A stretch of 60,319 nucleotides of DNA, filler included, from Hausera hauseri (Eukaryota): the NCBI GenBank assembly GCA_046269625.1. It is 11 parts of 11 records of this genome, joined end to end, with 100 filler letters (N's around TTAATTAATTAA, not from the genome) between each part and the next. Parts side by side here need not be neighbours in the genome. Positions count along the whole stretch, not along the records: positions 35,059 to 39,151 come from JBJURY010766652.1; positions 39,252 to 43,460 come from JBJURY010699659.1; 9 more parts are not named here. One strand, given 5' to 3'. Numbering within the stretch: the stretch's first letter is position 1; each line of letters begins with the position of its first letter. Below are positions 1 to 60,319 of the stretch, in pieces. Below the pieces are notes generated by a model. The model was not told where the DNA came from, did not search any database, and was given only the letters and a program-made list of their open reading frames with translations. A program made the position numbers and the translations under genes.

Positions 1-327
1 ACTAACCTTTATACTTATAATTTCTGTAGTTGTCTGATAAAAGTTTTGTCCTAGTGACATTACTTACCAAAATCAAAGGTAAAGTTTTACGATAAAGGTT
101 TTGTTCCTAACTTAATTTTCAGTACTTTGAATTGGGTAGCCCCTATTGTAAGATTAGGTGTGTGAAATAAGTAAAATTTCTGGTTCTCAGGCTCTACCCT
201 TGTGATACTACCTGAAGACGGGTTGTTAAGTCGATTATTGGCGACTCACCAAGATCTCTGACCCTAAATAATTTTACGAATAACAGCAATATTCACCTAT
301 TTCGTGTTTCGAGCTCGCATCGCCTCC

Positions 328-646
328 CTGATACCAGTTGTACACAGATAAATTATTTCTCAATAACAAACTCGCAGATTTTTACTCGTATAGCCCCAGT
401 TTTGAAATCGAACTCACTATAAGGCTAAGACTAGCCCGACCTTCAACTGTTAAAGCAAATTGGAAACTAGCACTAATTTAACAAATATGTATAAAAATTT
501 GTCTAAAGCGTTCGGTAGCTTTTTAGATAAATTATAATGAAAAATTCTGGCTTTAAACAGAAATTATTAAAAATATTCAAATTTCTAAATTTAAATTTTC
601 TGTTGATTAAGTGAATTACCGCAGCTAAAATTTTGACGTTGTGACA
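328..646 (-). mobile_element. Putative 5' LTR (~339-646) plus tRNA-iMet primer-binding site (328-336) of an LTR retroelement
   Basis: The minus strand reads TGTCACA...GTGTACA-AC-TGGTATCAG, i.e. TG..CA ends followed by the start of the canonical Met PBS. The internal part runs off the contig start. Confidence 0.5.
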
Positions 647-1053
647 AACTTTCATTCAATTTGGTTTATCGAAGTTTTTGAGTGTTCCTTGTAAGTTTAT
701 TTCCATCGGATGACGAGTTTTTGGACGATGTAGCCCTTTTTCTTAATTTTAACCTTTATTTGATTGTGCAATAGTTCCACTATTATTATTTATTATTCAT
801 AAACGAAAATTTGATTCAATATTTGTAATTAATAAATTGTACTTATAACTTTTGACGAAATATGCGATAAAATGTCAAGTGATAGTTCGGATTTCGATTC
901 GACGATTTTGTCGAGCAAAAAATATATAAGTGAAGCTTGTCAATGAAACAATCAAAGTACAAGATTTTTGCACAATGTAACAATACGTCTCATTACATAT
1001 TTTACGGATATTATGGCATACTTGTTCCGAAATTGGAATCGAATTTGTACATT

Positions 1054-4000
1054 TCACATAAAATACCAAAGTAAAGACAGATTCACATTGATTTTTGCTG
1101 GCCATCCCAAAACCCAAAGAAGTATATTTAAGTTTTCAACAATGATATTAAAACAATAGAAACAAACCGATAAGTTTTTCAAACCACCTTCTGATAAACA
1201 ACGTCGTAAATCTCTCTTTAAATTGTCTGAAGCATTTTGCGATGATGTAATACAAAGACTAGCAATTCTCATTCTCGATTGGAAAATAATATCATCCGGA
1301 AAAAAGTTCAATCCGAATGGTGACTGATCAATACTACACCGTTGTTTATGAAAAGTGCAATACATGCCACCAATCTTTTCCAATTTGTATTTATCCGATT
1401 TACCGAAACTAATTTCCTCTAATTTTTCAATAAAAAGCGGTTTGGATTTTTCATAAGTCAAAAAGTCCAATTTGTGAGATCGCTTTTGAATTTGATGAAA
1501 CGTTTTCGGAAATTTCATGTTACTAGTTTCATCAATGTGCTTTTTAACGCCTTCAATAATCGTACTATCGATAACAGTCGTATACTTGAGACAATTAACC
1601 ACTTCATCAGCCAATGTCCAAACCAATTCGGATTTGCATTTTTGTAACAGTTGCGATTGGAAAACCGACATAATTCGTTTCGTTACGTCGGAATTGCACC
1701 GTTTTGAGCTCTCCTGAAAATCCGGATACAACGAAGGATTGTCAAGTTTTGTTTTCGGTTGCGAATTTTTCAGTTCTTCGTCGATGTATGTCAGTGGAAT
1801 CATGTCAAAATTAAAACGAAATTTTTGAAAATTAACTTCCGAGTCATTCAGTGGCAAAATATCATTCATAAAATCATGTATACACGTTGGGATATCCTTT
1901 AGAGTGAGATATTTTGTTTGATCGCCATATTTAACGGTATAATTAATGGATAGAAATAATGGTCTTTGGTCCTTTCCGATAGTTGTATTATCATAACTTG
2001 ACAGACTTTTAATATCACTATCCGACACGTTATCGGCTAATTCGTGACTATAGTCTAACGACCGTTGTCTAATCAAACCCTTAGCCGTTCCGTTGTCATC
2101 GAGTGAATAGAAACTGTTCATTTCACTCTCATCCTTTTCTTCTTCAATGCTATTCAATTGGTCTTCTTTTCCCGTTTCCGGACAGTAAAGTAAAATTTGC
2201 GGAAACGATGGTATTTCTTTGAAATATTTTGCCATTACCTGTCGAATGCGCTTAACGATTCGATTATGCATTCCGACTTTAATTTCACAACTATCTTTGT
2301 TAATGGCTACCAATGTCTGTTGTGAAACGCACGGATTGTTACGGAGAATATTGAAACAGTGACTGCAAATCGTCGTGACGAATTTCGTTGCATCGATATC
2401 ATTGTACGACAATTCACAGCAATATTCATCAAACGTATTCGCCAGATCACTGTGATCCATCGGTAAACTCTCGCGCAAATTTCGATGAACTCCACTAACG
2501 AACGTCAGTTGATAAATCGAATCCAATTTATGAATGATCTCGTTTAAAAGTTGAGTAATGCTTTCCATTTCAATGGAAAATTCACTCGTTCTTTCCGATT
2601 TATTTTGACTCCGTTCTTTCGACAATGAACTGTTGAGATTATTTTTGACCGGTAAGGTTACTTTCTTTCTATCCGGTAATTTCAGTGTCCATTTATCTTC
2701 AATTAACAATGACAAATGTTTCAACGACATTCCGTAAAGAAACAAATTCATCGGATTAATTTCCGACCGATGGTATTTAATTTCATTGATGTTATTCGGT
2801 ACCATCAGAACAACGAAACAGTCCTGTTTAATCATATAAAAACAACCCCAGGTTTTTGGCAAATCGGTAGCGATTTTCGAATGAACATTGGAGAGGAATT
2901 TATTGTAATTTCCGTTTTCCGTTTTCGTTATATCAATCAAATTGAATCCGTTCCGTTTCAAATGGACATCGAACAATTCCATAAACACCGAATTGATACC
3001 GAGGAAATTGTCGATGGCATCACTCCGATACAGATTGCAACAAATCTGGACTTCCGGCGATCGACTTAACACAGAACAAATGTTCGGTTTGGCCAAACCT
3101 TTTGCCAGTGTCATCGGGTAGATTTTGAAACATTCCAACGTTATAAACGTTTCGACGCACATCGAATCAACGTCGAATATGACGGAGGGAATTTCTTTAA
3201 TTGTCAAATCATCCCAATGGACAACTTCCGGTTCCGAGCCGACAACTTTACCGGCTTTGTTATCAATGAAAATTTCCGTGTAGATAATCCGTGACGATGT
3301 CGTACACGTGTAGTGATTGTCGGACAGAACGGTAACGTCATCCGGTACAGAAATGTTATCGCTGTCCTGTCTCGTTCGATGGTTGTCCGGATAAATCAGA
3401 TATTGAATAAAACACGGATAACAATGGTTTTCATTGTTGATCAATTTGATTTCTTTGATGAGGTTTATGAAATTTTTCGACGAGTCAGAAACCGCCAAAT
3501 GGAATCCTTCTTGCAAACGTATTTTCACCAGCGACTCGAATATGTACTTTATGTACGTTTCGTTGACAAACCACGTCGAACAGTCATAATGGCAATGGTT
3601 GTGCATAAACAACAACGACGGTGACATGGAATTCTGTCGATGTTGTTTCTTCAAACCGTAAACGGATTTAATCGGATTGTACGTCAACACCAAATTCTCC
3701 AAGTCAATACTCAACACCGTACAACAGTTGACCTGATCCCACGATCGCAACTGCGGCGGAACATGTTCCGATTTTTTCATCGACTGACTCGACATGTGCC
3801 GCGGTCGGGCTTGTTTGCCGCGTGGTGGAAATCGCTGATTCCGAATGGCTTTCACCAGTTCCGATACGAATTCGTCGCGAATCTTTTCCGGTGTTCCGAT
3901 GAACATGTTGACGTGTAACGATACTTCAAATTCGTCGACTAGCAATTGGATAACGGCAAAGTGATTCGGTGTGGCCAATTCCGTTTTGTCGGAATTCGTG

Positions 4001-4916
4001 GAGAAAAATTTCACGTACGTACTGTTTTCTTTGACGGTAAACGAACAGTAATTGCGGCAAATCAACGTGTTGAGCTGGACGAGACTTTCACGGCATTGGA
4101 TTTTATTCGTTACAGAATCAGATTGGTTGAGAAATTCCGGCAGTGGATAATCGTGTTCGAGTAGAATCATGAATTTCGTTTTGTACATACACGGTAAATA
4201 ATCCAAATCGACTGTCTGTTTCCAGTAGTCGAGAAACGATTTGAACGTTTTGTCGATCTTGTCAATTGTCTGATTGGTTTGCATCAACATCGGTGTCAGA
4301 CCGTTACTGATAATACTCGGAATGGAGCAATTGTTCTTGACGGTAAACTGCGAATACGTTTCCGTCATGTGGATATAATACCAAGTTTCTTCGATAACCG
4401 TAACGAATCCCTTGATGCTCTGATTCAATTGATTGATGAACTGATCGGAATTCTTTAGAATTTTAATTAACACCGTTTTCAAGTAATTTTGACAGAAAAA
4501 CGACCAAGTAAACGAACAGCGTTTCTGTTGTTCTAATGGTGTTTTAGACGTTATGGAAAATCGGAAAATAATGTCTTGTTTCCAGAATCGAATCAGTTCG
4601 ATTTCGATTCGGGAATCTTTGATCGCACTGACAGACGATATAAAATAGCCCATGTTTATTAACACGATTACGAGAATCGATGGGGAAATATTGATGGTTT
4701 TGTCGGAACTCAGAAAAATCTGTGAAAGACTACTGCAATCGGCATGACAACCCAAGACAATTCCGAAGATGTTTTTCTTCGTCGAAACATCTTTAATATT
4801 CGACATGAAAAATCCACCAGTTGATTTGGAAATGAAAATCAACTGTTCATCATTTCCGTTGTCGGTGATGTTTAAATATCGGTCAATCTCATTACATGAC
4901 TCCGTTTTGACATTGA
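1054..4916 (-). CDS. SZT2: SZT2 (KICSTOR subunit), large internal coding segment, partial
   Basis: 1262-aa uninterrupted ORF, also open upstream to the contig edge. Motifs YWKQ..LD..ILLEHDYPLP, IQCRES..L..SFTVKENSTYVKF, RLQEGFHLA..INLIKEI..CFIQYLIYP and ELVWTLADEVVNCL match recalled SZT2 blocks. The 3' boundary (~1050-1170) is uncertain. Confidence 0.88.
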
Positions 4917-5016
4917 NNNNNNNNNNNNNNNNNNNNNNNNNNNNNNNNNNNNNNNNNNNNTTAATTAATTAANNNNNNNNNNNNNNNNNNNNNNNNNNNN
5001 NNNNNNNNNNNNNNNN
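4917..5016. other. Artificial contig linker (first of 10)
   Basis: Identical N44-TTAATTAATTAA-N44 blocks (stops in all six frames) at 4917-5016, 9143-9242, 14868-14967, 23316-23415, 30350-30449, 34959-35058, 39152-39251, 43461-43560, 47772-47871 and 52309-52408. They define 11 independent contigs. Confidence 0.98.
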
Positions 5017-6178
5017 TCCAGTGTGGTAAGCCACTTTGCTCCTGATAATCTGTCTAGAGCTTCTTTTACTGATGGTAGTGGAAATGAGTCCTTCATCATA
5101 AGCGTGTTTATGGCTCTATAATCTATACAAAATCGATGTTTTGTGGTACCCTTTTTCTTGACCATGAGAATTGGCGAATACCAGTATCGATAGCTCGGTC
5201 GTATTATGTCAACTTTCAGCATACGTTCTATCTCTTTTGTTATTTCGGGTCTTAATGAATGGGGCGGTGGATACCATTTAAGCATCTTTTGCTCTTCTAA
5301 ATAAATTTCGTCATTGGAGCCAGGTTTCTTTTTTAGTGGAATGGTTAGTCTTAAAGTTTTTTCTCTACCTATGTGTTCTTCACTTTGGGCAATAATCGAC
5401 TTATATTTGCATAGTAATTCATAAAATTGACAATATGCTTCTGGTGAAAATTTAGTTTCAACATGAGGCGAAATTCGGCATATTTGTATGGTTTTTCTTC
5501 AGTTGTTATTGCAGATACTTTATAAGTATGACCCAATGTAGTATTGGAGTACAACTTTATGGGAGTTGGTGCATTATTTACTAATCTGATTGGTACCCTT
5601 CCTGTCGTTACTCTTGTCAGAATATTACTAAGTATGATATTTGGATTAACGTCTTTTTGTGGCTCAAAATATATTGGTTGGTCGTCCTCTTCGCGGATTT
5701 GAGCATAAGTTAGCATTTCCGTTCTGGGCGGAATACTTTCGTCGACGGGGATCCATACTTCTTCTTGCTTCCTTTCTTTCATTGTTTTAGTACCTTTCAC
5801 TGGCCCGAGTTCTAATAGTTTTCCGGTCTGTAAATTTATTGCGATATTGGGTAATTGCTTTAGTATATCACAACCTAACACTACATCATCAATTAATTGA
5901 TCCAATATGGCAAACTCGTGTCGAATGATTTGACCCATTAATTGAACTAGGGGACTCCACTTAAATTTCTGTTTGGATTCTTGCCCGAAGGCTTATACGC
6001 TACCTGGGTCTGATAATGATGCTGGCTGCAGTTGTTTTCGAAGTGTCGGCGGTATTGATTCTAATTTGATAATTGATTTCTCTGATCCGGTGTTTATTAA
6101 GGCATAGACTTCCCAGTCTTCAATGGTAACTTTTGTGAAGGGTCTTCCTTCCATATCTGACCCGTAACAACTAGACAT
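5017..6178 (-). pseudogene. pol: Gypsy pol fragment: protease, spacer and RT start
   Basis: Protease with D>N at the DTG triad and the VVLGCDIL motif, followed by RT motifs. Confidence 0.88.
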
Positions 6179-6799
6179 GTCCTTTGGTCGTTTAATTGAA
6201 GAAATCCTATGTCCGTTTATTGTTATCTCTGGTAATGAAATAATATTTTCGGTCAGCTGTTTTAGTTATTCGTTAGGGTACATGTCGTTAATTGCCATAT
6301 TGTTCGCATTTTTTCTAATTAATGGTTCTTGTACTATTGGATTTTGGAACGATTTCATTCCTAAAGTTCCCCAAAATGTTAATTTTGTCTCTATATTTCG
6401 AGCTATTCTCGGTGAGTACAGTATCCCATGGTCATCCTCCGCTCGTCGTTGATTAGTGATTTGCATTTTCTTTAGTACTCCGTATTGTTTTGTTCCTTCA
6501 TAAGGATCTTTATAGCTGGAAGGTTTTTGACAGAATGCCGATCTATATGATACCATGGATGTTTTGTCACAATCCTCGTATATCGGAGCCGTTGGCGACA
6601 TGATAGGTAAGGGTGCTCTAACTACTGAATACATTCTATGTTTATTTTGTCTAAGGATTGCTTCTCCTCCCTTAGGATCGTCATCATCAGAGATATTTCT
6701 TCGTGTCATTGCCTTCTTAGCCCTGTGTTTTAATCAAAATATGGGTCTTGCTCGTTGTTTATAATTACAGTAACCGACATGGCGTTCAACGTCATTTTT

Positions 6800-9142
6800 T
6801 CATCCATTTTCTTCATAGGCCTTAAGCATTTTGCCGAAGGGTGTGATAATTGCAGTTAAGATCTTACAGGAAAATCCTGTTAGCGTGAATATTTCGTACT
6901 CATTTATAACCGCTTGAATTACCGCCTTTACTAGTTGTACCATGAAATAGATTGCTAAAAATCCAAATGCCGCTTGTCCAAAAATTAAAAATCTTCCCCA
7001 TATTTTGTAAAGTATTTCTGTGGTTACTCGCTGGTAATGGTTCGCATCAAGTAAGGATTCCTATTTCGCCTGGTATCGAGTATCATCTACTACGGATGCC
7101 ATAGATCGACTTAATTCGTGTGTTCGCTGTCGTAAAAAAGCGAGAAATTGTCGAAAAGCTTCGATCTCTTTTGGTCTGTAAATGCCCTTTTGAGGTGTAT
7201 CCTGGAATTTATTGTCGGTAATTCCTTTTGCTAAATTAGTTTTAGCTAGTTTTTTAGGAATGGTAGTGACGCCTCCATTAGGTAGGCTAACCCAATCTAT
7301 TTCACTACGCCTAAACATCGGTTCACCCAAACTTGCCTTACAATCCTTTAGAATGGTTGGTTGTGTTGCATTATCGAGAAACACTCTAGTGAGAGGCATA
7401 GCTAAGCGCGGGGTATTCTGATAGATCACAGGAAGTTCTTATATGCATCGTTTTTCCTCGACGTTAATTTGTACGTCTCTTTTCTCGCATTTATATGTCA
7501 GTAGAATTTCACTCTTAACTTGACCAAAAATTTCTTCTCTCATGGGAATAATTGGTGAGGCTAATTCCGGGTTCGCATAAATAAGAGATAATTTTGTCCT
7601 CATAATTTCCGTATCTAATTTGCAGTAATAAGTTATCATTTTGTGGTATAGTTCGGCTATTCCAACCTGTCCCTTGTAATAGAAGTAGTCGTCTCTGTTT
7701 TTCAGATAATCCTCTATCCGGATGTCTTGTGTTTCTAGGTTGTATGTTTTAGCGTTTATCTCGGTTTCTGCGACGAAGTACGCTTCGTAATTAGTGGTGA
7801 ACATTACTACTTCACATTTTGAAATCATTTCATTTTTATAAATTTTAATCCATACTAATTAAAGATTAATATCGTAAGTGTGTGATGCTCTGATACATCT
7901 TCACGTGCTCTTGAACTGATGTCGGATTTGTCTACGTATCGTTTCCCGGTAGTTTCTTTAAATTGTAGTTCTTTGGTCTTAATAAAATTACATGCTTTTC
8001 CCGTGGGCGTTTCCCATATGACGACAGAGCTTCTGAAAACACAAGTTCCGTCTTGCATGTGACATTTTTGATTCTCAGTATATAACTTGGTTACGCTATG
8101 GAACATCACGTTTTGAACTCGCATTTCTAATTCGCAAAAGTCTACTACCACTACGTTTGCTTCCAGTCCTTTTCCGGTATCGTATTCCGTTCCACTACAG
8201 TGCCCGTTATGCATATCTTGCCTTTCGGCTACTATCTTATACGCTCTGATTATTTTTCCAGGCTGCATTTCTAATTCCATGCTATCCCATTTCAGTCTTC
8301 CAGTTTCTTGGGCTTGTTTGCAGTGTTGTCTTTCCAAATTCATTGGAATTGGAGGGGTTGTTGGCTTAATTATCGAGGAGTGCCCGTGAATTAGCCCACA
8401 GTGAAATATACTACGAGATCGTCTTAGCATACATCTCATGCCATCCAGAGATATCAATTTTTTTAGTTGATATAAAAAATATCTCTTCTCTTTTGTCTCT
8501 AATTTGTGGGGTCTGGCATCTTCGCAGGCTTCTAAATCTATTAGTGAGTATTTTTGTCCAAGTTTAAAATTATTGCAATCGTAGACGGTAACAGCGCCCA
8601 TCTGTTTTATCAACACCATTATGGTGGGTAAACTGATTAACCAATTAGATTCGTTCTTTCGGTTGTTGTTATCCGTTGTCGTCAAGTTTCGTATGATGTC
8701 GACGAGTCCATTATTGCTATTCCTCTTGTCTTCTTCCTTGTCAAGCAATTTTGGCCAGTTTACTTCGCATGGACACTTTCTAGCTACTTTCCGTGCCGAA
8801 CTTCTAGCTCGGTTTAATTTATTTTCTCGATTCGGGTTTATCTTAATTGCCAAGTACAATAATACTTTTCTCAACTCTTCTATTGTATTTTCCACCATAA
8901 TCTTCTCGATTACTGCATCGTCAGTTAGGTTCCTTTTCGACAGTTTGAAATGTAAACTTCTCATTATTCTTGCTGCATTCAATATTGCCCTCTCTTTGTC
9001 ATCTAATGTATCTCCTCGGAGACTCGAATAATTTACGATACGTATAAAATTTTTCATTAACTCTCTTAATTCTTCATTATCTGTATTAAAAGTAGGAATC
9101 GACATTTGTCTCAGTTCTCTAATTAATTCTCCATTATAGTCA
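6800..9142 (-). pseudogene. Class III fusion glycoprotein (chuvirus G / herpes gB-like) envelope
   Basis: Hydrophobic signal then VYDC..YSLIDLEAC, C..RRSRSIFHCG..HSS, LYHKMITYYC....RTKLSL..ANP, EILLTYKCEKRDVQI..C..ELPVIYQN..P.TRV, and TM region IWGRFLIFGQAAFGFLAIYFMVQLVKAVIQAVINEY. These follow the chuvirus-type glycoprotein pattern in order. One frameshift (~7850) and several stops. Confidence 0.8.
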
Positions 9143-9242
9143 NNNNNNNNNNNNNNNNNNNNNNNNNNNNNNNNNNNNNNNNNNNNTTAATTAATTAANN
9201 NNNNNNNNNNNNNNNNNNNNNNNNNNNNNNNNNNNNNNNNNN

Positions 9243-11330
9243 AATTTTGTGTAAGATAGTGGTATTAAAAATAGTGTTCGAAGAGGTAAGTTTATCTAAT
9301 GAATGTACCGAACCAACGCAATCATAGTTGTGAGAATCAAATCTCGATTGAATATTGATATTATCATTGAAAATTTTAAGGAATGAAAAGAGTTTGTTGA
9401 CGAAGTTTGAATTACTTACAGGATTTTTGAGTATAGTTGTCCGTGGAAAAATCGTTTGTGCCTTATGGGAGATACTATTTATTCGTGCAGTAGGATGTCC
9501 AGTAGTGTTACGTTTCAGACATTGTTGTTTACAGTCAGTTAAAAGATTGCAGTGCAATAAGAAATCCGAACCTAGGATTGCTGTGCGGACGTTAGCGACG
9601 GTAAATGTCCAATGAAACGTGGCGTGAAAGTTTGGCAAGGTGAACGACAATTTAGATGTACTCGAAATGTCTAGCGATTCTCCTGAAGCCGCAAATAACG
9701 ATTTAGCTTTGAATGGTGAACTTTGTACAGGGAAAGTGAGTGGTAACAAAGAAACCGTAGCGCCTGTATTGATAAGGAAATCTATGGATTGAGTGGTTGG
9801 TGTGGTTATCGAAGCCTTTAGTGTAAAAACTGCAAAAGAAGAGTGTCGGCAGGTAGTTTTAGAGAAGTTGCCTTTGCCAGAATCTGCTGTGAGTACTGGC
9901 TGAAAAATTAGTTTTTTGAAAAAGGAGAAACAGAGCGACTGTTAGAATGGAGGTTTAAGTTTTCGTCATTTGCATAATGAGATTTATTTTTTAAAGTGCA
10001 ACTAGGAATGCATCTGCGTGCGTTATGTCGGAATTTTAATGATATATGCAAATGGCGTTATCTGTATGATATCTTTGATTATAAAATTTGCACCCTAGGT
10101 GGCATTTCTGTGCATTAATATCAAACTTACTGTGGTAATAGCAGATCAGTGATCGTCCAGGTGAAGTTGAACGACCACGACATATTGAACGGATACGGTC
10201 ACGTATGAAACATTCCCTCCGACGAGTCACTGAAATCTCGTTTAGTTTGTTGTTAATATTAATTATTGTTGTTTGTAGGGCCGCATTTTCGGCTCGTAGT
10301 TGATCTAACTGCTGTTTGAATGTGGCATTATTGGTAGTAATGGCTGCAAAAATGACTGATTGGGTTTGCACATTCAAAACCTCGTAAATTTTGTCTGCCC
10401 GTTCGGCCAATTTATCAAGCGTCGTCGATTCTTCGACGACAGTAAGTAAGGCCCTATTTTGTATGAACAATGCGTTCAGAAACTAGCGTTGCAAAAGACC
10501 GGCGTTATGTTGTTTAGTCACGCCAAGTGTTTGAAGTTGAACGAGTGACGTTATGAGGAAATATGATGGTTTTTGCGTCCCCATAGCATTGTCGTTGAAG
10601 AAACGATGAATTATTGAGTCCATAGATGGTTCAGTAAGCTTTAAAACAGCGTAGTAAAGATGGGTATATAGATCAGGTTGCTGGAAGATGTCTAGCAAAT
10701 TAAGAATGGATGTTTTTACAGTTGTCGGTAAAAGACAAAGTAGGTTATGAGCTTTTGTTAGTGGATCAGTGATGTTGTTAGACTGCAGCTAAAGTTTGTA
10801 AAAGCTAAGCCAGGTTTTGTTGGATTTTTCATGATCAATAAAATACTGCATACACTAAGAAAAAGTGTTTGACTGACGGGGTGGAAAATGTATAGCCGGG
10901 GAAAGTAGATTGCATGGTGACGGTCGACGATTTTTGGTTAAAAGCAAAATGTGATGTTTTAGAAGTTTATTTGTCAGTGGTGTTAATGGTGGGCGAGGAG
11001 TCCATTCCACCACGTATGCGAGTGTGTACGTGAATGACGATACAATGTGTTGAAGGAACAGAAAGATTACAATGGTTGACATTAGTTACGGGTAGGTTGT
11101 TGTATGTAAGATAAAAGTCAGAGATGTTGGCGACGTGTAATGCATAATTGTGTAAGTAGGATGCGTCTATGAAATGTGTTATTATGTGTGTGAGTAAACG
11201 GCAATTATTGAGAAAGAATAAAAAGGAAAGTGTCGGTGTAAGCCCAAGTGGTTGGTGTGGTGACGGAACACACCATGGTGCGGGACTCAAAGGCATTGGA
11301 CGGACATGTGGGTGGTCGGTCACGCTGTGA
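9243..11330 (-). mobile_element. UBL-Gag Gypsy (CsRN1 clade) copy 1: UBL-gag-protease, decayed
   Basis: Gag motifs (MGTQKPSYFL, RALLTVVEESTTLDKLAERADKIYEV), tandem CHCC knuckles (CYYHSKF..AQKC..GC), A-AAA-AAC slip site at 9917-9911, protease FLINTGA..ILGSDFLLH. Homologous to 40740-43460 and 55897-59070. Confidence 0.9.
11006..11230 (-). other. Ubiquitin-like domain in frame with Gag (copy 1)
   Basis: LSFLFFLNN...DFYLTYNN...IHVHTRIRGG immediately followed by M. Confidence 0.7.
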
Positions 11331-11579
11331 TTTACTTAGGATTTAAGATTATTGATGCTTACGCATGGACAAAAATTGGAACTATCGGGGTAAATGTGCT
11401 GTAAACAGCAACTGCAACGATTGGCAGTATCGTTTTGCACTGTGGGCTCTGCAGATCGACTTTCTCACTTTGTGTCTTCCTACGAGAGATCTGCGTACTC
11501 AAAGACTCTCTGTATTTTGTTTTCGAAACACTCGATATATTCGTAATTGTCGTAAATGTATTAAGTCAGTGATCTTGTT

Positions 11580-12110
11580 CGAAAACAAATCTTTGAAGTA
11601 GGAATCGATGATTGTGATAGCGTTGTTGAAGATATGTTTTTTGAGCGTGTAGTTTCTTTTCAATGGGGAACAGAACTAGGCCTTGCAGAAGGGCGTATAG
11701 TAGATAACAAACTTGGTTTTGTAGTTATCATGGTACTAATGGGCGACATGGGTACCAATGATGTTGAAATGACAATGGGACTGATTGTAATAGATAATGG
11801 ATTTGTACTGAAATTAACGTCTTTAGATGATTCAGTTAGATGCGTCGTATTTGATGGACGGGAGTGTCTAGTGTTATGCACAGTAGCCCATTTCGAGTAA
11901 TTTGATGCGGTAGCAAACGAAGACAAATTACTCACATGAAGAGGAGTAGTAAAATTACCACTAGATGCCACTTTTGTAGAATAAATCGCTGTAATATTAC
12001 GTATAGTCGTTTTATTTGATTTAAATGTTATAGATTCAGATGCCTTTTTCGAAGATATCAGAATATTAAAGTTGGTCGATTTTGAAGGCTCAGTTGAAAG
12101 TATTGCATTT
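11580..12110 (-). other. Ser/Thr-rich low-complexity coding segment fused in frame to the ZW10 fragment
   Basis: ORF 11660-12346 leaves ZW10 similarity after ..LFIKSL and continues as S/T-rich sequence, which carries on past the stop. Confidence 0.5.
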
Positions 12111-13385
12111 AAGGACTTGATAAATAGAGAGAATAAAGCGTTTAACAAATTCCCGAGAAACCGATTATAAACTCGTTGAGGCAGAACATCGTAAACTTTA
12201 GACAACAACAAAATATTCAAAGTGCTCTGTTTTAATGACTGGTGGAACTTTTCACGTTTTAACGATCCGATATTAGAGAAATCGGAAATATTTTCGAAAC
12301 AAACACTTAACTCATCGATCTGTTGTTGGACTTCTTCAGACAACACTTGGATTGTCGCCTAACGGAACTTATAGACAATTGCCATTAAGTTAAGTGTAGC
12401 GGGTTTAAGGAGACATTCATCGACTGCCTCAAAATTATGATTTCGTTTAAGAATCTTACCGACGTGGACTTTTACATAGGTTGTTCCAAAAAGGCAACGA
12501 TGGGCGATATACATATAGTTATTGTAATGTAAGGCTGCAGCAAGATGTAAATCACGTAAAGCATCTTTGTTCCTCTCTAGTACAACATTTAAATACATAT
12601 CAAATATATCAAATGTGAAAATTCAATCATTTCAAGTATGATCTCTTTATCGTTTTTAACAGAAATTAACTCATAATCACCAAATTTACATTTGATATTA
12701 TCCATCAAATCAATAACTAATTTACTGACCTTGCACGTCGGAAATTGCAATTTGTAAAGATCAATATATTTGGGCAATTCATCACTGTCAGTGAGATTCT
12801 CAACGATTTCCTTTTTAGAGAAATTACCACTGAATGGATCACGATCAACTGTTTTAAATCCAGAATGGATTTGTAACAAAAATCTCGTACCGTCAACAAA
12901 AACGTGTGCTTGATCATCTTACGATTATCGGCATTAAAGTTCTATATGAATTCCTCCAGATTCTGACTGGTCTTTTGTATAAAATGATATTCCTGTAAAA
13001 ATTCGCTGAATTCTCCAATTGTCAATAACAAACTGTGATACAAATAACCGGATGAATTCAATATCAAACTATCGGTGAGTTTCGCGTCGAAATGTTTCAA
13101 AGATTAAACGTCAATTAGCGATTCACCGAATTCTGTTACGGTAAAATTCAACAGGCCACTGTGAAGAGCTTTGAGAGCAATTCTCAATAAATCCAGTAAA
13201 CAGTCCTTTATTTCCCATTTCCAATTGCTGTCATCGGGCAAATTAACAGCGGCAATCATGAATACCATACAGCGTTTTATCATTTGCATGGACAATATAT
13301 AGTCTTTAACATTTTCGATGGTCAAATTTTAGAAAATCGTTCGCGAAAAGCTCCAGCAATTGTTCAACGTGGTGATTCAATTTCA
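12110..13385 (-). pseudogene. ZW10: ZW10 (RZZ/NRZ complex) fragment, intronless, with stops and frameshifts
   Basis: LQFPTCKVSKLVIDLM, AAALHYNNYMYIAH, FR*ATIQVLSEEVQQQIDEL, DVLPQRVYNRFLGNLLN and EFSEFLQEYHFI match the central and C-terminal part of ZW10. In-frame TAG at 12361-12359. Confidence 0.85.
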
Positions 13386-13403
13386 ATTTGAACATAGCTA
13401 TAA

Positions 13404-14867
13404 CTAGCCATTCAAACGTGTCAATGGACGACAGGACTCGTAACGTGGTTCTATGTTTTGTATCAAATATACCGGGCAGTTGTCCAATGGTTGAATCTGA
13501 TAATCTCCTTTATAAGGATAGTTAGAGAGTATCTTAGTTTCCTTGGAGACTATTACTGTTCTATTATTAATTTGCAATCGGGCTTCTCCTTGATTGGTAA
13601 TTATAGCACATGATGGATCCTTTCTTTTAATTCGAATATCAGTCCTTTTAAGGTAGACCTTATCAATGCCTCCCATACAAATCGATCCTTGTTCAGCAAT
13701 GTCTGCGAACTCTATTCTGTCAGTTTTCTTGTCTACAAACAGCTTATCCCATTTCTGAACGATACTTATGTCCATGCGCTGCAATACGGCCTCTGGAATT
13801 AAAGTAGTATTACATGTTATTTCAGATGAGGAGTATCCATCGCATTTATACAAAGGTCTACTTGGAAAAATGAAATATGGAGATCCTTGACGGTTAAGTT
13901 TAATCTGGTACTCTTGTCGTAAATTATTCAATTGTTGCAATAATGTATCTACTCTTTTCCATTGATCATCCGGCAAATTAAAATTCTGATCTACACTGAA
14001 CGTGCCAAAGATATCAGTTTCCTTCAATTGTATTTTTTTAGATAACCATGGCAATTCTATTTCAACTATAAGTTTCTTACAAAGTAGTTGTCTAAGGTTT
14101 TCGTAGCATTTTTCTTTCTCCATATATACATCTTCTAATTCAATTATTAGATCTTCGATCTTCTCTATTCTTATTCGATGAATTTTCGATTCCTGTTCTT
14201 GTTCGTTAGTTTTATCTATTGCTACTAAAGTTGAAAGTAAATTTTTAATTTTTTTGGTTTCTGGCCATAACATATATGGAAGTGTTACTTTGAATGTCTG
14301 GCACTTTTTGTTCTGCCTGATCCAATTGCTTTCTAGTTATGAAGGGTTTTTCCAGGATAGAACTATTGGTTGATGGTTCAGGTGTTAATTGATGGTGTTC
14401 TGCTATAGATTTTGCCATTAACAAACCCGTAAAGGCTGATTTAGTTTGTTCATTAAAAGTTACTGAACGACGAGGCGAGGCATTTCTTTCGTCGTTATTA
14501 CTTTTTCTATTATCTGACAAATTTCCTTTTTCTTTTGTAGGACTGCTACAAGATGGTGTTGCTGAATCCAATTTTCTCTCATTGAAATTTTCGGAATATT
14601 CTGGCGTCGAATTCCTATCGTACCTGTGTGGAGAAATATTCCTATTTGTTGATGTTTCATTTCGTCTAAAATTGTAATCTGATGACCAAGCATATATATC
14701 ATTATTACCATTTGGTCCGGGGGAAGGAGTTCGGTTTCGGTCTCTTGGAGGATATGGACTAGGATTTCTATTATATCTATCCGATTCTCGTCGAGGTGGA
14801 GTGTAGTCACGTCTTCTATCGTAATTTCCTAATCTTGAATCATTATAACTAATTCTATTATCATTTC
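13404..14867 (-). other. Unknown ORFs: Arg/Ser/Pro-rich segment (gag-tail-like) followed by a 289-aa ORF
   Basis: RRRDYTPPRRES..RNPSPYPPRDRNRTPSP..RNASPRRSVTFNE then ORF 14273-13404. No recognisable domain; retroelement origin is inferred only. Confidence 0.35.
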
Positions 14868-17800
14868 NNNNNNNNNNNNNNNNNNNNNNNNNNNNNNNNN
14901 NNNNNNNNNNNTTAATTAATTAANNNNNNNNNNNNNNNNNNNNNNNNNNNNNNNNNNNNNNNNNNNNACGGCTAATACTAGGCTTAGATAAAATACGGCA
15001 AAACTAGAATTCATATTTAAAACCTTGCTATCACTGCAAGAGTGGGAATATATGGGTGTGCATGACGACAAATGAGAACGAAGCATGAGGAGAGATTGAC
15101 AGCCGCACAACAAAGTGTCTTACGAGCCGGCACTCACTTACACGATACAAACAGCACGAAAGAGATACGGGGATACCCAAATCGAGAGAACGAGCTTAGC
15201 AAAGCGAATAGTGCAGACGTATTGTACATTGCGAAAATTCGACGAGCGGAGGTCGGTTGTTGACGTCTTGCTCGATGAGTTTGCGTTTTTCAATTTTGAT
15301 CGACGGCAGGAGCACCGAATCAGCCATCAAAATGGTACAAGAAAGCATAGCTAGATGTAGGGCTGAAGGTGAAAGACAGTGGCGCAGTCAGATCATGCTG
15401 CGATAGAACGAGCTGTATATAGCGCCTTTCAAGAGTGCCGGCCGTTAGAAGAGCGTATGCGTGCGCGCGCCTGGAACGCTATCGGAAGTTCTGTTCGGAC
15501 AGGCCCTGTAAGGCAACAATGGTTCGTATTCTGTTACTGTGAAAAGTATCTTTTGTCTTTATTCACATCCGGTTGCGGATTGCTCGAAGCAATTGTAGCG
15601 CAGAAAGAATCAACTCGAAAATATCTTCATTCCGACGCACAAGCTAAACAGCCACAACTAACAGACAATCCCATTTTCACCAACGAAGGTGAGGACAATC
15701 CACTCGACGGCGCGCATACGGTTCAGAAAGTTTTCATTACAAAACCACGTTGAGACTTCTGCAGTTAGGCTGTTTCTGTGGGCGCTCTCTGGTCAAAGAA
15801 GGATGAAAGCATGCACCAAAAAACTCAATACAACAGGATCGCCGAGATTCAATGGAACAGCCAAGGAACTTTGTTTGAAGGACAAACGAAGTCGATGACG
15901 GAAACGAATTATTCAGTAATGCAAGGGTCGTCTTTGACAGTAACTCTTGCTCACAATCAGGATAACGTTGCTTAGCATTTTATGTTTCTGGAGCGGCCTT
16001 TTTGACTGACATTGCGGTCGCAGAAGTCCATAATACGTTTGTATCTTCTGTGACTTTCTCGCCCGGAATGACGTCGGGCACGGCAGGGAAAAAAGGTAGC
16101 AGCATATTAAAGAACACTTAAAGCGATGTGAGTCATTGACTGGACTCTGTCTGCTATATTTTTTGAGACACCTAACTTGATCAAATAGGATGCGAGCCAC
16201 AATCTCAGTAAGGCGACGAAAATGCGAAAATAACGGATGCAGTCTATGAAGGAAAAATTAACATTCCTTAATTTAATGCAGGAGAAATTCCTGCCTTTTT
16301 TATGCGGTGAACATGGACAGCGAATTCTGCACCCAATTACTAGTTTTCATGAGAGAACGAGACGCACCACAAGCGAGAAAACGGCAATCTTCCGTTTCTG
16401 TTTTTGTTCGTGCGTCTTTTAGACCATAGTTGCGTGGCGTAACTTTTTGCACGCATGCTGTATTGCTAAATAGGTGTTCAGCATCACCTACAGTAAGTGT
16501 TCAGTCCGTTAGTTGAAGCATCGGGAAGCGCAAAGGAGCTCGTCCGAATTTTGTGCTAAACAATCTGCCGCATTTGTGAAGTCTCCTCTTTTGTAGAAAG
16601 CTTGGCATTTGATTCTTTCGTCCCGTTTCATCTCGTGAAGTGCTGTTGTCCACTGTTCCTCAACAACTTCTCAGCAATCTTGGGAATTGAGATTGAAATG
16701 ACTATTAACATGGTCGCCGCGTTGTCCGGCATCTATTGAGTATTTGTTCTTTATCTGTTGTTTGCAGCGTCACCGCTGAACCAGCAAGGGTAGTTCTGTA
16801 AACTGTCTCGCTTTGCTTTTTAGAGTGTTTGAATGCCTATAGACATGCTTGTTTGGCCTTCACATTTCTTGCGGCTAGCAAAAGTGACTTGTAATGCCGT
16901 TTTTCCCCGGTGTCAGCGTTATTATATCAATTTACTTGAGAATTTCCTCAATAAAATAACAAAAGCCTGAAAGCCAGCAATTTAATTTGAGAATCGCTCG
17001 ACACATTGAGAGTTTGTGGGTGTTAATGATGAGGTTGCAGTTCAAAATAAAAGTAAAAGTAACGAGGGTATGGATCGCGTGCAGCATTGCCGAATTGCCG
17101 TTGCTCGGCTTGAAGGATCGTCTTTATAGAACGCTGGTTTTGTGGGGGCTTTCTTTTCTCAAGAGCATAAATGAGTTTTGACTGGAGACTGTTGTCAAAA
17201 AGGGGCTAAAATGGAACAATGTGAGCGCACGGCTTGTTCATTGACATGATTTGCTGCCGCCGCGCACGCATACAGAGTTCATTGTCAATTCCGCACTGTT
17301 CGACTAAATCTCTGCTGTACAGGTTGCCGTGCACCACTACCGGGATGCTATGTTTCAATTTCTCTTTAAACACCGTGTGTCATCAGTAAAGCGTTCTCAT
17401 TCCAGTCGGAGAAACGATATTCATGCCATACAAAGCTGTGCTTTATTTTCTCCAGAGTTTTCCAACAAATTGTCCGTTGCTTGTTCGACAGATTTGTTAA
17501 AGCGATGCGTCATGCTTGGTAACGCAGCCGGGTGACAAAGAATGTTTTACGGCCTCTGTTTTTGCTGCCGCTTTCATTCTGGAGTGTAAGAAATATTGAT
17601 TCATATGGCGGCGTGCGTCGTTGAAAAGTCATTTGACAGTTCTCCTGTGAAAATTTGGGTATTGTTGACGGGAGGCTGTGTTGTCTTTTGGAAACCATGA
17701 TGCAGAGAGCAAGCTAATACATAAGCATCTCTCACAATAACAGCGCTTTCAAATGACAGCAGTTGCTTAGACAATCATTCAATGTCATTTTTCAAACAAT

Positions 17801-20800
17801 CGTCTGCCAACTTTCATCATTGATTGTAGCTTTATACCAATTTGAATGCCAAATGTGTCGCCAGCAAGAGTTTCTGACATGCTGAGTTAGCTGTTGCGCG
17901 ACAAACTGCCATCCATTAGACTGAAGTAATCAGCAGCGCTTGCCAGATTGGTGTTTTTACTTGTGACGTGAAGGGCAGTTTGGTATTGTCAAAACCTAGA
18001 CGGGACACGTGAAAAATACGTTAAATTATCTTTGATTGCAGTTTAGTCATAATGCTGCGCCTTCGGGATAGAGGCACAGCCAAATCAGGATTCACTTTTA
18101 GTCGAAAATCATCGCATCACTACGAAGAGCTCCTGCGGTTTTCATAAGCGGCAGTGCATGAGCAAGCTCTTTGGGCACAGACAAAGGATGCCCGAAAGGC
18201 GCAACTGACTGACACTATTTACTCTACCAATAAGTATCGCAGTTGAAACGCTGTTGCTGAAAACGGGACAGCTGAGAAAGAGACACATTCTTTTTTTTTT
18301 TGTACTTGTATCATTTTTTTTGTCTCTTCATTAGTCGGAGGCGCATCTGGCGAATCAAGGATCGCGAGCAAAGAGAACAATTGGAAAAATGACTATTTAG
18401 TCTGCTTCTGCAAATTGTCGCCAAAGGGGAGAGTGCGTCGGCTCTTTTGATACCGGACCGTTCGCGCGATCGATTGCCATTCCTTCTGCGATACAATATA
18501 TCAGCGGTGCTGGGTTGATACAGATACGCTCCTTATGACGGATTCCGCTTGCACACTTCTCCCAAACAAATTCGCGTCAATAGAATGGCTGCTTCTACTT
18601 GTCATAGCTGTTTGACAATATCATTTCACTCTACAATTGCTTGGAGGGCTGTGTGGAATTTTTCTCCGTACAGTCGCTGCTGGGTGAATGAATGCCCAAC
18701 GGTTGCAGTTAACAAAAAGCTCCTAGAACTCTGGATGAATCATTCAGACAACCACGCTGATTGAATTTGTCTCTGTTTGACTGAGGCTCGTGTGTTCATG
18801 AAAGGGATGCTAAGAAGCAGCGGCTCACTATACGTCCAGGAGCGCGTGTTATCTTCGTGGTTCAGACAAACCGGAAACTCTTTAGCCATGCAGGGTTTGT
18901 TCCCTTGCTCTGCTGTTTGAAACAGTGAGCGAAAGAAACAAATATTTCAGCACATAATTCTTTTTTGTCCTATTTTGTGTTGCATGGCGGATCGGAATTG
19001 AGCATATTACAGGAGAACACTCTGCGCGGTCTGCTCTGAGCGGCAATTGAGTACCAGCGGCAACACTACAGTTGCCATTGTCCCCATTTAAGCTTATTCG
19101 ATTAATTTTCCGGTCGTTCTCAAGAGTCTGTATTGTTTACAGCGAGTGCTGCGAAGAGCTTGCCAGCGCCAGAGATAACGGATACTTCCGACACGTTCCT
19201 CCTGAATTGTGAGTTATTTGAAAGCACAGTGATGAATATTCATAGAGCACAGAGCACACAGATTTGTCAGCCGCACGAGGTACAATGCTTCACTGTTTCT
19301 TGCCAGCATCTCGTATTTCTGGAAGCTGTCTAGGCGGCGATGTTGCAGACGAGCATTTCCCTCTCTTAGTGCAAAGTTCCATCTCTTCACTGCCGTTCTG
19401 CCCCACATATGCCTAGTAGATATTTTGAATTAACATTGAAGAACTTTCTATTAAGCCACAAACTGTGTTCGAACATGTCGGGTTCTGGACGGATCGTTGC
19501 ATTCATCTTTGCTGCGCGCCGCTTAGAATTAAACTCGAATGGATCATATACTCGGGCTTCTGTGACATGATGTCTGTTCAGCACCGTGATGCTCTGCGAC
19601 CCAAAAAATCAATCAATTGACGCAAATATTTCGACAATGCTGTTTTGGAAGCGAGGGGTCGATGACACAGCTTTAAAGCCTCTCCAGAGAGTATGTTACC
19701 TGCCTTTGCACCGGCAGTGCCGAGCCTCAGTATATCGAACGATATGTGGGAGAATGGGTGTATGTAAGAAAGACTGACAAACCAGTGCAGCAAGAGAAAT
19801 AGATATCACAAGTTTCCATGAGTCAAGCGCCCTGTTGCAATCTCGCTTCATCTGCCAGTCCCCATCATACCATATGCTGTTCTTTTTCAGATCGCCCAGC
19901 AGCTTTCGACAGAGAACGGCTATAACAACCACCTGCTGTTTGGAGTGCCGTTGTTTTACTTTGCTTTTTCCTTCTGAGTAGCTCAAGCGTTCGCAAACAT
20001 GTTGAAACCTGCCTCTGTCTTCTGCCCGAATGCTGTCATCTCTCATCACGGTTCTCAGCGCATGCTCACTAGAGAACACAGTTGACCAGAAAGAGAGCCC
20101 AGAACGCATTGTTGACAAGCTGTTTTAGAATGAATACCAACGTGTTCACAGCGCCCAGACACAGATGATAACATCTATACAGTCGGGCGCCGTGGAGGGT
20201 AGAGCCGGTTTTCGGCGAATAGGCTACGGAACGATTTGTGGACAGATTTTGAGGCATATCGATCCACACGCTTATACAATATTGTTTGAAAATAGAACAC
20301 AACGCGTCAGCAATTTGCTTGCTATTGATTGGAGGCATCTCTATTGCGTGTGACGGCTTTCCAAACGTTTGGCACTCAAGACGGACAAACTCCTAGGATG
20401 CCTGGTACATTTTCGCTTTCCCAGGGCCTGGTGATGGAACTAACAGAATGGTGCGCGCCACCACGCAACAACTAGCAACGGCACCCGTGGAGGCCGGATG
20501 ATGCGACTGCAACAGAACGCGCACAGCACAGATAGAGGAGGCGGTCGGCACGATACACAGCGGTAAATTTTTTTTAGTATGTGTGCAAATATGCACTTTG
20601 GATGTGCAAATACAGGTTTATTGTCTTAAATAAGCAAGGAATAACATGCGTCGTCAATAGAAGCAGTAATAAAGAGAACCCTAAGACTACTTATTTTCTT
20701 GTCCAATTCGTTTGTTAATCACTACACTACTGTTTGCGTTCAACATACGTTATCCACATAATCCATTTTGTTGAGCATTACAACAAGTACTTCTGATACT

Positions 20801-23800
20801 AAACTCAGAACTACTAACGACGCATGGCTGTATAACCGACAAAACAAAAATGAGAAACCAACGCTGTTAGACAACCGCCAGCGTGGAAAAAATCGCTCCC
20901 TCCCCCCATACAAACAATAGAGCAGTATGCGCAAGAGAATGTGCAGCATAATGCGACTTCCCGACGAAAATCCGGGAGGCGAGGGGAGATGAATAATGCA
21001 TTGAAAATGTTCAGAACACAGCCAACACAGATTGTCTGTTTAGAGTTTCTCAGTAGCTGCGGATCTTCCGCGTCGCTTCGTTCACTGGCAGCATTTGTAA
21101 ATAGATAGAAGTAGAGTTCTATTACACAATTTTAGGTGGTGACGAGACTTTCCTCAAAATCATACCATGTAAATCACCATATTAATTACAAAGGCCATCA
21201 TGATAAAGAGCGACGCAGGGGCCTAAGATCTTCAAAAGTCGTAGTCTTGGTCAAAGAATGAGTTTCATCATACAGCATGCCGACATTACAATGATGCAGC
21301 TACACAGGTTAGAACTTGTAAACATATTCACGTCAGCCAAACGCGGTTATCGTTTCACAACAACATACACAGATAATGGGCGACACCAATGCACTCATGC
21401 ATCAGTTATTTTGCATTAACAGTGTTCCGAGAAATTCACTTACCTGTTTGTTTCACAAATATTTGGTTGAAATGGTTGTGTCAACAATTATCCCACACTA
21501 TCACCGCTTGTGCAGAAGATGTTTCTTCAATGCCGACGCGCTGCCACTGAGTTCTAGCACCGGTCTTCTTTCTCCCTATTCGAATCAAACGACCGGCGTT
21601 CCAAATAGAACAGACGACTGCTGCATTACCTGACGGATCGACCGGAAGACAGACGTTTAATGCCAACAGATTGCAATATTCAACGCAAGGTCTGCATTCT
21701 TGTGCGTCAAAACTCTGAAATAAATAGATGAAGAAAATAGCAATGTTTATCTTTTCAACGAGCTACTACGGCATAATATAAACGGTTTCCTTATACATGA
21801 CATCATTGGAGGGATTTTTCTCAGATAAGTACGGAAAACAATAAACTTTTTAAATATGCTGCTCACGGCCTGCGGACAGCGAAACAGAATGAAACCAATT
21901 GGGGCTAGAGGGCGATATGCCGGCACACCGGCCGGAAATGGTGGGGAAGCCTGAAAATGGTAACGAATAATGTCCTCAGTTGCATTTTCTTCAGGATACT
22001 TTAGATGGTGTGTTGGTTTTCATTTTAAGCTGAATGGTCACAATAGCGCATTACACGGAAGCACTTGTGCATAAGAACAGAATGCAGAAAACCGCTTCCA
22101 AAGAGTCTGCCAGCCGAAGCCAGCAGGAGACTAGATACAAACACAGCAACAACAATAGGCGCTCACCGCCTTTATGAGATGTAATGAAGTTCAGTTCTCC
22201 TCCAATCTGTTGTGGAGCGTCTGCCGGACTGGCCGCGAATAATTAACTGATAACAAACAAACAGCTCCGGCATTTCGTAATTTCGCATGTGTCGTTCTCT
22301 CTGAAAGCAAAAATGATAAATGTTCATTTGTCGAGTCTGGGTGTACATATACAGAAACCAGAGGTTCCGCACTCAGTATTTGAGAAAGAGCGGTAAACAT
22401 AACTTGTTATCATTGTTTATTGCTACAGACTGCGGCCCGTGTGAGTCGTTTCAGATGGGGCGAGTTCCTGAATGCCAGTCATGATTTATATTTCCGTTTC
22501 TTGACTACATTCCGTAGACGAGAATTCTGGCATCACGGGAAGGAATGCCCGGCATTCCGCGGGTCAGCGCATGGAAGTTTGTGTCTATGTAACCAATAGA
22601 TGTGCTATCACTACAGACTGTTCTTTATGCGTCAACGCGCGTCGTGTTGAACATATGTGCCCGAGCATCGTCAAAACCAATTTGATCAATTATCGGAGAC
22701 AACTCGTGCCGCGTTCTGGTATTGTTGCTACGAGGCGTTTCTATAGAAGAGAAAAAACCTGAATGAGCGCCCGTAATTACACGGAGCATCATTTGTATGA
22801 GCTAGACACACATTTCCATTCACAACATCGAATACTGAAGTATTCCGTTTGCGGACCGCTCTTGAGTCTCCCGCGGCGGACGATGCGACAGTATCAGACA
22901 CAACAACCTACGCCATCAGAAATAATTCCTCCGGATGCGTGCTATAGTGTAAAATGTCCTTCAGAATCCAGATCCTTTGCTGAAAAATGGAATTGTCAAA
23001 GATCGTTCAAAATGCGGTTGTGCAGTCAGGGAATATGCGGGATATCGTAATTACAACTTACTCCCAATATGAAAAATAAATACAAGAAGCGGCAGCAGAA
23101 ACAAGAGACGTATGTTGGAAGAGAATACAACAACCTATATGAAACACAAAAAATGTCTTTATTGCAAACAAAAAAATTAGTTACTGAACAGGCGAACTGA
23201 ACCAGCATAAGTAAGGAAGCAGTTGTATCCAGGGTTGGTAGTCTGTCTCCTCCTTTATAGATGATATTTCAGCTTCTTTTGTGTTGCCCCTTTAATCTGT
23301 CATTTTTATTAAACANNNNNNNNNNNNNNNNNNNNNNNNNNNNNNNNNNNNNNNNNNNNTTAATTAATTAANNNNNNNNNNNNNNNNNNNNNNNNNNNNN
23401 NNNNNNNNNNNNNNNCGAAGAGGTAAAGTAGTTCAATTTTCAATTCCTAAGGTATCACATGGAGAATACAAAGTTATTTAATGGCACCTTTCCAGAATTG
23501 CGAATATGTGCATATGAATGTAGCAAATTGGTAGCTACACAAAAGAATATTACATGCATTTATCGTGAACATTGTTCACATAACGCTTATAAAAAGTGTT
23601 CAGCGTTATGTCAAAGTTATATTGTTACTAAATAAATGTGTTATGAAAAATAGTTTGGTTTTATAAAACTTAAGGTATATTGAAAAACAACATGTATTGA
23701 CCAACAATCACATAATAATAGTATCATCACTCTCACTGTCACTGTCAGGTTATGTGTCTGGTAAGAATTCATGTAGTGTCTTTATCAGGCACACTACCCA

Positions 23801-23829
23801 TGTTACATACAGGCACTGGTCTTCAGCAT

Positions 23830-23990
23830 CCTGGACTACCACATACTCCCACTTTGTTCTACATAGCGGATAAAACATTTTACTGCTTAGCCATTTCTGC
23901 AGGCAGCCTGTACTGAAAGTATGTGTATCGCATATCACCAATCTCACTGTTTTATCCTACATCAGCTCCCAACAGATCGGAAAAGTTTTC
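23830..23990 (-). pseudogene. RING-finger (RING-H2-like) E3 ligase remnant
   Basis: FPICWELM*DKTVRLVICDTHTFSTGCLQKWLSSKMFYPLCRTKWEY fits the RING spacing with decayed ligands. Confidence 0.6.
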
Positions 23991-24232
23991 AAGATTTTGA
24001 AATAATGCAAGATTAATGCAAGTAAATGTTGCACTGTATTGAATATTCAAATTTATTCATTTTATGGATCTAAGTTTTAGTTGGTCTTTTCCTATATAGT
24101 AGTTACTTAGTTTTACTTGTACTTATCCTATATCCCACATTACTTGATCAAAAACTCAAGACAGTTATTATAACAAATATTTATTGGTATCAAAATACAA
24201 CACGTGTCTAATAAGTACAACAATATTCATAT

Positions 24233-27200
24233 TTACATTAATGCAGCATGTCCATGAGGAAATGTGCTGATTCCGTCTTCAAGAATGTGTCTTTTGTCAT
24301 AAAACCAATTAAGACTTTTCTTCCACAGTGCAACCGTGGCAATCTGATATTCCCGGGACTGGATCCTCTTCATCTCGCTGACTATGTGATGTTGTTCCCG
24401 CAACACTCTCTCAAAATCTGCAAAGTTTATTTCTTTAGCTAATGTGGTCCTTGGCTCGCTTCTTTCCCTGACCACTTACATCGGTGGCGTATATTTTTAT
24501 CTCAACGCCACGAAACGGGTGATGATCTTCCCATTCACCTCATCTTTAAACTTCCCGAGGACCTTCTTGTTGGCGGTTGAATAATTTGGATGATCCTTCA
24601 GATAGTCCGAGTTATCCATATACTACGCCAATTTTGCAAACTTTTCAGAAACATCATATGTGTGGATCTGGTACATGAAACTGTCCGTGTCCATGCACAT
24701 TAGCTGGAGCTCCTTGAATGTGGAGACCATGATGTTGTAATAAATGTTATACATCAAGGTCTTGGATAGATCAAATATAGACATGCCCATATGTATAGGC
24801 ATGTTGAACTCAAGTGATGTCTTGAGCATGTGTATGCTCACCAAATTCTCCGTGTAGACTGTGATACTGTGGAAGTTGGGCTTAGCGATGAGTTTCTTTG
24901 CCCTCTTCCAGTCACATAACAGCTCGATGTTTATCCGGTTGCGGATGTTCTCCATAGTTTTGCCAAAGACCGAGTTGTTATACAGCTTGAATTGGTCTTT
25001 CTCAAACTCGTTCTTGGCATTGGCCGTCAACTGGGTATTGAAGTCTATGTATGGATTCAGCCATATGGGCTGGATGAACTACAAGTTCCGATGAATGCTA
25101 ATGACTGGCAGTCCATTTTTGATGGCCTGTTGGAGATTTATGTAGTGGGCTACATACCTCGCCCTATTTTCGAGGTGGCAGAGCAGCTTCTTATGCTTGC
25201 AATTAGGCGGTCTCTTGCTCTTCGGCAGAAAAGGCAGCTACTCATGCCTTGTGTGGATACTATGTGCGTATTCCACGTCCACTTGCAGTATGTAACTCGT
25301 ATTTCCATTGGGATCCATACCTTCAATATCCAGGACTTGCGGCTGCTCCATACATTGAAAGTTATCAGAGGGCAATGGGTTGCTCATTGCTTATCCATGC
25401 AAGTTTTTGGCGTCCAGGTATAAAATATCTGAGGATTCCTTGGATGGATCACAATCTGCCATCTATTTGTTCTTGGCCTCACTGTACCTAAGAATGACCT
25501 GGCAGATTCCGCCTCTAATGCCGCTCTCAACCATGAGGACCATATTGTAATCCTTCAAGATCTGGAGCCTTATGCCAGTATAGAGCAGCATCGCCGCCAA
25601 GCTCATTCCTGGAGCTGTAAAGAAATGGGCTGGATCTAACTTGTGGTTCTAAAGAGTCACATTACGGAAGTTTTCGAAGATATCTGTAAGCAACATCACG
25701 TTTGTGAGGAGATAGATATCACTATATTCCTCTATTGTCCTGCACTGGAAGGTCTGCCATATTCTTTGGGCGTGCTCATAGTCAGCATCTCCAATATGAC
25801 TGTATGACAACTGACTGTAGAAGTCCTCCTTGGCCGGTAATTCTTCTTCATCCAGTGCTTTCCATTACGTTATATAGTCATAGGGTAACACTCCTTTCCG
25901 GTTCACCAGGTCAAATGTATCCGGAAAGAACCTCTTCGCTTCCTTGAGCTCATCAGTGGGAAGGTTCTTCATGAGGCTGTCCAGTGACGAGCTCATGAAG
26001 CGGAACCTATCAACGAAGCGAAGTCTAATGCTGCCAACATGCTTTGTGAAGGTGATATACTTCTCCTCACTATTTGAAATCACATCAATGGTCCCCTCAA
26101 TATTGCCCAATTCTCGAACAATGAAGTGGGAATCGTAGCCAATAAGATTGTGGAATACCACTGGAACATATGTAAATGTTTTGCAGCGTAAGTCGGTATA
26201 TGCCTGTAAAATGGCAGTGATACCTGACTTTGTGATTTTCCCATGTGAATGGCCTTTGCATAAGTAGCATGTTGATGCTTTGCGACATTCACATTTTCTT
26301 GCTGCGATATCACCATGTAGCCCTTATGCTGTTGCAACATGTCTTCAAGTTTGTGGGCATACTGTTCCAAATGGTGCATAAAATGACCTGCTGCATTTAT
26401 ACCCATGTATAGGTAGGGTTCATTGTTCAGTCCTTTGTCATACATGTAGTACGATGAAAACTCATGTTACTCTCATGCTGTAGTACTGTTTTGCTGCAGA
26501 TTGAGGCTACAACTGTGAACTGGGCTAAGAATGGCCTCAAAGTCACAATATATGACAATTGGCACCTTCTGAATCTTCTCGAACTCCTTGAATTCCAGGT
26601 AAACCTCCTTGGGAATTCTGCTTGGATGCAATAGTTTGTATTGCAGTAAGTCTTGTGCTCCTCCAGCTTTTCTGCTGCTGTGTCTCCATTAAAATGGATA
26701 AAGCATCTTTGGCATATTTCTCACCTTGATTTATGCTGGGATATTTGGGATGCTACGAGGCCCTCAAAATTCTTGATCCATATGAAGTGCCTTCATTCTC
26801 CATTATATAGCAGGAGTATATCCCTATGATCCTCCAATTCCTACTTACCCACATGGCGGGGATAAAATTTGTCTTCCTCCAATCCGAAGATGTTGATGAA
26901 GATGTTGTTCACGCTTTCAAATTTCACGACTTCATCCAGGCTCGGCGGGAATAAAATACAGCTGAAGTCGTACGTGTGCTGTACTTTGTCATATATCCAA
27001 ACTCGGGAAGTATTATGTTGATCCTGGACTAGTTTTGACAAAATAGAATACATGAAGCACACTCTATCCTCATTATGGACATTGATGTATGCCTTTTTCT
27101 TAACTATCCATTCAGGAAGCTGTGTGTAGGAGCTGCCTCTCATGGGAGAATACTTGTGCACATGCATAAGTAACCCCTTTATTGTTGCTAAAGTCCAACA

Positions 27201-27467
27201 GCTCTTCTTGTCTTGACTTTCTTTGCCTTTGTGGATGAGCCTTGCATAGTCCTCTTTAATGAAATCCCTAATGTTAGAGGATTTCAATTGTGGCCTGTTC
27301 TTTGCCTTGAAGGCTCTACTAGACAGCTCTCCTTTCTCATTGGTGAAGGTGGCTTCCAATTTGAAGTTCACCTTAAAAGCCTTCAGTTCCAACACGTTGT
27401 CCTGAAGAATTCCTGCTGCCTCCTCCTTTGAATATTCCAGGAATTCATGGATCAATGTCTGCCCCAC
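24233..27467 (-). pseudogene. Protein-primed family B DNA polymerase (pPolB)
   Basis: GSSYTQLPEWI..K..INVHNED..CF, KVRYHCHFTG, VFHNLIGYDSHFI, RFVDRFRFMSSSLDSL, RKGVLPYDY, GIRGGI, LYLDAKNL, FKLYNNSVFGKTMENIRNR, MDTDSF, DKRHILEDGISTFPHGH. Many frameshifts. Confidence 0.93.
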
Positions 27468-27508
27468 TGTTGCTATGAAACATTGCTGTACTTTGCTCTT
27501 CAGTGCAG

Positions 27509-28057
27509 CTACATCAACTGGCCGTTTTCTTTGACTTTTGATGGAGCATCTGCTGCTACTTCTGATATGCGTTTTAGTCCTGCATCGGACCTTGCTGCTA
27601 AAGCAGTCTGTAGAACTGGCTGTGCTGCCAAAGCAGAATGCTGCTCATTAAATATGACCTTCTTTGACTTTGATTTGAAGTCAGTCAAATGATGTTTGTG
27701 AATTTCGTAATACTGCTTGTATTTTCCATCACACACAGCCTCGCATCCTGGGCAGATATAATTGATGATCCTATTGAATTTGCGTCAATAATAGCTCTTC
27801 ATGGTATTGTAGCAATTCTCAGGGTTGTGTATTACACATGTGCAATACACGTATGAACTGCATTTTTGATTTGCCTTTGGCGCGAAAGTCGTTATTGGCA
27901 CATTTGCACTGAATATTTGTTTTTTCGACTTGGTAAAGGAAATCAAGTGCTGTTTATGGACATTGTAAAAATCTTTATAATTGGATTGGCACACTACCTC
28001 ACATGTAGGGCATATATAATACTGAACCCTATTATATAGGTGGACAAAGTACTTCAT
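27509..28057 (-). pseudogene. Two tandem Zn-finger-like modules upstream of pPolB
   Basis: YICPTCEVVC..YKDFYNVHKQHL.SF.KSKKQIF and YICPGCEAVC..YKQYYEIHKHHLTDFKSKSKKVIF. Confidence 0.55.
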
Positions 28058-28764
28058 AATATTTTGGCAATTTTAAGGCTCATCGATTTGAGCCATGCAA
28101 TCGCTGTAGAGTTTGCACAACTAAAAATTAACCAATCATTTTAAGGAGCACAATTAAAAAACTCTGTATTTGTTGAAGTGATTTGGGAAATAATGAAATA
28201 TATTTCCATATCACCATGCACTGCCCCGCTTATTGATCGGTTTTAATGCACTTTTGTTTTAATGCATCAATTAAATTAAATACATGGTGGCACCAACTTC
28301 AAATAGGTTTTCCTACATGGGGATTCAAATGACGTCATTAGATTCTTCGCATAATGAATGCTTGACTGAGTTTTCGAGTTTAAATATCTAAGTATTCGAC
28401 TTGTAAGCTCGAATTCGAATATCTAATGCCATATTCCAGTTCAGCGTACATGATTTCCTATTCCGTCCCGCTTATAGATTTATCGATTTCCGCTTCACTG
28501 GGCTTTAAATGCACATTTTGCTTAATTCGAAATATTGATTTTATATCTATATAGTACATTTTCATGGAATAATTTTTATGTATAAGGGGGTTTTCATATA
28601 TGAGGAATCGATTGCCGCTGTTAGATTTTTCGAATAGTTCGATATTCTAGGTCGAATATATTTGAATTTCGAATATCTGACTCGAGATTCGAGATTGCCA
28701 TATTCGACTTCCTATCTGTCCCCGCTAATTATAATATCGAATTTTGTTCCCTTAGAGCCTAAAA

Positions 28765-29639
28765 ACCTATGCAGGTTCTCCCTCAGTTGCACTTTGGATC
28801 GGTATTATTCGAAAACTAATCGATAAATTTAAATTCTAACTGTACATTCATATACTGCACTATGTTTGTGTTCGAATGTACTCGGTCACATGTCCTAATC
28901 ATCAATATTGGAAATATCGGATAACCAATATTATTGATTTTTGAACACTTGCACATGTGCTACGCACCTGCACAGTATATATCAAAGTGCATCTCGATGT
29001 GCTCTATTTACCTGCACTTGGTCCCGATCGATTCCATCAATCCTACGCTGTGACCAATATGTGAAAAGTGAAAAAGTGCTTTGGCAACCGTATCCAAGAG
29101 CACCTCCACCTTGAGCACTTCCATATCACTAGTGCACCGTATGTACTACTTACCAGTACTTGTCCCAGATCGATATTATCGATTTTTATTTTATAGCGGA
29201 AAGGCCTATGCGGGTTCTCCCTCAGTTTGGAATTATTCGAAAACCAATCAATATATTTAAATCCTAATTGCACATTGGCACAGTGCATCATGTGTGCTAC
29301 CCATTGCCCCCGATGCCGTGCCCTATTCATCAATGTTGGGATTATCGGAAATCCGATATTGATTTTTGCACACATGCGCATGTGCTGCACACCTGCACTG
29401 CACACTAGTCGATGTGCACTATCGATTAGCACTTTGTTCCGATCGATTCGACCAATACTACAATGTGCAGCAATCGATTTGCGAAATGTGCAAAAATGTG
29501 CTTAGCAACGGTGCCTAGTTTCACCGTCGCCTAGCACACTACCAATCGATAGTGCAGTGTGCACTATCAATTGGCACGTGCAAATTGATTTATCGATTAT
29601 CTCCCCATGGGTGAGGGAGAACCCGCATTTTCCCCTACT
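28765..29639. repeat. Polinton subterminal repeats: two diverged ~439-bp tandem units plus a 17-bp inverted copy
   Basis: ATGC(A/G)GGTTCTCCCTCA at 28769 and 29208, with similar downstream sequence in both units. A perfect reverse complement of the 29208 copy lies at 29612-29628. Confidence 0.8.
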
Positions 29640-30349
29640 CAGGACAGTACTAAGCCAACAAATAGGAAATGAAGAACAGGTAATAGAATATGCATCTAGA
29701 ACACTCTCATCTTTTGAGAAAGGCTATTGCGTTGGCATTACAAGAGCTTATGCTGCATTTTAGACAATATCTATATGGTTAGCATTTCGTGGCTATAACA
29801 GATCATAAGTCATTGGCGTATATGAAGACCGCTACAAAACCAATAACACCGCAATTTCAGATGTGGCTTGAAAACTTGACGGATTTTAATTTTACACTAG
29901 AATATAGGAAGGCGAATATTATGGAAATGCAAATGGACTGTCTCGGTTGAATGAATATTTGTGTGCTCAGTGCCAAACAACACATGCTGATCCGAAGCAA
30001 ACAAAGGCATGTGTAAAGCCCATTAATTCCTTATTGGTCAGATAAACTGCGCAATGGATAAAAGATGAACAAGAAAATGTACAAAATTACAATAAGTAAA
30101 ATTTGATTGGATGGCTCAACGGTGGAAAACGTACAAATCTCGAAGGAGATTCTCAATATGACCGATAAATTGGAAATGACTGCCAATTATTCAAAAAAAA
30201 TATGCGGAAAGATTTCATCCAGAAGATACATGCGGATCTATGTCATCTGGGTATAAAGAAGACAAAACGATACATTCAACATCACTTCACAGTTTCCGGT
30301 TTATCAAAAGAAGTAGATGTCATTGTAAAATGTGAAGAATGTTTAGGTC
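29640..30349 (+). pseudogene. pol: Gypsy RNase H to integrase Zn-binding fragment
   Basis: VLSQQIGNEEQVIEYASRTLSSFEKGYC, ITDHKSL, HGNANGLSR-like, IHADLCHLGIKKT..CEEC. Confidence 0.85.
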
Positions 30350-30929
30350 NNNNNNNNNNNNNNNNNNNNNNNNNNNNNNNNNNNNNNNNNNNNTTAATTA
30401 ATTAANNNNNNNNNNNNNNNNNNNNNNNNNNNNNNNNNNNNNNNNNNNNATCTTCATTACCTTCAATAACATTTAACCTTAACACAAAACTTCTACCATC
30501 TTTACTCTTTGCACTGTTAATTTCTCTTGCGTCCTTCACATGCATCCGTCATGGACATCTTCTTTAGATGTACATAACAATCTGCGGGTTTCTTTTAACC
30601 GCTTTAATTCCCCACAGTAACCTCATTCGCACTTCTTTTCACGCTTCTCATTCGCGGGTTTGGGTTAGGTGTTAAGTCTCCCAGTCCCATCTTTAGTGCA
30701 AAGTGCTAACTTTTGAAAAACATTTCTTGGGTCTTTCGGCTTACCCTTATTATACGCCCCCTCACCCAATAAAAAGTATTTATCATTCGTCTCCTCGAAT
30801 GAGAAATATGTTTTCTCCTACTCAGGAAAAAGTAAACCATCTTTTCCTTATATTATTGTCTTTATCTGTTAACCCTTTCTGGATCCTACGCGGAGAATGG
30901 CATGTATTCTTTTCCCTCTATAATAACTG

Positions 30930-32870
30930 TTAAACTTTTTGAACAGTCAGATTTGGATAAATTGACCCAATATCTTTTGCTGGTAGCTCTCCCTTTTCTG
31001 CTTGTTCATATTTCTTTGCTTCCTTATGTTTGGTATGAAGGTCCTTTATTCGCTTCCACCATTTGAATTTCGTATTAAGACCTATGATGATTCCACACGT
31101 TGTAATTGCTGCTACAATAAACATGATACCCATGGCCTTCTTGTTATTTCTGTCATCCACTTCTTCGATTGCTTGGAATTTTTCCAATTCATTTAGCATC
31201 TCGTTATAGTTTATCTTTTCTATTGCCTTTAGATGAGTAGGAGGTTTCCCAAATGTAAACTTCATGTTCTTTACCACTGTTTCCGCTTCTAGGTTCTTCC
31301 ACAGTTGTCCATTAATATCGATGTTGAAAATATCAATCTTCGATGTCTCGACATTCACTCGCGAGTCAAAGGTCTGTGGTTCTGTAATGACCATTTCTTT
31401 CGAATATAGGGAGCATCCTGTTTCTAGGTGAAGTACTTCTAGTTTCTTTGTTAGGTGTACTGCTTCTGTCTCAAGTTTTCCTTCACATTCGCATAACTTC
31501 TGTGCTTTCAATTCTGTTTTAGTGACTATCGCCCATGTGCCTCTGCCAATCTTTGTTGCTTGTGGTATCTGCGTTCTCCTGAGTAATTCTTTCCGACACA
31601 GTTTCTCAGCTCTTTCTCTGTTGCCTTCGTACATGTTTAATATACACGATTCTGCTTGTTTCGTGGTGTACGTTGGTTGTGCAATTTCACAATATTCAGT
31701 GATTTCCTTGCGGCAGTTGTTGAATTCTTCCTGTTGTAGAATCGCATACATGGTGCCTGCTTTATTAATTAGTAGTGCTTTCCCTTCTGGAACATTTCTA
31801 ACATAGTAATTAGTCCACCACTCGTTCTGCTTCTCTTTTCCTTCGTCCTTTACTCTTCCAATACTGGTGACTTCGTATAATTCGTATTCTTCGTTGGTGT
31901 CAACTAATGGTATGTTCATCGTCATGATAATCTGACCTCTATTCACATAGGTTTCTGTTTCTAACTGCTCATAATAGTCAATCAGATGTTCGTCTATGTT
32001 AATCGGCATTCTAAGATTTGGTGGGATGTTTCTTTGAATACATTCTAAAATGGTTTTTAGTTCTATCGGGCTCATTACGTTGATGTTTAATCTCTTAAGA
32101 GTTGTGAGGCTTATGATGTCTTCGATGTTGTTTGCAATCCTTTCTGTTCTTCTTACTAACTCCTTACTTCTGTCTTCGACGGACATCAGCATCCCCAGCG
32201 TGTTTATCATAACTTCGAGTGTTTTAGTTATGTTTATTTACCTCCATTTCTTGCATATAATTTTCGATTCTAGTTATGTGGTTTGCGTGTTCGTTGATCT
32301 TTCTTCTGTTTTCGCCGATTTGTCTGTTCGATATGTTGATCGCCGATATACTATGCTCTACCACATGTTTCATAATTTCAACGTTACCGTTGATTATGTG
32401 GACGCTTTGCTTTATGTTTCATACTTCATCTTCTTTTGCTGTTCCAAATAGGGTGTCTAGGATATCCCATATAAATGGTAATATTGCTGGCTTCTCTTTT
32501 CTCCTACTGATTCAATTTAATCTCTCTTTTATACTTCGTATTTCGTCTTGCCACTGTCTTACTTCTATCTCTAACTCTAGCATCATACTCTGGAAATGTG
32601 TAGCATTTGTCGTCTTTTGATTTCTGTTGCTCGCGTATACCCTTGTGTGTAGCAGTCTTCTAGCTCTTCCTAATTTTTCTTCTACATCTATTATTTGTCT
32701 TTGGAAATTCGTCAGTGATTGCGTGATCACTAGTTTCCAGTGGGCTTTCACTTGGTGGATTTCTTTAACTTTTACAAATACTGTACCTTCATTGTGGAAA
32801 TTTCTTCCCTAGCCGGCGTCGAAATGACGAATATCCAGCTCGTAATGACTACTATCGACCGATAAGTGTT
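30930..32870 (-). pseudogene. env: Class I fusion (baculovirus F / errantivirus Env-like) envelope
   Basis: VFVKVKEI..AHWKLVI, decayed furin site RRKEK(P) followed by fusion peptide AILPFIWDILDTLFGTA, heptads, MSPIELKTIL..IQRNIP, IPLV..YELYEV, Cys-rich region, C-terminal TM and YPNL tail. Confidence 0.82.
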
Positions 32871-32998
32871 GATCGTTATCAGTATATAGTTCTCGTTACT
32901 ACTATGCTAACTTCCACATTGTTTGCAGTAACAATTTCATGATACTCTCATCCTTCGCTTCTGCTTTGTCTACTGCTGCCACTTTCTCGGGTTGACTG

Positions 32999-33628
32999 TT
33001 ACCCTGTGTGGTTTTTTGGTTCCTCAACTTCCGTCATTACTCTTGGCCTACTTTTGCCATGTGCTCCGGCTTCAGCGACCTTCTTTTCTTTTAATTTCTC
33101 TGTTTGATTTGCCCGGTTTTTCTCTTTTAACTGTCTTCTTAGCTCATTTATTATTGCGATTTGTTTCATATTTTCTACTTCCAAACTTTTGGTCTGTAGT
33201 TCTAATTCTCGTAACTCTTTTTCCTTTCTTTTCATGTTTGATTGCATGGCTTCACTTATCGGAATTCTTGACTTTTTCTCATCAACCGCTGCTATTCTCC
33301 TCGCATATTTTCTTCTAAGTGCTGCCTGCCTTGTGACTTTTGGTCTGGGTTCATCTTCTGTGGATGTATCTGAATCTCGGATTCTCTTTAATCTTCTGAC
33401 CATTTGTTCCATTTCTGACGTTTCTGTCTCTGTATCTTCCACTAAGGTATATGAACTACTATCTTCAGTTTCATTATCATCCTTCTTTTCGCCTTGCGTT
33501 TCTTCATCGTCTCCTTCGTCTTCTTGAGCTTCTCTCCTTTCTAGATCTTCTAGTCTTCTTTTTCTTTTTAACATTGGCAGACCGCTGTCTTCTGACGAAC
33601 TGCTTTGCATTGTTCTTCTCCTTTTCAA
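32999..33628 (-). CDS. Charged low-complexity ORF between integrase and env
   Basis: 209-aa acidic/basic coiled-coil ORF. Probably the extended pol C-terminus. Confidence 0.45.
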   Translation of the reverse strand: MKRRRTMQSSSSEDSGLPMLKRKRRLEDLERREAQEDEGDDEETQGEKKDDNETEDSSSYTLVEDTETETSEMEQMVRRLKRIRDSDTSTEDEPRPKVTRQAALRRKYARRIAAVDEKKSRIPISEAMQSNMKRKEKELRELELQTKSLEVENMKQIAIINELRRQLKEKNRANQTEKLKEKKVAEAGAHGKSRPRVMTEVEEPKNHTG

Positions 33629-33804
33629 CTGCTGTGCTCTCGCTTCTTCAAATCTTCTCGCTGCTGCTCTTGTGTTTGGTATGGGGCAGTCGAATCAGTT
33701 TCTTTTTCTGTTCTCGGTTCCTTTCTCGTTGGGTAGGGTACGACTATCTCATACCTTGTGTCACTTTTATCTTCTTCCGACATTTCATCGCTACTTTGGC
33801 TCTC

Positions 33805-34830
33805 TTAAGTTGAAGTTTCAGACCTACTTTCTTCTTTTGTCGGTACTACGTATCTCGACTTGCGAATGTTGCCTCTGTTTTCTAGTTTGGGTTCTTCTGG
33901 GAATTTTCGGTCATCCTTTCTCAATTGACTTGTAGTGGTCGTTACTTCTTGTCCTGTCTGTTGGTTGATCACTACATATGTTATTGGTCCTCTTTCTTCT
34001 ATTATTTTATATCCAGGAAGCCAATTGCTTTCCAGCTTCGAACTTTTCTTATTCTTTCGGTAGTAGACTTTGTCTCCGACTTCGAATTCTTGTTGCACTG
34101 TTTTTGGATCGCTATACTTTTTCCGTTTCTGAAATGCTTCTCTTAGATATTCTTACATTGACTGTGATTTCGGGTTGTTTTTGTAGTAGGTATTGGTGGA
34201 ATTCTTCCCCTTGGTATTTGAGCCTTGGTTTTAATAAGTTATCTGTAGGAAGGATTGGCTCTCTACCGAACCGCATTTCGTACGGTGAATATTTTCTGCT
34301 GCCGTTTTCCATTACTCTCACCACCATTGCTGCTTGACTTAAATACAAATCCCATTCTTTTGGTTGATCTTGTGTGTACTTGGCTAGTACGTCGTATAAG
34401 GTGGAATGTTGTCTTTCATTTATTCCATTGGCTCCGGGGTTATAGACAGATGTTCTCACATGTTTGATGTTCATTTCTTTCAATGTATCTTTCATTGCGT
34501 TATTCACAAACTCGCGATCATTGTCGGTGACAATTATTCTCGGGCATCCGTGTCGTGGTATGAATTTTTCCAACAGGATGTCTCTGGTTTTCTGCTGTCT
34601 TATCTGATACAGTGTATAGTTCTGGCCATACACTATATATATTTACGATATGTAGAATATGTTTGTTTCGCAACGCTGTCAACGGGTGTGCTCCAGAAAG
34701 ATCTAAGCTAACTTTTTCCATTGGGAACCTCGCGTAGTCTGGTTCTTGGATCGGGTGTTTCAATATTTCCATGTTCCATAATTTGCAGATCTCACAGTTC
34801 TGGACATAATTTCCAATCTCTTGTAATCGA
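33805..34830 (-). pseudogene. pol: Gypsy integrase, frameshifted
   Basis: DDE core and C-terminal GDKVY..KL...W..GY.I motif. Confidence 0.9.
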
Positions 34831-34837
34831 TGCGCAT

Positions 34838-34958
34838 GGGCATTCACAGCCCGCTCAAGTCGAAGAACAGTCAAAGAGGCCAGCGGCGCCTTCGCCGTGA
34901 CTACCAGCAGCCTAACTATGGAGGTGATGGCAGTGACGAAAGCCCTCCAGTGGCTTGA
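34838..34958 (+). mobile_element. Non-LTR retrotransposon RNase H fragment
   Basis: FTARSSRRTVKEASGAFAVTTSSLTMEVMAVTKALQWL, with an abrupt GC rise at the junction with the integrase. Confidence 0.6.
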
Positions 34959-36353
34959 NNNNNNNNNNNNNNNNNNNNNNNNNNNNNNNNNNNNNNNNNN
35001 NNTTAATTAATTAANNNNNNNNNNNNNNNNNNNNNNNNNNNNNNNNNNNNNNNNNNNNTTACGTTTTTGGATTGATATCCATCTGTTAACTTTGAAAAAA
35101 ATCCCCGAACTTAACTGGTTGTGGTTTTCCAGTTGTCGATTAGTCAATTACCATTTTCTGCTAATGTTTTATAAGCTGTTTTCACATTTTTTTATTGAAT
35201 GCATTGAAGAATCATTAAACATAGCTTGTAGTAGATGTTTCGTTAGAATTTTAACCCTTTCCTATCGAAAAAGGGAGAGAGATAATAACAAAATACATTA
35301 CAATTATTCCATGTAGTCACTTTCACAATTATAAAGAGACATTCTGTCAAACAAAGAATTATATATCATAGGAATCCTGCGTCTTATCGATAGTGTTAAA
35401 TGGCTTGCAATGAACTGCATCCCTCAGTAAACCCCATAGTACTAAATTGTAAGAGTTAATATCAATGAAAAGTTGTGCTCAGCTTTGAGGAAAATGCAAT
35501 TCAATGATTTTTGTCTTTTGGTACACTTGTAATTTGAAGAGATATTTCAATATATAGATTTCTCTTCTGCATCAGTGGAAGCTTCAGGTAGGCATGACCT
35601 CTACCCATAGACAGATCGTATAGAGAACCAATTACTTGAATTTATCCACAAACCTTTTTTCTCTTGACATATAATAGGTTTATTGCAAAGTCTCGGATGC
35701 AAATAGTACATATTTCTGAAGATATATGACACTATTGCGTTTCTGCCTTATATGTAATTCGGCCGAAGAATTAATGAAATTTTAACCAATATATGCTGCG
35801 GGATATACGATTTTCTACACATCGTGAAACCTTTTTGTGTGTTGTACATGAAAAAAGGCCAAAAAAAGAAACCAAACGATGGAAAATAATTGAGAAAGTT
35901 TCTTTTGGTTGTTTCAGGCAAAATATTCGCTGTAAGAAATCCTACAAACCGTGTTTGTCCTTTGGTATTTTTGTTGTGCGCGCTTATGGGACATGCTATA
36001 CAAAAGCGTTTCTAAAAGGATAGGGCATAGGGGGTAGGTAATTAAGATTGCCCTCCCTCGGGACCCTGAAGGAAAAATAATGAACCTTTAACAGATAAAC
36101 CGATTTATTATCGGATACTCTAACCCCATACTTCCAATCAGCTCCTTCTACGAGTTCAACGAAAAAAAGTTTGCTGTAGTCTTCCGTACCCTTTTCCTAT
36201 TCTCCCTATAGGGAAATTCTTAAGATTCCATCGAATTTCTTACATTTTGACTCTATTTTTCATATTTAAGGTTATAATCCTGCTGGTTTTGATAGCCGTG
36301 CCAAACCATTTGATATTGCAACTATTAATCATACAGACCAACCAAAAATTAAA

Positions 36354-38861
36354 ATGTTAGATGATGCTTCTGCCGGAAATATGGGTCCGCCAATATCCAA
36401 GAAACGACGCGGTCGGCAGCCGAATCCAAATAATATCGTCAACGGAACAGGTATGAGTTAATTTAAATTTCCACGTAACAACGTAAATTGCCGTATTCAA
36501 TCTGGTAATACCGAAATCGTTTTAGATTCGGACAACAGTTTGTATGGTGTTATTCGATATGGCAAAGTGCCCATTCAGACAGTTGTTGATGACTGGATTG
36601 AACAATACAATCAGGATCGAGAGAGCGGCATTCTCGATTTGATGCAGTTTTTCATTTCCAGCTGCGGATGTAAAGGAAAAATCACATCTGATATATTCGC
36701 CCAAATGTCACAGGCTATTGTGATCAGGAAACTGACAGAGGAATTCGACGAGGACAATGGTGAATATCCGCTGATACAGTCGACCCCACAGGCCAAGCGA
36801 TTCAAGTCGAATTTCGTCGAGTTCATTCAAGTCCTTATACGCCAATGCCAGTACAGTATCATTTACGACCAGTACATGATCGATCAAGTAACGTCTCTGC
36901 TCACCGTTCTCACGGATTCCCAAGTCAGGGCGTTCCGACATACTGGAACATTGGCGTCAATGAAACTCATGACTGCTTTGGTCGATGTAGCTCTCAACAT
37001 AAGTATTAATCGGGACAATAATCAACGGCAATTGGAAGCGGAACGAAACCGAACTCAGCAAAGTCGATCGAAATCTGAAAGACTCCAGATTCTTTCTCGT
37101 CGACATCAGGAACTGGACGAGAACATGACGGAAGTTAAGAACATGCTAACATTCCTCGTTAAGGGGGTGTTCGTTCATCGGTATCGTGACAGTCAGGCGG
37201 AAATTCGCTGTATCTGTATGCAGGAAATCGGTGTTTGGATGCATCGGTTTCCGGAGATTTTCCTGGACGACAGTTATTTGAAATACGTCGGTTGGACGCT
37301 TTACGATCGAGTTGGCAGTGTTCGAGCACAATGTCTGAAAACTCTACAGCCATTGTACGAAGAACAGAGTCGTGTTGCGAAACTGGAGCTGTTCACGAAT
37401 CGTTTCAAGTCACGACTCGTCGACATGACTCTGGACAAAGAGCCGGAAGTTGCGGTGCTCGCGGTGAAAGTCGTCTCATGTATTCTGAAACACAACGAAT
37501 CATATCTGGAAGATAAGGACTGTGAAAACATATACGAATTGGTCTATTGCACGAATCGTAATCTGGCCCAGGCCGCGGGAGAATTCCTCAATCAAAAGCT
37601 GTTTCAAATTGATTCGAACGCGCCAATTACAAAATCCCGAAAGGGAAAGAAACGCAGTGAAAATACTCCACTGATTCGAGATTTAGTTCAATTTTTCATT
37701 GAATCCGAACTGCATGAACATGCCGGATATCTTGTGGATAGTTTGTGGGACGTCAGTCCTATGATAAAGGACTGGGAATGTATGATAGATTTGCTGCTGG
37801 AAGAACCTGGTAAAGGTGAACAGGCGCTGAATTCCACTCAAGAAAGCAGTTTAATTGAAATATTGTATTGGTGTATTCGACAAGCATCGACCGGTGACAG
37901 TCCGGTTGGCCGACAAAATACCACACACCATCATCAGACAATCCCGATGCCTAATGTTCCTGGCTCCAATGTCAAATCGAGCCGTGTTCTGTCAGCAAAA
38001 GAATTGAAGGCCATTGCCGATGATCGGAATAAATTAACGGAAATCTTAATTCCATCTTTACCGTCTCTTATAAGTAAATACGGTGAGGACATTACGAAAA
38101 TGACGAACATCGTTCAATTGCCGTTATTTATGAATCTGGATCTTTACACTAGCGGTAGACAGGAACGGTATTTGGATTTGTTATTGAAATATCTTCAAGA
38201 CCTCGTTGAACGGCATACCGATCAGGATTTACTATTGTATATATCTCAGGTGTTTAGTTCATTATGTGCTGACGAATTGGCTATATCAACAAAATGCCAA
38301 ACTGCCCTCGGGACTCTATTGGATCGACTTGTCGAATCTTATAAAAGATATTTCAATCAATATTACAGCTCACAAACCGACGAACCGAATCCGGATGATG
38401 CGTACTTGTTTAATTCGTCCATTAAACGGTTACGAGCATTCTATGCATGCCACGACTTACGATCCCTTGATATTTGGGAGAGCCTTATTCGTGTTAGCCA
38501 AAGTGCCCAAAACCAAGCAGTCTTCCACGAAGAAATCGTATCAAATGCGATCGTAACGTGTTTTTCCGCTCTTCTGTGGCAACTGGCATTTGAAGAACCG
38601 CAAAATCTCAGTCAAAAGGAAATCTCAACAATTTCGGCCAACATTCAAAAGTACGTGTCGTTGTGTCAGTCGTATTTGGATCACCATTCCAATTTGATTG
38701 CGGAAGAGAGTTTCAAAGGGATTTGTGATCTGCTGATCATTACGGCTAGGTCTATTGTTGACGAACAGCCAGAGTTGGAAGCGTTTATATTTTCTCCAGA
38801 TCTAGATCTACGGAATGCACTTATCCATTTCTTGGAACAGAGGGTGTTTATTGAGGATGAT
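36354..38861 (+). CDS. STAG1: Cohesin subunit SA/STAG (STAG1/2 family), partial; exons ~36354-36450 and 36526-38861
   Basis: VVDDWIEQY, FFISSCGCKG, EEFDED.GEYPL, LTDSQVRAFRHTGTLASMKLMTALV, GVFVHRYRD..EIRCICMQEIGVW, FFIESELHEHAGYLVDSLW. A 75-nt GT-AG intron (36451-36525) keeps the frame, and there is a GTAAGT donor at 38862. The first exon may start further upstream (~36271). STAG1 versus STAG2 cannot be resolved. Confidence 0.95.
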
Positions 38862-39459
38862 GTAAGTGTCAGTTTTTTATTTGAGTCATACGTAAAATTC
38901 CCTGATTGGCTATTATTGACAATATTATACACTCATTAAAGTTGCCTTTCTTATTAACATTAAATTATATGTTTATAGAAAATAACCACTGTCCCTCCCA
39001 ACGAACATGTTTTGCCTTTTATTTTATTCTCTTTTGAATTAGTATAATTGTAAAAATTAATGTCATAAACTAAAATAATGTCATAATTTATCCAACATTC
39101 GAATATTTCGATCATATTAAGATATTCGCCGGAGAGTTGACATTTAAACATNNNNNNNNNNNNNNNNNNNNNNNNNNNNNNNNNNNNNNNNNNNNTTAAT
39201 TAATTAANNNNNNNNNNNNNNNNNNNNNNNNNNNNNNNNNNNNNNNNNNNNAAAGAAATTGAATTTGCAGCAATTAAAATTGTCACCAGCGACTGCGGCA
39301 GCAGCTGCGTCGGTAACGCAGAAAAATCACAAAGGGAAAAAGTACTTAACGTTCCATTCCAAAATTCTAACCGATCAGTCATTGTGTCATTCGTCGGTTA
39401 TTTCCGATAATCAATTTAAAAAGCTCTCTTTCAATTCCAAATGTGTCTTAAGGCGGAAC

Positions 39460-40050
39460 GATCTCGCCGATAATTGAATTTGTTCGCTCTATAAACGAAG
39501 CGATGATTTGTCGGAAAACGGTACTGATCGTTTGTTTTGTTTTGACACGAACAGATGGCTCCATGTTAATTGAGCATTGTGGTGTAACAGTGTTTTTGAA
39601 AGGCAGTGCGGTACATTCAATAACGCTCCCGAATCATTTGAGTGCGCCGCAAAAAACATTTGTTCGTCGTGTGGCAAATCCCGTGAGGGTATAGTATGAT
39701 TTTATTCTCGATATACGTCGACATTCCATGTGCTTTGTCCCCTGGAGAAAAATTGCGTTTATTATACTGATAGAACTGTGTATTGTCCGGCACATTTATG
39801 TAAAGGTCACGGTTCGCCATCGAATTCGCTTACCGTTGATTACCGAGTGTATATCTCACGAGATGAATCTCAACAAGTCGCCTTAGTTATAAATGGCGAT
39901 GATCGTAGTTTTAATTTACGAATTGAATCACTTATTCTGTAGTTTATTGGCCAGCTGCTGCCACAACAGATTCATTCGGGTAATTACCATAATCTCAATT
40001 ACGTCTATTCCGTTGGTTATAAGTTCCAAAGAATCTATTGGTCATCTAGA
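39460..40050 (+). pseudogene. KMT2C: KMT2C/KMT2D (MLL3/4, Trr) ePHD plus FYRN fragment, intronless, with in-frame stops
   Basis: One frame reads GTDRLFCFDTNRWLHVN*ALWCNSVFE..CSSCGK..FHVLC..NCVYYTDRTVYCPAH..RVYISRDESQQVA..LRIESLIL*FIGQLLPQQ..VYSVGYKFQRIYWSSR. Confidence 0.9.
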
Positions 40051-40071
40051 TTAATCAAGCTTGGCATTAAC

Positions 40072-40524
40072 ATGGCTTGTGGGTTGTGCAGGGAGGTTAA
40101 AAATAATTTCCAGAAATTACGGAAAGTTAAAATTCCAGATTATCCATTTTTCCCTTGTATTGGTACCGATCCACGTCTGTTTAGGTTTTCCTATTCTGCA
40201 GTAATGGACCACAAAATTACTTCTGACGGGGACAAATATATACTTTACTTGAATCGTATTCAACCTTGTATTTTTATGAATGGTAAAGTCCGTACCGTTA
40301 AATTTCATTCTAAAAATCTTCACTTAAAATTTGGTGAAATAGTAATTCAGACACCATTAACCAGATTTTGCCTTATTAATTTCAACAACAAACCGTTTCA
40401 AATCAGTCTAGTTAGACCGGGACATATGTTCATAAACAATGAAATCATTTCAATTTGGTTTATCTTAAAAGCTAAGTTATTTGTCCAAATAATGCCCCAA
40501 ATTCCTTCACATATATATATATAA
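40072..40524 (+). pseudogene. Unknown host-like segment, possibly an invertebrate PCF11 beta-repeat region
   Basis: DPRLFRF..HKITSDGDKYILYLN..IFMNGKVRTVKF loosely resembles invertebrate Pcf11. It is in frame with the KMT2C/D fragment. Confidence 0.3.
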
Positions 40525-40739
40525 ATGGACAGCTGTTGAAAGAATTGAGTCTCTGAACTATCTGAAATTACACCCATTGACCCCTATGCGCTCATTTCAA
40601 TTGTTTCACAATCGAATATTACCGCTACAAAACGTGCAACACCATTTAAACAAGTGGACGTATTTACCGAATGTAAGCTATACCAAGTCAATAAAAACGG
40701 AATGCAAAGTTAACATTCCGATACTACGCGACTTGAGGG

Positions 40740-43460
40740 GAAATTCGGCCATCCCGCATTTTGCTGCCCGCCCGTCGAGGCGGAGGTCCCGGCCGCCAAC
40801 CCTGCTCCGGTCGGTCGGACGGCAGCTTCGGCGTCGGCCCCACATTACGCCCCCAGACGCACCACTGCTGCAACTTCTATTTTCTTTTTTTAGCAATATA
40901 CATATCTACACCCTCAATACAACACATCTGCACATTCCCATTTTTCAGACATGTATTTCTTCCTTGCTTGGTTCTCCCAACTTTTACCTCACTTAAAACG
41001 GCGCTATCATACATCTCAACGGAACTCTACCTCCTTTCTCAAATCACACTTGCTTCAACATACATCTCCGTATCCGTGGTGGCATGAACACTTCGCCAAC
41101 CATTGACACCACGGATACAATTACCACCACAAAAAAGGCAATACCCATTCTCTACTATACCAGACCAAATCATCCACCTACTTCAACCGACTCAAATTCT
41201 TCAAACAAAAATCCTATAAATACTTCTCTACATTGCACTGATTACTTTATAGATAATGAAAAGTCCAGCAAAACGTGGCTCCACTTTCATCAACTTTGAT
41301 TACAGTCCAACGGTATCACAGACTTTTTATCCAAAGCCCATAGCCTACTTTATCTTCTCCCAAACTCCATAAAGGCCTCAATCCATAATTTACTGGACAT
41401 CTTTCAACACCCCGACCCTTATACCCAATTGTTCGACGCTGTATTAAAACAGACAGAACCATCAATTGACTCCATAATGCAAAGCTTCTTTAACGAAAAC
41501 GCATTGGGGCACAAAACCCAGTGACTTCCTACACACCTCTTTGGTTCACTTACGTACTCTCGGCGTCACTAAGGAGCACAACCCAGATCTCTTGCGCCAC
41601 TATTTTCTTAATGCGCTACCTATCCAAATTCGGGCCCTACTTACCGTGGTAGAGGACTCCACGCCGCTTGACAGATTGGCCGAATTAGCCGATAAGATAT
41701 ACGATGTCCTACAAGTAAATTCTCCACCAGCCGTTTCAGCAGCAGTTGCCGCTAACGATAATACATCTATAGAATAACAACTTAATCAGCTACGTGCTGA
41801 AAACATTGCACTATATGCAACAATCAACAACATCAATAACAAATTGAACGAATTATCTCTGTCTCGCCGAGGGGGTTTTGCCTCTGACCGCGCTCGTTCT
41901 GCATCTAAAAACCATCATCATTGCCTGCGCGTTCGTCGATCAGCTATTACCACAGCAGATTTAACACTAATGCTCAGAATTACTGCCTAGGGTGCAAGTT
42001 TTATAATAAGAATTTTTCCTCGGACACCGTTATTTGCATCTACTACCCAAGATTCAAAAATCAAGCTGGTAAATGTCTTCCAGGCTGCACTTTCAAATCC
42101 AATACGAATGACGGACGTACTGCCTTTTCTTCTAATATTTGTCCTAATTCACTCTTTCAAAAAAACTAAATTCGCCGCCAGCAGTCACGGAAAACTCTGG
42201 CAAAGGCACTCCTTTACATTCAGAATGCCGACACGTCTCTTTTTCTGTCTTTACTCTAAAGGCTGCAATCACTGCTCCTACAACGCAATCTGTTCACTTT
42301 CTCATCGATACAGGTGCAGCGATTTCTCTCCTACCACAAACCTTTTCTACACAAAATACTCCATTCAATATCAAATTCTTATACACTGCTTCGGGCCAAC
42401 CGCTGCACATTTCTGGCATGGCTAAATTATCTTTCACTTTACAAAATTTCTCTACATCTTTCCTCTGGACCTTCGCAGTCGCTAACGTCCAGTCGGCAAT
42501 TCTAGGATCTGACTTTCTTTCACATTATAATTTACTGGTTGACTGCAGTCAGCGATGTTTGAGGAACAGCACCACTGGCGACATTTCTGAACATGTAAAT
42601 AGCATTTCGACTACCGCGCAGTCAACCGGAATGCGGAAGTCAATCTTAAAAAAGTCTACAAATGATTCGATTTTTTAAAACAATAATTCCATTCGTAAAT
42701 TTTTAAATAATAATACTGACATTCAATCGAAGTTCAATGTTGATAATTGTGGTACTGCCACCAACGCTAACTCATTCGACAAAAATACCTCAGCCAACAC
42801 CATTTTCAATTCAACCATCTTACACCAAATACCACTTGACTGCACATCACTAAACAACTCACACATTGCATCTGCTACTACTCAAGCCATTTCACAACCT
42901 TCACCAAATCTGTCACAGTTACCTACAACTTTACAACAGTTCGTCAACACATCTTGTCCACGCGTACTTAAAAAAGACCGTTCCTTTACTCCCGCAAACA
43001 GCACTTTACACCATATAGTCACAGCACCAACGTCCAATACGCCAAAAGGTACGGCCTCTGCCATCTCGTCATAGACAGGCCGTAGAAGCCGAATTACTAG
43101 AGCTAGAACATTCCGGTATAGTACGTCGTTCCCAATATCCTTGGTCATCACCGTTATACGTTGTACAAAAAAAGGACGGTACTTTTAAACCATGCGGTGA
43201 CTACCGACAGCTGAATAACTTGACTATCATGGACGCATATCCTTTACCACTCATCGAGGATATCCTGCATCGTCTTAATTCAACCACCATCTATTCAACC
43301 ATTGATCTAGCTAAAGCATACCACCAAATACCGGTGGCACCCGAAGACATTGAAAAAACCGCAGTAACAACTCCTTTTGGCCTCTATGACTATCTGTTTA
43401 TGCCATTCGGTTTGCCGAATGCCGCACAAACTTTTTAGCGGCACATAGATTCAATTCTTT
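40740..43460 (+). mobile_element. UBL-Gag Gypsy (CsRN1 clade) copy 2: UBL-gag, -1 frameshift, protease, RT
   Basis: GC-rich leader, UBL, gag (LLRHYFLNALPIQIRALL..LDRLAELADKIY), CHCC x2, A-AAA-AAC at 42160-42166, intact FLIDTGA in the -1 frame, RT (YPLPLIEDIL..IDLAKAYHQIPV..KTAVTTPFGLY..MPFGL). Confidence 0.92.
40868..41083 (+). other. Ubiquitin-like domain in frame with Gag (copy 2)
   Basis: LQLLFSF...NFYLT*NGAII...TCFNIHLRIRGG followed by ATG at 41084; 72 codons. Confidence 0.75.
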
Positions 43461-43692
43461 NNNNNNNNNNNNNNNNNNNNNNNNNNNNNNNNNNNNNNNN
43501 NNNNTTAATTAATTAANNNNNNNNNNNNNNNNNNNNNNNNNNNNNNNNNNNNNNNNNNNNTTTAAACTTTTCTATGACTATTGATATAACATAAAAATTG
43601 GTATTGTTGATTTGTAAACAATATGCAATATTGTGACACACACACAAACATAAACAAAAATGGGCATCAATAAGAGGATTATTTAAACAAAT

Positions 43693-43888
43693 TTCTTATA
43701 AGCGGAACTAACATTTAAAAATACAAATTTTTTTTGTTCTTCTATTCAAAGTTCACTATATGCGGAGTTCTTATAAGCTGTTCGAAATAATATACTGAAC
43801 ATAAAGGGGGAAAACGGGAAATTAAAAATCTCTTCTTATAAGTTGAATGCTCTTTCATGTGGAGTTCTTATCAGTAGAGTCGACTGTA
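43693..43888. mobile_element. pogo/Tigger-like MITE end
   Basis: Repeated GTTCTTAT(A/C)AG submotifs ending in GAGTCGACTG-TA, the reverse complement of TA-CAGTCGACTC. Confidence 0.45.
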
Positions 43889-43892
43889 TATT

Positions 43893-44070
43893 AATTGAAG
43901 ACTATGTTAGGGTTTTGAATGAGGAAACTCTGATATCAAAAATGAGTTATATCAGCTTAAAATTGCATGAGGTAACATCTGCAGGGTTACTCAAAGTTAC
44001 GGTCAATCATATCGATGATCGGCGCCTTGTCCTCAAAGATGGGATATCAACAACATCTGATGGTTACTAA
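43893..44070 (+). pseudogene. pPolB C-terminal remnant
   Basis: LHEV....KVTVNHIDDRRLVLKDGISTTSDGY parallels the pPolB C-terminus at 24233-24475. Confidence 0.6.
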
Positions 44071-44151
44071 TTTGCTTCGTGAATATGTTGTGTTCGTTTA
44101 ATTATATAGTATAATTTTAATATTTTTCATTCTTAAAATTTTCTCAAGATA

Positions 44152-45378
44152 CGTGGTGCGTTAATAAGTATCCGACCTGAGGATGAAAGCAATTTCAGGA
44201 ACACGTAATTTTTATTACACAAAAAGGCAAACATATGGAGAGATCATTTCTCAGCATAAGTCCCATCTTTCTTCACACACTTCTGCCAACGAGCAACCAA
44301 CTTATCAAACGCTACTTTGAAGAAGTCCGGAGGGTGATCATCAAAGAAAGTCTCCACAGCGTCCCTCAAGTCGTCGTTGGACTGAAAGTTTTTCCCTCGA
44401 AAATGTTTCTTTAGGTGTCTAAAGAGCCAAACATCGGTCGGTGCCAAATCTGGACTGTATGGCGGGTGATCCTCAAGCGTCAGTCCTGCAGCTTCAATTG
44501 TAGTCCGAGAAACACCTGCCGTTTGTACTGGCTCACTGCCTTGCATGAACCATAGTGGCGTGTTCCTTTGCTTTCTTCTTTTATGCCTGGTGGTTTCAGC
44601 GAGCTGATTTTGACGCCGTTATCCACAAAGTCCGTGTGGATGACGCCCTTTTGGTCCAGATCACGGAAAGCATCATCACCCGTCTATAGCTTGTCCTTGT
44701 CCGCATCTTCAAAGACAGCTAGTATATGCTAAATTTGGTTTCATCCTCCGTCATTAAATTTGCCAGTAAAGTATCTCCATGTTGTTCATAAAGAGCCAAG
44801 TTGTTTTGACAGATTTCCATTCGGTTTTGTATCATCTCACCAGAGAAGAAGTGGGGAACAAATCTAGAACATAGTTTTCTGATGCCAAGTGCATTCAGTT
44901 TTGCAGAGACTGTACCGAGGCTGATATTCAATCCGGTTGCCAGCGATCTTGTGGAGATTCGACGCTCTTCTTGCATGATTTTCTGCCATTTTTCATTCAC
45001 GGAGTTAAAAATTCTTCTCTGACGGCCTTCTCTTTCTTCATCAAATACCGAGGTGCGTCCACCTTTCAACTCTCTTACCCAATATTTTACAGTTGTTAGC
45101 GATGGGGCATCGCCCAGGTATGTCGACTGCAGAAGCTCAGATTTCGCTGCATGTTTTCTTCTGTAATATGAAAAACTTGATTACACTGCGGCATTCGATG
45201 TCTGAAATCATGACTAAGACGAAAATTCAAATTCCGCTGAAATATTTTTGCTACAGTGATAAAGTAAAACAAAACCAGTATTGAAAACCTAGACAGATAT
45301 AGGTGTTCTTGCAAAAAGTGTCAGGTCCTTAGCCACATTTTTTCCTTGTTAAGTCGGGTACTTATTGAACGCACCACA
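44152..45378 (-). mobile_element. Mariner (IS630/Tc1/mariner) transposon, near full length, decayed
   Basis: TIRs CGTGGTGCGTT(C)AATAAGTA(T/C)CCGAC at both ends and a TA site on the left. Transposase motifs GRTSVFDEEREGR, RKLCSRFVPH, MTEDET, HPPYSPDLAPTD. Confidence 0.93.
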
Positions 45379-45899
45379 CATGTTGTGGAACATACGGTTA
45401 ATGTATACAAAATGTGTATAATGTATACAGTATGCCATAATCATATAACTATACAATTAAATTTAGTTTCAGGATGTAAAATAAGTGAATGGCGATGAGC
45501 CCTATGACACAAAACACTATCTTTGGCATTTGAATCAAAAGAACCATTGTGCCTACGAGATCTGAATGGTACAGTGTGTCCAATAATGACCAGAAATTAA
45601 AAGGGAATAGATAATGTATAACGTTTATTACTGTACGAATAGAAAGTAAAACATACCTATGCAATTACTGCTCTACTTATGATCCATTATTTTCTCTACA
45701 CTTCTACCAAGGCTTTTTCAATTTGTGGAACCCAGTTTCGAATAAATTTTATGGAGGATAAAAGGACACAAGAAAAAGTACGAAAATTTATGAAAGCGGA
45801 AAATTTCCAGGAAGTATCCTTCAACGGAATGGAGGAAAGTTGGAACGATATGCAGATCTTCACGCTAGACGAATTGTATGTCGAACAGATATCATACAG

Positions 45900-47185
45900 G
45901 AAGTTTAATGGATGACCAGAAATCAAATTAAAGATACAAGATAGATGGGAAGATTGCTTATTGGACACAGGGGCCAGGGTAAACGTGATAAGCAAAAAGA
46001 TCGTGGATAAACTTTCAAACGCACAGATAGAGAAATCAGATACCACACTACGATGAGCGAACAATAGCCCCTTAGATTGACTAAGCACGCTTACAACAGA
46101 CGTAGAAATCAATGGTCCAATGAGACGTGTGTCATTTCTTGTAGTGTCGGAATTACGCCCAGAAATAATAGATGGCGTGGACCTGCAAAAGGCGTTTAGA
46201 ATAGAAATGGGATGGAAACGCAAGGAAATGGAAATACTACAGCATGGTATATGCAACCTGGAAGCTAAGTTCGACCGTAAAGTGAGTAACCAAGAACGAG
46301 TCAACAGGGCGAAGGAATCTCTTCAGGTGAGTGATAACAAAGAGCTGCTCAACATTATACAAATGTATCCAGAAGTATTAATGTCCGACAAGTGGGACAC
46401 AGGGTGCACATCTCTCATCAAACACCGAACAGATACGACATGAGCGCCGATTAATATCACATCTCACAGGCAACCAGTAAACCTAGAGAAATAAATCGAC
46501 GAGACCATCCGAAACATATGGTCAATCAACCTAGGGAATGCATATTATCAAGTCGAGTTAGAGGAGACTCCAAATTGAAGATGGCGTTTTCAACCAAATT
46601 AGGGCAGTTCTGTTTCAACAGGATGCCATTCGGTATAGAAACAGAACCGGGAACCTTGCAAGAACTAATGAATAAAGTACTATTGGACATTGAACAAACA
46701 GTGGTATACCTATATGATATACTAATCTTCTCTAAGACTCTAGAAGAGCATTATAGGATACTGGAAAAGGTATTGCAGCGGATCAGGCAAGCAGGTCTCA
46801 GTAAAACCCAGAGAAATGTCACATCTTCAAGAAAGGTGTAAAATTTTAGGGCACAGTGAATGACAAGGGGATACAGACAGACCCATCAAAACTGGAATCA
46901 ATTAAGTCCTTTGAGAGACCAAAATATGACAAGAATTTGAGAAGCTTCTTAGGGATCTGCAACTATTACAGAGGATTTATCAAAGGCTACGCAGCAAAGG
47001 CCAAGACATTGGAGCGACTATGCAGATTGAATAACAAGAAACTAATATGGAACGAGCAATGTAACGAGGCTTTCGAATCAATGAAAGGGGCCTTAGACAC
47101 ACTAGGCTTTACTGATTTCAACAGAGAATACATATCATGCAATCACACATCAAGCAGTGTGACCAGTATGGAAATTATGCTTTAA
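45900..47185 (+). pseudogene. pol: Gypsy pol (protease-RT), decayed
   Basis: CLLDTGARVNVI, FNRMPFGI, VYLYDILIFSKTLEEH, LRSFLGICNYYRGFI. Confidence 0.88.
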
Positions 47186-47926
47186 TTGGTTTCATACGAT
47201 GTTCTAACTTTCAGTGAAATAAAATCTTTAGACTGGCTGTGCGCAACTCAGTGGCAGCAAGCTACGCTGTCTTCATTAAGAGCCCTGATGTCAGGAGTGA
47301 AATGCAGAAAATGACTCCATGTAAAAGCAGAAATTGTATGCAACTGATTTCTGCCTCTTGTGCCCTATAGGTGGTTATTTGCTATTTGTGCTTGGAGCCG
47401 AGGAAACTGACAATACAGTCTGATCTTAATGAGTGAGTTTAATATAAAAACCCTAACACTGAGGAGCATGAGTCACGACTGATCTGTAATTTTTCTATTT
47501 CATTGCAGACCCGCTGCTCAGAAGCGCTTTTGAATGGCATTCATCAAAAGCCACTTTCCAGCTCTCTTGTACATGACACAAAGTGAGCCAGATCATGGTT
47601 TCTTTTTGCCTCAGTTCCCACAGTTAGTCATGAAGCTTCTCTATCCATCCATCTACAGTATACCAGTAGAGCAGATAGATGTATGGCCATCTTGGATTTT
47701 CATGTAGCAAGCCATTTTCAACAGGGCGACCTTTCTTATGCCTAGATGTAGACACTCACTAAAATGGACGTNNNNNNNNNNNNNNNNNNNNNNNNNNNNN
47801 NNNNNNNNNNNNNNNTTAATTAATTAANNNNNNNNNNNNNNNNNNNNNNNNNNNNNNNNNNNNNNNNNNNNGGTGAAATATATATAAAAGGATAAGTGGG
47901 ATGTATAAAGGAGAACAGGTTTTGAT

Positions 47927-48060
47927 TTCTTCTTCTTCTTCTTCTTCTTCTTCTTCTTCTGCTATCGTTCACGTTGATCTATTTCTGCAGATGAACTACA
48001 CAATGTTCTGGAGTTTATCATGGAGCCATATAGCATTGTGTCTAGCAGGTTTTGATTTAA
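47927..48060 (-). mobile_element. (GAA)n tail with probable LINE 3' end
   Basis: (TTC)n tract on + preceded on - by LYGS..-like coding remnant and GAACGATAGCA-GAAGAAGAA. Confidence 0.4.
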
Positions 48061-49440
48061 TTTTGTTAATGGAACATTATCAGTGGACATCAGATCAGTT
48101 CCGATAGCGATGCAAACGCCTTGTGTCAATGTTCCCAGCACAAGACACAAACTATACCACCAACGAGTGTCCACATATATTTTTAGTACGATTTTTATAA
48201 CATTAGTCGATGCAAGAACCACAACCTGTGGGTTTTTTTCCCGTATGGATCCTCAAATGCCCCGAGCTGTGAACCTTTGTGGTGAATCCTGAAAGAGGCT
48301 GATGTAGTCCTGAAAAAAGGTAAATTTGTGTGAGTACAAAAGCTTTCGTTCTGTCCCTGTGGCTTTCTACAAGGGTCTTCCTGGCAGTGGAGCAATGCGA
48401 GGCCTCCTAGAGTAGCTCCCACAATCTGCAGGGACATTGATTATCACACGGTTAACTAGAACGAATTGTTACCAGGTTTCATCACTGGGAGCCATCACGT
48501 GGTCTTGACGTGAAACATTCCATCTCTGATAGGAAAAAATGTTTGGTTATACCTACCCTGAAACCAAGGGCTAGCATTCCGCGAAAAAACGGGTGTCGAC
48601 AGCACAGATTTACTCATGAACGTCAGGGAAAGTGACATATGAACACATTGATTATTAGTGGCAGAGGAAATATAGCACTCATGTGGATGTTCTGTATGTA
48701 GTGATGCTCCTTACAGTCCCACGATGTCCTTGTTTCAGTCTGATTGTACATGGGTGGAATTTATTTATTATGTCTTTGTTTTTTGGACACCAGAAAGGGA
48801 TCGACCAAAATCAACGCGATGAAGGACAGTAGGTCTGAAGCAAAGAATAAGAAAAAACATACAGAAGAGGCTGGGGCACCATACAAAGAGGGGCTGCATA
48901 CCGAGAGGAAAGTGGAGAGTGTGTGTAGAAGCACTAAGGCGTAGTAGACAATTTACTATTACAGCCTCCAACCGAGGACTGGTGATAAAATGAAGGTAAG
49001 ACTGAAAATATTCGGATGTCTTACCAGGAGATTGAAACTGACAGGCACCGAAATTCAGTTTCTCTCTTTGTTTTTTTGGTGTGTCTCTTGATATTGTGTC
49101 TGATGAAGATCTTATGGTCGTAATTTTTAGTTTTTGTCGTTTTCAGTCTCCTGGTAAGACTTTCTAACAATGTTTATGTATTTTTTTTTCTCATATTAAC
49201 TCATTGTATATTGTTTCAGTATAGCAAATTTTTTTAAAGATAGTGTCCCTTTCCTTTGTCTTCAAAACAAACGATAGAAATGTGTTTACTTGGCAAAGAT
49301 GAATGACTACAATTGTGTAATTACGCTTCTTGCGATTTTCCTGTCACAAGTTATGTAGTTCCAACATAGTAATCAAGTTGACACTATTCCACTACAAGTT
49401 CAGTTATAAATATTAAATTAGAGTAATTAAAATAAACTTA

Positions 49441-50230
49441 CCATTAAGTATGATCGAGGAAACAGGTTGGGTAGGTGGTGGGTCATCATCATCATCGTCC
49501 AAATTTGCATCTTGATTAAGTTTGTTCATACCACCAGGTCTTCGAAAAACAGGACTGGAGACTACATCGTCTTGAATTAACGGGCTATTCAATTCTTTAA
49601 CACCACTCATCTCCAAATCTGATTTATTTGCATTTCTGTTCACTGAAACTGGTGTTCTAATTGAGTCCCTCGTGTGAACAATCTTTGTGGATGAATGTGG
49701 AGGAACAAACGAAGACTCGTTAAGACTTCCACTCTCCGATTCTCTGGCATGATGCACATCTGCCATTACTGTCAGAAGGTTACATTGCTTTTTATTGGAA
49801 AATAAAGTCTTTTTAGAACTAACCCTGTGTGTTTTCCCTGAAGATGGTGTCGAGAGATCTTCATCATTACGTCTTACTAGAAGGTTCCTAACTGCAGAAA
49901 TGGGATCTTTGTTGAATTCAATCTTCGCATCATTACTTTCCCTGTTACTGCAGTTGAAGAAATCATCTTCATTATCTGTCAACTCTAAAAATGTAGAATC
50001 ACTAGTCTGAAATCACTAGATTTTTATTTTCATTTGAAATGATTTTATGTCTACTATCGTCACTTGATTTATCACTACTTAAATATTCTAACTGAAAACT
50101 ATCAGTAGATTCTTTCCTGGTGTTTACTGCAACTTTGCTGTCTGGTTTACAACGTGATTTGGTATTAACATGCTTCAAATCTTTAGGTGTTATTCTTAGA
50201 TCATCTGGCATTTTTGTTGATACACTAATC
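49441..50230 (-). CDS. Exon(s) of an unidentified host gene, low complexity
   Basis: 189-aa ORF ending at a GTAAG donor near 49440, with an upstream ORF of similar composition. No recognisable domain. Confidence 0.4.
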
Positions 50231-50724
50231 TATATCAATGAAAAATATAATAAAAATAATTTAACACATACATCATCACAAAAACAAAGTACCCCCCAGA
50301 CATGTAATGGTTACAAAGTTCACTACAAAGAGTGTTAAATGTGAAACATAGCTATCAGCTGATTGTGATAGTCAACATAAATCATATATTTGATTTAAAA
50401 TAACAAAAAAGATATATATATAATACCAAACCTTTAGTAAATACAATTTTTTGTAAAATTATAATTTCAATAGATATACAAAATAGGGGGAAAACATTAA
50501 GTGCAGACTTGAAAAGCGGCAAAACTTAAAATCACTGTGCTTAAAAATTTTAACTGCACCATTTTTTTAAGTTTATGCATTACAATTTGTTTCAAATTTT
50601 GGGAACTTCCCACCTGAGATAAGCTGCATTTTACTAATAAATCAGTTTATAAATTTAAGCTAAACTTTATTACTAGCAAAAATCAGTAATTTCAAACAAT
50701 CCTATGAAAGAAAGTATAGAAAAT

Positions 50725-51595
50725 CTTCTACTTCAGCCAACGCCCGCCAGTGGCCTTTCAGCCATCCGACGCCGTGCCGCCTAGTACAAACAGGCTCGTC
50801 CTTCTCTGGTTGCCTCGCAAGTGACGTCCTTAAGGCCATCGCAGGATAATAGATGTTCCGCTGTTCCTTCACTATTGAGGCATAGGGGGCATGCAGGTGA
50901 GTCTGCCAGCCCAATTCGGTATAAATGCTTTTGAAGGAAGTCGTGGCCAGTTGCCATTCGGAAAGTTGCCACTGTCACGTCTTTCGGTAGGTCGTTTGGT
51001 ACTCTTGAGTTGACTATGTCATTCCAGGGCTTGCCTTCTGCAGCTCTTCTGCGCGCTCTTTTAACAGTTTCATTGAAGATGTTGTTGATGCTGCGACAGG
51101 CACTGTGATAGGAGGTCGGGGGGGTCGGTTGCTCCATCGTGCATCCTTGTTTAACCACGTTGTTCGCCCTTTCATTTCCCCAGATGTCGCAGTGACCTGG
51201 AACCCATTGAAGTGAGATGTCTGTTCGATCTTGCAGCAATTCTAATTGTCTGTCTGTTCGTTCTTGTTGTAATCTAATCTGACATGTGTTTATTTCTTTT
51301 CCATCTTGGGGGCTTGATGAGCAGATTGCCTGTATTGCCGACACGGAGTCTGACAAGAAGACCACTTTCTTCAGGACAGGGAGTTTGAGCAGCTCTCTGG
51401 TGGCTTCACTGATGGTACACACTTCTCCGTCGAAATTTGTGCCATTTTTCCCTACGGCCAAGGCTCCCTCCACTACAGTCGAGTAGTAACCCGCACCACT
51501 CGCCTGAGACATGGCGGACCCGTCTGTATATAAGTGTGTCCAGTCTTCAGGAGGATATCTGCTGTTTACCCTTGCTATGGTGTGTGCCTTGAGTT
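50725..51595 (-). mobile_element. 5'-truncated RNase H-containing non-LTR retrotransposon (I/Nimb-like) 3' end
   Basis: YPPEDWTHLYTDGS, NFDGEV, VFLSDS, QWVPGHCDIWGNERAN, TGHDFLQKHLYRIGLADSPACPLC..EHLLSC, and a short GAA-like tail. Confidence 0.9.
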
Positions 51596-52408
51596 GAACA
51601 GTATAGAAAATGCTTACAGAACAACACAAAAATAAAGTGTCCACTCAGTGCAGCAGCATTTTTGACAAGATTTGGAACGGGATGACTTGAACTGGACAGT
51701 CACCAGAGACGAGACATGGGTGTCACATGCAATCCCTGAAACAAAACAACAATCCTTGAAGTGAAAGCACAACTCATTTCTAACTAAAACATTCAAGAAA
51801 TTGTATCATTTTATGCAGTAATAAAAACTAACTTTTGATGATTTCAATCATCTTCTTCAGCCTCGTTGATTACTGGGGCTGTACTCCCAGTATTCGATGA
51901 GGCTGAAAATGATTCCGATCATTGAAAGATCTCCCAATTATAGAGTATAAGTTTTTATTGCTACAGAAATATATATACAGTAATGTTACTGTGAAGTTTA
52001 CAGTCCATGGAATTCAAACAACTGTCTTTTAATCGCGTTAGACACTGAAAATATTTGGCTTCTAGTTTCCAAAGAAAAATAAAATCAACAGTAATATTAT
52101 GGAGTCGTACAAACGTTTATAAGTAAATTCCACACCTTAATTACATGGTATGTAAACATAGAAAAGTTTATGCTAGTCCGTAATATATTTGCTTTCGATT
52201 TTATTTGTGTCATACATGATGGACAAATATGTCAACAATTATAAAAATATCATTTTCATATTTGTAGTTTGACTGTTACTTAGTTACCATTTGTGAGTGC
52301 CTGTTACCNNNNNNNNNNNNNNNNNNNNNNNNNNNNNNNNNNNNNNNNNNNNTTAATTAATTAANNNNNNNNNNNNNNNNNNNNNNNNNNNNNNNNNNNN
52401 NNNNNNNN

Positions 52409-53190
52409 CCGAGCCCACAGAATATGCTTGCAAGTTGCGTTCGTGTCCTATCGATAATTTTGGTAACCTATCCACCATAAGTTTTGCACCGTTCGAATGT
52501 AACGTGAAACACAGTTCCAGAGAGTAGGAAGTCCCAGATGTATCTTTCGATACGACATTATTATGGCTTTATTTCAAAACACAGTTGTATAAAATTGATT
52601 TAAAACAAAATTCATTTGCTCACTTACCAACATTGCATATAGAAAAGGTCGGTATCACACATTTAGTTTTGATCTCTTGTCACAAATTGAAAAGTATCAC
52701 GCTGGAAAACTGTCCAGAACTGCAAGAGATTGTTATAAATTCGAGTACAGCACCACCATCGAAATCTATGGCAAATTGATGCGTATCAGAATAATGCGCT
52801 GTCCGACATTTACTATCTATAACTTTCTGTTTCTTGTCACACGGTTTTATCCACAACACGATGACATTCTTTACATTGCTTTCAGACCCTTTGGTAAATA
52901 CAATCCTCTCATTGAAAAAGCCCTTTGGCTCAATTCAGACAGTCAACATGTAATGGTGTCTCATGAATATCGGCAGGGATTATCCGAAAGAAACCTTAAA
53001 GAACTTTGTAATAGTAGTTTCGATCAGTTATTCAGAAAAATGCTAAAGTTCTCCGAATCACTGAAAAGGCGAGATATTTAGACAGTTAGGGACTTTTTGC
53101 ATGTCAATAGTTTTACTAACGGATCTTTCATGAGATCAGAACATGGTACCGATTGGGACCTCTTAACAGATATTCCCTGGATCAGTAAGG
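52409..53190 (+). pseudogene. FBXO38: FBXO38-like C-terminal fragment, intronless, decayed
   Basis: TLHIEKVGITHLVLISCHKLKSITLENCPELQEI, IAFRPFGKYNPLIEKALW..HVMVSHEY and WDLLTDIPWI parallel recalled FBXO38 blocks (..CGVSDLVLKDC.., IYLRPMQQ..LEQKLF..HICIIHEF, MISDFPWL). One frameshift and one TAG. Confidence 0.65.
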
Positions 53191-55822
53191 TCTGTTGCAC
53201 TATGCTGCCAAATGACTTAACACGAACACAACAGGCTGATCAGCTGTACGAACTGTTTTCTGAAATTCAATCACATATCGGGCACATGAAACTCCGTTGT
53301 CGGGGAATTCATTTTCACGTGCAACTCAGAGACGTTCACAAGCCGTCGATGAATGACACGAATAGTCAGATAAATAAAATAATCCCCAATGAATCTGATT
53401 TCTTTTACCCGCCTTTCTTTTATACTGATTCCCACATTAAATCAACATACCCTAGAACGGATTGTAACGCAAATTTTTGTCAACCAAATTTTTCAGATGT
53501 CTACCCAGAGCTTAATCAAGATCTTTTCGAATCCATTGACATTTTCAACAACTTTCATAAATCTCAGGACACTTCCTGTCTCCTCTTACACTTGAGAAAT
53601 CTGTTAAACGATAACCTAGATGACAGTTACGTACCGTACGCTTCCGACATCAACGAACGTATACTAATACCTCAGCAATTATCATCAGACAAACTGTTTA
53701 AGTCCACCACCAGCACTTCGTCAGCACCTCATCAACGTCAACAAACGTCGAGATCCGACACCGACAACGGCCGGATTCTGTCGACTCAGGCAGAATTCAT
53801 AGTACAGAAATCGGTCAAATTCAAATCTAATTTGCATGCCTTAAAGAAGTCCTCCAAATACATCAGCGTTAGTGAAATGACAGACTTAGCACATTCTGCT
53901 CGGGCCAAAACGGCTGAGTTGATTACACAGTTGGAAACGAGAAGTAACAGTAATAGTAACAACAGCAATAGTCAACATTTTAGGAACAAAAGGATACCCA
54001 GATATCAACGAACTCTGCCCCACGGTCCAATTACTATCGAATGACAATTACTAACGATTTAACAATTCACGCATTTACGATCGAATACATTCCATTGTAT
54101 GATCATGTAAAAAATATTGATCAACTGGCACAAACACTTGCCGACCCGATTTGCCGTCTTCTTGTTGATGAAATCTTTCATCCGCATCAATTGTTTAAAT
54201 ATCTGGCTAATAAGAAAATCTTGATGGGCACTGTGTTAACTATCCCACTAAAATTGTTTCAAATGGCCGGTAAAGCAGAAAAATTCCATTTACCTTTAGC
54301 CAATTCAGCTAACATGCCAAGTAGTATCCACAAAGTTAGTTTGAAACTATTCAACCCTTCTGCTCATAAAAACAGCGTTCCCATTCATATTCAGTCTACT
54401 TTTTCGAGCTTTAAAGCACTCAATATCCTGTCCATTCTCAGCGAAAACCTGCGTTCCCTTATTAAACCGAACTACTATTGTTTGAAGAATTCATTGCCAC
54501 ACAAGCCAAAAATCAGAAACGCGCCAAAAATCCAATATCTGATTTTAACTAATCAGATTGATGCTCTCAATTCAAGACTCCTGCATTGTCGAGACTGGAG
54601 TAACACGACAACGTTTGGAGCTTCTGTTCAATCAACAAACTCGATCGAATCCTTTTTTTAAAATCCGACAAAGCTAATCATCTCCAAGCTAGTAGTTAAC
54701 CATCGTTTAATCATTCTCTTGTCCAGTATTATGGCTAGTCCAAAAACAGAACGTCTTAAACTTCAATCGATATACCCATTACACGAGAATTTTGATTCAT
54801 GTATAAAAATGTTCGATTGCCTATCAAAATGCAAAATGGTTACTCGATGGAAAAATTGTATTAGCAAAAATGCTGTGGAGGCCCATCAGGATCTGGTCGT
54901 TCTTGTTGATCGACACAAAAGTCGTGCTGAGGACAACAAAAACGACCTTTTGCTATTGCGTAAGCATAAGAAGATGTATGCCCAATCTAGACCAATCGCC
55001 CGACGTCTTACATATTTTGATATGGTCGCAAATAAAACAGCACCTCAACTCTGTTTTTACGTTCCAGTATTGCTTTCCCACAAGAATAAGTTATTCGAAT
55101 GTGCAACGACCGCCGAATTAAAGCTATTCCTTATACGGGACTTCGGCAACTGTTCCTTTATAAACATTATACCGATTGACAGCAATTACTGTTAAATTCT
55201 TGTCAAACTCAATCTGTACAACAATTCCATTTCCTCTTTGTCTCGAAATCCCTTCCTACCAAATCCGATAAAGTTTAATCGCAGACAAAATCGATTTTTG
55301 ATTGTTCCGCTTTTGCAACGATTCTCAGAATCATATTCCGTTGAAATTGATGCCAATGTCTGTCATAAGCCTAACAGACACAGCCTAGCACATTTCTATT
55401 CGAAATTAATGTACATAAACGACAAAAAATTCGATAATCACGTTTCGGACGAATTGAACGTCATATTTGTCAATACTAAAACGCGTATTATATCTACGAA
55501 AGCCGCTCAGGCTTCAATTGCTACAATTTCCATTCTTCGACAACCCCAAAAAACTGGAGAATTTTCGACATTTTTGTCGATTGGATTTGTCATTGCCGAC
55601 AAATTAGCTATCCGATCATTGGACATCGACAATGAAACTACCGCCATATCGGTGCATGTAAGCTATCTTAATTACAATCCATTTTATAAATTCCGCCAAC
55701 AGCTTAAACATTTAGTTGATATGTCACGAAGTGATTATTACATGCATAGGATGACTTATCTTTACAGTATACAAAATTCATCTAAAGTTTTAACACCAGA
55801 AATGATTTTAAAATATTTCTAA
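53190..55822 (+). pseudogene. Long decayed ORF of unknown origin between the FBXO38-like fragment and UBL-Gag
   Basis: 52677-54044 is one frame with one stop, and 54041-55822 is one frame with only two internal stops. Confidence 0.6.
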
Positions 55823-55896
55823 TTTTAAAAACCCTTCATAGTCTGTTTATATCAGCGAGGATAAATGCTGTAGTAATCGATAAAAAAACAATATAG

Positions 55897-58800
55897 GTGG
55901 GCAGGTCGGTCACACCGCAATTTGGGCCCGCCGCGGCGAGGCTGGAGTCCCGGACGTCAACCTTGCGCCGGTCGGTCAGACGGTGCCTTTCGCTTCAGTC
56001 ACGCAGCACGCCTCCGAACACAACCTCTCCCCTATTCACCTTTCTTTTTCTAAATAATAAACACATACACGCATACATTACATTGCATTTACATAGTGCA
56101 ACTATTCGTAACTTCATTTCATTCTTACTTCACTCTTCCGATTTTTATCTTACACATAACGGATCTATAGTACCCCTCACTGGAACCCAACCATCTTTCT
56201 CAACCCATACTTGTCTTTACATACACTTCCGTACCAGTGGTGTCATGAACTCATCGCCAATTCTAAGCACCACGGATAAAACCACCACGAAACCAAAATC
56301 TGTTATATTGCTTCAAAAACCCACTCCTACACCCGCTAGCAACCTCTCACCTATTACCTCTTCTGCTCCTTTCCCTCACTGCACCGAATTCTTTATTGAC
56401 AACCAAGGCTCCAGCAAAACTTGGTTGCAATTCCATCAACTATGGCTATAGGCAAATGATATTACCGATTCTTTAACCAAGGCACACAATCTTTTCTTCT
56501 TACTTCCTAATAACATCAAAACACAAATTCACAACATTATCGAAATCTTTGAACTTCCTGACCCATATCTTCAACTCTTCAACGCCGTTCTTAAGATCAC
56601 AGAACCCTCCATGGACACGATCATACAACGTTTCTTCCACAACAATGCAATAGGCACGCAACGACCATCAGAATTTTTACGCACCTCTTTGGCACATCTA
56701 CATACCCTCGGCGTCAGTAAAGAACACAATCCAGACCTACTGCGCCACTATTTTCTCAATGCGTTACCTATCCAAATCCGGGCTTTACTTACCGTGGTGG
56801 AGTACTTCACGGCTCTTGAGAAATTGGCCGAATTAGCCGATAGGACATACAACGTTCTACACTTAAATTCCCCACCATTTGTTTCGGCAGCAGTTGCAGC
56901 TAACGATATTCAAACCAATAACACATCAATAGAACAACAGCTTAATCAGCAACGTGCTAAAAATATTGCACTACACGCAAAAGTCAACAATATTAATAAT
57001 AAATTAAACGAACTTTCTCTATCCCGCCGAGTGGATTTTGTCGCCGACCGCGTTCGTTCCACGTCTAGAAACCTCTCACCGTTGCCTGCGCGTTCGTCGA
57101 TCTGGTACTACCACAGCAGATTTAACACTAGTGCTCAGAAGTGCTGCCTAGGGTGCAAATTTTATAACAAGAGTTTTTCCTTGGACACCGTTGTTTGCAT
57201 CTACCACTGCTACAACGAAATCTGTTGATTTCCTCATTAATACAGGTGCAGCGGTTTTCTTATTACCACAAATCTTTCCTGTACAAAATTCTCCATTCAG
57301 AATTAAGCCCTTATACACCGCTTCAGGCCAACCGTTGCACATTTCTGGCATGGCTAAATTATCTTTCACTTTACCAAATTTCCCTTCACCTTTCCACTTG
57401 ACGTTGACAGTCGCTAAAGTCCATACGGCAATTCTAGGATCAGATTTTCTATCACATTATAATTTATTGGTTGACTGCAGTCAGCGATGTTTAAGAAACA
57501 GCACCACTGACGACATTTCTGGGCATGTCAATAGCATTTAGACTACCGGGCAGTCGACCGGTGCGCGGAGGTCAATCTGAAAAAATCAATGAATAATTCG
57601 AAATTTCATAACAATAATTCAATTCGTAAATTTTTAGATAATAATATTGATATTCGATTGCGGTGCGATATCGATAATTGTGGTACTGCCACCAACGTTA
57701 AATCATTCGACGAAATAACTTCACCCAACACCATTTTTAATTCGACCATCTTACACCAAATACCACTTGACTGCACATCACCAGATAACTCACACATGGC
57801 ATCCGCTACTACTCAAGCCGTTTCATCACTTCCACCGAATCTATCACAGTTACCTACAACTTTACATCAATTCGTCAACACATCATGTCCACGCGTACTT
57901 AAAAAATATCGTACGTTTACTCCCGAAAACAGTACTTTACACCATATATTTACACAGCATCAACGACCAATACGCCAAAAGGTACGACCTCTTTCACCTC
58001 GTCGTAGGCAGGCCGTAGAAGCCGAATTTCTTGAACTAGAACGTTCCGGCATAGTATGCCGTTCTAAATCTCCTTGGTCATCACCTTTACACGTTGTACA
58101 AAAAAGGACGGTACTTTTAGACCATGCGGTGATTACCGACAGCTAAACAACTTGACTATCATGGATGTGTACCCTTTACCACTCATTAAGGATATCTTGC
58201 ATCGTCTTAATTCAATCAATATTTATTCGACCATTGATTTAGCTAAAGCATACCATCAAATACCGGTTGCACCCGAAGACATAAAAAAAAACTGCTGTCA
58301 CTACTCCTTTTTATGTTTATGCCATTCGGTTTGCGGAATGCTGCACAAACTTTTCAGCAGCACATTGATTAAATTCTTGCAGTTTTTCCCTTTACACACC
58401 CTTATATCGATGATATCGTACTCGTTTCATCTTCGGCCAAAACAACACGCGGAACACTTTCGCGCAATATTCCAACGTTTTAACCACCATAATCTCCAAG
58501 TCAATTTCGACAAATGCCATTTCTTCAAAAAGGGCATTAACTTTTTAGGCAACATTATTTCACCAGACGGTTATTCTTCCCAACCAGACCGAGTCGAAGC
58601 TCTTAAAAATATCTAGTTGCCACGTACAACCACTGAAATGTGCAGCTTCCTTGGTATACTACACATTGTACATAAATATGTACCATATTGCTCAGAATTG
58701 ACAGCACCATTCGCACACCTAAGCGGCGGCAAAAAACACCAGCCAATCCAGTGGACACCTGAATTGGTTGACAAATTTGATAAGCTACGCGAAGGAATTA

Positions 58801-59070
58801 AGATCGTCGATATTCTCGCTTCCCACAAGCATGTCACAAAACTCCTCCTTACTGCAGACGCGTCAACCACTGCAGTAGGCGTTGTACTTCACCAGATCTA
58901 CAAGGGAGAAAATCAACTACTAAAATTTTTCTCTCGCAAGCTAACATGCCCTGAAACCAGATATTCAACGTTCGATTGAGAACTATTGGCCATCGTTCTC
59001 GCTTTAAAGCATTTCTCCCACCTACTTGTCGTTCGTCATTTTACTATACAAACCGATCACAAGCCCTTAC
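55897..59070 (+). mobile_element. UBL-Gag Gypsy (CsRN1 clade) copy 3: UBL-gag-protease-RT-RNase H, integrase absent
   Basis: UBL, gag, protease FLINTGA, RT (PYIDDI near 58400), RNase H (TADASTTAVGVVLHQ..FFSRKL..RYSTFD*ELLAI..TDHKPL). Confidence 0.92.
56032..56244 (+). other. Ubiquitin-like domain in frame with Gag (copy 3), di-Gly decayed
   Basis: LFTFLFLNNKHIHAYI..SATIRNFISFLL..DFYLTHNGSIV..TCLYIHFRTSGV|M. Codons cgt acc agt ggt gtc versus cgt atc cgt ggt ggc in copy 2. Confidence 0.65.
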
Positions 59071-59071
59071 T

Positions 59072-59274
59072 GTGGTGCCCACATTCATCCTATAGGACTC
59101 AAAATTATATAGTCATTTTTGTTTTGTTTAAATATTTCTATTGACTTTTTATTTTAAATAATTTTTAGTGAAATATAATACAATTGGTGGTTTTACTATA
59201 TTGCTGGACATTCTTTTTGTTGTTATGTATCTTAGCGCCTGCATACAATTAATAAATTCATAACCATTGCTACA
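59072..59274 (+). repeat. Possible short LTR
   Basis: TGTGG...CTACA ends and AATAAA at 59251. It begins exactly where RNase H is cut. No TSD seen. Confidence 0.3.
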
Positions 59275-59816
59275 ACTGTGGATTATTATATTCAGTATTA
59301 TAACAATTCGATTTGTAACTGTCTCATGTTTTATGAATCACAATTTCTATGATCGAATAATTCGATCGAATTCTTGAAGATCAATTTCTATGAAAAATAT
59401 CGAATCAACTGAAATAAAATGACCGATTTCCACATTGGTGTCAGAAGTGGGATACCAGAAACCGTTGTTTTTGAAGGTCCACACTACTTTCCATGTGTGC
59501 CTTTCTTCTTGGACCATTGTGACAATTCACTTACATGGACCGTGATCCATTATGGATGGTCGGCCAGCCTTTACATGAGTTCCATGGAGAAGGCTTTATC
59601 GTTTTTCTCTCTCCTTCCGGTCAATTTCCTACAATCCTTGAATGGAACTTCAGAAATTTCTTAAAAATAACAGATCCAATGATCAAACCGGAAAATATTT
59701 CGTCGTTGGAATTTCGTTGTCTGAATATTGCCGATGCGCAAGAGGCAGCCACTGTCAGTCGATAAACAGAGACAATTTCGTTTGCTAAAGAAAATACACC
59801 CAGTGAGGAGTACTAA

Positions 59817-60319
59817 TTGAAACACATATTCACAGATACACCTGATTGTCCACGACAGTCTGTTAACGACAATACACCTCCCATACAGAACGAGACATCG
59901 CAGTTACAACACAATTTACTAATGCGCCACTTTACCGATGCACCGTCAACATCGCATGATTTAAAACCTTTTATTCATGAGGAAATGCAAGTTGTCGACG
60001 GCCACACCATAACAGTATATTATGACGATTGTCTAAACAATTCCTGTAATACTTTCTCACCAGCTTTTTTGAAATCCAACGAGAAATCTAATTCCTTTCC
60101 GACTACAGTTTATTTCAAGTCGAACTCACCACACAAACAGAAAGTCCGCGAGTTCAAATATCTCAAAGCAGAATTCGAAAATCGTTCCGACAATATTGCG
60201 TTGCCTAAGGTGAAACCCACAAAACACCTGCTTGAAGGTTGTTCCAGTCTCATTGCGGGCGGTGCAAAACGAAAAATACTCGGCGATGAAATACCACCGG
60301 CCTGCTGGATCCCAAATGA
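59817..60319 (+). CDS. Unknown open frame running off the window end
   Basis: About 167 codons without a stop; no recognised domain. Confidence 0.3.
   Translation, partial: MKHIFTDTPDCPRQSVNDNTPPIQNETSQLQHNLLMRHFTDAPSTSHDLKPFIHEEMQVVDGHTITVYYDDCLNNSCNTFSPAFLKSNEKSNSFPTTVYFKSNSPHKQKVREFKYLKAEFENRSDNIALPKVKPTKHLLEGCSSLIAGGAKRKILGDEIPPACWIPN

Follow-up and report, generated by a model that had tools for sequence, protein, structure and literature searches.

A decayed Ty3/Gypsy fragment with a gB-type env ahead of, and in frame with, its protease, from a likely free-living flatworm

What kind of element carries a viral membrane glycoprotein ahead of, and in one reading frame with, a Gypsy-type protease, and could such an arrangement be expressed as a single polyprotein? 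The question is raised by positions 5017–9142 of the window – the whole 60,319-nucleotide stretch of Hausera hauseri DNA that was analysed, composed of 11 contigs joined through N-TTAATTAATTAA-N spacers. These positions are one whole, separate contig of 4,126 nt (JBJURY010745876.1), bounded by artificial spacers at 4917–5016 and 9143–9242, so that gag, the LTRs and most of the reverse transcriptase (RT), as well as RNase H and integrase, lie outside the data. We read the contig as an internal fragment, cut at both ends, of a decayed env-bearing Ty3/Gypsy LTR retroelement (5017–9142, on the minus strand like all features described here), whose active ancestor very probably made Gag, a gB-type Env and Pol as one polyprotein. 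Its strand asymmetry is uniform (AT skew −0.22 to −0.27 across 5001–9000), its tblastn matches to single intact proteins are collinear, and none of the listed non-spacer repeats of at least 40 nt falls inside it. Elsewhere in the window there are several fragmented or adjacent elements, such as those of contig 9243–14867. The host marker is a cohesin SA gene on a different contig of the window, which falls within Platyhelminthes (bootstrap 100) and outside Neodermata (95), and points to a non-neodermatan, free-living flatworm as the likely host.

The central observation is a minus-strand frame running from 7858 to 5372, whose 829 codons contain six internal stops (7441, 7063, 6802, 6736, 6268 and 5995) before a closing stop at 5371. 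Over the same stretch, the other two frames hold 74 and 68 stops, and shuffled sequence holds 55.5 ± 7.1 per frame, with a minimum of 31 (2,000 Markov shuffles in three frames). The frame runs through the C-terminal half of env and its membrane anchor, then a linker of 225 residues, and on into a protease and a spacer; within it, Pfam places PF24664 (Monjiviricetes_fusion) on residues 9–347 (E = 6e-39) and the RVP protease on residues 570–669 (E = 4.5e-6). An earlier note on this DNA had claimed an env upstream of, and in frame with, a Gypsy protease, interrupted only by isolated stops from the env C-terminal half through the spacer, and both claims hold. The N-terminal half of env lies in a different frame (9141–7858) and the RT start in the third, which marks this copy as decayed. 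The break within env falls at approximately 7825–7870: similarity to the N-half stops at 7936–7858 and that to the C-half begins, in the other frame, at 7849–7819, the two halves abutting on intact relatives (at 643/646 on P0005, for example). The hand-over from the protease and spacer frame to that of RT comes at about 5500–5420. The reading frame is broken twice and interrupted by six stops, and the protease site is degenerate; to judge from its sequence, the copy is dead.

The glycoprotein itself is recognisable on both sides of the break, PF24664 matching the N-half of the ectodomain (7858–8592, E = 1.3e-16) as well as the C-half (6992–7858, interrupted by the stops at 7441 and 7063). All 14 conserved cysteines are present, nine in the N-half and five in the C-half, and the latter is 29–32% identical to its best relatives. 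The Foldseek rows listed for the ectodomain, from rank 1 through 46, are without exception class III fusogens, with weak E-values (1e-3 to 0.1 for the best rows); TM-scores were low and no match was returned at E 0.001 or better. A PDB sequence search with the N-part gave 0 matches, and a word-index search of the N-half against longer proteins gave nothing at E 0.001 among 1,461 candidates; the relatives discussed below were found by a full HMMER search with the C-half frame. Together, these features identify a class III env of the gB/chuvirus kind, as the earlier note had proposed, with a predicted signal and transmembrane segment.

Both membrane segments are predicted from hydropathy. The putative internal signal sequence (8593–8643) has a hydrophobic core of 12 residues (mean Kyte–Doolittle value 2.25) and, a little ahead of the YDC with which the ectodomain begins, a small residue; the core is present in 14 of 14 relatives (1.9–3.5), giving a signal-like segment ahead of the ectodomain in all 15 sequences when the contig copy is included. 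No more than three of these have a Met among the 15 residues that precede the core. After the ectodomain, the anchor region (6827–6991) would contain one transmembrane helix (about 6991–6929), followed by two amphipathic basic segments. Averaged over 17 rows, the first segment is the one strongly hydrophobic stretch (Kyte–Doolittle 1.95, with 0.24 charged residues), and the second and third score 0.48 and 0.76, with about two charged residues and a high helical moment.

Between anchor and protease lies the linker (6149–6823), the predicted cytosolic tail of Env. Its 225 codons hold three stops (6802, 6736 and 6268) against 15.4 expected (P = 0.0002), and its codon-position composition resembles that of the flanking coding parts; a Pfam scan of the linker in frame gave no match. 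It contains PTAP at 6595–6584 and a hydrophobic-Y-P motif at 6283–6272. The latter recurs in 12 of 17 env–protease linkers (1.4 expected), and 51 of the 101 tails of stand-alone envs have it too (4.2 expected; median tail 60 residues); it stands 64 residues ahead of the protease site, in frame, as it likewise does in 11 of 16 relatives.

The retroviral-type aspartic protease that follows (5852–6151) exceeds the Pfam RVP cut-off, with 27.3 bits against 20.7, and has a degenerate active-site motif (NTGS at 6094) and the stop at 5995; together with the spacer, it is 28% identical to relative P0004 (E = 3e-18). The spacer (5504–5770) aligns with its counterparts in five relatives and may have a dUTPase-like fold: its profile has only two matches in the PDB, both dUTPases and both weak (E = 0.27 and 0.72), and Pfam finds weak dUTPase-type matches in two of the six spacer members (E = 0.006 and 0.046), though none in the contig's own copy. 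The RT start (5019–5456, cut by the contig end) has Ty3 RT 4ol8 as its best PDB match (E = 6.7e-10), and its 89 residues are 42–45% identical to five env-fused relatives and 36% to a sixth, against 33% for a Gypsy RT from elsewhere in the window, the single such RT included in the comparison. In the chains of these six relatives, RVT_1 and RT_RNaseH are in most cases followed by Integrase_H2C2 and rve, and no BEL-type Pfam domains occur. On the basis of those 89 residues, and with an aspartic protease followed by RT as in Ty3/Gypsy elements, the pol can be classed as Gypsy-type rather than BEL/Pao or copia.

Upstream of the signal, the frame is open to the contig end (8644–9141) and encodes a stretch of about 105–120 helical residues and a polar linker, for which a Pfam scan gave no match. 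Its position is that of the Bcl-2-like domain found directly before env in four relatives, whose profile matches Bcl-xL at E 7e-5, and in Burro, a planarian element discussed below. A Bcl-2-like identity is not supported in this copy: the profile scores it at E 0.025 among 15 sequences, which is not significant, hhalign gives a probability of 0.5%, the helical model of the region is of low confidence (pLDDT about 45–70), and a structure search returned only generic helical bundles (Z up to 10.9), with no Bcl-2 protein among the 50 rows listed. A single-sequence model, with a mean pLDDT of 48, was too poor for such a search. Atlas matches of the region, all below 0.85, are to DUF1759 and gag-like clusters and offer a lead only.

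What the contig lacks is supplied by its relatives, which are predicted proteins only about 30% identical to its element. In nine of the ten best of 374 matches, env continues into protease in one chain. Five chains (P0004, P0005, P0019, P0021 and P0156) run from env through protease, RT and RNase H to integrase, and three of these (P0005, P0019 and P0156) also have a Gag knuckle ahead of env, a CCHC knuckle in this position being present in eight of the 11 long relatives checked. All four relatives that reach far enough carry a second signal–ectodomain–anchor cassette after the integrase, which could encode a partner glycoprotein. Other layouts occur as well: P0010 and P0018 stop at the anchor or a little beyond it, ahead of any tail motif and without a protease; in P0025, RT and RNase H precede a partial env; and env follows a BEL-type DUF5641 in P0043 and an integrase in P0148, both of them distant (E = 2e-14 and 2e-8, where the best match has 2e-70). 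Six relatives are shown on ENA contigs of 9–32 kb. The single chains of the relatives in general may stem from splicing by a gene caller; read-through of TGA as an artefact of the gene calls was considered and rejected, as Trp content shows no excess (0.3–1.45%).

The env tree (83 rows; FastTree supports, midpoint root; 20 of 153 matches dropped as short and about half of the 110 stand-alone rows kept) unites the contig env with all 15 protease-fused rows and five early-ending rows (support 0.96), with P0005 as its sister (0.90). Because the env clusters with protease-fused envs, and not with stand-alone or post-integrase ones, neither an env belonging to a separate upstream element nor an original place after the integrase is indicated. 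The single (gag)-env-pol polyprotein that the earlier note had suggested is thus supported by the chains of intact relatives, with its gag part resting on them.

The surprise that the same note had implied was overstated. In planarian Burro/GYPSM1, an env in frame between gag and pol was published in 2019 (PMC6431247). Burro exceeds 25 kb and has an ORF1 of about 4,900–5,100 aa with MATH, BIR, SMC and ankyrin domains, a BCL2-like domain before env, an env with matches to mononegavirus fusion proteins and a dUTPase-like region between protease and RT; Dugesia japonica is reported to have decayed copies, which contain stops and frameshifts (PMC6431247). In the searched text of PMC11410931, Burro is mentioned once, without its env. 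Compared by published description, Burro and our 4.1 kb fragment share an env in frame with protease – in the contig, one frame with six scattered stops – and a flatworm host; among the contig's relatives, the four with a Bcl-2-like domain just before env and P0155, with its ankyrin repeats, extend the likeness, whereas the 2,627-residue chain of P0005, the nearest relative, is about half the length of Burro's 4,873-residue ORF1.

According to the text searched in PMC13524379, a chuvirus-like or gB env beside a Ty3/gypsy pol is widespread, and GAG-ENV-POL errantiviruses of the HSV/gB type occur in Nematoda, Bryozoa and Platyhelminthes. Nine flatworm elements are described there, from Macrostomum, Prostheceraeus and Schmidtea, all outside Neodermata, and supplement 1 lists intact multi-copy planarian families of up to 215 copies; an env and pol sharing one ORF is not discussed in that text, although figures or supplements may show ORF continuity (PMC13524379). 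The contig resembles these elements in its Ty3/Gypsy pol, its gB-type env, the order of the two and its non-neodermatan flatworm host, but they are intact and mostly multi-copy, whereas it is a decayed fragment. The NERVs of nematodes reportedly encode gag-env-pro-pol continuously in one ORF, their glycoprotein being RNA-virus-like; their hosts are nematodes, whereas the host marker for our contig, on a different contig, is that of a flatworm. Gag-env-pro-pol as a label for this order was not found in our literature search; the flipped env/pol order of NERVs (Sacco et al. 2022, J Gen Virol 103:1739) is cited in PMC13524379. So are BEL/Pao elements with a chuvirus glycoprotein (Dezordi et al. 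2020); these and chuvirus-derived endogenous glycoproteins share the PF24664 family and the tail motif with the contig env, which differs in preceding a Gypsy-type protease and RT instead of following the integrase of a BEL/Pao pol. The contig is best described as a further, decayed example of an already published layout, with an identity of about 30% to the relatives nearest to it.

How might such a chain be made? Gag and the accessory domains would be synthesised in the cytosol, after which the internal signal would direct the env ectodomain to the ER lumen, with signal peptidase cutting ahead of it. The single transmembrane helix predicted by hydropathy would then halt transfer and return the chain to the cytosol, where the env tail would continue into protease, spacer, RT, RNase H and integrase, to be separated by the protease. 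The chain would cross the membrane twice, like the structural polyproteins of flaviviruses or alphaviruses, and Pol would be left on the cytosolic side. A literature search on signal peptidase in retrotransposon polyproteins found nothing on these elements.

Expression could differ even if the ORF is one. Separate RNAs or chains might be produced, by splicing or by skipped translocation, giving a cytosolic Gag–Pol without membrane-inserted Env, and Env from another fraction. In Ty3/gypsy elements, Pol is normally carried into the particle within a Gag–Pol fusion, the env of Drosophila gypsy is made from spliced RNA, and cleavage by signal peptidase would cut Gag from Pol, all of which speak for such an arrangement; yet 12 of the 15 sequences have no Met close ahead of the signal, and so no ready env start. 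We regard it as rather unlikely; it bears on expression and does not conflict with the layout described here.

A second alternative keeps the element and its order but lets env end at a natural stop, with Pol coming from read-through of that stop or from a transcript of its own, in which case the amount of Pol would lie below that of Env and Gag. The most plausible candidate is 6268: it directly follows the tail motif near which stand-alone envs terminate, so a natural stop there may apply. Half of the six stops lie within the linker, where a share of 0.17 would be expected (P = 0.06), and stand-alone envs, half of which have the motif, end soon after it. However, the 15 relatives in the tree continue from env into protease without a stop, and the two chains that end after env (P0010 and P0018) do so ahead of any tail motif; since env and protease themselves hold stops and frame breaks, decay accounts for the stops, and this alternative appears improbable. 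Finally, that the env comes from a separate upstream element or a chuvirus-derived insertion, sharing its frame with the Gypsy pol by chance through nested insertion or mis-assembly, is very hard to sustain and already largely refuted: frame agreement alone has a one-in-three chance and the window does hold adjacent, fragmented elements, but the linker is itself open and coding-like, each part from env through protease and spacer to RT matches the same intact proteins, in collinear order, the env sits among protease-fused envs in the tree, and no non-spacer repeat of at least 40 nt is listed inside the contig.

Under the single-polyprotein reading, signal peptidase would cut Gag off before Pol is translated, so that Pol would not be packaged as a Gag–Pol fusion; its only covalent handle would be the cytosolic tail of Env. 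We suggest, tentatively and as a possibility that may well prove wrong, that Env trimers bring protease, RT and integrase to the place of budding, concentrate the protease so that it is activated, and draw in ESCRT via the YP and PTAP motifs, which would make Env obligatory for replication. If true, this would be a route for packaging Pol undescribed in the literature examined. Taken with its relatives, the contig shows that a whole env clade has conserved the fusion of env to protease along with the internal signal, the one anchor and the motif in the tail. This sharpens the question of how Pol is packaged, and how Gag, Env and Pol are balanced, when all come from one chain that would cross the ER membrane twice – a question that should be testable in planarians, since these hold intact multi-copy families.

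The 60-kb window consists of 11 separate contigs with N-TTAATTAATTAA-N spacers at the joins, and the coordinates of the element, 5017–9142, coincide exactly with one of them (4,126 nt); its true genomic context ends at these two positions. On the minus strand, frame 7858–5372 runs for 829 codons with only six internal stops. Counts are 74 and 68 in the two alternative frames and average 55.5 ± 7.1 in Markov shuffles (minimum 31 of 6,000), and each third of frame 7858–5372 is more open than chance predicts. Pfam places in this frame both a Monjiviricetes (chuvirus-type) fusion glycoprotein (residues 9–347, E 6e-39) and a retroviral protease (PR; residues 570–669, E 4.5e-6), which, with the few stops, confirms the shared frame of env C-half, linker and protease described in the earlier note. 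The linker itself, 225 codons long, holds three stops where 15.4 are expected (P 0.0002). The N-half of the same glycoprotein lies in frame 9141–7858 (E 1.3e-16), and the start of the reverse transcriptase (RT) in the third frame (best match Ty3 RT, E 6.7e-10), giving the order helical region, signal, env, anchor, linker, PR, spacer and RT. Decay of this copy shows in two frame breaks (about 7870–7825 and 5500–5420), in the six stops and in a protease motif that is degenerate.

The two halves of env abut when placed on intact relatives, and none of the 14 cysteines common to 12 or more of 14 relatives is missing: nine lie in the N-half and five in the C-half. A structure model of the N-part reached a mean pLDDT of 61 (mostly 68–91 over residues 231–380). 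The Foldseek rows listed for it, rank 1 to 46, are all class III fusogens (thogotovirus GP, baculovirus GP64, herpesvirus gB and VSV G), yet none matches at E 0.001 or better, and TM-scores are low because half of the ectodomain is missing from the model.

A phmmer search with frame 7858–5372, stops read as X, against 1.84 billion representatives gave 374 matches; 24 of the 150 listed, plus four and seven further proteins, were scanned with Pfam. In nine of the ten best relatives a protease follows env on the same chain, which supports the reading of an env–pol single polyprotein. Five of the relatives (P0004, P0005, P0019, P0021 and P0156) run on past PR into RT, RNase H and integrase, a CCHC knuckle precedes env in 8 of 11 long relatives, and P0005, P0019 and P0156 carry all six parts on one chain. 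When single relative proteins are placed on the contig by tblastn, their env-N, env-C, PR–spacer and RT parts match it collinearly. A tree built from the C-half of env covered 83 rows, after 20 of 153 matches had been left out as short and the stand-alone rows thinned; in it the contig's env groups with every one of the 15 protease-fused rows, along with five early-ending ones (support 0.96), and is sister to P0005 (0.90). There are counter-examples: the chains of P0010 and P0018 stop after env, and in P0025 RT/RNase H lie upstream of an env that is partial. Env follows integrase-side domains in P0043 and P0148, both distant matches. The relatives are predicted proteins, and their Trp content gives no sign of TGA read-through. 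Protease-like DTG motifs or domains recur in seven chains (P0004, P0007, P0008, P0012, P0013, P0154 and P0155), two to five per chain, and several of these chains end without RT.

In 15 of 15 sequences a hydrophobic core – located 117 to 1,333 residues from the start of the chain, with a Met close upstream in only three – directly precedes the ectodomain and is predicted from sequence to be an internal signal. Of the three segments that follow the ectodomain, the first alone combines strong hydrophobicity with almost no charge (KD 1.95; means over 17 sequences); behind it come two amphipathic, basic segments, which include a cysteine in 14 of 17 sequences. With a single membrane span, the chain would be back on the cytosolic side, as PR, RT and integrase require. 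A hydrophobic-YP motif occurs in 12 of 17 env–PR linkers (1.4 expected) and, among 101 stand-alone env tails, in 51 (4.2 expected); being common to both, it suggests that the linker is an env tail reaching up to PR. Cleavage would fall to signal peptidase ahead of env and to the element's own protease behind its tail, a topology and processing proposed from hydropathy and known viral polyproteins.

Three of the six stops lie inside the linker (P 0.06), one directly after the tail motif, as would fit an env closed by a natural stop, with Pol made by read-through, a reading that we consider improbable. Pol might – we suggest this tentatively – be packaged through the Env tail, since Gag would be cut off first, a route not addressed in the portions searched of the literature on these elements. 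The motif counted above in env–PR linkers and stand-alone, chuvirus-like env tails reads in full hydrophobic-Y-P-x-hydrophobic, resembles a YPxL late domain and is also present at the end of the F-type env (30930–30960).

Directly ahead of the env signal, four relatives have a Bcl-2-like domain (P0007 1–129, P0010 1–84, P0155 about 1100–1245, P0018 about 1195–1330), whose profile matches Bcl-xL (E 7e-5) and which agrees with the BCL2 motif published for Burro; for the contig's own helical region, profile and structure comparisons gave no family assignment. The PR–RT spacer weakly resembles dUTPase. In all four relatives running past the integrase GPY motif, the end of the chain again shows a signal-like segment, followed by a stretch with cysteines and sequons and then by another hydrophobic segment (P0004 2486–2736, P0005 2253–2561, P0156 2435–2594, P0021 2780–3195); these stretches have no significant mutual similarity and no Pfam match.

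The env-before-PR in-frame layout is already in print, for the planarian Burro elements (PMC6431247). Sacco is said to have described a continuous ORF in 2022. The element works like Burro and is at most a candidate for membership in Burro proper. Chary and Hayashi (2026) describe gB-type errantiviruses with the order GAG-ENV-POL from Nematoda, Bryozoa and Platyhelminthes; flatworms account for nine of the elements (PMC13524379). The contig's element has those of their features that could be checked.

Other contigs of the window hold further elements and genes. On contig 9243–14867, a minus-strand stretch (13458–14865) is 54–57% identical to residues 169–637 of P0018, whose chain continues to the Bcl-2-like domain and an env of this family; judged by sequence, it is likely a second element of the env-first group in this host, here without its env. 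The same contig carries, in interrupted form, a C-terminal part of a host gene, ZW10 (11660–12622, minus; Pfam ZW10_C E 7e-7, ZW10_C2 weak), flanked by retroelement fragments on both sides. Another Gypsy family has plus-strand copies at 41500–43460 and 56450–59100 (82–91% alike) and a related minus-strand piece at 9243–11300, with no env seen at any of the three. The minus strand of 1054–4916 stays open for about 1,290 codons, with no Pfam match above threshold. From their translations, pieces at about 24600–27650 presumably resemble Polinton-type DNA polymerase B, and one at 44719–45180 is presumably mariner-like.

As host marker, a cohesin SA/STAG gene (36462–38939, plus; one open frame of 825 codons) has trematodes as its best named matches; bootstrap values are 100 for its place within Platyhelminthes and 95 for its exclusion from Neodermata. 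The host is likely a free-living flatworm, the marker being on another contig, unlinked to 5017–9142. On contig 30450–34958, integrase pieces, a charged ORF and then a Baculo_F-type env (Pfam, E 1.3e-8) lie at 30930–34830 on the minus strand, in the usual order of pol then env. Flatworm errantiviruses carry gB-type env only, according to PMC13524379; if it belongs to the same host, this env would be a decayed exception to that rule.

Follow-up and report, generated by a model that had tools for sequence, protein, structure and literature searches.

Gene capture by animal LTR elements is so far mostly known as sporadic, disabling events. In LTR-mediated retroposition, as presented in the portion of Tan et al. 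2016 (PMC5131818) used here, partial host coding fragments are taken up in sense orientation, may form two-gene mosaics, are amplified further, and replace part of the element ORFs. Animal gypsy elements with host-like domains also include Burro of planarians (PMC6431247) and the LTR elements of rotifers (PMC5408684). In the excerpts of these two papers, the Gag of Burro is N-terminal with fixed extra domains behind it, the rotifer extras form an ORF3 after pol, and a word search returns no ubiquitin-like domain (UBL) before Gag. Cytopathogenic pestiviruses carry ubiquitin in the polyprotein as a processing signal cut by cellular hydrolases; the covered part of PMC8310069 describes sporadic events of recent date, in which an RNA virus took up host ubiquitin of near-canonical sequence. 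The CsRn1 clade (e.g., CsRn1, PwRn1, AgCR, and Boudicca) is characterized, in the sections of PMC2582038 consulted, by a CX2HX9CX3C (CHCC) Gag knuckle, a DUF7041-like capsid, the order PR-RT-RH-IN, a -1 gag-pol overlap, and a short ORF1 (756-984 bp among the table rows listed).

The DNA analyzed here (the window) is a stretch of 60,319 nucleotides, filler included, joined from 11 records of the Hausera hauseri assembly GCA_046269625.1. Three copies of one kind of retrotransposon lie within it. Copy 2, the contig at 39252-43460, is a decayed Ty3/gypsy element with a CsRn1-type CHCC Gag, and its parts follow one another in the order KMT2C/D ePHD-FYRN fragment, 157-codon segment 2, segment 3, linker, UBL, Gag, and pol:

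39253..39480, plus strand: start of the cargo frame, which the contig edge truncates and a stop interrupts at 39475; neither Pfam nor PDB gives a match
39481..40050, plus strand: KMT2C/D fragment, extended PHD and partial FYRN, up to RIYWSSR; human KMT2D E 1.3e-31, Pfam FYRN 3.5e-8
40051..40521, plus strand: segment 2, whose 157 codons continue the KMT2 frame without a stop; many diverged sister copies, ~85% alike
40511..40524, plus strand: (AT)n tract (40511-40523) and stop (40522-40524), the frame break of copy 2
40525..40737, plus strand: segment 3, through which the frame of the UBL and Gag is open; not common to window copies 1 and 3
40738..40864, plus strand: GC-rich linker, open; likeness to copy 3 starts here
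40865..41083, plus strand: UBL ending RIRGG; stop at 40994; relatives' UBL profile matches 40886-41083 at 1e-5
41084..42169, plus strand: decayed Gag with DUF7041-like capsid, both CHCC knuckles also decayed; a stop lies at 41297, and the frame breaks near 41510 and again further on
42148..43460, plus strand: decayed pol (-1 frame), truncated by the contig end; the aspartic protease matches Pfam gag-asp_proteas at 1.4e-3 and the RT matches RVT_1 at 4.5e-13

The best explanation, to which we assign a probability of about 0.62, is that copy 2 is a decayed Ty3/gypsy element of a CsRn1-related, double-CHCC clade, in which a KMT2C/D fragment, probably captured, was probably read in the frame of Gag and a host deubiquitinase would have cut after the Gly-Gly of the UBL. 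The knuckle, capsid, PR-RT-RH-IN order, and -1 overlap are those of the CsRn1 clade; unlike the members described in the sections cited above, these elements have a doubled knuckle and place a UBL and hundreds of variable host-cargo codons before Gag. In contrast to the captures of Tan et al., gag-pol stands whole behind the cargo in copy 2 and in the relative L001, the capture position is recurrent, and the cargo is in frame via the UBL. The pestivirus insertions differ in turn from this lineage-wide, mostly diverged UBL before a retrotransposon capsid, where cleavage is inferred. The portions of literature searched hold no description of a cargo-UBL-Gag architecture.

Counted in the frame starting at 39253, residues 77 to ~266 form the KMT2C/D fragment that aligns with human KMT2D, and its FYRN match covers model positions 2-44 of 60. 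Neither SET nor FYRC is matched in copy 2, in agreement with the initial annotation, which had recognized only the chromatin-reader part (ePHD and part of FYRN) and no SET domain. Besides the stop at 39475, the cargo frame has three inside the fragment (39571, 39697, and 39940), and the KMT2D alignment shows that the ePHD has lost zinc ligands at four or more positions. The contig edge falls within this frame, where no ATG occurs before 40072. A genuine KMT2C/D gene was considered and rejected, given the truncation at RIYWSSR, the incomplete FYRN, the stops, and the unrelated sequence that follows. In the public run X1, sister contigs cover the KMT2C/D part at depths of 290-1,541 (contig depth does not equal copy number), with 3-6 contigs per site among the 40 of 779 substitution rows that are listed; two of the stops in this part of copy 2 are absent from the sisters.

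As initially annotated, the KMT2C/D frame passes through RIYWSSR into the ORF at 40072-40524 without a shift, and the stop at 40522-40524 ends the (AT)n tract. Segment 2 lacks stops in all 157 codons (shuffle mean 11.2). It had also been called host-like, a description that finds no backing: the best Pfam family reaches only E 0.057, an Atlas search gives weak matches only (recognition 1,697), and no homologue is present among longer (72 candidates) or similar-length (4 candidates) proteins. Its single-sequence AF2 model (pLDDT 31) is unusable. The neighboring frame is open from the tract toward the UBL and Gag, again as described at the outset; it is stop-free from 40493 to 40993 and leads to RIRGG, a Met, and Gag. 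Within it, 40526-40993 has 0 stops in 156 codons (shuffle mean 6.8; 4 of 5,000 shuffles equally low), and segment 3 taken singly has 0 in 71 (39 of 5,000). A chance origin of the structure is ruled out by the KMT2 match and the stop depletion. A likeness of segment 3 to the linker of the relative P0006 is not significant, with 60 of 1,000 shuffles scoring equally high.

Comparison of sister copies at the tract, which had been suggested as a check, turns out favorably: two sister contigs of run X1 have another length there and, by frame arithmetic, keep the register. The joint between segment 3 and the linker is likewise present in sister contigs, and misassembly of the copy 2 contig alone is rejected since both places are bridged. 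The earlier proposal that one slip plus reversal of point stops gives a continuous frame holds up to ~41510 and fails beyond, because a further break lies near 41510 and more follow. What survives of it is the continuous cargo-UBL-Gag polyprotein, well supported by the in-register sisters, intact relatives, and a real UBL; what does not is a single slip for all breaks. Copy 2 was quite probably once in frame from cargo through Gag. It is likely that the element had captured the KMT2C/D fragment, and likely that this piece was once read in the Gag frame.

The linker shows no coding signature, with differences between copies 2 and 3 of 15/14/11 by codon position. As RNA, it has no Rfam match at the gathering score, only a chance-level row; its fold, taken from two sequences only, is a thin basis for judgement. 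A tRNA-Trp primer site within 2 substitutions is not found in the three window copies or L001-L003 and may lie off-contig. The window UBL sequences alone have no Pfam or PDB sequence match. The AF2 model of the copy 2 UBL, which leans on the relatives' alignment, has a pLDDT of 84, beta-grasp order, and ubiquitin, ISG15, and SUMO as neighbors (Foldseek best E 3e-3, probability 1.0; VIA Z 8.8, rmsd 2.0-2.6 over 70-71 residues). Judged by this predicted fold together with the relatives' profile, it is a real ubiquitin-like domain. Differences by codon position are 9/6/16 in the C-terminal half of the UBL and 25/11/58 in the capsid (copy 2 versus copy 3); the “pr” row and two copy 1 “gag2” rows were dropped from this comparison as out of frame.

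Gag of copy 2 ends in KN-stop over an A-AAA-AAC heptamer (42160-42166). The gag-then-pol order of Ty3/gypsy is seen as PR then RT in copy 2, as RT then RNase H in copy 3, and through integrase in the relative L002. Full CHCC motifs occur in copy 1 and the relatives, and decayed ones remain in place in copies 2 and 3. The contigs are all too short and end inside the element; upstream of the cargoes, neither a 5' LTR nor a primer site nor a target duplication is seen. The other two window copies are as follows:

9243..12589, minus strand: copy 1; a single frame holds the ZW10 fragment, an S/T-rich stretch, the UBL (RIRGG), and the beginning of Gag, and the remainder of Gag and the protease follow
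52599..59070, plus strand: copy 3; a leader of 3.2 kb whose frames are nearly open, followed by the linker, a UBL without GG, Gag, and PR-RT-RNase H

The ZW10 fragment of copy 1 matches at Pfam 2.9e-5 and PDB 2.3e-4, and the cargo-UBL frame has 6 stops in 529 codons versus 24 and 40 in the other two frames, although the stretch 11336-11659 alone (4 stops in 108, P 0.18) is not significantly stop-poor. RIRGG is kept in copies 1 and 2, and the GG is lost in copy 3, whose UBL is missed by the relatives' profile and whose leader has no usable Pfam or Atlas match.

A word-indexed protein search with copy 3 returned a single protein, and the relatives were reached by an HMMER profile scan (1,986 matches); viral contigs that were scanned held none. 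Among the best 150 of the 1,986 matches, 34 have at least 100 residues before the capsid, and a ubiquitin-type GG stands just before Gag in 27 of these 34. Pfam ubiquitin matches at E<=0.05 in 12 of 30 chosen proteins, with 3 above the curated cut-off. Among the relatives are natural proteins that unite cargo, UBL(GG), and Gag in one chain; their cargo differs and was identified in 7 of the 30: DIS3L+CNOT1 (in P0006, the closest long relative), H2A, STAG, 5'-nucleotidase, RING, Arp8, and Hsp90. It is almost certain that intact members of the family encode, in a single protein, [host-gene fragments]-[linker]-[UBL ending Gly-Gly]-Gag. The DNA check covers one cargo-bearing relative with identified host homology, the others being predicted proteins: L001 has an uninterrupted ORF of 1,303 codons, with the protease downstream in the -1 frame. 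The DNA of L002 encodes PR-RT-RH-IN, followed by a purine tract and, near 5853, an LTR-like start that has no second copy on the contig; the 1.4 kb after its pol resembles no hit protein and has no match in L001 or in the 5' part of L002. A position of the cargo inside the LTR thus finds no support in the L002 3' sequence, though the LTR may be longer.

In a quick Gag tree that includes 64 of the best 150 matches, the three window copies fall in one branch of 38 rows, 31 of them UBL-labelled (SH-aLRT 99), and the doubled knuckle marks 29 of its 35 non-window rows and 0 of 29 rows outside. Leaders are swapped between close elements: in a comparison of P0020 with P0023, Gag differs at 28 of 371 positions and the leader at 483 of 647.

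How such elements might arise can be outlined. A host mRNA packaged in particles could be joined to the 5' leader by RT template switching, an origin modeled on Tan et al. Because Gag usually lacks its own start codon after the GG, only captures that keep the frame open from an upstream start would propagate. Release of Gag by a host deubiquitinase cutting at GG is likely because 24 of 29 relatives have no Met there; the pestivirus ubiquitin insertions offer the precedent. Such a cut would yield the same Gag N-terminus regardless of what stands upstream, so the leader could serve as a free, swappable slot; swapping itself is observed. Pol would be reached by -1 frameshifting, consistent with the frame relation of gag and pol in L001, L002, and copy 2. 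Decay of copy 2 would have come later, through point stops and the length change at the (AT)n tract. That cargo travels with the element is quite probable. It appears, on balance, to be mostly a passenger. In three near-identical pairs, which could be alleles instead of copies made by transposition, cargo differs at 24 of 1,071 positions versus 21 of 1,160 for UBL and Gag (p 0.55); since the cargo is not diverging faster, passenger status is only a proposal.

The same parity in the close pairs would suit selected effectors, that is, released cargo-UBL proteins acting as dominant-negative decoys, aimed at the factors of chromatin and RNA decay that keep the element silent. KMT2C/D, H2A, STAG, Arp8, DIS3L, and CNOT1 are indeed chromatin or RNA-turnover proteins, cargo frames are open across hundreds of codons, and captured fragments are reported to derive from network hubs (Abrusan et al., in the part of PMC3597677 covered). 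The fragments, however, are broken in mid-domain, as the partial FYRN illustrates; the relatives draw their cargo from unrelated genes, and elements with 92% identical Gag have exchanged it; in one of the two H2A copies, an in-frame deletion removes 5 residues of the fold; and the remaining cargoes are ZW10, 5'-nucleotidase, or without assignment, in a list biased by the ease with which conserved housekeeping genes are recognized. A decoy role, raised as speculation in the initial annotation, is thus unsupported for copy 2, where the ePHD has lost at least four zinc ligands, and unlikely in general. Unlikely, too, is a broader view of a host-cleaved UBL as a universal adaptor and of the Gag N-terminus as a gene-capture slot in a broad animal gypsy lineage, with some of the released cargo-UBL proteins selected as decoys (candidates being KMT2C/D ePHD-FYRN, H2A, DIS3L-CNOT1, STAG, Arp8, and Hsp90).

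The abrupt onset at 40738 of the likeness between copies 2 and 3 could also mean that the element proper begins with the linker and integrates within genes or pseudogenes of the host, whose flank gives promoter and start while the UBL frees Gag. The lack of a visible LTR, and H2A, DIS3L, and Arp8 cargoes that begin at the host protein N-terminus, agree with such a gene trap. It is nonetheless very unlikely: P0006 fuses, within a single frame, two host genes that have no relation to each other, the KMT2C/D piece is internal, from the C-terminal part, and precedes ~230 unrelated codons, the KMT2 part and segments 2 and 3 each occur in several diverged or deep run X1 contigs, and the purine tract and LTR-like start of L002 have no counterpart near the linker. 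Equally improbable is that UBL-Gag is translated alone, from a non-AUG start or by splicing near the linker, or that the UBL stays uncleaved and serves as a tag for degradation or regulation, with the upstream frame of copy 2 never joined to Gag in protein. The absence of a coding signature in the linker, the stop before it in copies 1 and 3 (directly 5' in copy 3, with the upstream ORF in another frame), the Met directly after GG in copy 2, and a pyrimidine tract with an AG at ~40878-40893, confined to copy 2, would fit. Against this stand the uninterrupted ORF of L001, the frame-preserving length variants of the sisters, and the retention of GG before a variable next residue, as expected of a cut site. 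Capture of the cargo by the element, in frame with Gag, remains the preferred reading.

Copy 2 itself is dead, and its value lies in the family of elements to which it belongs. Here capture appears as a built-in design in which the element genes stay whole and chimeric host-fragment proteins would be made routinely. The design predicts that maturation of a retrotransposon capsid depends on a host deubiquitinase, and a direct test between passenger and counter-silencing tool is possible because many independent cargoes share one backbone. A second, single-knuckle Gag branch of the tree also has the UBL-ahead-of-Gag design, which, to judge from this distribution, may have arisen more than once.

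The contig at 39252-43460 encodes the Gag, protease and reverse transcriptase of an LTR retrotransposon (copy 2), and two further copies of the same family lie elsewhere in the window. Eleven contigs, each 4-8 kb long and unrelated to one another, make up the window; its ten gaps (e.g., 39152-39251 and 43461-43560) are N runs with a stop-codon spacer, so neighbourhood across the gaps carries no meaning. Broken frames were translated with X at stop codons.

Features of the retrotransposon family in the window
9243-12589, minus strand, copy 1 of the family
39481-40050, plus strand, match of the copy 2 frame running from 39253 to human KMT2D (E 1.3e-31)
52599-55822, plus strand, leader of copy 3, ~1,090 codons across two frames, interrupted by just 3 stops
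55895-59070, plus strand, copy 3 of the family

The KMT2D match in copy 2 covers the extended PHD (ePHD) and, in the FYRN model, positions 2-44 of 60; the ePHD is a putative chromatin reader by the initial annotation. Four stops lie inside or immediately ahead of it, and in the alignment to human KMT2D two ePHD zinc-ligand positions are occupied by stops and two more are substituted. The initial annotation had read the KMT2C/D fragment, segment 2 (40051-40521), the linker, the ubiquitin-like domain (UBL) and Gag as one reading frame, and this stands in outline: the KMT2 frame continues unshifted for 157 open codons to a stop where the (AT)n tract ends, and the next frame is stop-free from 40493 to 40993, with as few stops over 40526-40993 in only 4 of 5,000 shuffles. 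The UBL-Gag frame has one stop within the UBL, then RIRGG followed by M, then a capsid stop at 41297; another frame break lies near 41510, past the end of the feature as first drawn. The initial label of segment 2 as host-like is unsupported: Pfam and homologue searches and structure prediction yielded nothing usable. The feature is real, and the copy itself is dead.

Sister contigs of copy 2 come from a public sequencing run (X1; share 0.39 of the stretch, 7,577 contigs aligned at 80% likeness). Summed depth, which is no copy number, is 22-36 over 39252-39533, 290-1,541 over 39534-40238, 115-260 over 40239-40520, 400-1,180 over 40521-40943, and in the thousands or above across gag-pol (single diverged contigs among those listed, 5-14); these depths serve solely as a hint that the KMT2 part recurs. 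For the stops at 39697 and 39940, almost all X1 depth has a different letter and no stop; the 40 of 779 substitution rows covered include no other stop of the feature. The initial annotation had also proposed comparing (AT)n lengths in sister copies with the reading frame, and the outcome agrees with it: two contigs differ from copy 2 in tract length, and with either net difference the frame ahead of the tract stays in phase with UBL-Gag (the contigs were paired across rows by equal depth, with three indel rows unseen, and register by chance is 1/3 per contig). Both are shorter at the tract, which therefore looks lengthened in copy 2. Segment 3 (40525-40737) is joined to the linker in two X1 contigs with an in-frame length difference, and one contig appears to span the junction of KMT2 and segment 2, judging from its distance-to-end values rather than from any listed piece.

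Profile and model evidence show that the UBL of copy 2 is real. The window UBL alone gave no sequence match; a profile of 25 relatives' UBLs, built with window sequences excluded and run on all six frames of the window, matched only copy 1 (3e-7) and copy 2 (1e-5), missing copy 3, and the next row stood at 0.28. With the two closest relatives removed, the profile gave 9e-7 and 1.4e-4, respectively. An AF2 model from a 29-row alignment, which leans on the relatives, is a beta-grasp fold (pLDDT 84) whose structural neighbours are UBLs, ubiquitin, ISG15 and SUMO among them (best Foldseek E 3e-3, VIA Z 8.8). Differences between copies 2 and 3 at the three codon positions number 9/6/16 in the C-terminal half of the UBL and 25/11/58 in the capsid, but 14/17/19 in the N-terminal half of the UBL and 15/14/11 in the GC-rich linker. 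The linker, though open, bears no sign of protein-level constraint.

Copies 2 and 3 are alike from 40738 on, and upstream sequences are unrelated among all three window copies. In copy 1, a ZW10 fragment shares the frame of the UBL and the start of Gag; this frame has 6 stops in 529 codons versus 24 and 40 in the other two (shuffle mean 30.8), and stop scarcity in the 108 codons ahead of the linker is not significant taken alone. The copy 3 leader yielded no homologue; between it and the linker lie a shift of frame and a stop, and GG is lost, so that copy 3, as its sequence reads, lends no support to continuity of leader with UBL-Gag. By eye, a nested LTR (TGTGG...CCACA, ~364 bp) at 59071-59453 (plus strand) breaks copy 3 after RNase H and is followed by a primer-site-like 18-mer.

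The weight of the finding lies in the family design, not in copy 2 itself or in a KMT2-specific role. A profile of the three window copies matched 1,986 proteins at E<=0.001. Of the 150 top-scoring proteins, 34 carry 100 or more residues ahead of the capsid, and a ubiquitin-type GG motif (our own pattern, with no shuffle control) lies just upstream of the capsid in 27 of these 34 and in 29 of the 150; in 24 of 29 proteins, a residue other than Met follows GG. In 30 relatives picked for long N-termini, Pfam ubiquitin matches at E<=0.05 number 12, and identifiable host cargo occurs in 7 (DIS3L PIN-CSD1 plus CNOT1 in P0006, H2A in P0013, STAG in P0023, 5'-nucleotidase in P0039, RING in P0133, Hsp90 in P0017 and Arp8 in P0018). 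All 20 relatives checked for source derive from ENA, JGI or Logan assemblies. The DNA encoding P0023 (L001) is a single uninterrupted ORF of 1,303 codons, after which protease lies in the -1 frame. In L002, the DNA of a second relative, the UBL-Gag frame is open, pol is complete (PR-RT-RH-IN), and a purine tract and an LTR-like start are present; the visible 1.4 kb after pol gave no sign of cargo. Gags of P0020 and P0023 are 92% identical and their leaders unrelated; near-identical pairs, which may be alleles, have the same cargo. Together, these relatives show the family architecture, cargo swapping, a GG kept before a variable residue and a -1 pol frame. Frame-preserving short tandem repeats occur in the leaders of L002 (1-350, 105-bp unit) and P0020 (about 450-600).

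A quick Gag tree of 64 profile matches and the three window pieces places the latter inside a 38-row branch (SH-aLRT 99) in which 31 rows are UBL-labelled and the CHCC knuckle is doubled. Three further UBL Gags (P0070, P0111 and P0133) form a separate branch of single-knuckle DUF7041 Gags with UBL-GG and leaders, possibly a second origin or an older trait. The UBL of P0046 is near-canonical ubiquitin (Pfam 3.7e-23, LRLRGG) among diverged neighbours; its sequence suggests fresh replacement from host ubiquitin.

The copies resemble CsRn1-type gypsy elements, including the CHCC knuckle, as far as the consulted part of PMC2582038 describes them, with a ubiquitin-fusion precursor added in front. 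They differ from the retrocopies in the portion of PMC5131818 consulted in keeping gag-pol, and their extras differ in position and variability from those of Burro (PMC6431247) and rotifer (PMC5408684) elements in the sections consulted. No account of a gypsy Gag preceded by a UBL and in-frame host cargo was found in the literature searched (mostly non-subscription, including parts of PMC3597677 and PMC2774666); Repbase, Dfam and GyDB may annotate such domains.

Host sequence would be captured through template switching (Tan et al., PMC5131818, in part), and, since most Gags have no start of their own, the leader would have to stay open. By analogy with ubiquitin insertions in pestiviruses (PMC8310069, in part), a host ubiquitin hydrolase would then free Gag. 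On this reading, to which we give a probability of roughly 0.6, the UBL allows leaders to be exchanged, and the cargo is for the most part a passenger. A comparison for relaxed cargo in the relatives was null (24/1,071 versus 21/1,160 differences), which leaves functional decoys a small share of the probability. None of the contigs examined showed a 5' LTR or a primer site, and for this reason gene-trap insertion and independent initiation of UBL-Gag also stay in consideration, each as an improbable account and less likely than decoys. The exchangeable-leader reading is preferred to all three.

Elsewhere in the window, a cohesin STAG ORF at 36462-38939 (plus strand) has 825 uninterrupted codons and scores 759 bits to human versus 70-83 to yeasts; this animal-type gene suggests an animal host with long exons, provided that the contigs have one source. 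An SZT2-matching ORF at 1054-4914 (minus strand) has 1,286 uninterrupted codons (E 2e-28). Envelope-like ORFs of other retroelements lie on the minus strand at 30930-32237 (Pfam Baculo_F, 1.3e-8) and 7855-9141 (Monjiviricetes_fusion, 1.3e-16). Also on the minus strand are fragments of a DNA_pol_B_2 element (25865-26323), a DDE transposase (44244-44618) and a non-LTR RNase H (50781-51644).

What the first reader, a model, noticed from the sequence alone, without database searches (positions are those of the whole stretch)
39252..41083. Each UBL-Gag copy is preceded by a different same-strand, intronless host-gene fragment: a cargo-capturing retroelement
Seen: copy 1 follows a ZW10 fragment, copy 2 follows KMT2C/D (plus a PCF11-like piece), and copy 3 follows FBXO38-like and unknown ORFs. 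All are sense to the element, apparently intronless, decayed and truncated. No shared LTR or PBS is visible between cargo and UBL-Gag. Three of three cases on independent contigs is unlikely to be chance. Inference: the cargo lies inside the element between the 5' LTR and gag, captured from mRNA by template switching, and the UBL acts as a cleavable adaptor that lets arbitrary cargo be fused ahead of Gag without disabling it.
Basis: partly seen in the sequence, partly recalled or inferred. Interest (0 to 1): 0.88.

Follow-up and report, generated by a model that had tools for sequence, protein, structure and literature searches.

The report
Ubiquitin-tagged retrotransposon carrying host gene fragment
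A decayed gypsy-type retrotransposon, whose capsid (Gag) gene is preceded by a ubiquitin-like domain ending in Gly-Gly, carries a repeated, same-strand fragment of the host chromatin gene KMT2C/D just upstream, and related elements carry other host gene pieces in the same position, which suggests a natural "ubiquitin-fusion" way of carrying passenger proteins.

Summary

- **Host fragment:** 39252-40521 (+) is one continuous, decayed coding frame, collinear with the KMT2D extended PHD finger (ePHD) and FYRN domains.
- **Element:** it is followed on the same strand by a 360-nt stretch open in the UBL frame, a ubiquitin-like domain (40886-41083, ending RIRGG), Gag, a -1 frameshift site, protease and the start of RT. 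The contig ends there.
- **No LTR signs:** I found no LTR, PBS, tRNA or internal repeat between the host fragment and the UBL.
- **Not confirmed:** the "PCF11-like piece".

Independent support comes from public metagenome ORFs.
- 16 of 16 related UBL-Gag proteins keep the terminal GG, and a modelled relative folds like ubiquitin.
- Four lineages carry different host fragments upstream of the UBL in one uninterrupted ORF: DIS3L1 plus CNOT1, CARM1, histone H2A, and PP1.
- In a public run the KMT2-like part is itself repeated. Two of its stop codons are private to this copy.

Best reading (about 0.55): the host fragment sits in the element's 5' region and is translated as an N-terminal passenger. 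Host deubiquitinases then cut it off after GG.

Not shown: that the cargo lies inside the LTRs, that the parent gene had introns there, and that cleavage occurs. The tools that fetch neighbouring contigs were closed or found nothing.

The parts
39252..40521 (+). Host-derived cargo. It is one continuous decayed coding frame (window frame 2) from a KMT2C/D-type gene, cut by the contig's left edge. In-frame stops lie at 39475-77, 39571-73, 39697-99 and 39940-42.
   Evidence: 4 stops in 423 codons against 21-40 in the other frames. Collinear matches to KMT2D. No GC skew, unlike the element. Repeated in run X1, and the stops at 39697-99 and 39940-42 are private to this copy (tables 2 and 3).
39478..39830 (+). 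Extended PHD finger (ePHD) part of the KMT2C/D fragment.
   Evidence: The C-terminal half matches KMT2D chain residues 828-903, E 1.7e-9. The N-terminal half is recognised only by eye from its motif pattern, because the short pieces alone were not significant.
39949..40047 (+). FYRN domain of the KMT2C/D fragment. No FYRC or SET follows it.
   Evidence: Pfam FYRN E 3.6e-6, 26.9 bits against a cut-off of 24. KMT2D residues 907-958.
40493..40524 (.). (TA)n tract where the cargo frame ends and the UBL frame opens. This is the probable cargo/element junction and also the compositional boundary.
   Evidence: ORF coordinates. The palindromic TA run is repeat I10. Other copies differ in length here by 1, 3, 4 and 6 letters (table 4). 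GC skew changes from about 0 to negative here.
40525..40885 (+). Pre-UBL stretch, open in the UBL's frame. It includes a G+C-rich, Arg-rich island (about 40740-40870) whose length varies between copies.
   Evidence: 0 stops in 120 codons in frame 3, against 3-9 in the other frames. Joints skip 63-218 nt within 40644-40894 in other copies, and 25 contig variants are listed at 40602-40645. The island is no more structured than shuffles, z +0.52.
40886..41083 (+). Ubiquitin-like domain (frame 3) ending RIRGG. It is broken by an in-frame stop at 40994-96.
   Evidence: tblastn with P0001, P0002 and P0049 aligns their UBLs here. BLASTP to the P0002 UBL. A relative's UBL models as a beta-grasp that matches ubiquitin, TM 0.80. 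The window's own piece gives no Pfam or PDB sequence match.
41070..41118 (+). 12-bp hairpin spanning the UBL/Gag junction and the Gag ATG.
   Evidence: Inverted repeat I3. MFE -21.8 kcal/mol, z -4.36, 0 of 200 shuffles as stable. Its function is unknown.
41084..42166 (+). Gag: a DUF7041-like N-terminal part, a helical core and two CHCC-type knuckles, both with ligand substitutions. The breaks are a stop at 41297-99, a frame change near 41510, a stop at 41775-77, and a frame change near 41912-41924.
   Evidence: phmmer hits at 60%, 54% and 53% identity to P0001-P0003. tblastn segments. Alignments.
42160..42169 (+). Slippery heptamer A AAA AAC followed directly by the gag stop. Pol continues in the -1 frame.
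   Evidence: Read from the sequence. Relatives' Gag ORFs end in ...KN, followed by a stop or by one further residue, which fits the same site.
42148..42675 (+). Aspartic protease (DTG at 42307-42315), frame 2. A stop lies at 42676-78.
   Evidence: Pfam gag-asp_proteas E 5e-4 and RVP E 0.018, both below their cut-offs. The motif was read.
43019..43460 (+). N-terminal part of a Ty3/gypsy-type reverse transcriptase, frame 3. It has a stop at 43436-38 and is cut by the contig's right edge.
   Evidence: Pfam RVT_1 E 4.5e-13, 49.8 bits against a cut-off of 29.6.

Best explanation
The piece is the 5' two-thirds of a decayed copy of a Ty3/gypsy LTR retrotransposon. Its Gag has the CHCC knuckle signature of the CsRn1 clade. 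In this family Gag is not made on its own. It is translated behind a ubiquitin-fold domain that ends in Gly-Gly, and something variable always lies upstream of that domain in the same reading frame.

In this lineage the upstream part is an intron-free, sense-oriented piece of a KMT2C/D mRNA (ePHD + FYRN) of at least 1.27 kb. It became part of the element's 5' region and was then copied along with it.

Inferred mechanism:
1. Translation starts in the passenger and runs through the UBL into Gag, and by -1 frameshifting into Pol.
2. Host deubiquitinating enzymes cut after GG, as they do in natural ubiquitin-fusion precursors. This frees Gag with a normal N-terminus, whatever sits upstream.
3. That tolerance explains why many unrelated host fragments are found at this one position.

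What is shown: the domain order, the ubiquitin fold and GG conservation in relatives, host fragments fused in frame in relatives, and that the KMT2 part is repeated.

What is inferred: that the cargo lies inside the LTRs, that capture happened by RT template switching on co-packaged mRNA, and that cleavage happens at GG.
For: - **Domain order and frames:**
- **KMT2D collinearity:**
- **Family:** 31 Gag relatives, the closest at 53-60% identity.
- **UBL:** the AlphaFold model of relative P0006 has a beta-grasp at residues 16-91. The top Foldseek hits are ubiquitin itself, target TM about 0.80, rmsd 2.4-2.7 A. GG is kept in 16/16 UBL-bearing relatives, and many have the exact RLRGG tail of ubiquitin and ISG15.
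- **Cargo in relatives, each in one contiguous ORF called on metagenome contigs:**
  - DIS3L1 residues 45-340, with native numbering kept, plus the C-terminal half of the CNOT1 MIF4G domain, in P0002/P0032.
  - CARM1, E 3.7e-80, in P0049.
  - Histone H2A starting at its own Met, in P0008/P0033.
  - PP1 residues about 200-285, E 7.6e-24, in P0048.
  - Two of these fusions recur on separate contigs at 98-99% identity.
- **In the window:** the cargo frame has 4 stops against 21-40 in the other frames. The 120 codons before the UBL are open in the UBL frame.
- **Repetition in run X1:**
  - Summed depth is 115-1541 over 39534-40520, against 21-36 to the left and 3,600-14,000 over Gag.
  - 3-16 distinct contig variants cover the cargo.
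  - At two of its stops nearly all the depth carries another letter.
  - A contig joins 40666 to 40885, so the pre-UBL stretch is linked to the UBL in other copies too.
Against: - No LTR, PBS, TSD or polypurine tract is visible. The contig is cut on both sides, so 'inside the element' is not demonstrated.
- Logan contig depth is a sum over all contigs laid at 80% likeness. It is not a copy number.
- No listed contig bridges the KMT2 part to the UBL.
- In this copy the cargo and the UBL are in different frames, and both are broken.
- The window's own UBL gives no significant sequence match to ubiquitin. The fold evidence comes from a relative.
- One relative (P0050) is a probable assembly chimera.
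- In three relatives the cargo starts at or near the host protein's own N-terminus. This also fits a run-off to the 5' end of a host mRNA, which is the first rival explanation.
- Cleavage after GG is untested.
Confidence: 0.55

Rival explanations
1. Dead-end chimeric retrocopies. While copying the element's RNA leftwards, RT switched to a host mRNA and ran on without returning to the element's 5' end. The result is host cDNA joined to a 5'-truncated element with no 5' LTR. The repetition seen today would then come from later segmental or tandem duplication, not from transposition.
For: - In relatives the first cargo begins at or near the host protein's own start: H2A from its Met, DIS3L1 with native numbering, CARM1 from near its N-terminus.
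- P0050 shows a junction in mid-Gag, not upstream of the UBL.
- No LTR or PBS is seen upstream of the UBL.
Against: - Junctions cluster just upstream of the UBL in five lineages, not at random points.
- Internal host fragments also occur: PP1 residues 200-285, the CNOT1 MIF4G half, and KMT2 ePHD-FYRN.
- The KMT2 part shows many diverged variants, 5-20% different, as expected from copying over time.
- Long ORFs are kept open across cargo, spacer, UBL and Gag.
Confidence: 0.2
2. The UBL is not a cleavage module. It is a permanent domain of Gag that recruits ubiquitin-binding host machinery, such as ESCRT or proteasome shuttle factors, as in UBL-retropepsin proteins of the Ddi1 type. The upstream extensions then stay attached, or are simply untranslated leader sequence that happens to be open.
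For: - The fold is a generic beta-grasp.
- Sequence similarity to ubiquitin is weak, Pfam E about 1e-3 in one lineage only.
- Some relatives have only 0-40 residues upstream of the UBL.
Against: - The di-glycine is the one feature kept in all 16 relatives while the rest of the domain drifts to under 25% identity. Many relatives keep R-L-R-G-G.
- Permanent UBL domains generally do not need GG (established knowledge).
- Upstream open stretches of 105-700 codons are far longer than chance allows.
Confidence: 0.2
3. Chance adjacency. A 5'-truncated UBL-Gag element lies next to an unrelated repeat or pseudogene that happens to contain a KMT2C/D fragment in the same orientation.
For: - Depth rises about 5-fold near 40944, so the left part is rarer than Gag.
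- The composition differs left and right of about 40500.
- No shown contig bridges the two parts.
Against: - The same arrangement, with different host genes, recurs in four public lineages as single ORFs.
- Repetition is continuous from 39534 to the UBL, without a single-copy gap.
- The pre-UBL stretch is open in the UBL frame and abuts the cargo frame within a 30-nt TA tract.
Confidence: 0.1
4. Assembly artefact. The contig, and the fused ORFs of relatives, are mis-joins made by short-read assemblers.
For: P0050 joins a bacterial-type DUF5777 beta-barrel with a signal peptide to mid-Gag. All relatives come from metagenome assemblies.
Against: - DIS3L1-CNOT1-UBL-Gag and H2A-UBL-Gag each occur on two different contigs with small differences.
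- Junctions always lie upstream of the UBL, are sense-oriented and in frame.
- An independent run holds diverged copies of every part of the window's stretch.
Confidence: 0.05

Closest known systems
CsRn1 clade of Ty3/gypsy LTR retrotransposons (CsRn1, PwRn1, AgCR; PMC2582038)
   Same: The Gag has the unusual CHCC signature CX2HX9CX3C. The pol order is PR then RT. In some members gag and pol overlap by a -1 frameshift.
   Different: No ubiquitin-like domain or host-derived N-terminal extension is described for that clade in the paper I read. The knuckle is duplicated here. The clade's tRNA-Trp PBS was not found in this piece.
Bs1 of maize and other LTR-retrotransposon gene transductions (reviewed in PMC13317346)
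   Same: An LTR retroelement carries several fragments of spliced host genes, which form a hybrid ORF with element sequence. Abnormal template switching between co-packaged RNAs is the accepted route.
   Different: Bs1 is a single, non-autonomous plant lineage. Here an animal-type family shows many independent captures at one defined position, upstream of a UBL, and the gag-pol coding capacity is kept.
Acutely transforming retroviruses with gag-onc fusions (established knowledge, not tested here)
   Same: Capture of intron-free host mRNA sequence in sense orientation, expressed as a fusion with Gag.
   Different: There the cargo replaces viral genes and makes the virus defective. Here the cargo lies upstream of an apparently complete UBL-Gag-Pol, and a candidate release site separates the two.
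Natural ubiquitin-fusion precursors (UBA52, RPS27A, polyubiquitin) and ubiquitin-coding insertions in cytopathic pestiviruses (established knowledge)
   Same: A ubiquitin fold ending in GG sits directly in front of another protein. Host deubiquitinases cut after GG and free the downstream protein. In pestiviruses this creates a new polyprotein cleavage site.
   Different: The domain here is highly diverged from ubiquitin, at 17-19% identity in structural alignment. It sits in a retrotransposon and has a variable passenger in front of it. Cleavage is not shown.
Capture of nxf2, aub and piwi fragments by Drosophila telomeric LINEs (PMC13534243)
   Same: Repeated, independent capture of host regulatory gene fragments by one group of retrotransposons, with higher copy numbers in the capturing lineages.
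   Different: Those are non-LTR elements with short (140-235 bp) non-coding inserts thought to act through piRNAs. Here the inserts are 0.3-1.3 kb, in frame and apparently translated.

Membership tests
CsRn1 clade, Ty3/gypsy LTR retrotransposons | Gag CHCC signature CX2HX9CX3C | tested here: met
   Present twice in relatives P0001, P0003, P0049 and others. The definition is from PMC2582038. In the window both knuckles are recognisable at about 41950-42090, but each has lost ligand residues.
CsRn1 clade, Ty3/gypsy LTR retrotransposons | tRNA-Trp primer binding site next to the 5' LTR | tested here: inconclusive
   No match with up to 3 mismatches (17-mer) or up to 2 (10- and 12-mers) on the + strand.
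CsRn1 clade, Ty3/gypsy LTR retrotransposons | LTR pair with 4-bp target site duplication | not testable with these tools
   The piece ends inside RT. It holds no long direct repeats.
CsRn1 clade, Ty3/gypsy LTR retrotransposons | Pol with DT/SG protease followed by RT, and gag-pol fused or overlapping by -1 | tested here: met
   DTG at 42307-15 and RVT_1 at E 4.5e-13. A AAA AAC at 42160-66 precedes the gag stop, and pol is in the -1 frame.
CsRn1 clade, Ty3/gypsy LTR retrotransposons | RT groups with the clade in a tree | not tested
Processed (type 1) ubiquitin-like proteins / ubiquitin-fusion precursors | Beta-grasp fold | tested here: met
   Relative P0006 residues 16-91 have the order strand, strand, helix, strand, strand, short helix, strand, with pLDDT 66-87. 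The best PDB matches are ubiquitin, TM 0.80. The window's own copy was not modelled because it is broken by a stop.
Processed (type 1) ubiquitin-like proteins / ubiquitin-fusion precursors | C-terminal Gly-Gly directly followed by the next protein | tested here: met
   The window has RIRGG, then the Gag Met at 41084. 16 of 16 relatives keep GG.
Processed (type 1) ubiquitin-like proteins / ubiquitin-fusion precursors | Sequence membership in Pfam ubiquitin (PF00240) | tested here: not met
   Only P0019 and P0037 reach E about 1e-3, at 19 bits against a cut-off of 25.4. The window piece gives nothing. This is therefore a ubiquitin-fold domain, not a member of the ubiquitin family by sequence.
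Processed (type 1) ubiquitin-like proteins / ubiquitin-fusion precursors | Cleavage after GG by a deubiquitinase or UBL protease | not testable with these tools
   This needs an experiment.
Gene transduction by an LTR retroelement (Bs1 type) | Host fragment lies between the element's LTRs | not testable with these tools
   No LTR was seen, the contig is cut, and neighbouring contigs of relatives could not be fetched.
Gene transduction by an LTR retroelement (Bs1 type) | Fragment derives from spliced mRNA (no introns) | tested here: inconclusive
   One frame runs over 1.27 kb and is collinear with KMT2D across ePHD and FYRN. The relatives' cargos cover 85-300 host residues without interruption. 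The parent genes of the unknown hosts were not available.
Gene transduction by an LTR retroelement (Bs1 type) | Fragment is amplified together with the element | tested here: inconclusive
   The cargo is repeated, with 3-16 contig variants and summed depth 115-1541, and it is contiguous with repeated element sequence. No bridging contig was listed, and depth is not copy number.
KMT2C/D gene (as opposed to a fragment) | FYRC and SET domains downstream of FYRN | tested here: not met
   No Pfam match at E up to 1 after FYRN. The frame ends at 40521, so this is a fragment and not a gene.

The most novel reading that the evidence does not exclude
The UBL-GG module works as a built-in ubiquitin-fusion expression cassette. 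It lets this retrotransposon family pick up pieces of host regulators and release them as free accessory proteins.

The pieces seen are KMT2C/D reader domains, CARM1, the DIS3L1 PIN-CSD part, the CNOT1 MIF4G domain, PP1 and histone H2A. Lineages would then be selected for passengers that act as dominant-negative decoys against chromatin or RNA-decay control of the element. This would be an invertebrate counterpart of oncogene or accessory-gene capture by retroviruses that leaves the element autonomous.
Probability: 0.15. Interest if true: 0.9.

Novelty: new variant of a known kind. Interest (0 to 1): 0.76.

Why it matters
Gene capture by LTR retroelements is known mostly from plants and from defective oncogenic retroviruses, and it usually cripples the element.

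A family in which a ubiquitin-fold, GG-ended domain separates Gag from whatever lies upstream would explain how an autonomous element can tolerate, carry and express arbitrary host protein fragments again and again.

Three consequences follow:
- It would be a natural precedent for the laboratory ubiquitin-fusion technique inside a mobile element.
- It would be a new route of exon shuffling and retrogene spread in animals.
- It would give a testable case of transposons borrowing host chromatin and RNA-decay factors.

I found no description of a UBL-Gag retrotransposon in the searchable literature. That library is incomplete.

Tried and rejected
- **A UBL at 40510-40745.** My first guess was a stretch ending ILRDLRGN, or a tandem second UBL. 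Rejected: no Pfam or PDB match and no BLASTP similarity to relatives there. The real UBL is 40886-41083.
- **PBS or tRNA between cargo and UBL.** None found.
- **Rfam families.** None at E up to 1.
- **LTR-like direct repeats inside the piece.** None; only 15-24-nt chance pairs. Tandem repeats: one trivial 9-mer.
- **G+C-rich island 40740-40870 as a structured RNA.** z = +0.52, rejected.
- **'PCF11-like piece'.** Nothing in Pfam or the Atlas. 40060-40521 remains unassigned. It is probably the poorly conserved KMT2 linker after FYRN, because it stays in the same open frame.
- **Short ePHD pieces alone.** Not significant against the PDB.
- **Size-limited protein search with the 193-aa cargo ORF.** No hits. 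The two further word-index searches found few relatives.
- **Fetching DNA around relatives.**
  - Scans of viral contigs and metagenome contigs found nothing.
  - Of two scans of genome contigs, the second gave one locus, L001. It is an ordinary DUF7041 Gag without a UBL, on a mis-binned eukaryotic contig.
- **The search of earlier findings.** It was closed.
- **Host taxon from the CARM1 cargo.** The Atlas says only 'eukaryotic type I PRMT'.
- **Selection on cargo versus Gag between near-identical copies.** Too few differences to say anything.
- **Complex prediction.** No job was sent, because no eukaryotic deubiquitinase reference is offered.

Full report
**What is in the piece.** All features lie on the + strand of 39252-43460. 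Translation in three frames, stop-to-stop ORFs, Pfam and tblastn with relatives give this order:

| Coordinates | Feature |
|---|---|
| 39252-40521 | One decayed coding frame (frame 2) |
| 40493-40524 | (TA)n tract where that frame ends and frame 3 opens |
| 40525-40885 | Stretch open in frame 3, containing a G+C- and Arg-rich island |
| 40886-41083 | Ubiquitin-like domain ending RIRGG, with one in-frame stop at 40994-96 |
| 41084-42166 | Gag, with two stops and two frame changes |
| 42160-42169 | Heptamer A AAA AAC directly before the gag stop |
| 42148-42675 | Protease in the -1 frame (DTG at 42307-15) |
| 43019 to the contig end | First part of a reverse transcriptase (RVT_1, E 4.5e-13) |

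The finding's end coordinate, 41083, is the last glycine of the UBL.

**The cargo.**
- The 80-aa piece 39700-39939 matches KMT2D (PDB 9yle chain K) at residues 828-903, E 1.7e-9.
- The next piece continues at residues 907-958 and reaches Pfam FYRN above its cut-off. The match is therefore collinear across an in-frame stop.
- The N-terminal half of the ePHD (39478-39696) I recognise only by its motif pattern, because the short pieces are not significant alone.
- Frame 2 has 4 stops in 423 codons from the contig edge to 40521. The other five frames have 21-40. The whole 1.27 kb is therefore one recently decayed, uninterrupted coding sequence.
- No FYRC or SET follows, so it is a fragment.
- Its base composition has no GC skew, whereas the element is strongly C over G (skew -0.17 to -0.36). 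The change lies near the TA tract, which I take as the junction.

**Nothing LTR-like lies between cargo and UBL.**
- No tRNA.
- No Rfam match.
- No long direct repeat.
- Instead, the 120 codons before the UBL are free of stops in the UBL's own frame, against 3-9 stops in the other frames.
- The cargo frame and this frame overlap within the 30-nt TA tract. There, other copies differ in length by 1, 3, 4 and 6 letters (table 4), so the phase relation of cargo and UBL is not the same in all copies.

**Is the cargo repeated?** One public run (X1, Logan contigs, 39% of the words) was laid at 80% likeness, and 7,577 contigs were laid. Summed depth:

| Region | Summed depth |
|---|---|
| 39252-39533 | 21-36 |
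| 39534-40520, the KMT2-like part | 115-1541 |
| 40521-40943 | 400-1180 |
| UBL C-terminal half and Gag | 3,600-14,000 |
| RT | up to 156,000 |

- Distinct variant contigs number 3-6 over ePHD/FYRN, 16 at 40241, 25 at 40602-40645, and 50-88 in gag-pol.
- Four separate contigs cover 40096-40424 at about 15% divergence.
- At 39699 and 39941, inside two of the cargo's stop codons, at least 99% of the laid depth carries another letter. Those stops are private to this copy.
- A contig joins 40666 to 40885, which links the pre-UBL stretch to the UBL in other copies.

Caveats: these depths are sums over contigs and are not copy numbers, and no listed contig bridges the KMT2 part to the UBL. Even so, an ordinary single-copy pseudogene is excluded.

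**The family.** phmmer with the Gag piece 41478-41774 against 1.84 billion representatives gave 31 hits. The closest are P0001 (60%), P0002 (54%) and P0003 (53%). All come from metagenome or Logan assemblies, so they are contiguous ORF calls without splicing. Alignments show two groups.
- Ordinary DUF7041-type Gags have one knuckle.
- A UBL-bearing group has the layout variable N-terminus, UBL, 15-42-residue linker, Gag, and two knuckles of the form CX2HX9CX3C. That form is the CHCC signature of the CsRn1 clade (PMC2582038). The same paper reports -1 frameshifting in some members of that clade.
- The relatives' Gag ORFs end in ...KN, directly or one residue before their stop. This fits the same slippery site.

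**The UBL.**
- All 16 UBL-bearing relatives keep GG at the domain's end, often as RLRGG, while the rest of the domain has drifted.
- An AlphaFold2 model of relative P0006 (19-row alignment, mean pLDDT 72) has a beta-grasp at residues 16-91.
- Foldseek against the PDB returns ubiquitin itself as the top hits (E 2e-4, target TM about 0.80, rmsd 2.4-2.7 A, 17-19% identity).
- By sequence only one lineage touches Pfam ubiquitin, at E about 1e-3. The domain has the ubiquitin fold but is not a sequence member of the ubiquitin family.

**Cargo in relatives.**

| Protein(s) | Host fragment(s) |
|---|---|
| P0002/P0032 (996/1051 aa) | DIS3L1 residues 45-340 with native numbering (E 4e-25), then the C-terminal half of the CNOT1 MIF4G domain (E 1e-16) |
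| P0049 (900 aa) | CARM1, chain residues 82-341, E 3.7e-80 |
| P0008/P0033 (701/706 aa) | Nearly whole histone H2A from its own Met, without its stop |
| P0048 (553 aa) | PP1 residues about 200-285, E 7.6e-24 |

- Each fragment lies upstream of the UBL, in sense, in one open frame with UBL and Gag.
- Two of the fusions occur on two contigs each, at 98-99% identity with small in-frame length differences.
- Three further long N-termini (P0022, P0047, P0057) have no recognisable domain.
- P0050 fuses a bacterial-type beta-barrel to mid-Gag. It is best read as an assembly chimera, which is a warning about this kind of data.

**Interpretation.**
- Recurrence of unrelated host fragments at one position, in frame, together with the conserved GG, is what one expects if the polyprotein is translated from the passenger's start and then cut after GG by host deubiquitinases. 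Natural ubiquitin-fusion precursors work this way (established knowledge).
- That the KMT2 part is repeated argues that it belongs to the copied unit, which for an LTR element means between the 5' LTR/PBS and gag.
- Capture by template switching on co-packaged mRNA is the accepted route for such transductions (PMC13317346), but it is not tested here.
- The main rival is a dead-end chimeric cDNA, formed when RT runs off on a host mRNA. The native N-termini of three cargos favour it. The internal fragments (PP1, CNOT1, KMT2), the clustering of junctions before the UBL, and the many diverged copies argue against it.

**What I could not do.**
L001 turned out to be an ordinary Gag without a UBL.
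- Earlier findings of the scan were not open.
I name breaks only by position.

**Literature.** Searches for a ubiquitin-like domain in retrotransposon Gag found nothing relevant. The closest described systems are Bs1, gag-onc retroviruses, ubiquitin insertions in pestiviruses and the telomeric LINE captures.

**Verdict.** I class it as a new variant of LTR-retroelement gene capture with an undescribed ubiquitin-fold adaptor. Interest 0.76.

Noticed in passing
window 42160-42169: A canonical -1 slippery heptamer, A AAA AAC, lies directly before the gag stop, and pol is open in the -1 frame from 42148. Relatives' Gag ORFs end in ...KN, directly or one residue before their stop, so the site seems conserved across the family.
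   Followed up: partly
window 41070-41118: A perfect 12-bp hairpin spans the UBL/Gag junction and the Gag ATG (MFE -21.8 kcal/mol, z -4.36, 0 of 200 shuffles as stable). Its function is unknown. No other copies were available to test covariation.
   Followed up: partly
window 40740-40870: A G+C-rich island reads as an arginine-rich stretch in the UBL frame. Other copies in run X1 skip 63-218 nt here, so its length is variable. It is not unusually structured as RNA (z +0.52).
   Followed up: partly
protein P0050 (397 aa, ENA metagenome contig of 3632 nt): A bacterial-type DUF5777 outer-membrane beta-barrel with a signal peptide (Pfam E 2.3e-30) is fused in frame to the middle of a Gag of this family. 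It is probably an assembly chimera. Capture of a horizontally acquired gene cannot be excluded.
   Followed up: no
protein P0022, residues 1-45: The N-terminus holds two tandem copies of a short motif that resembles the N-terminal helix region of histone H2A. It may be the remnant of another H2A capture. This was seen by eye only.
   Followed up: no
L001 1-7500 (contig JACERO010000106.1, filed as a Nitrosopumilus MAG): The contig carries eukaryotic retroelement genes: a large pol-like ORF with protease, RT and integrase-like parts, and a second integrase-like ORF. It is therefore a mis-binned eukaryotic contig in an archaeal MAG.
   Followed up: no
window 40060-40521: A 150-codon open, A+T-rich continuation of the KMT2 frame follows FYRN. 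It has no detectable homologue but is repeated in run X1 (four contigs at about 15% divergence).
   Followed up: partly
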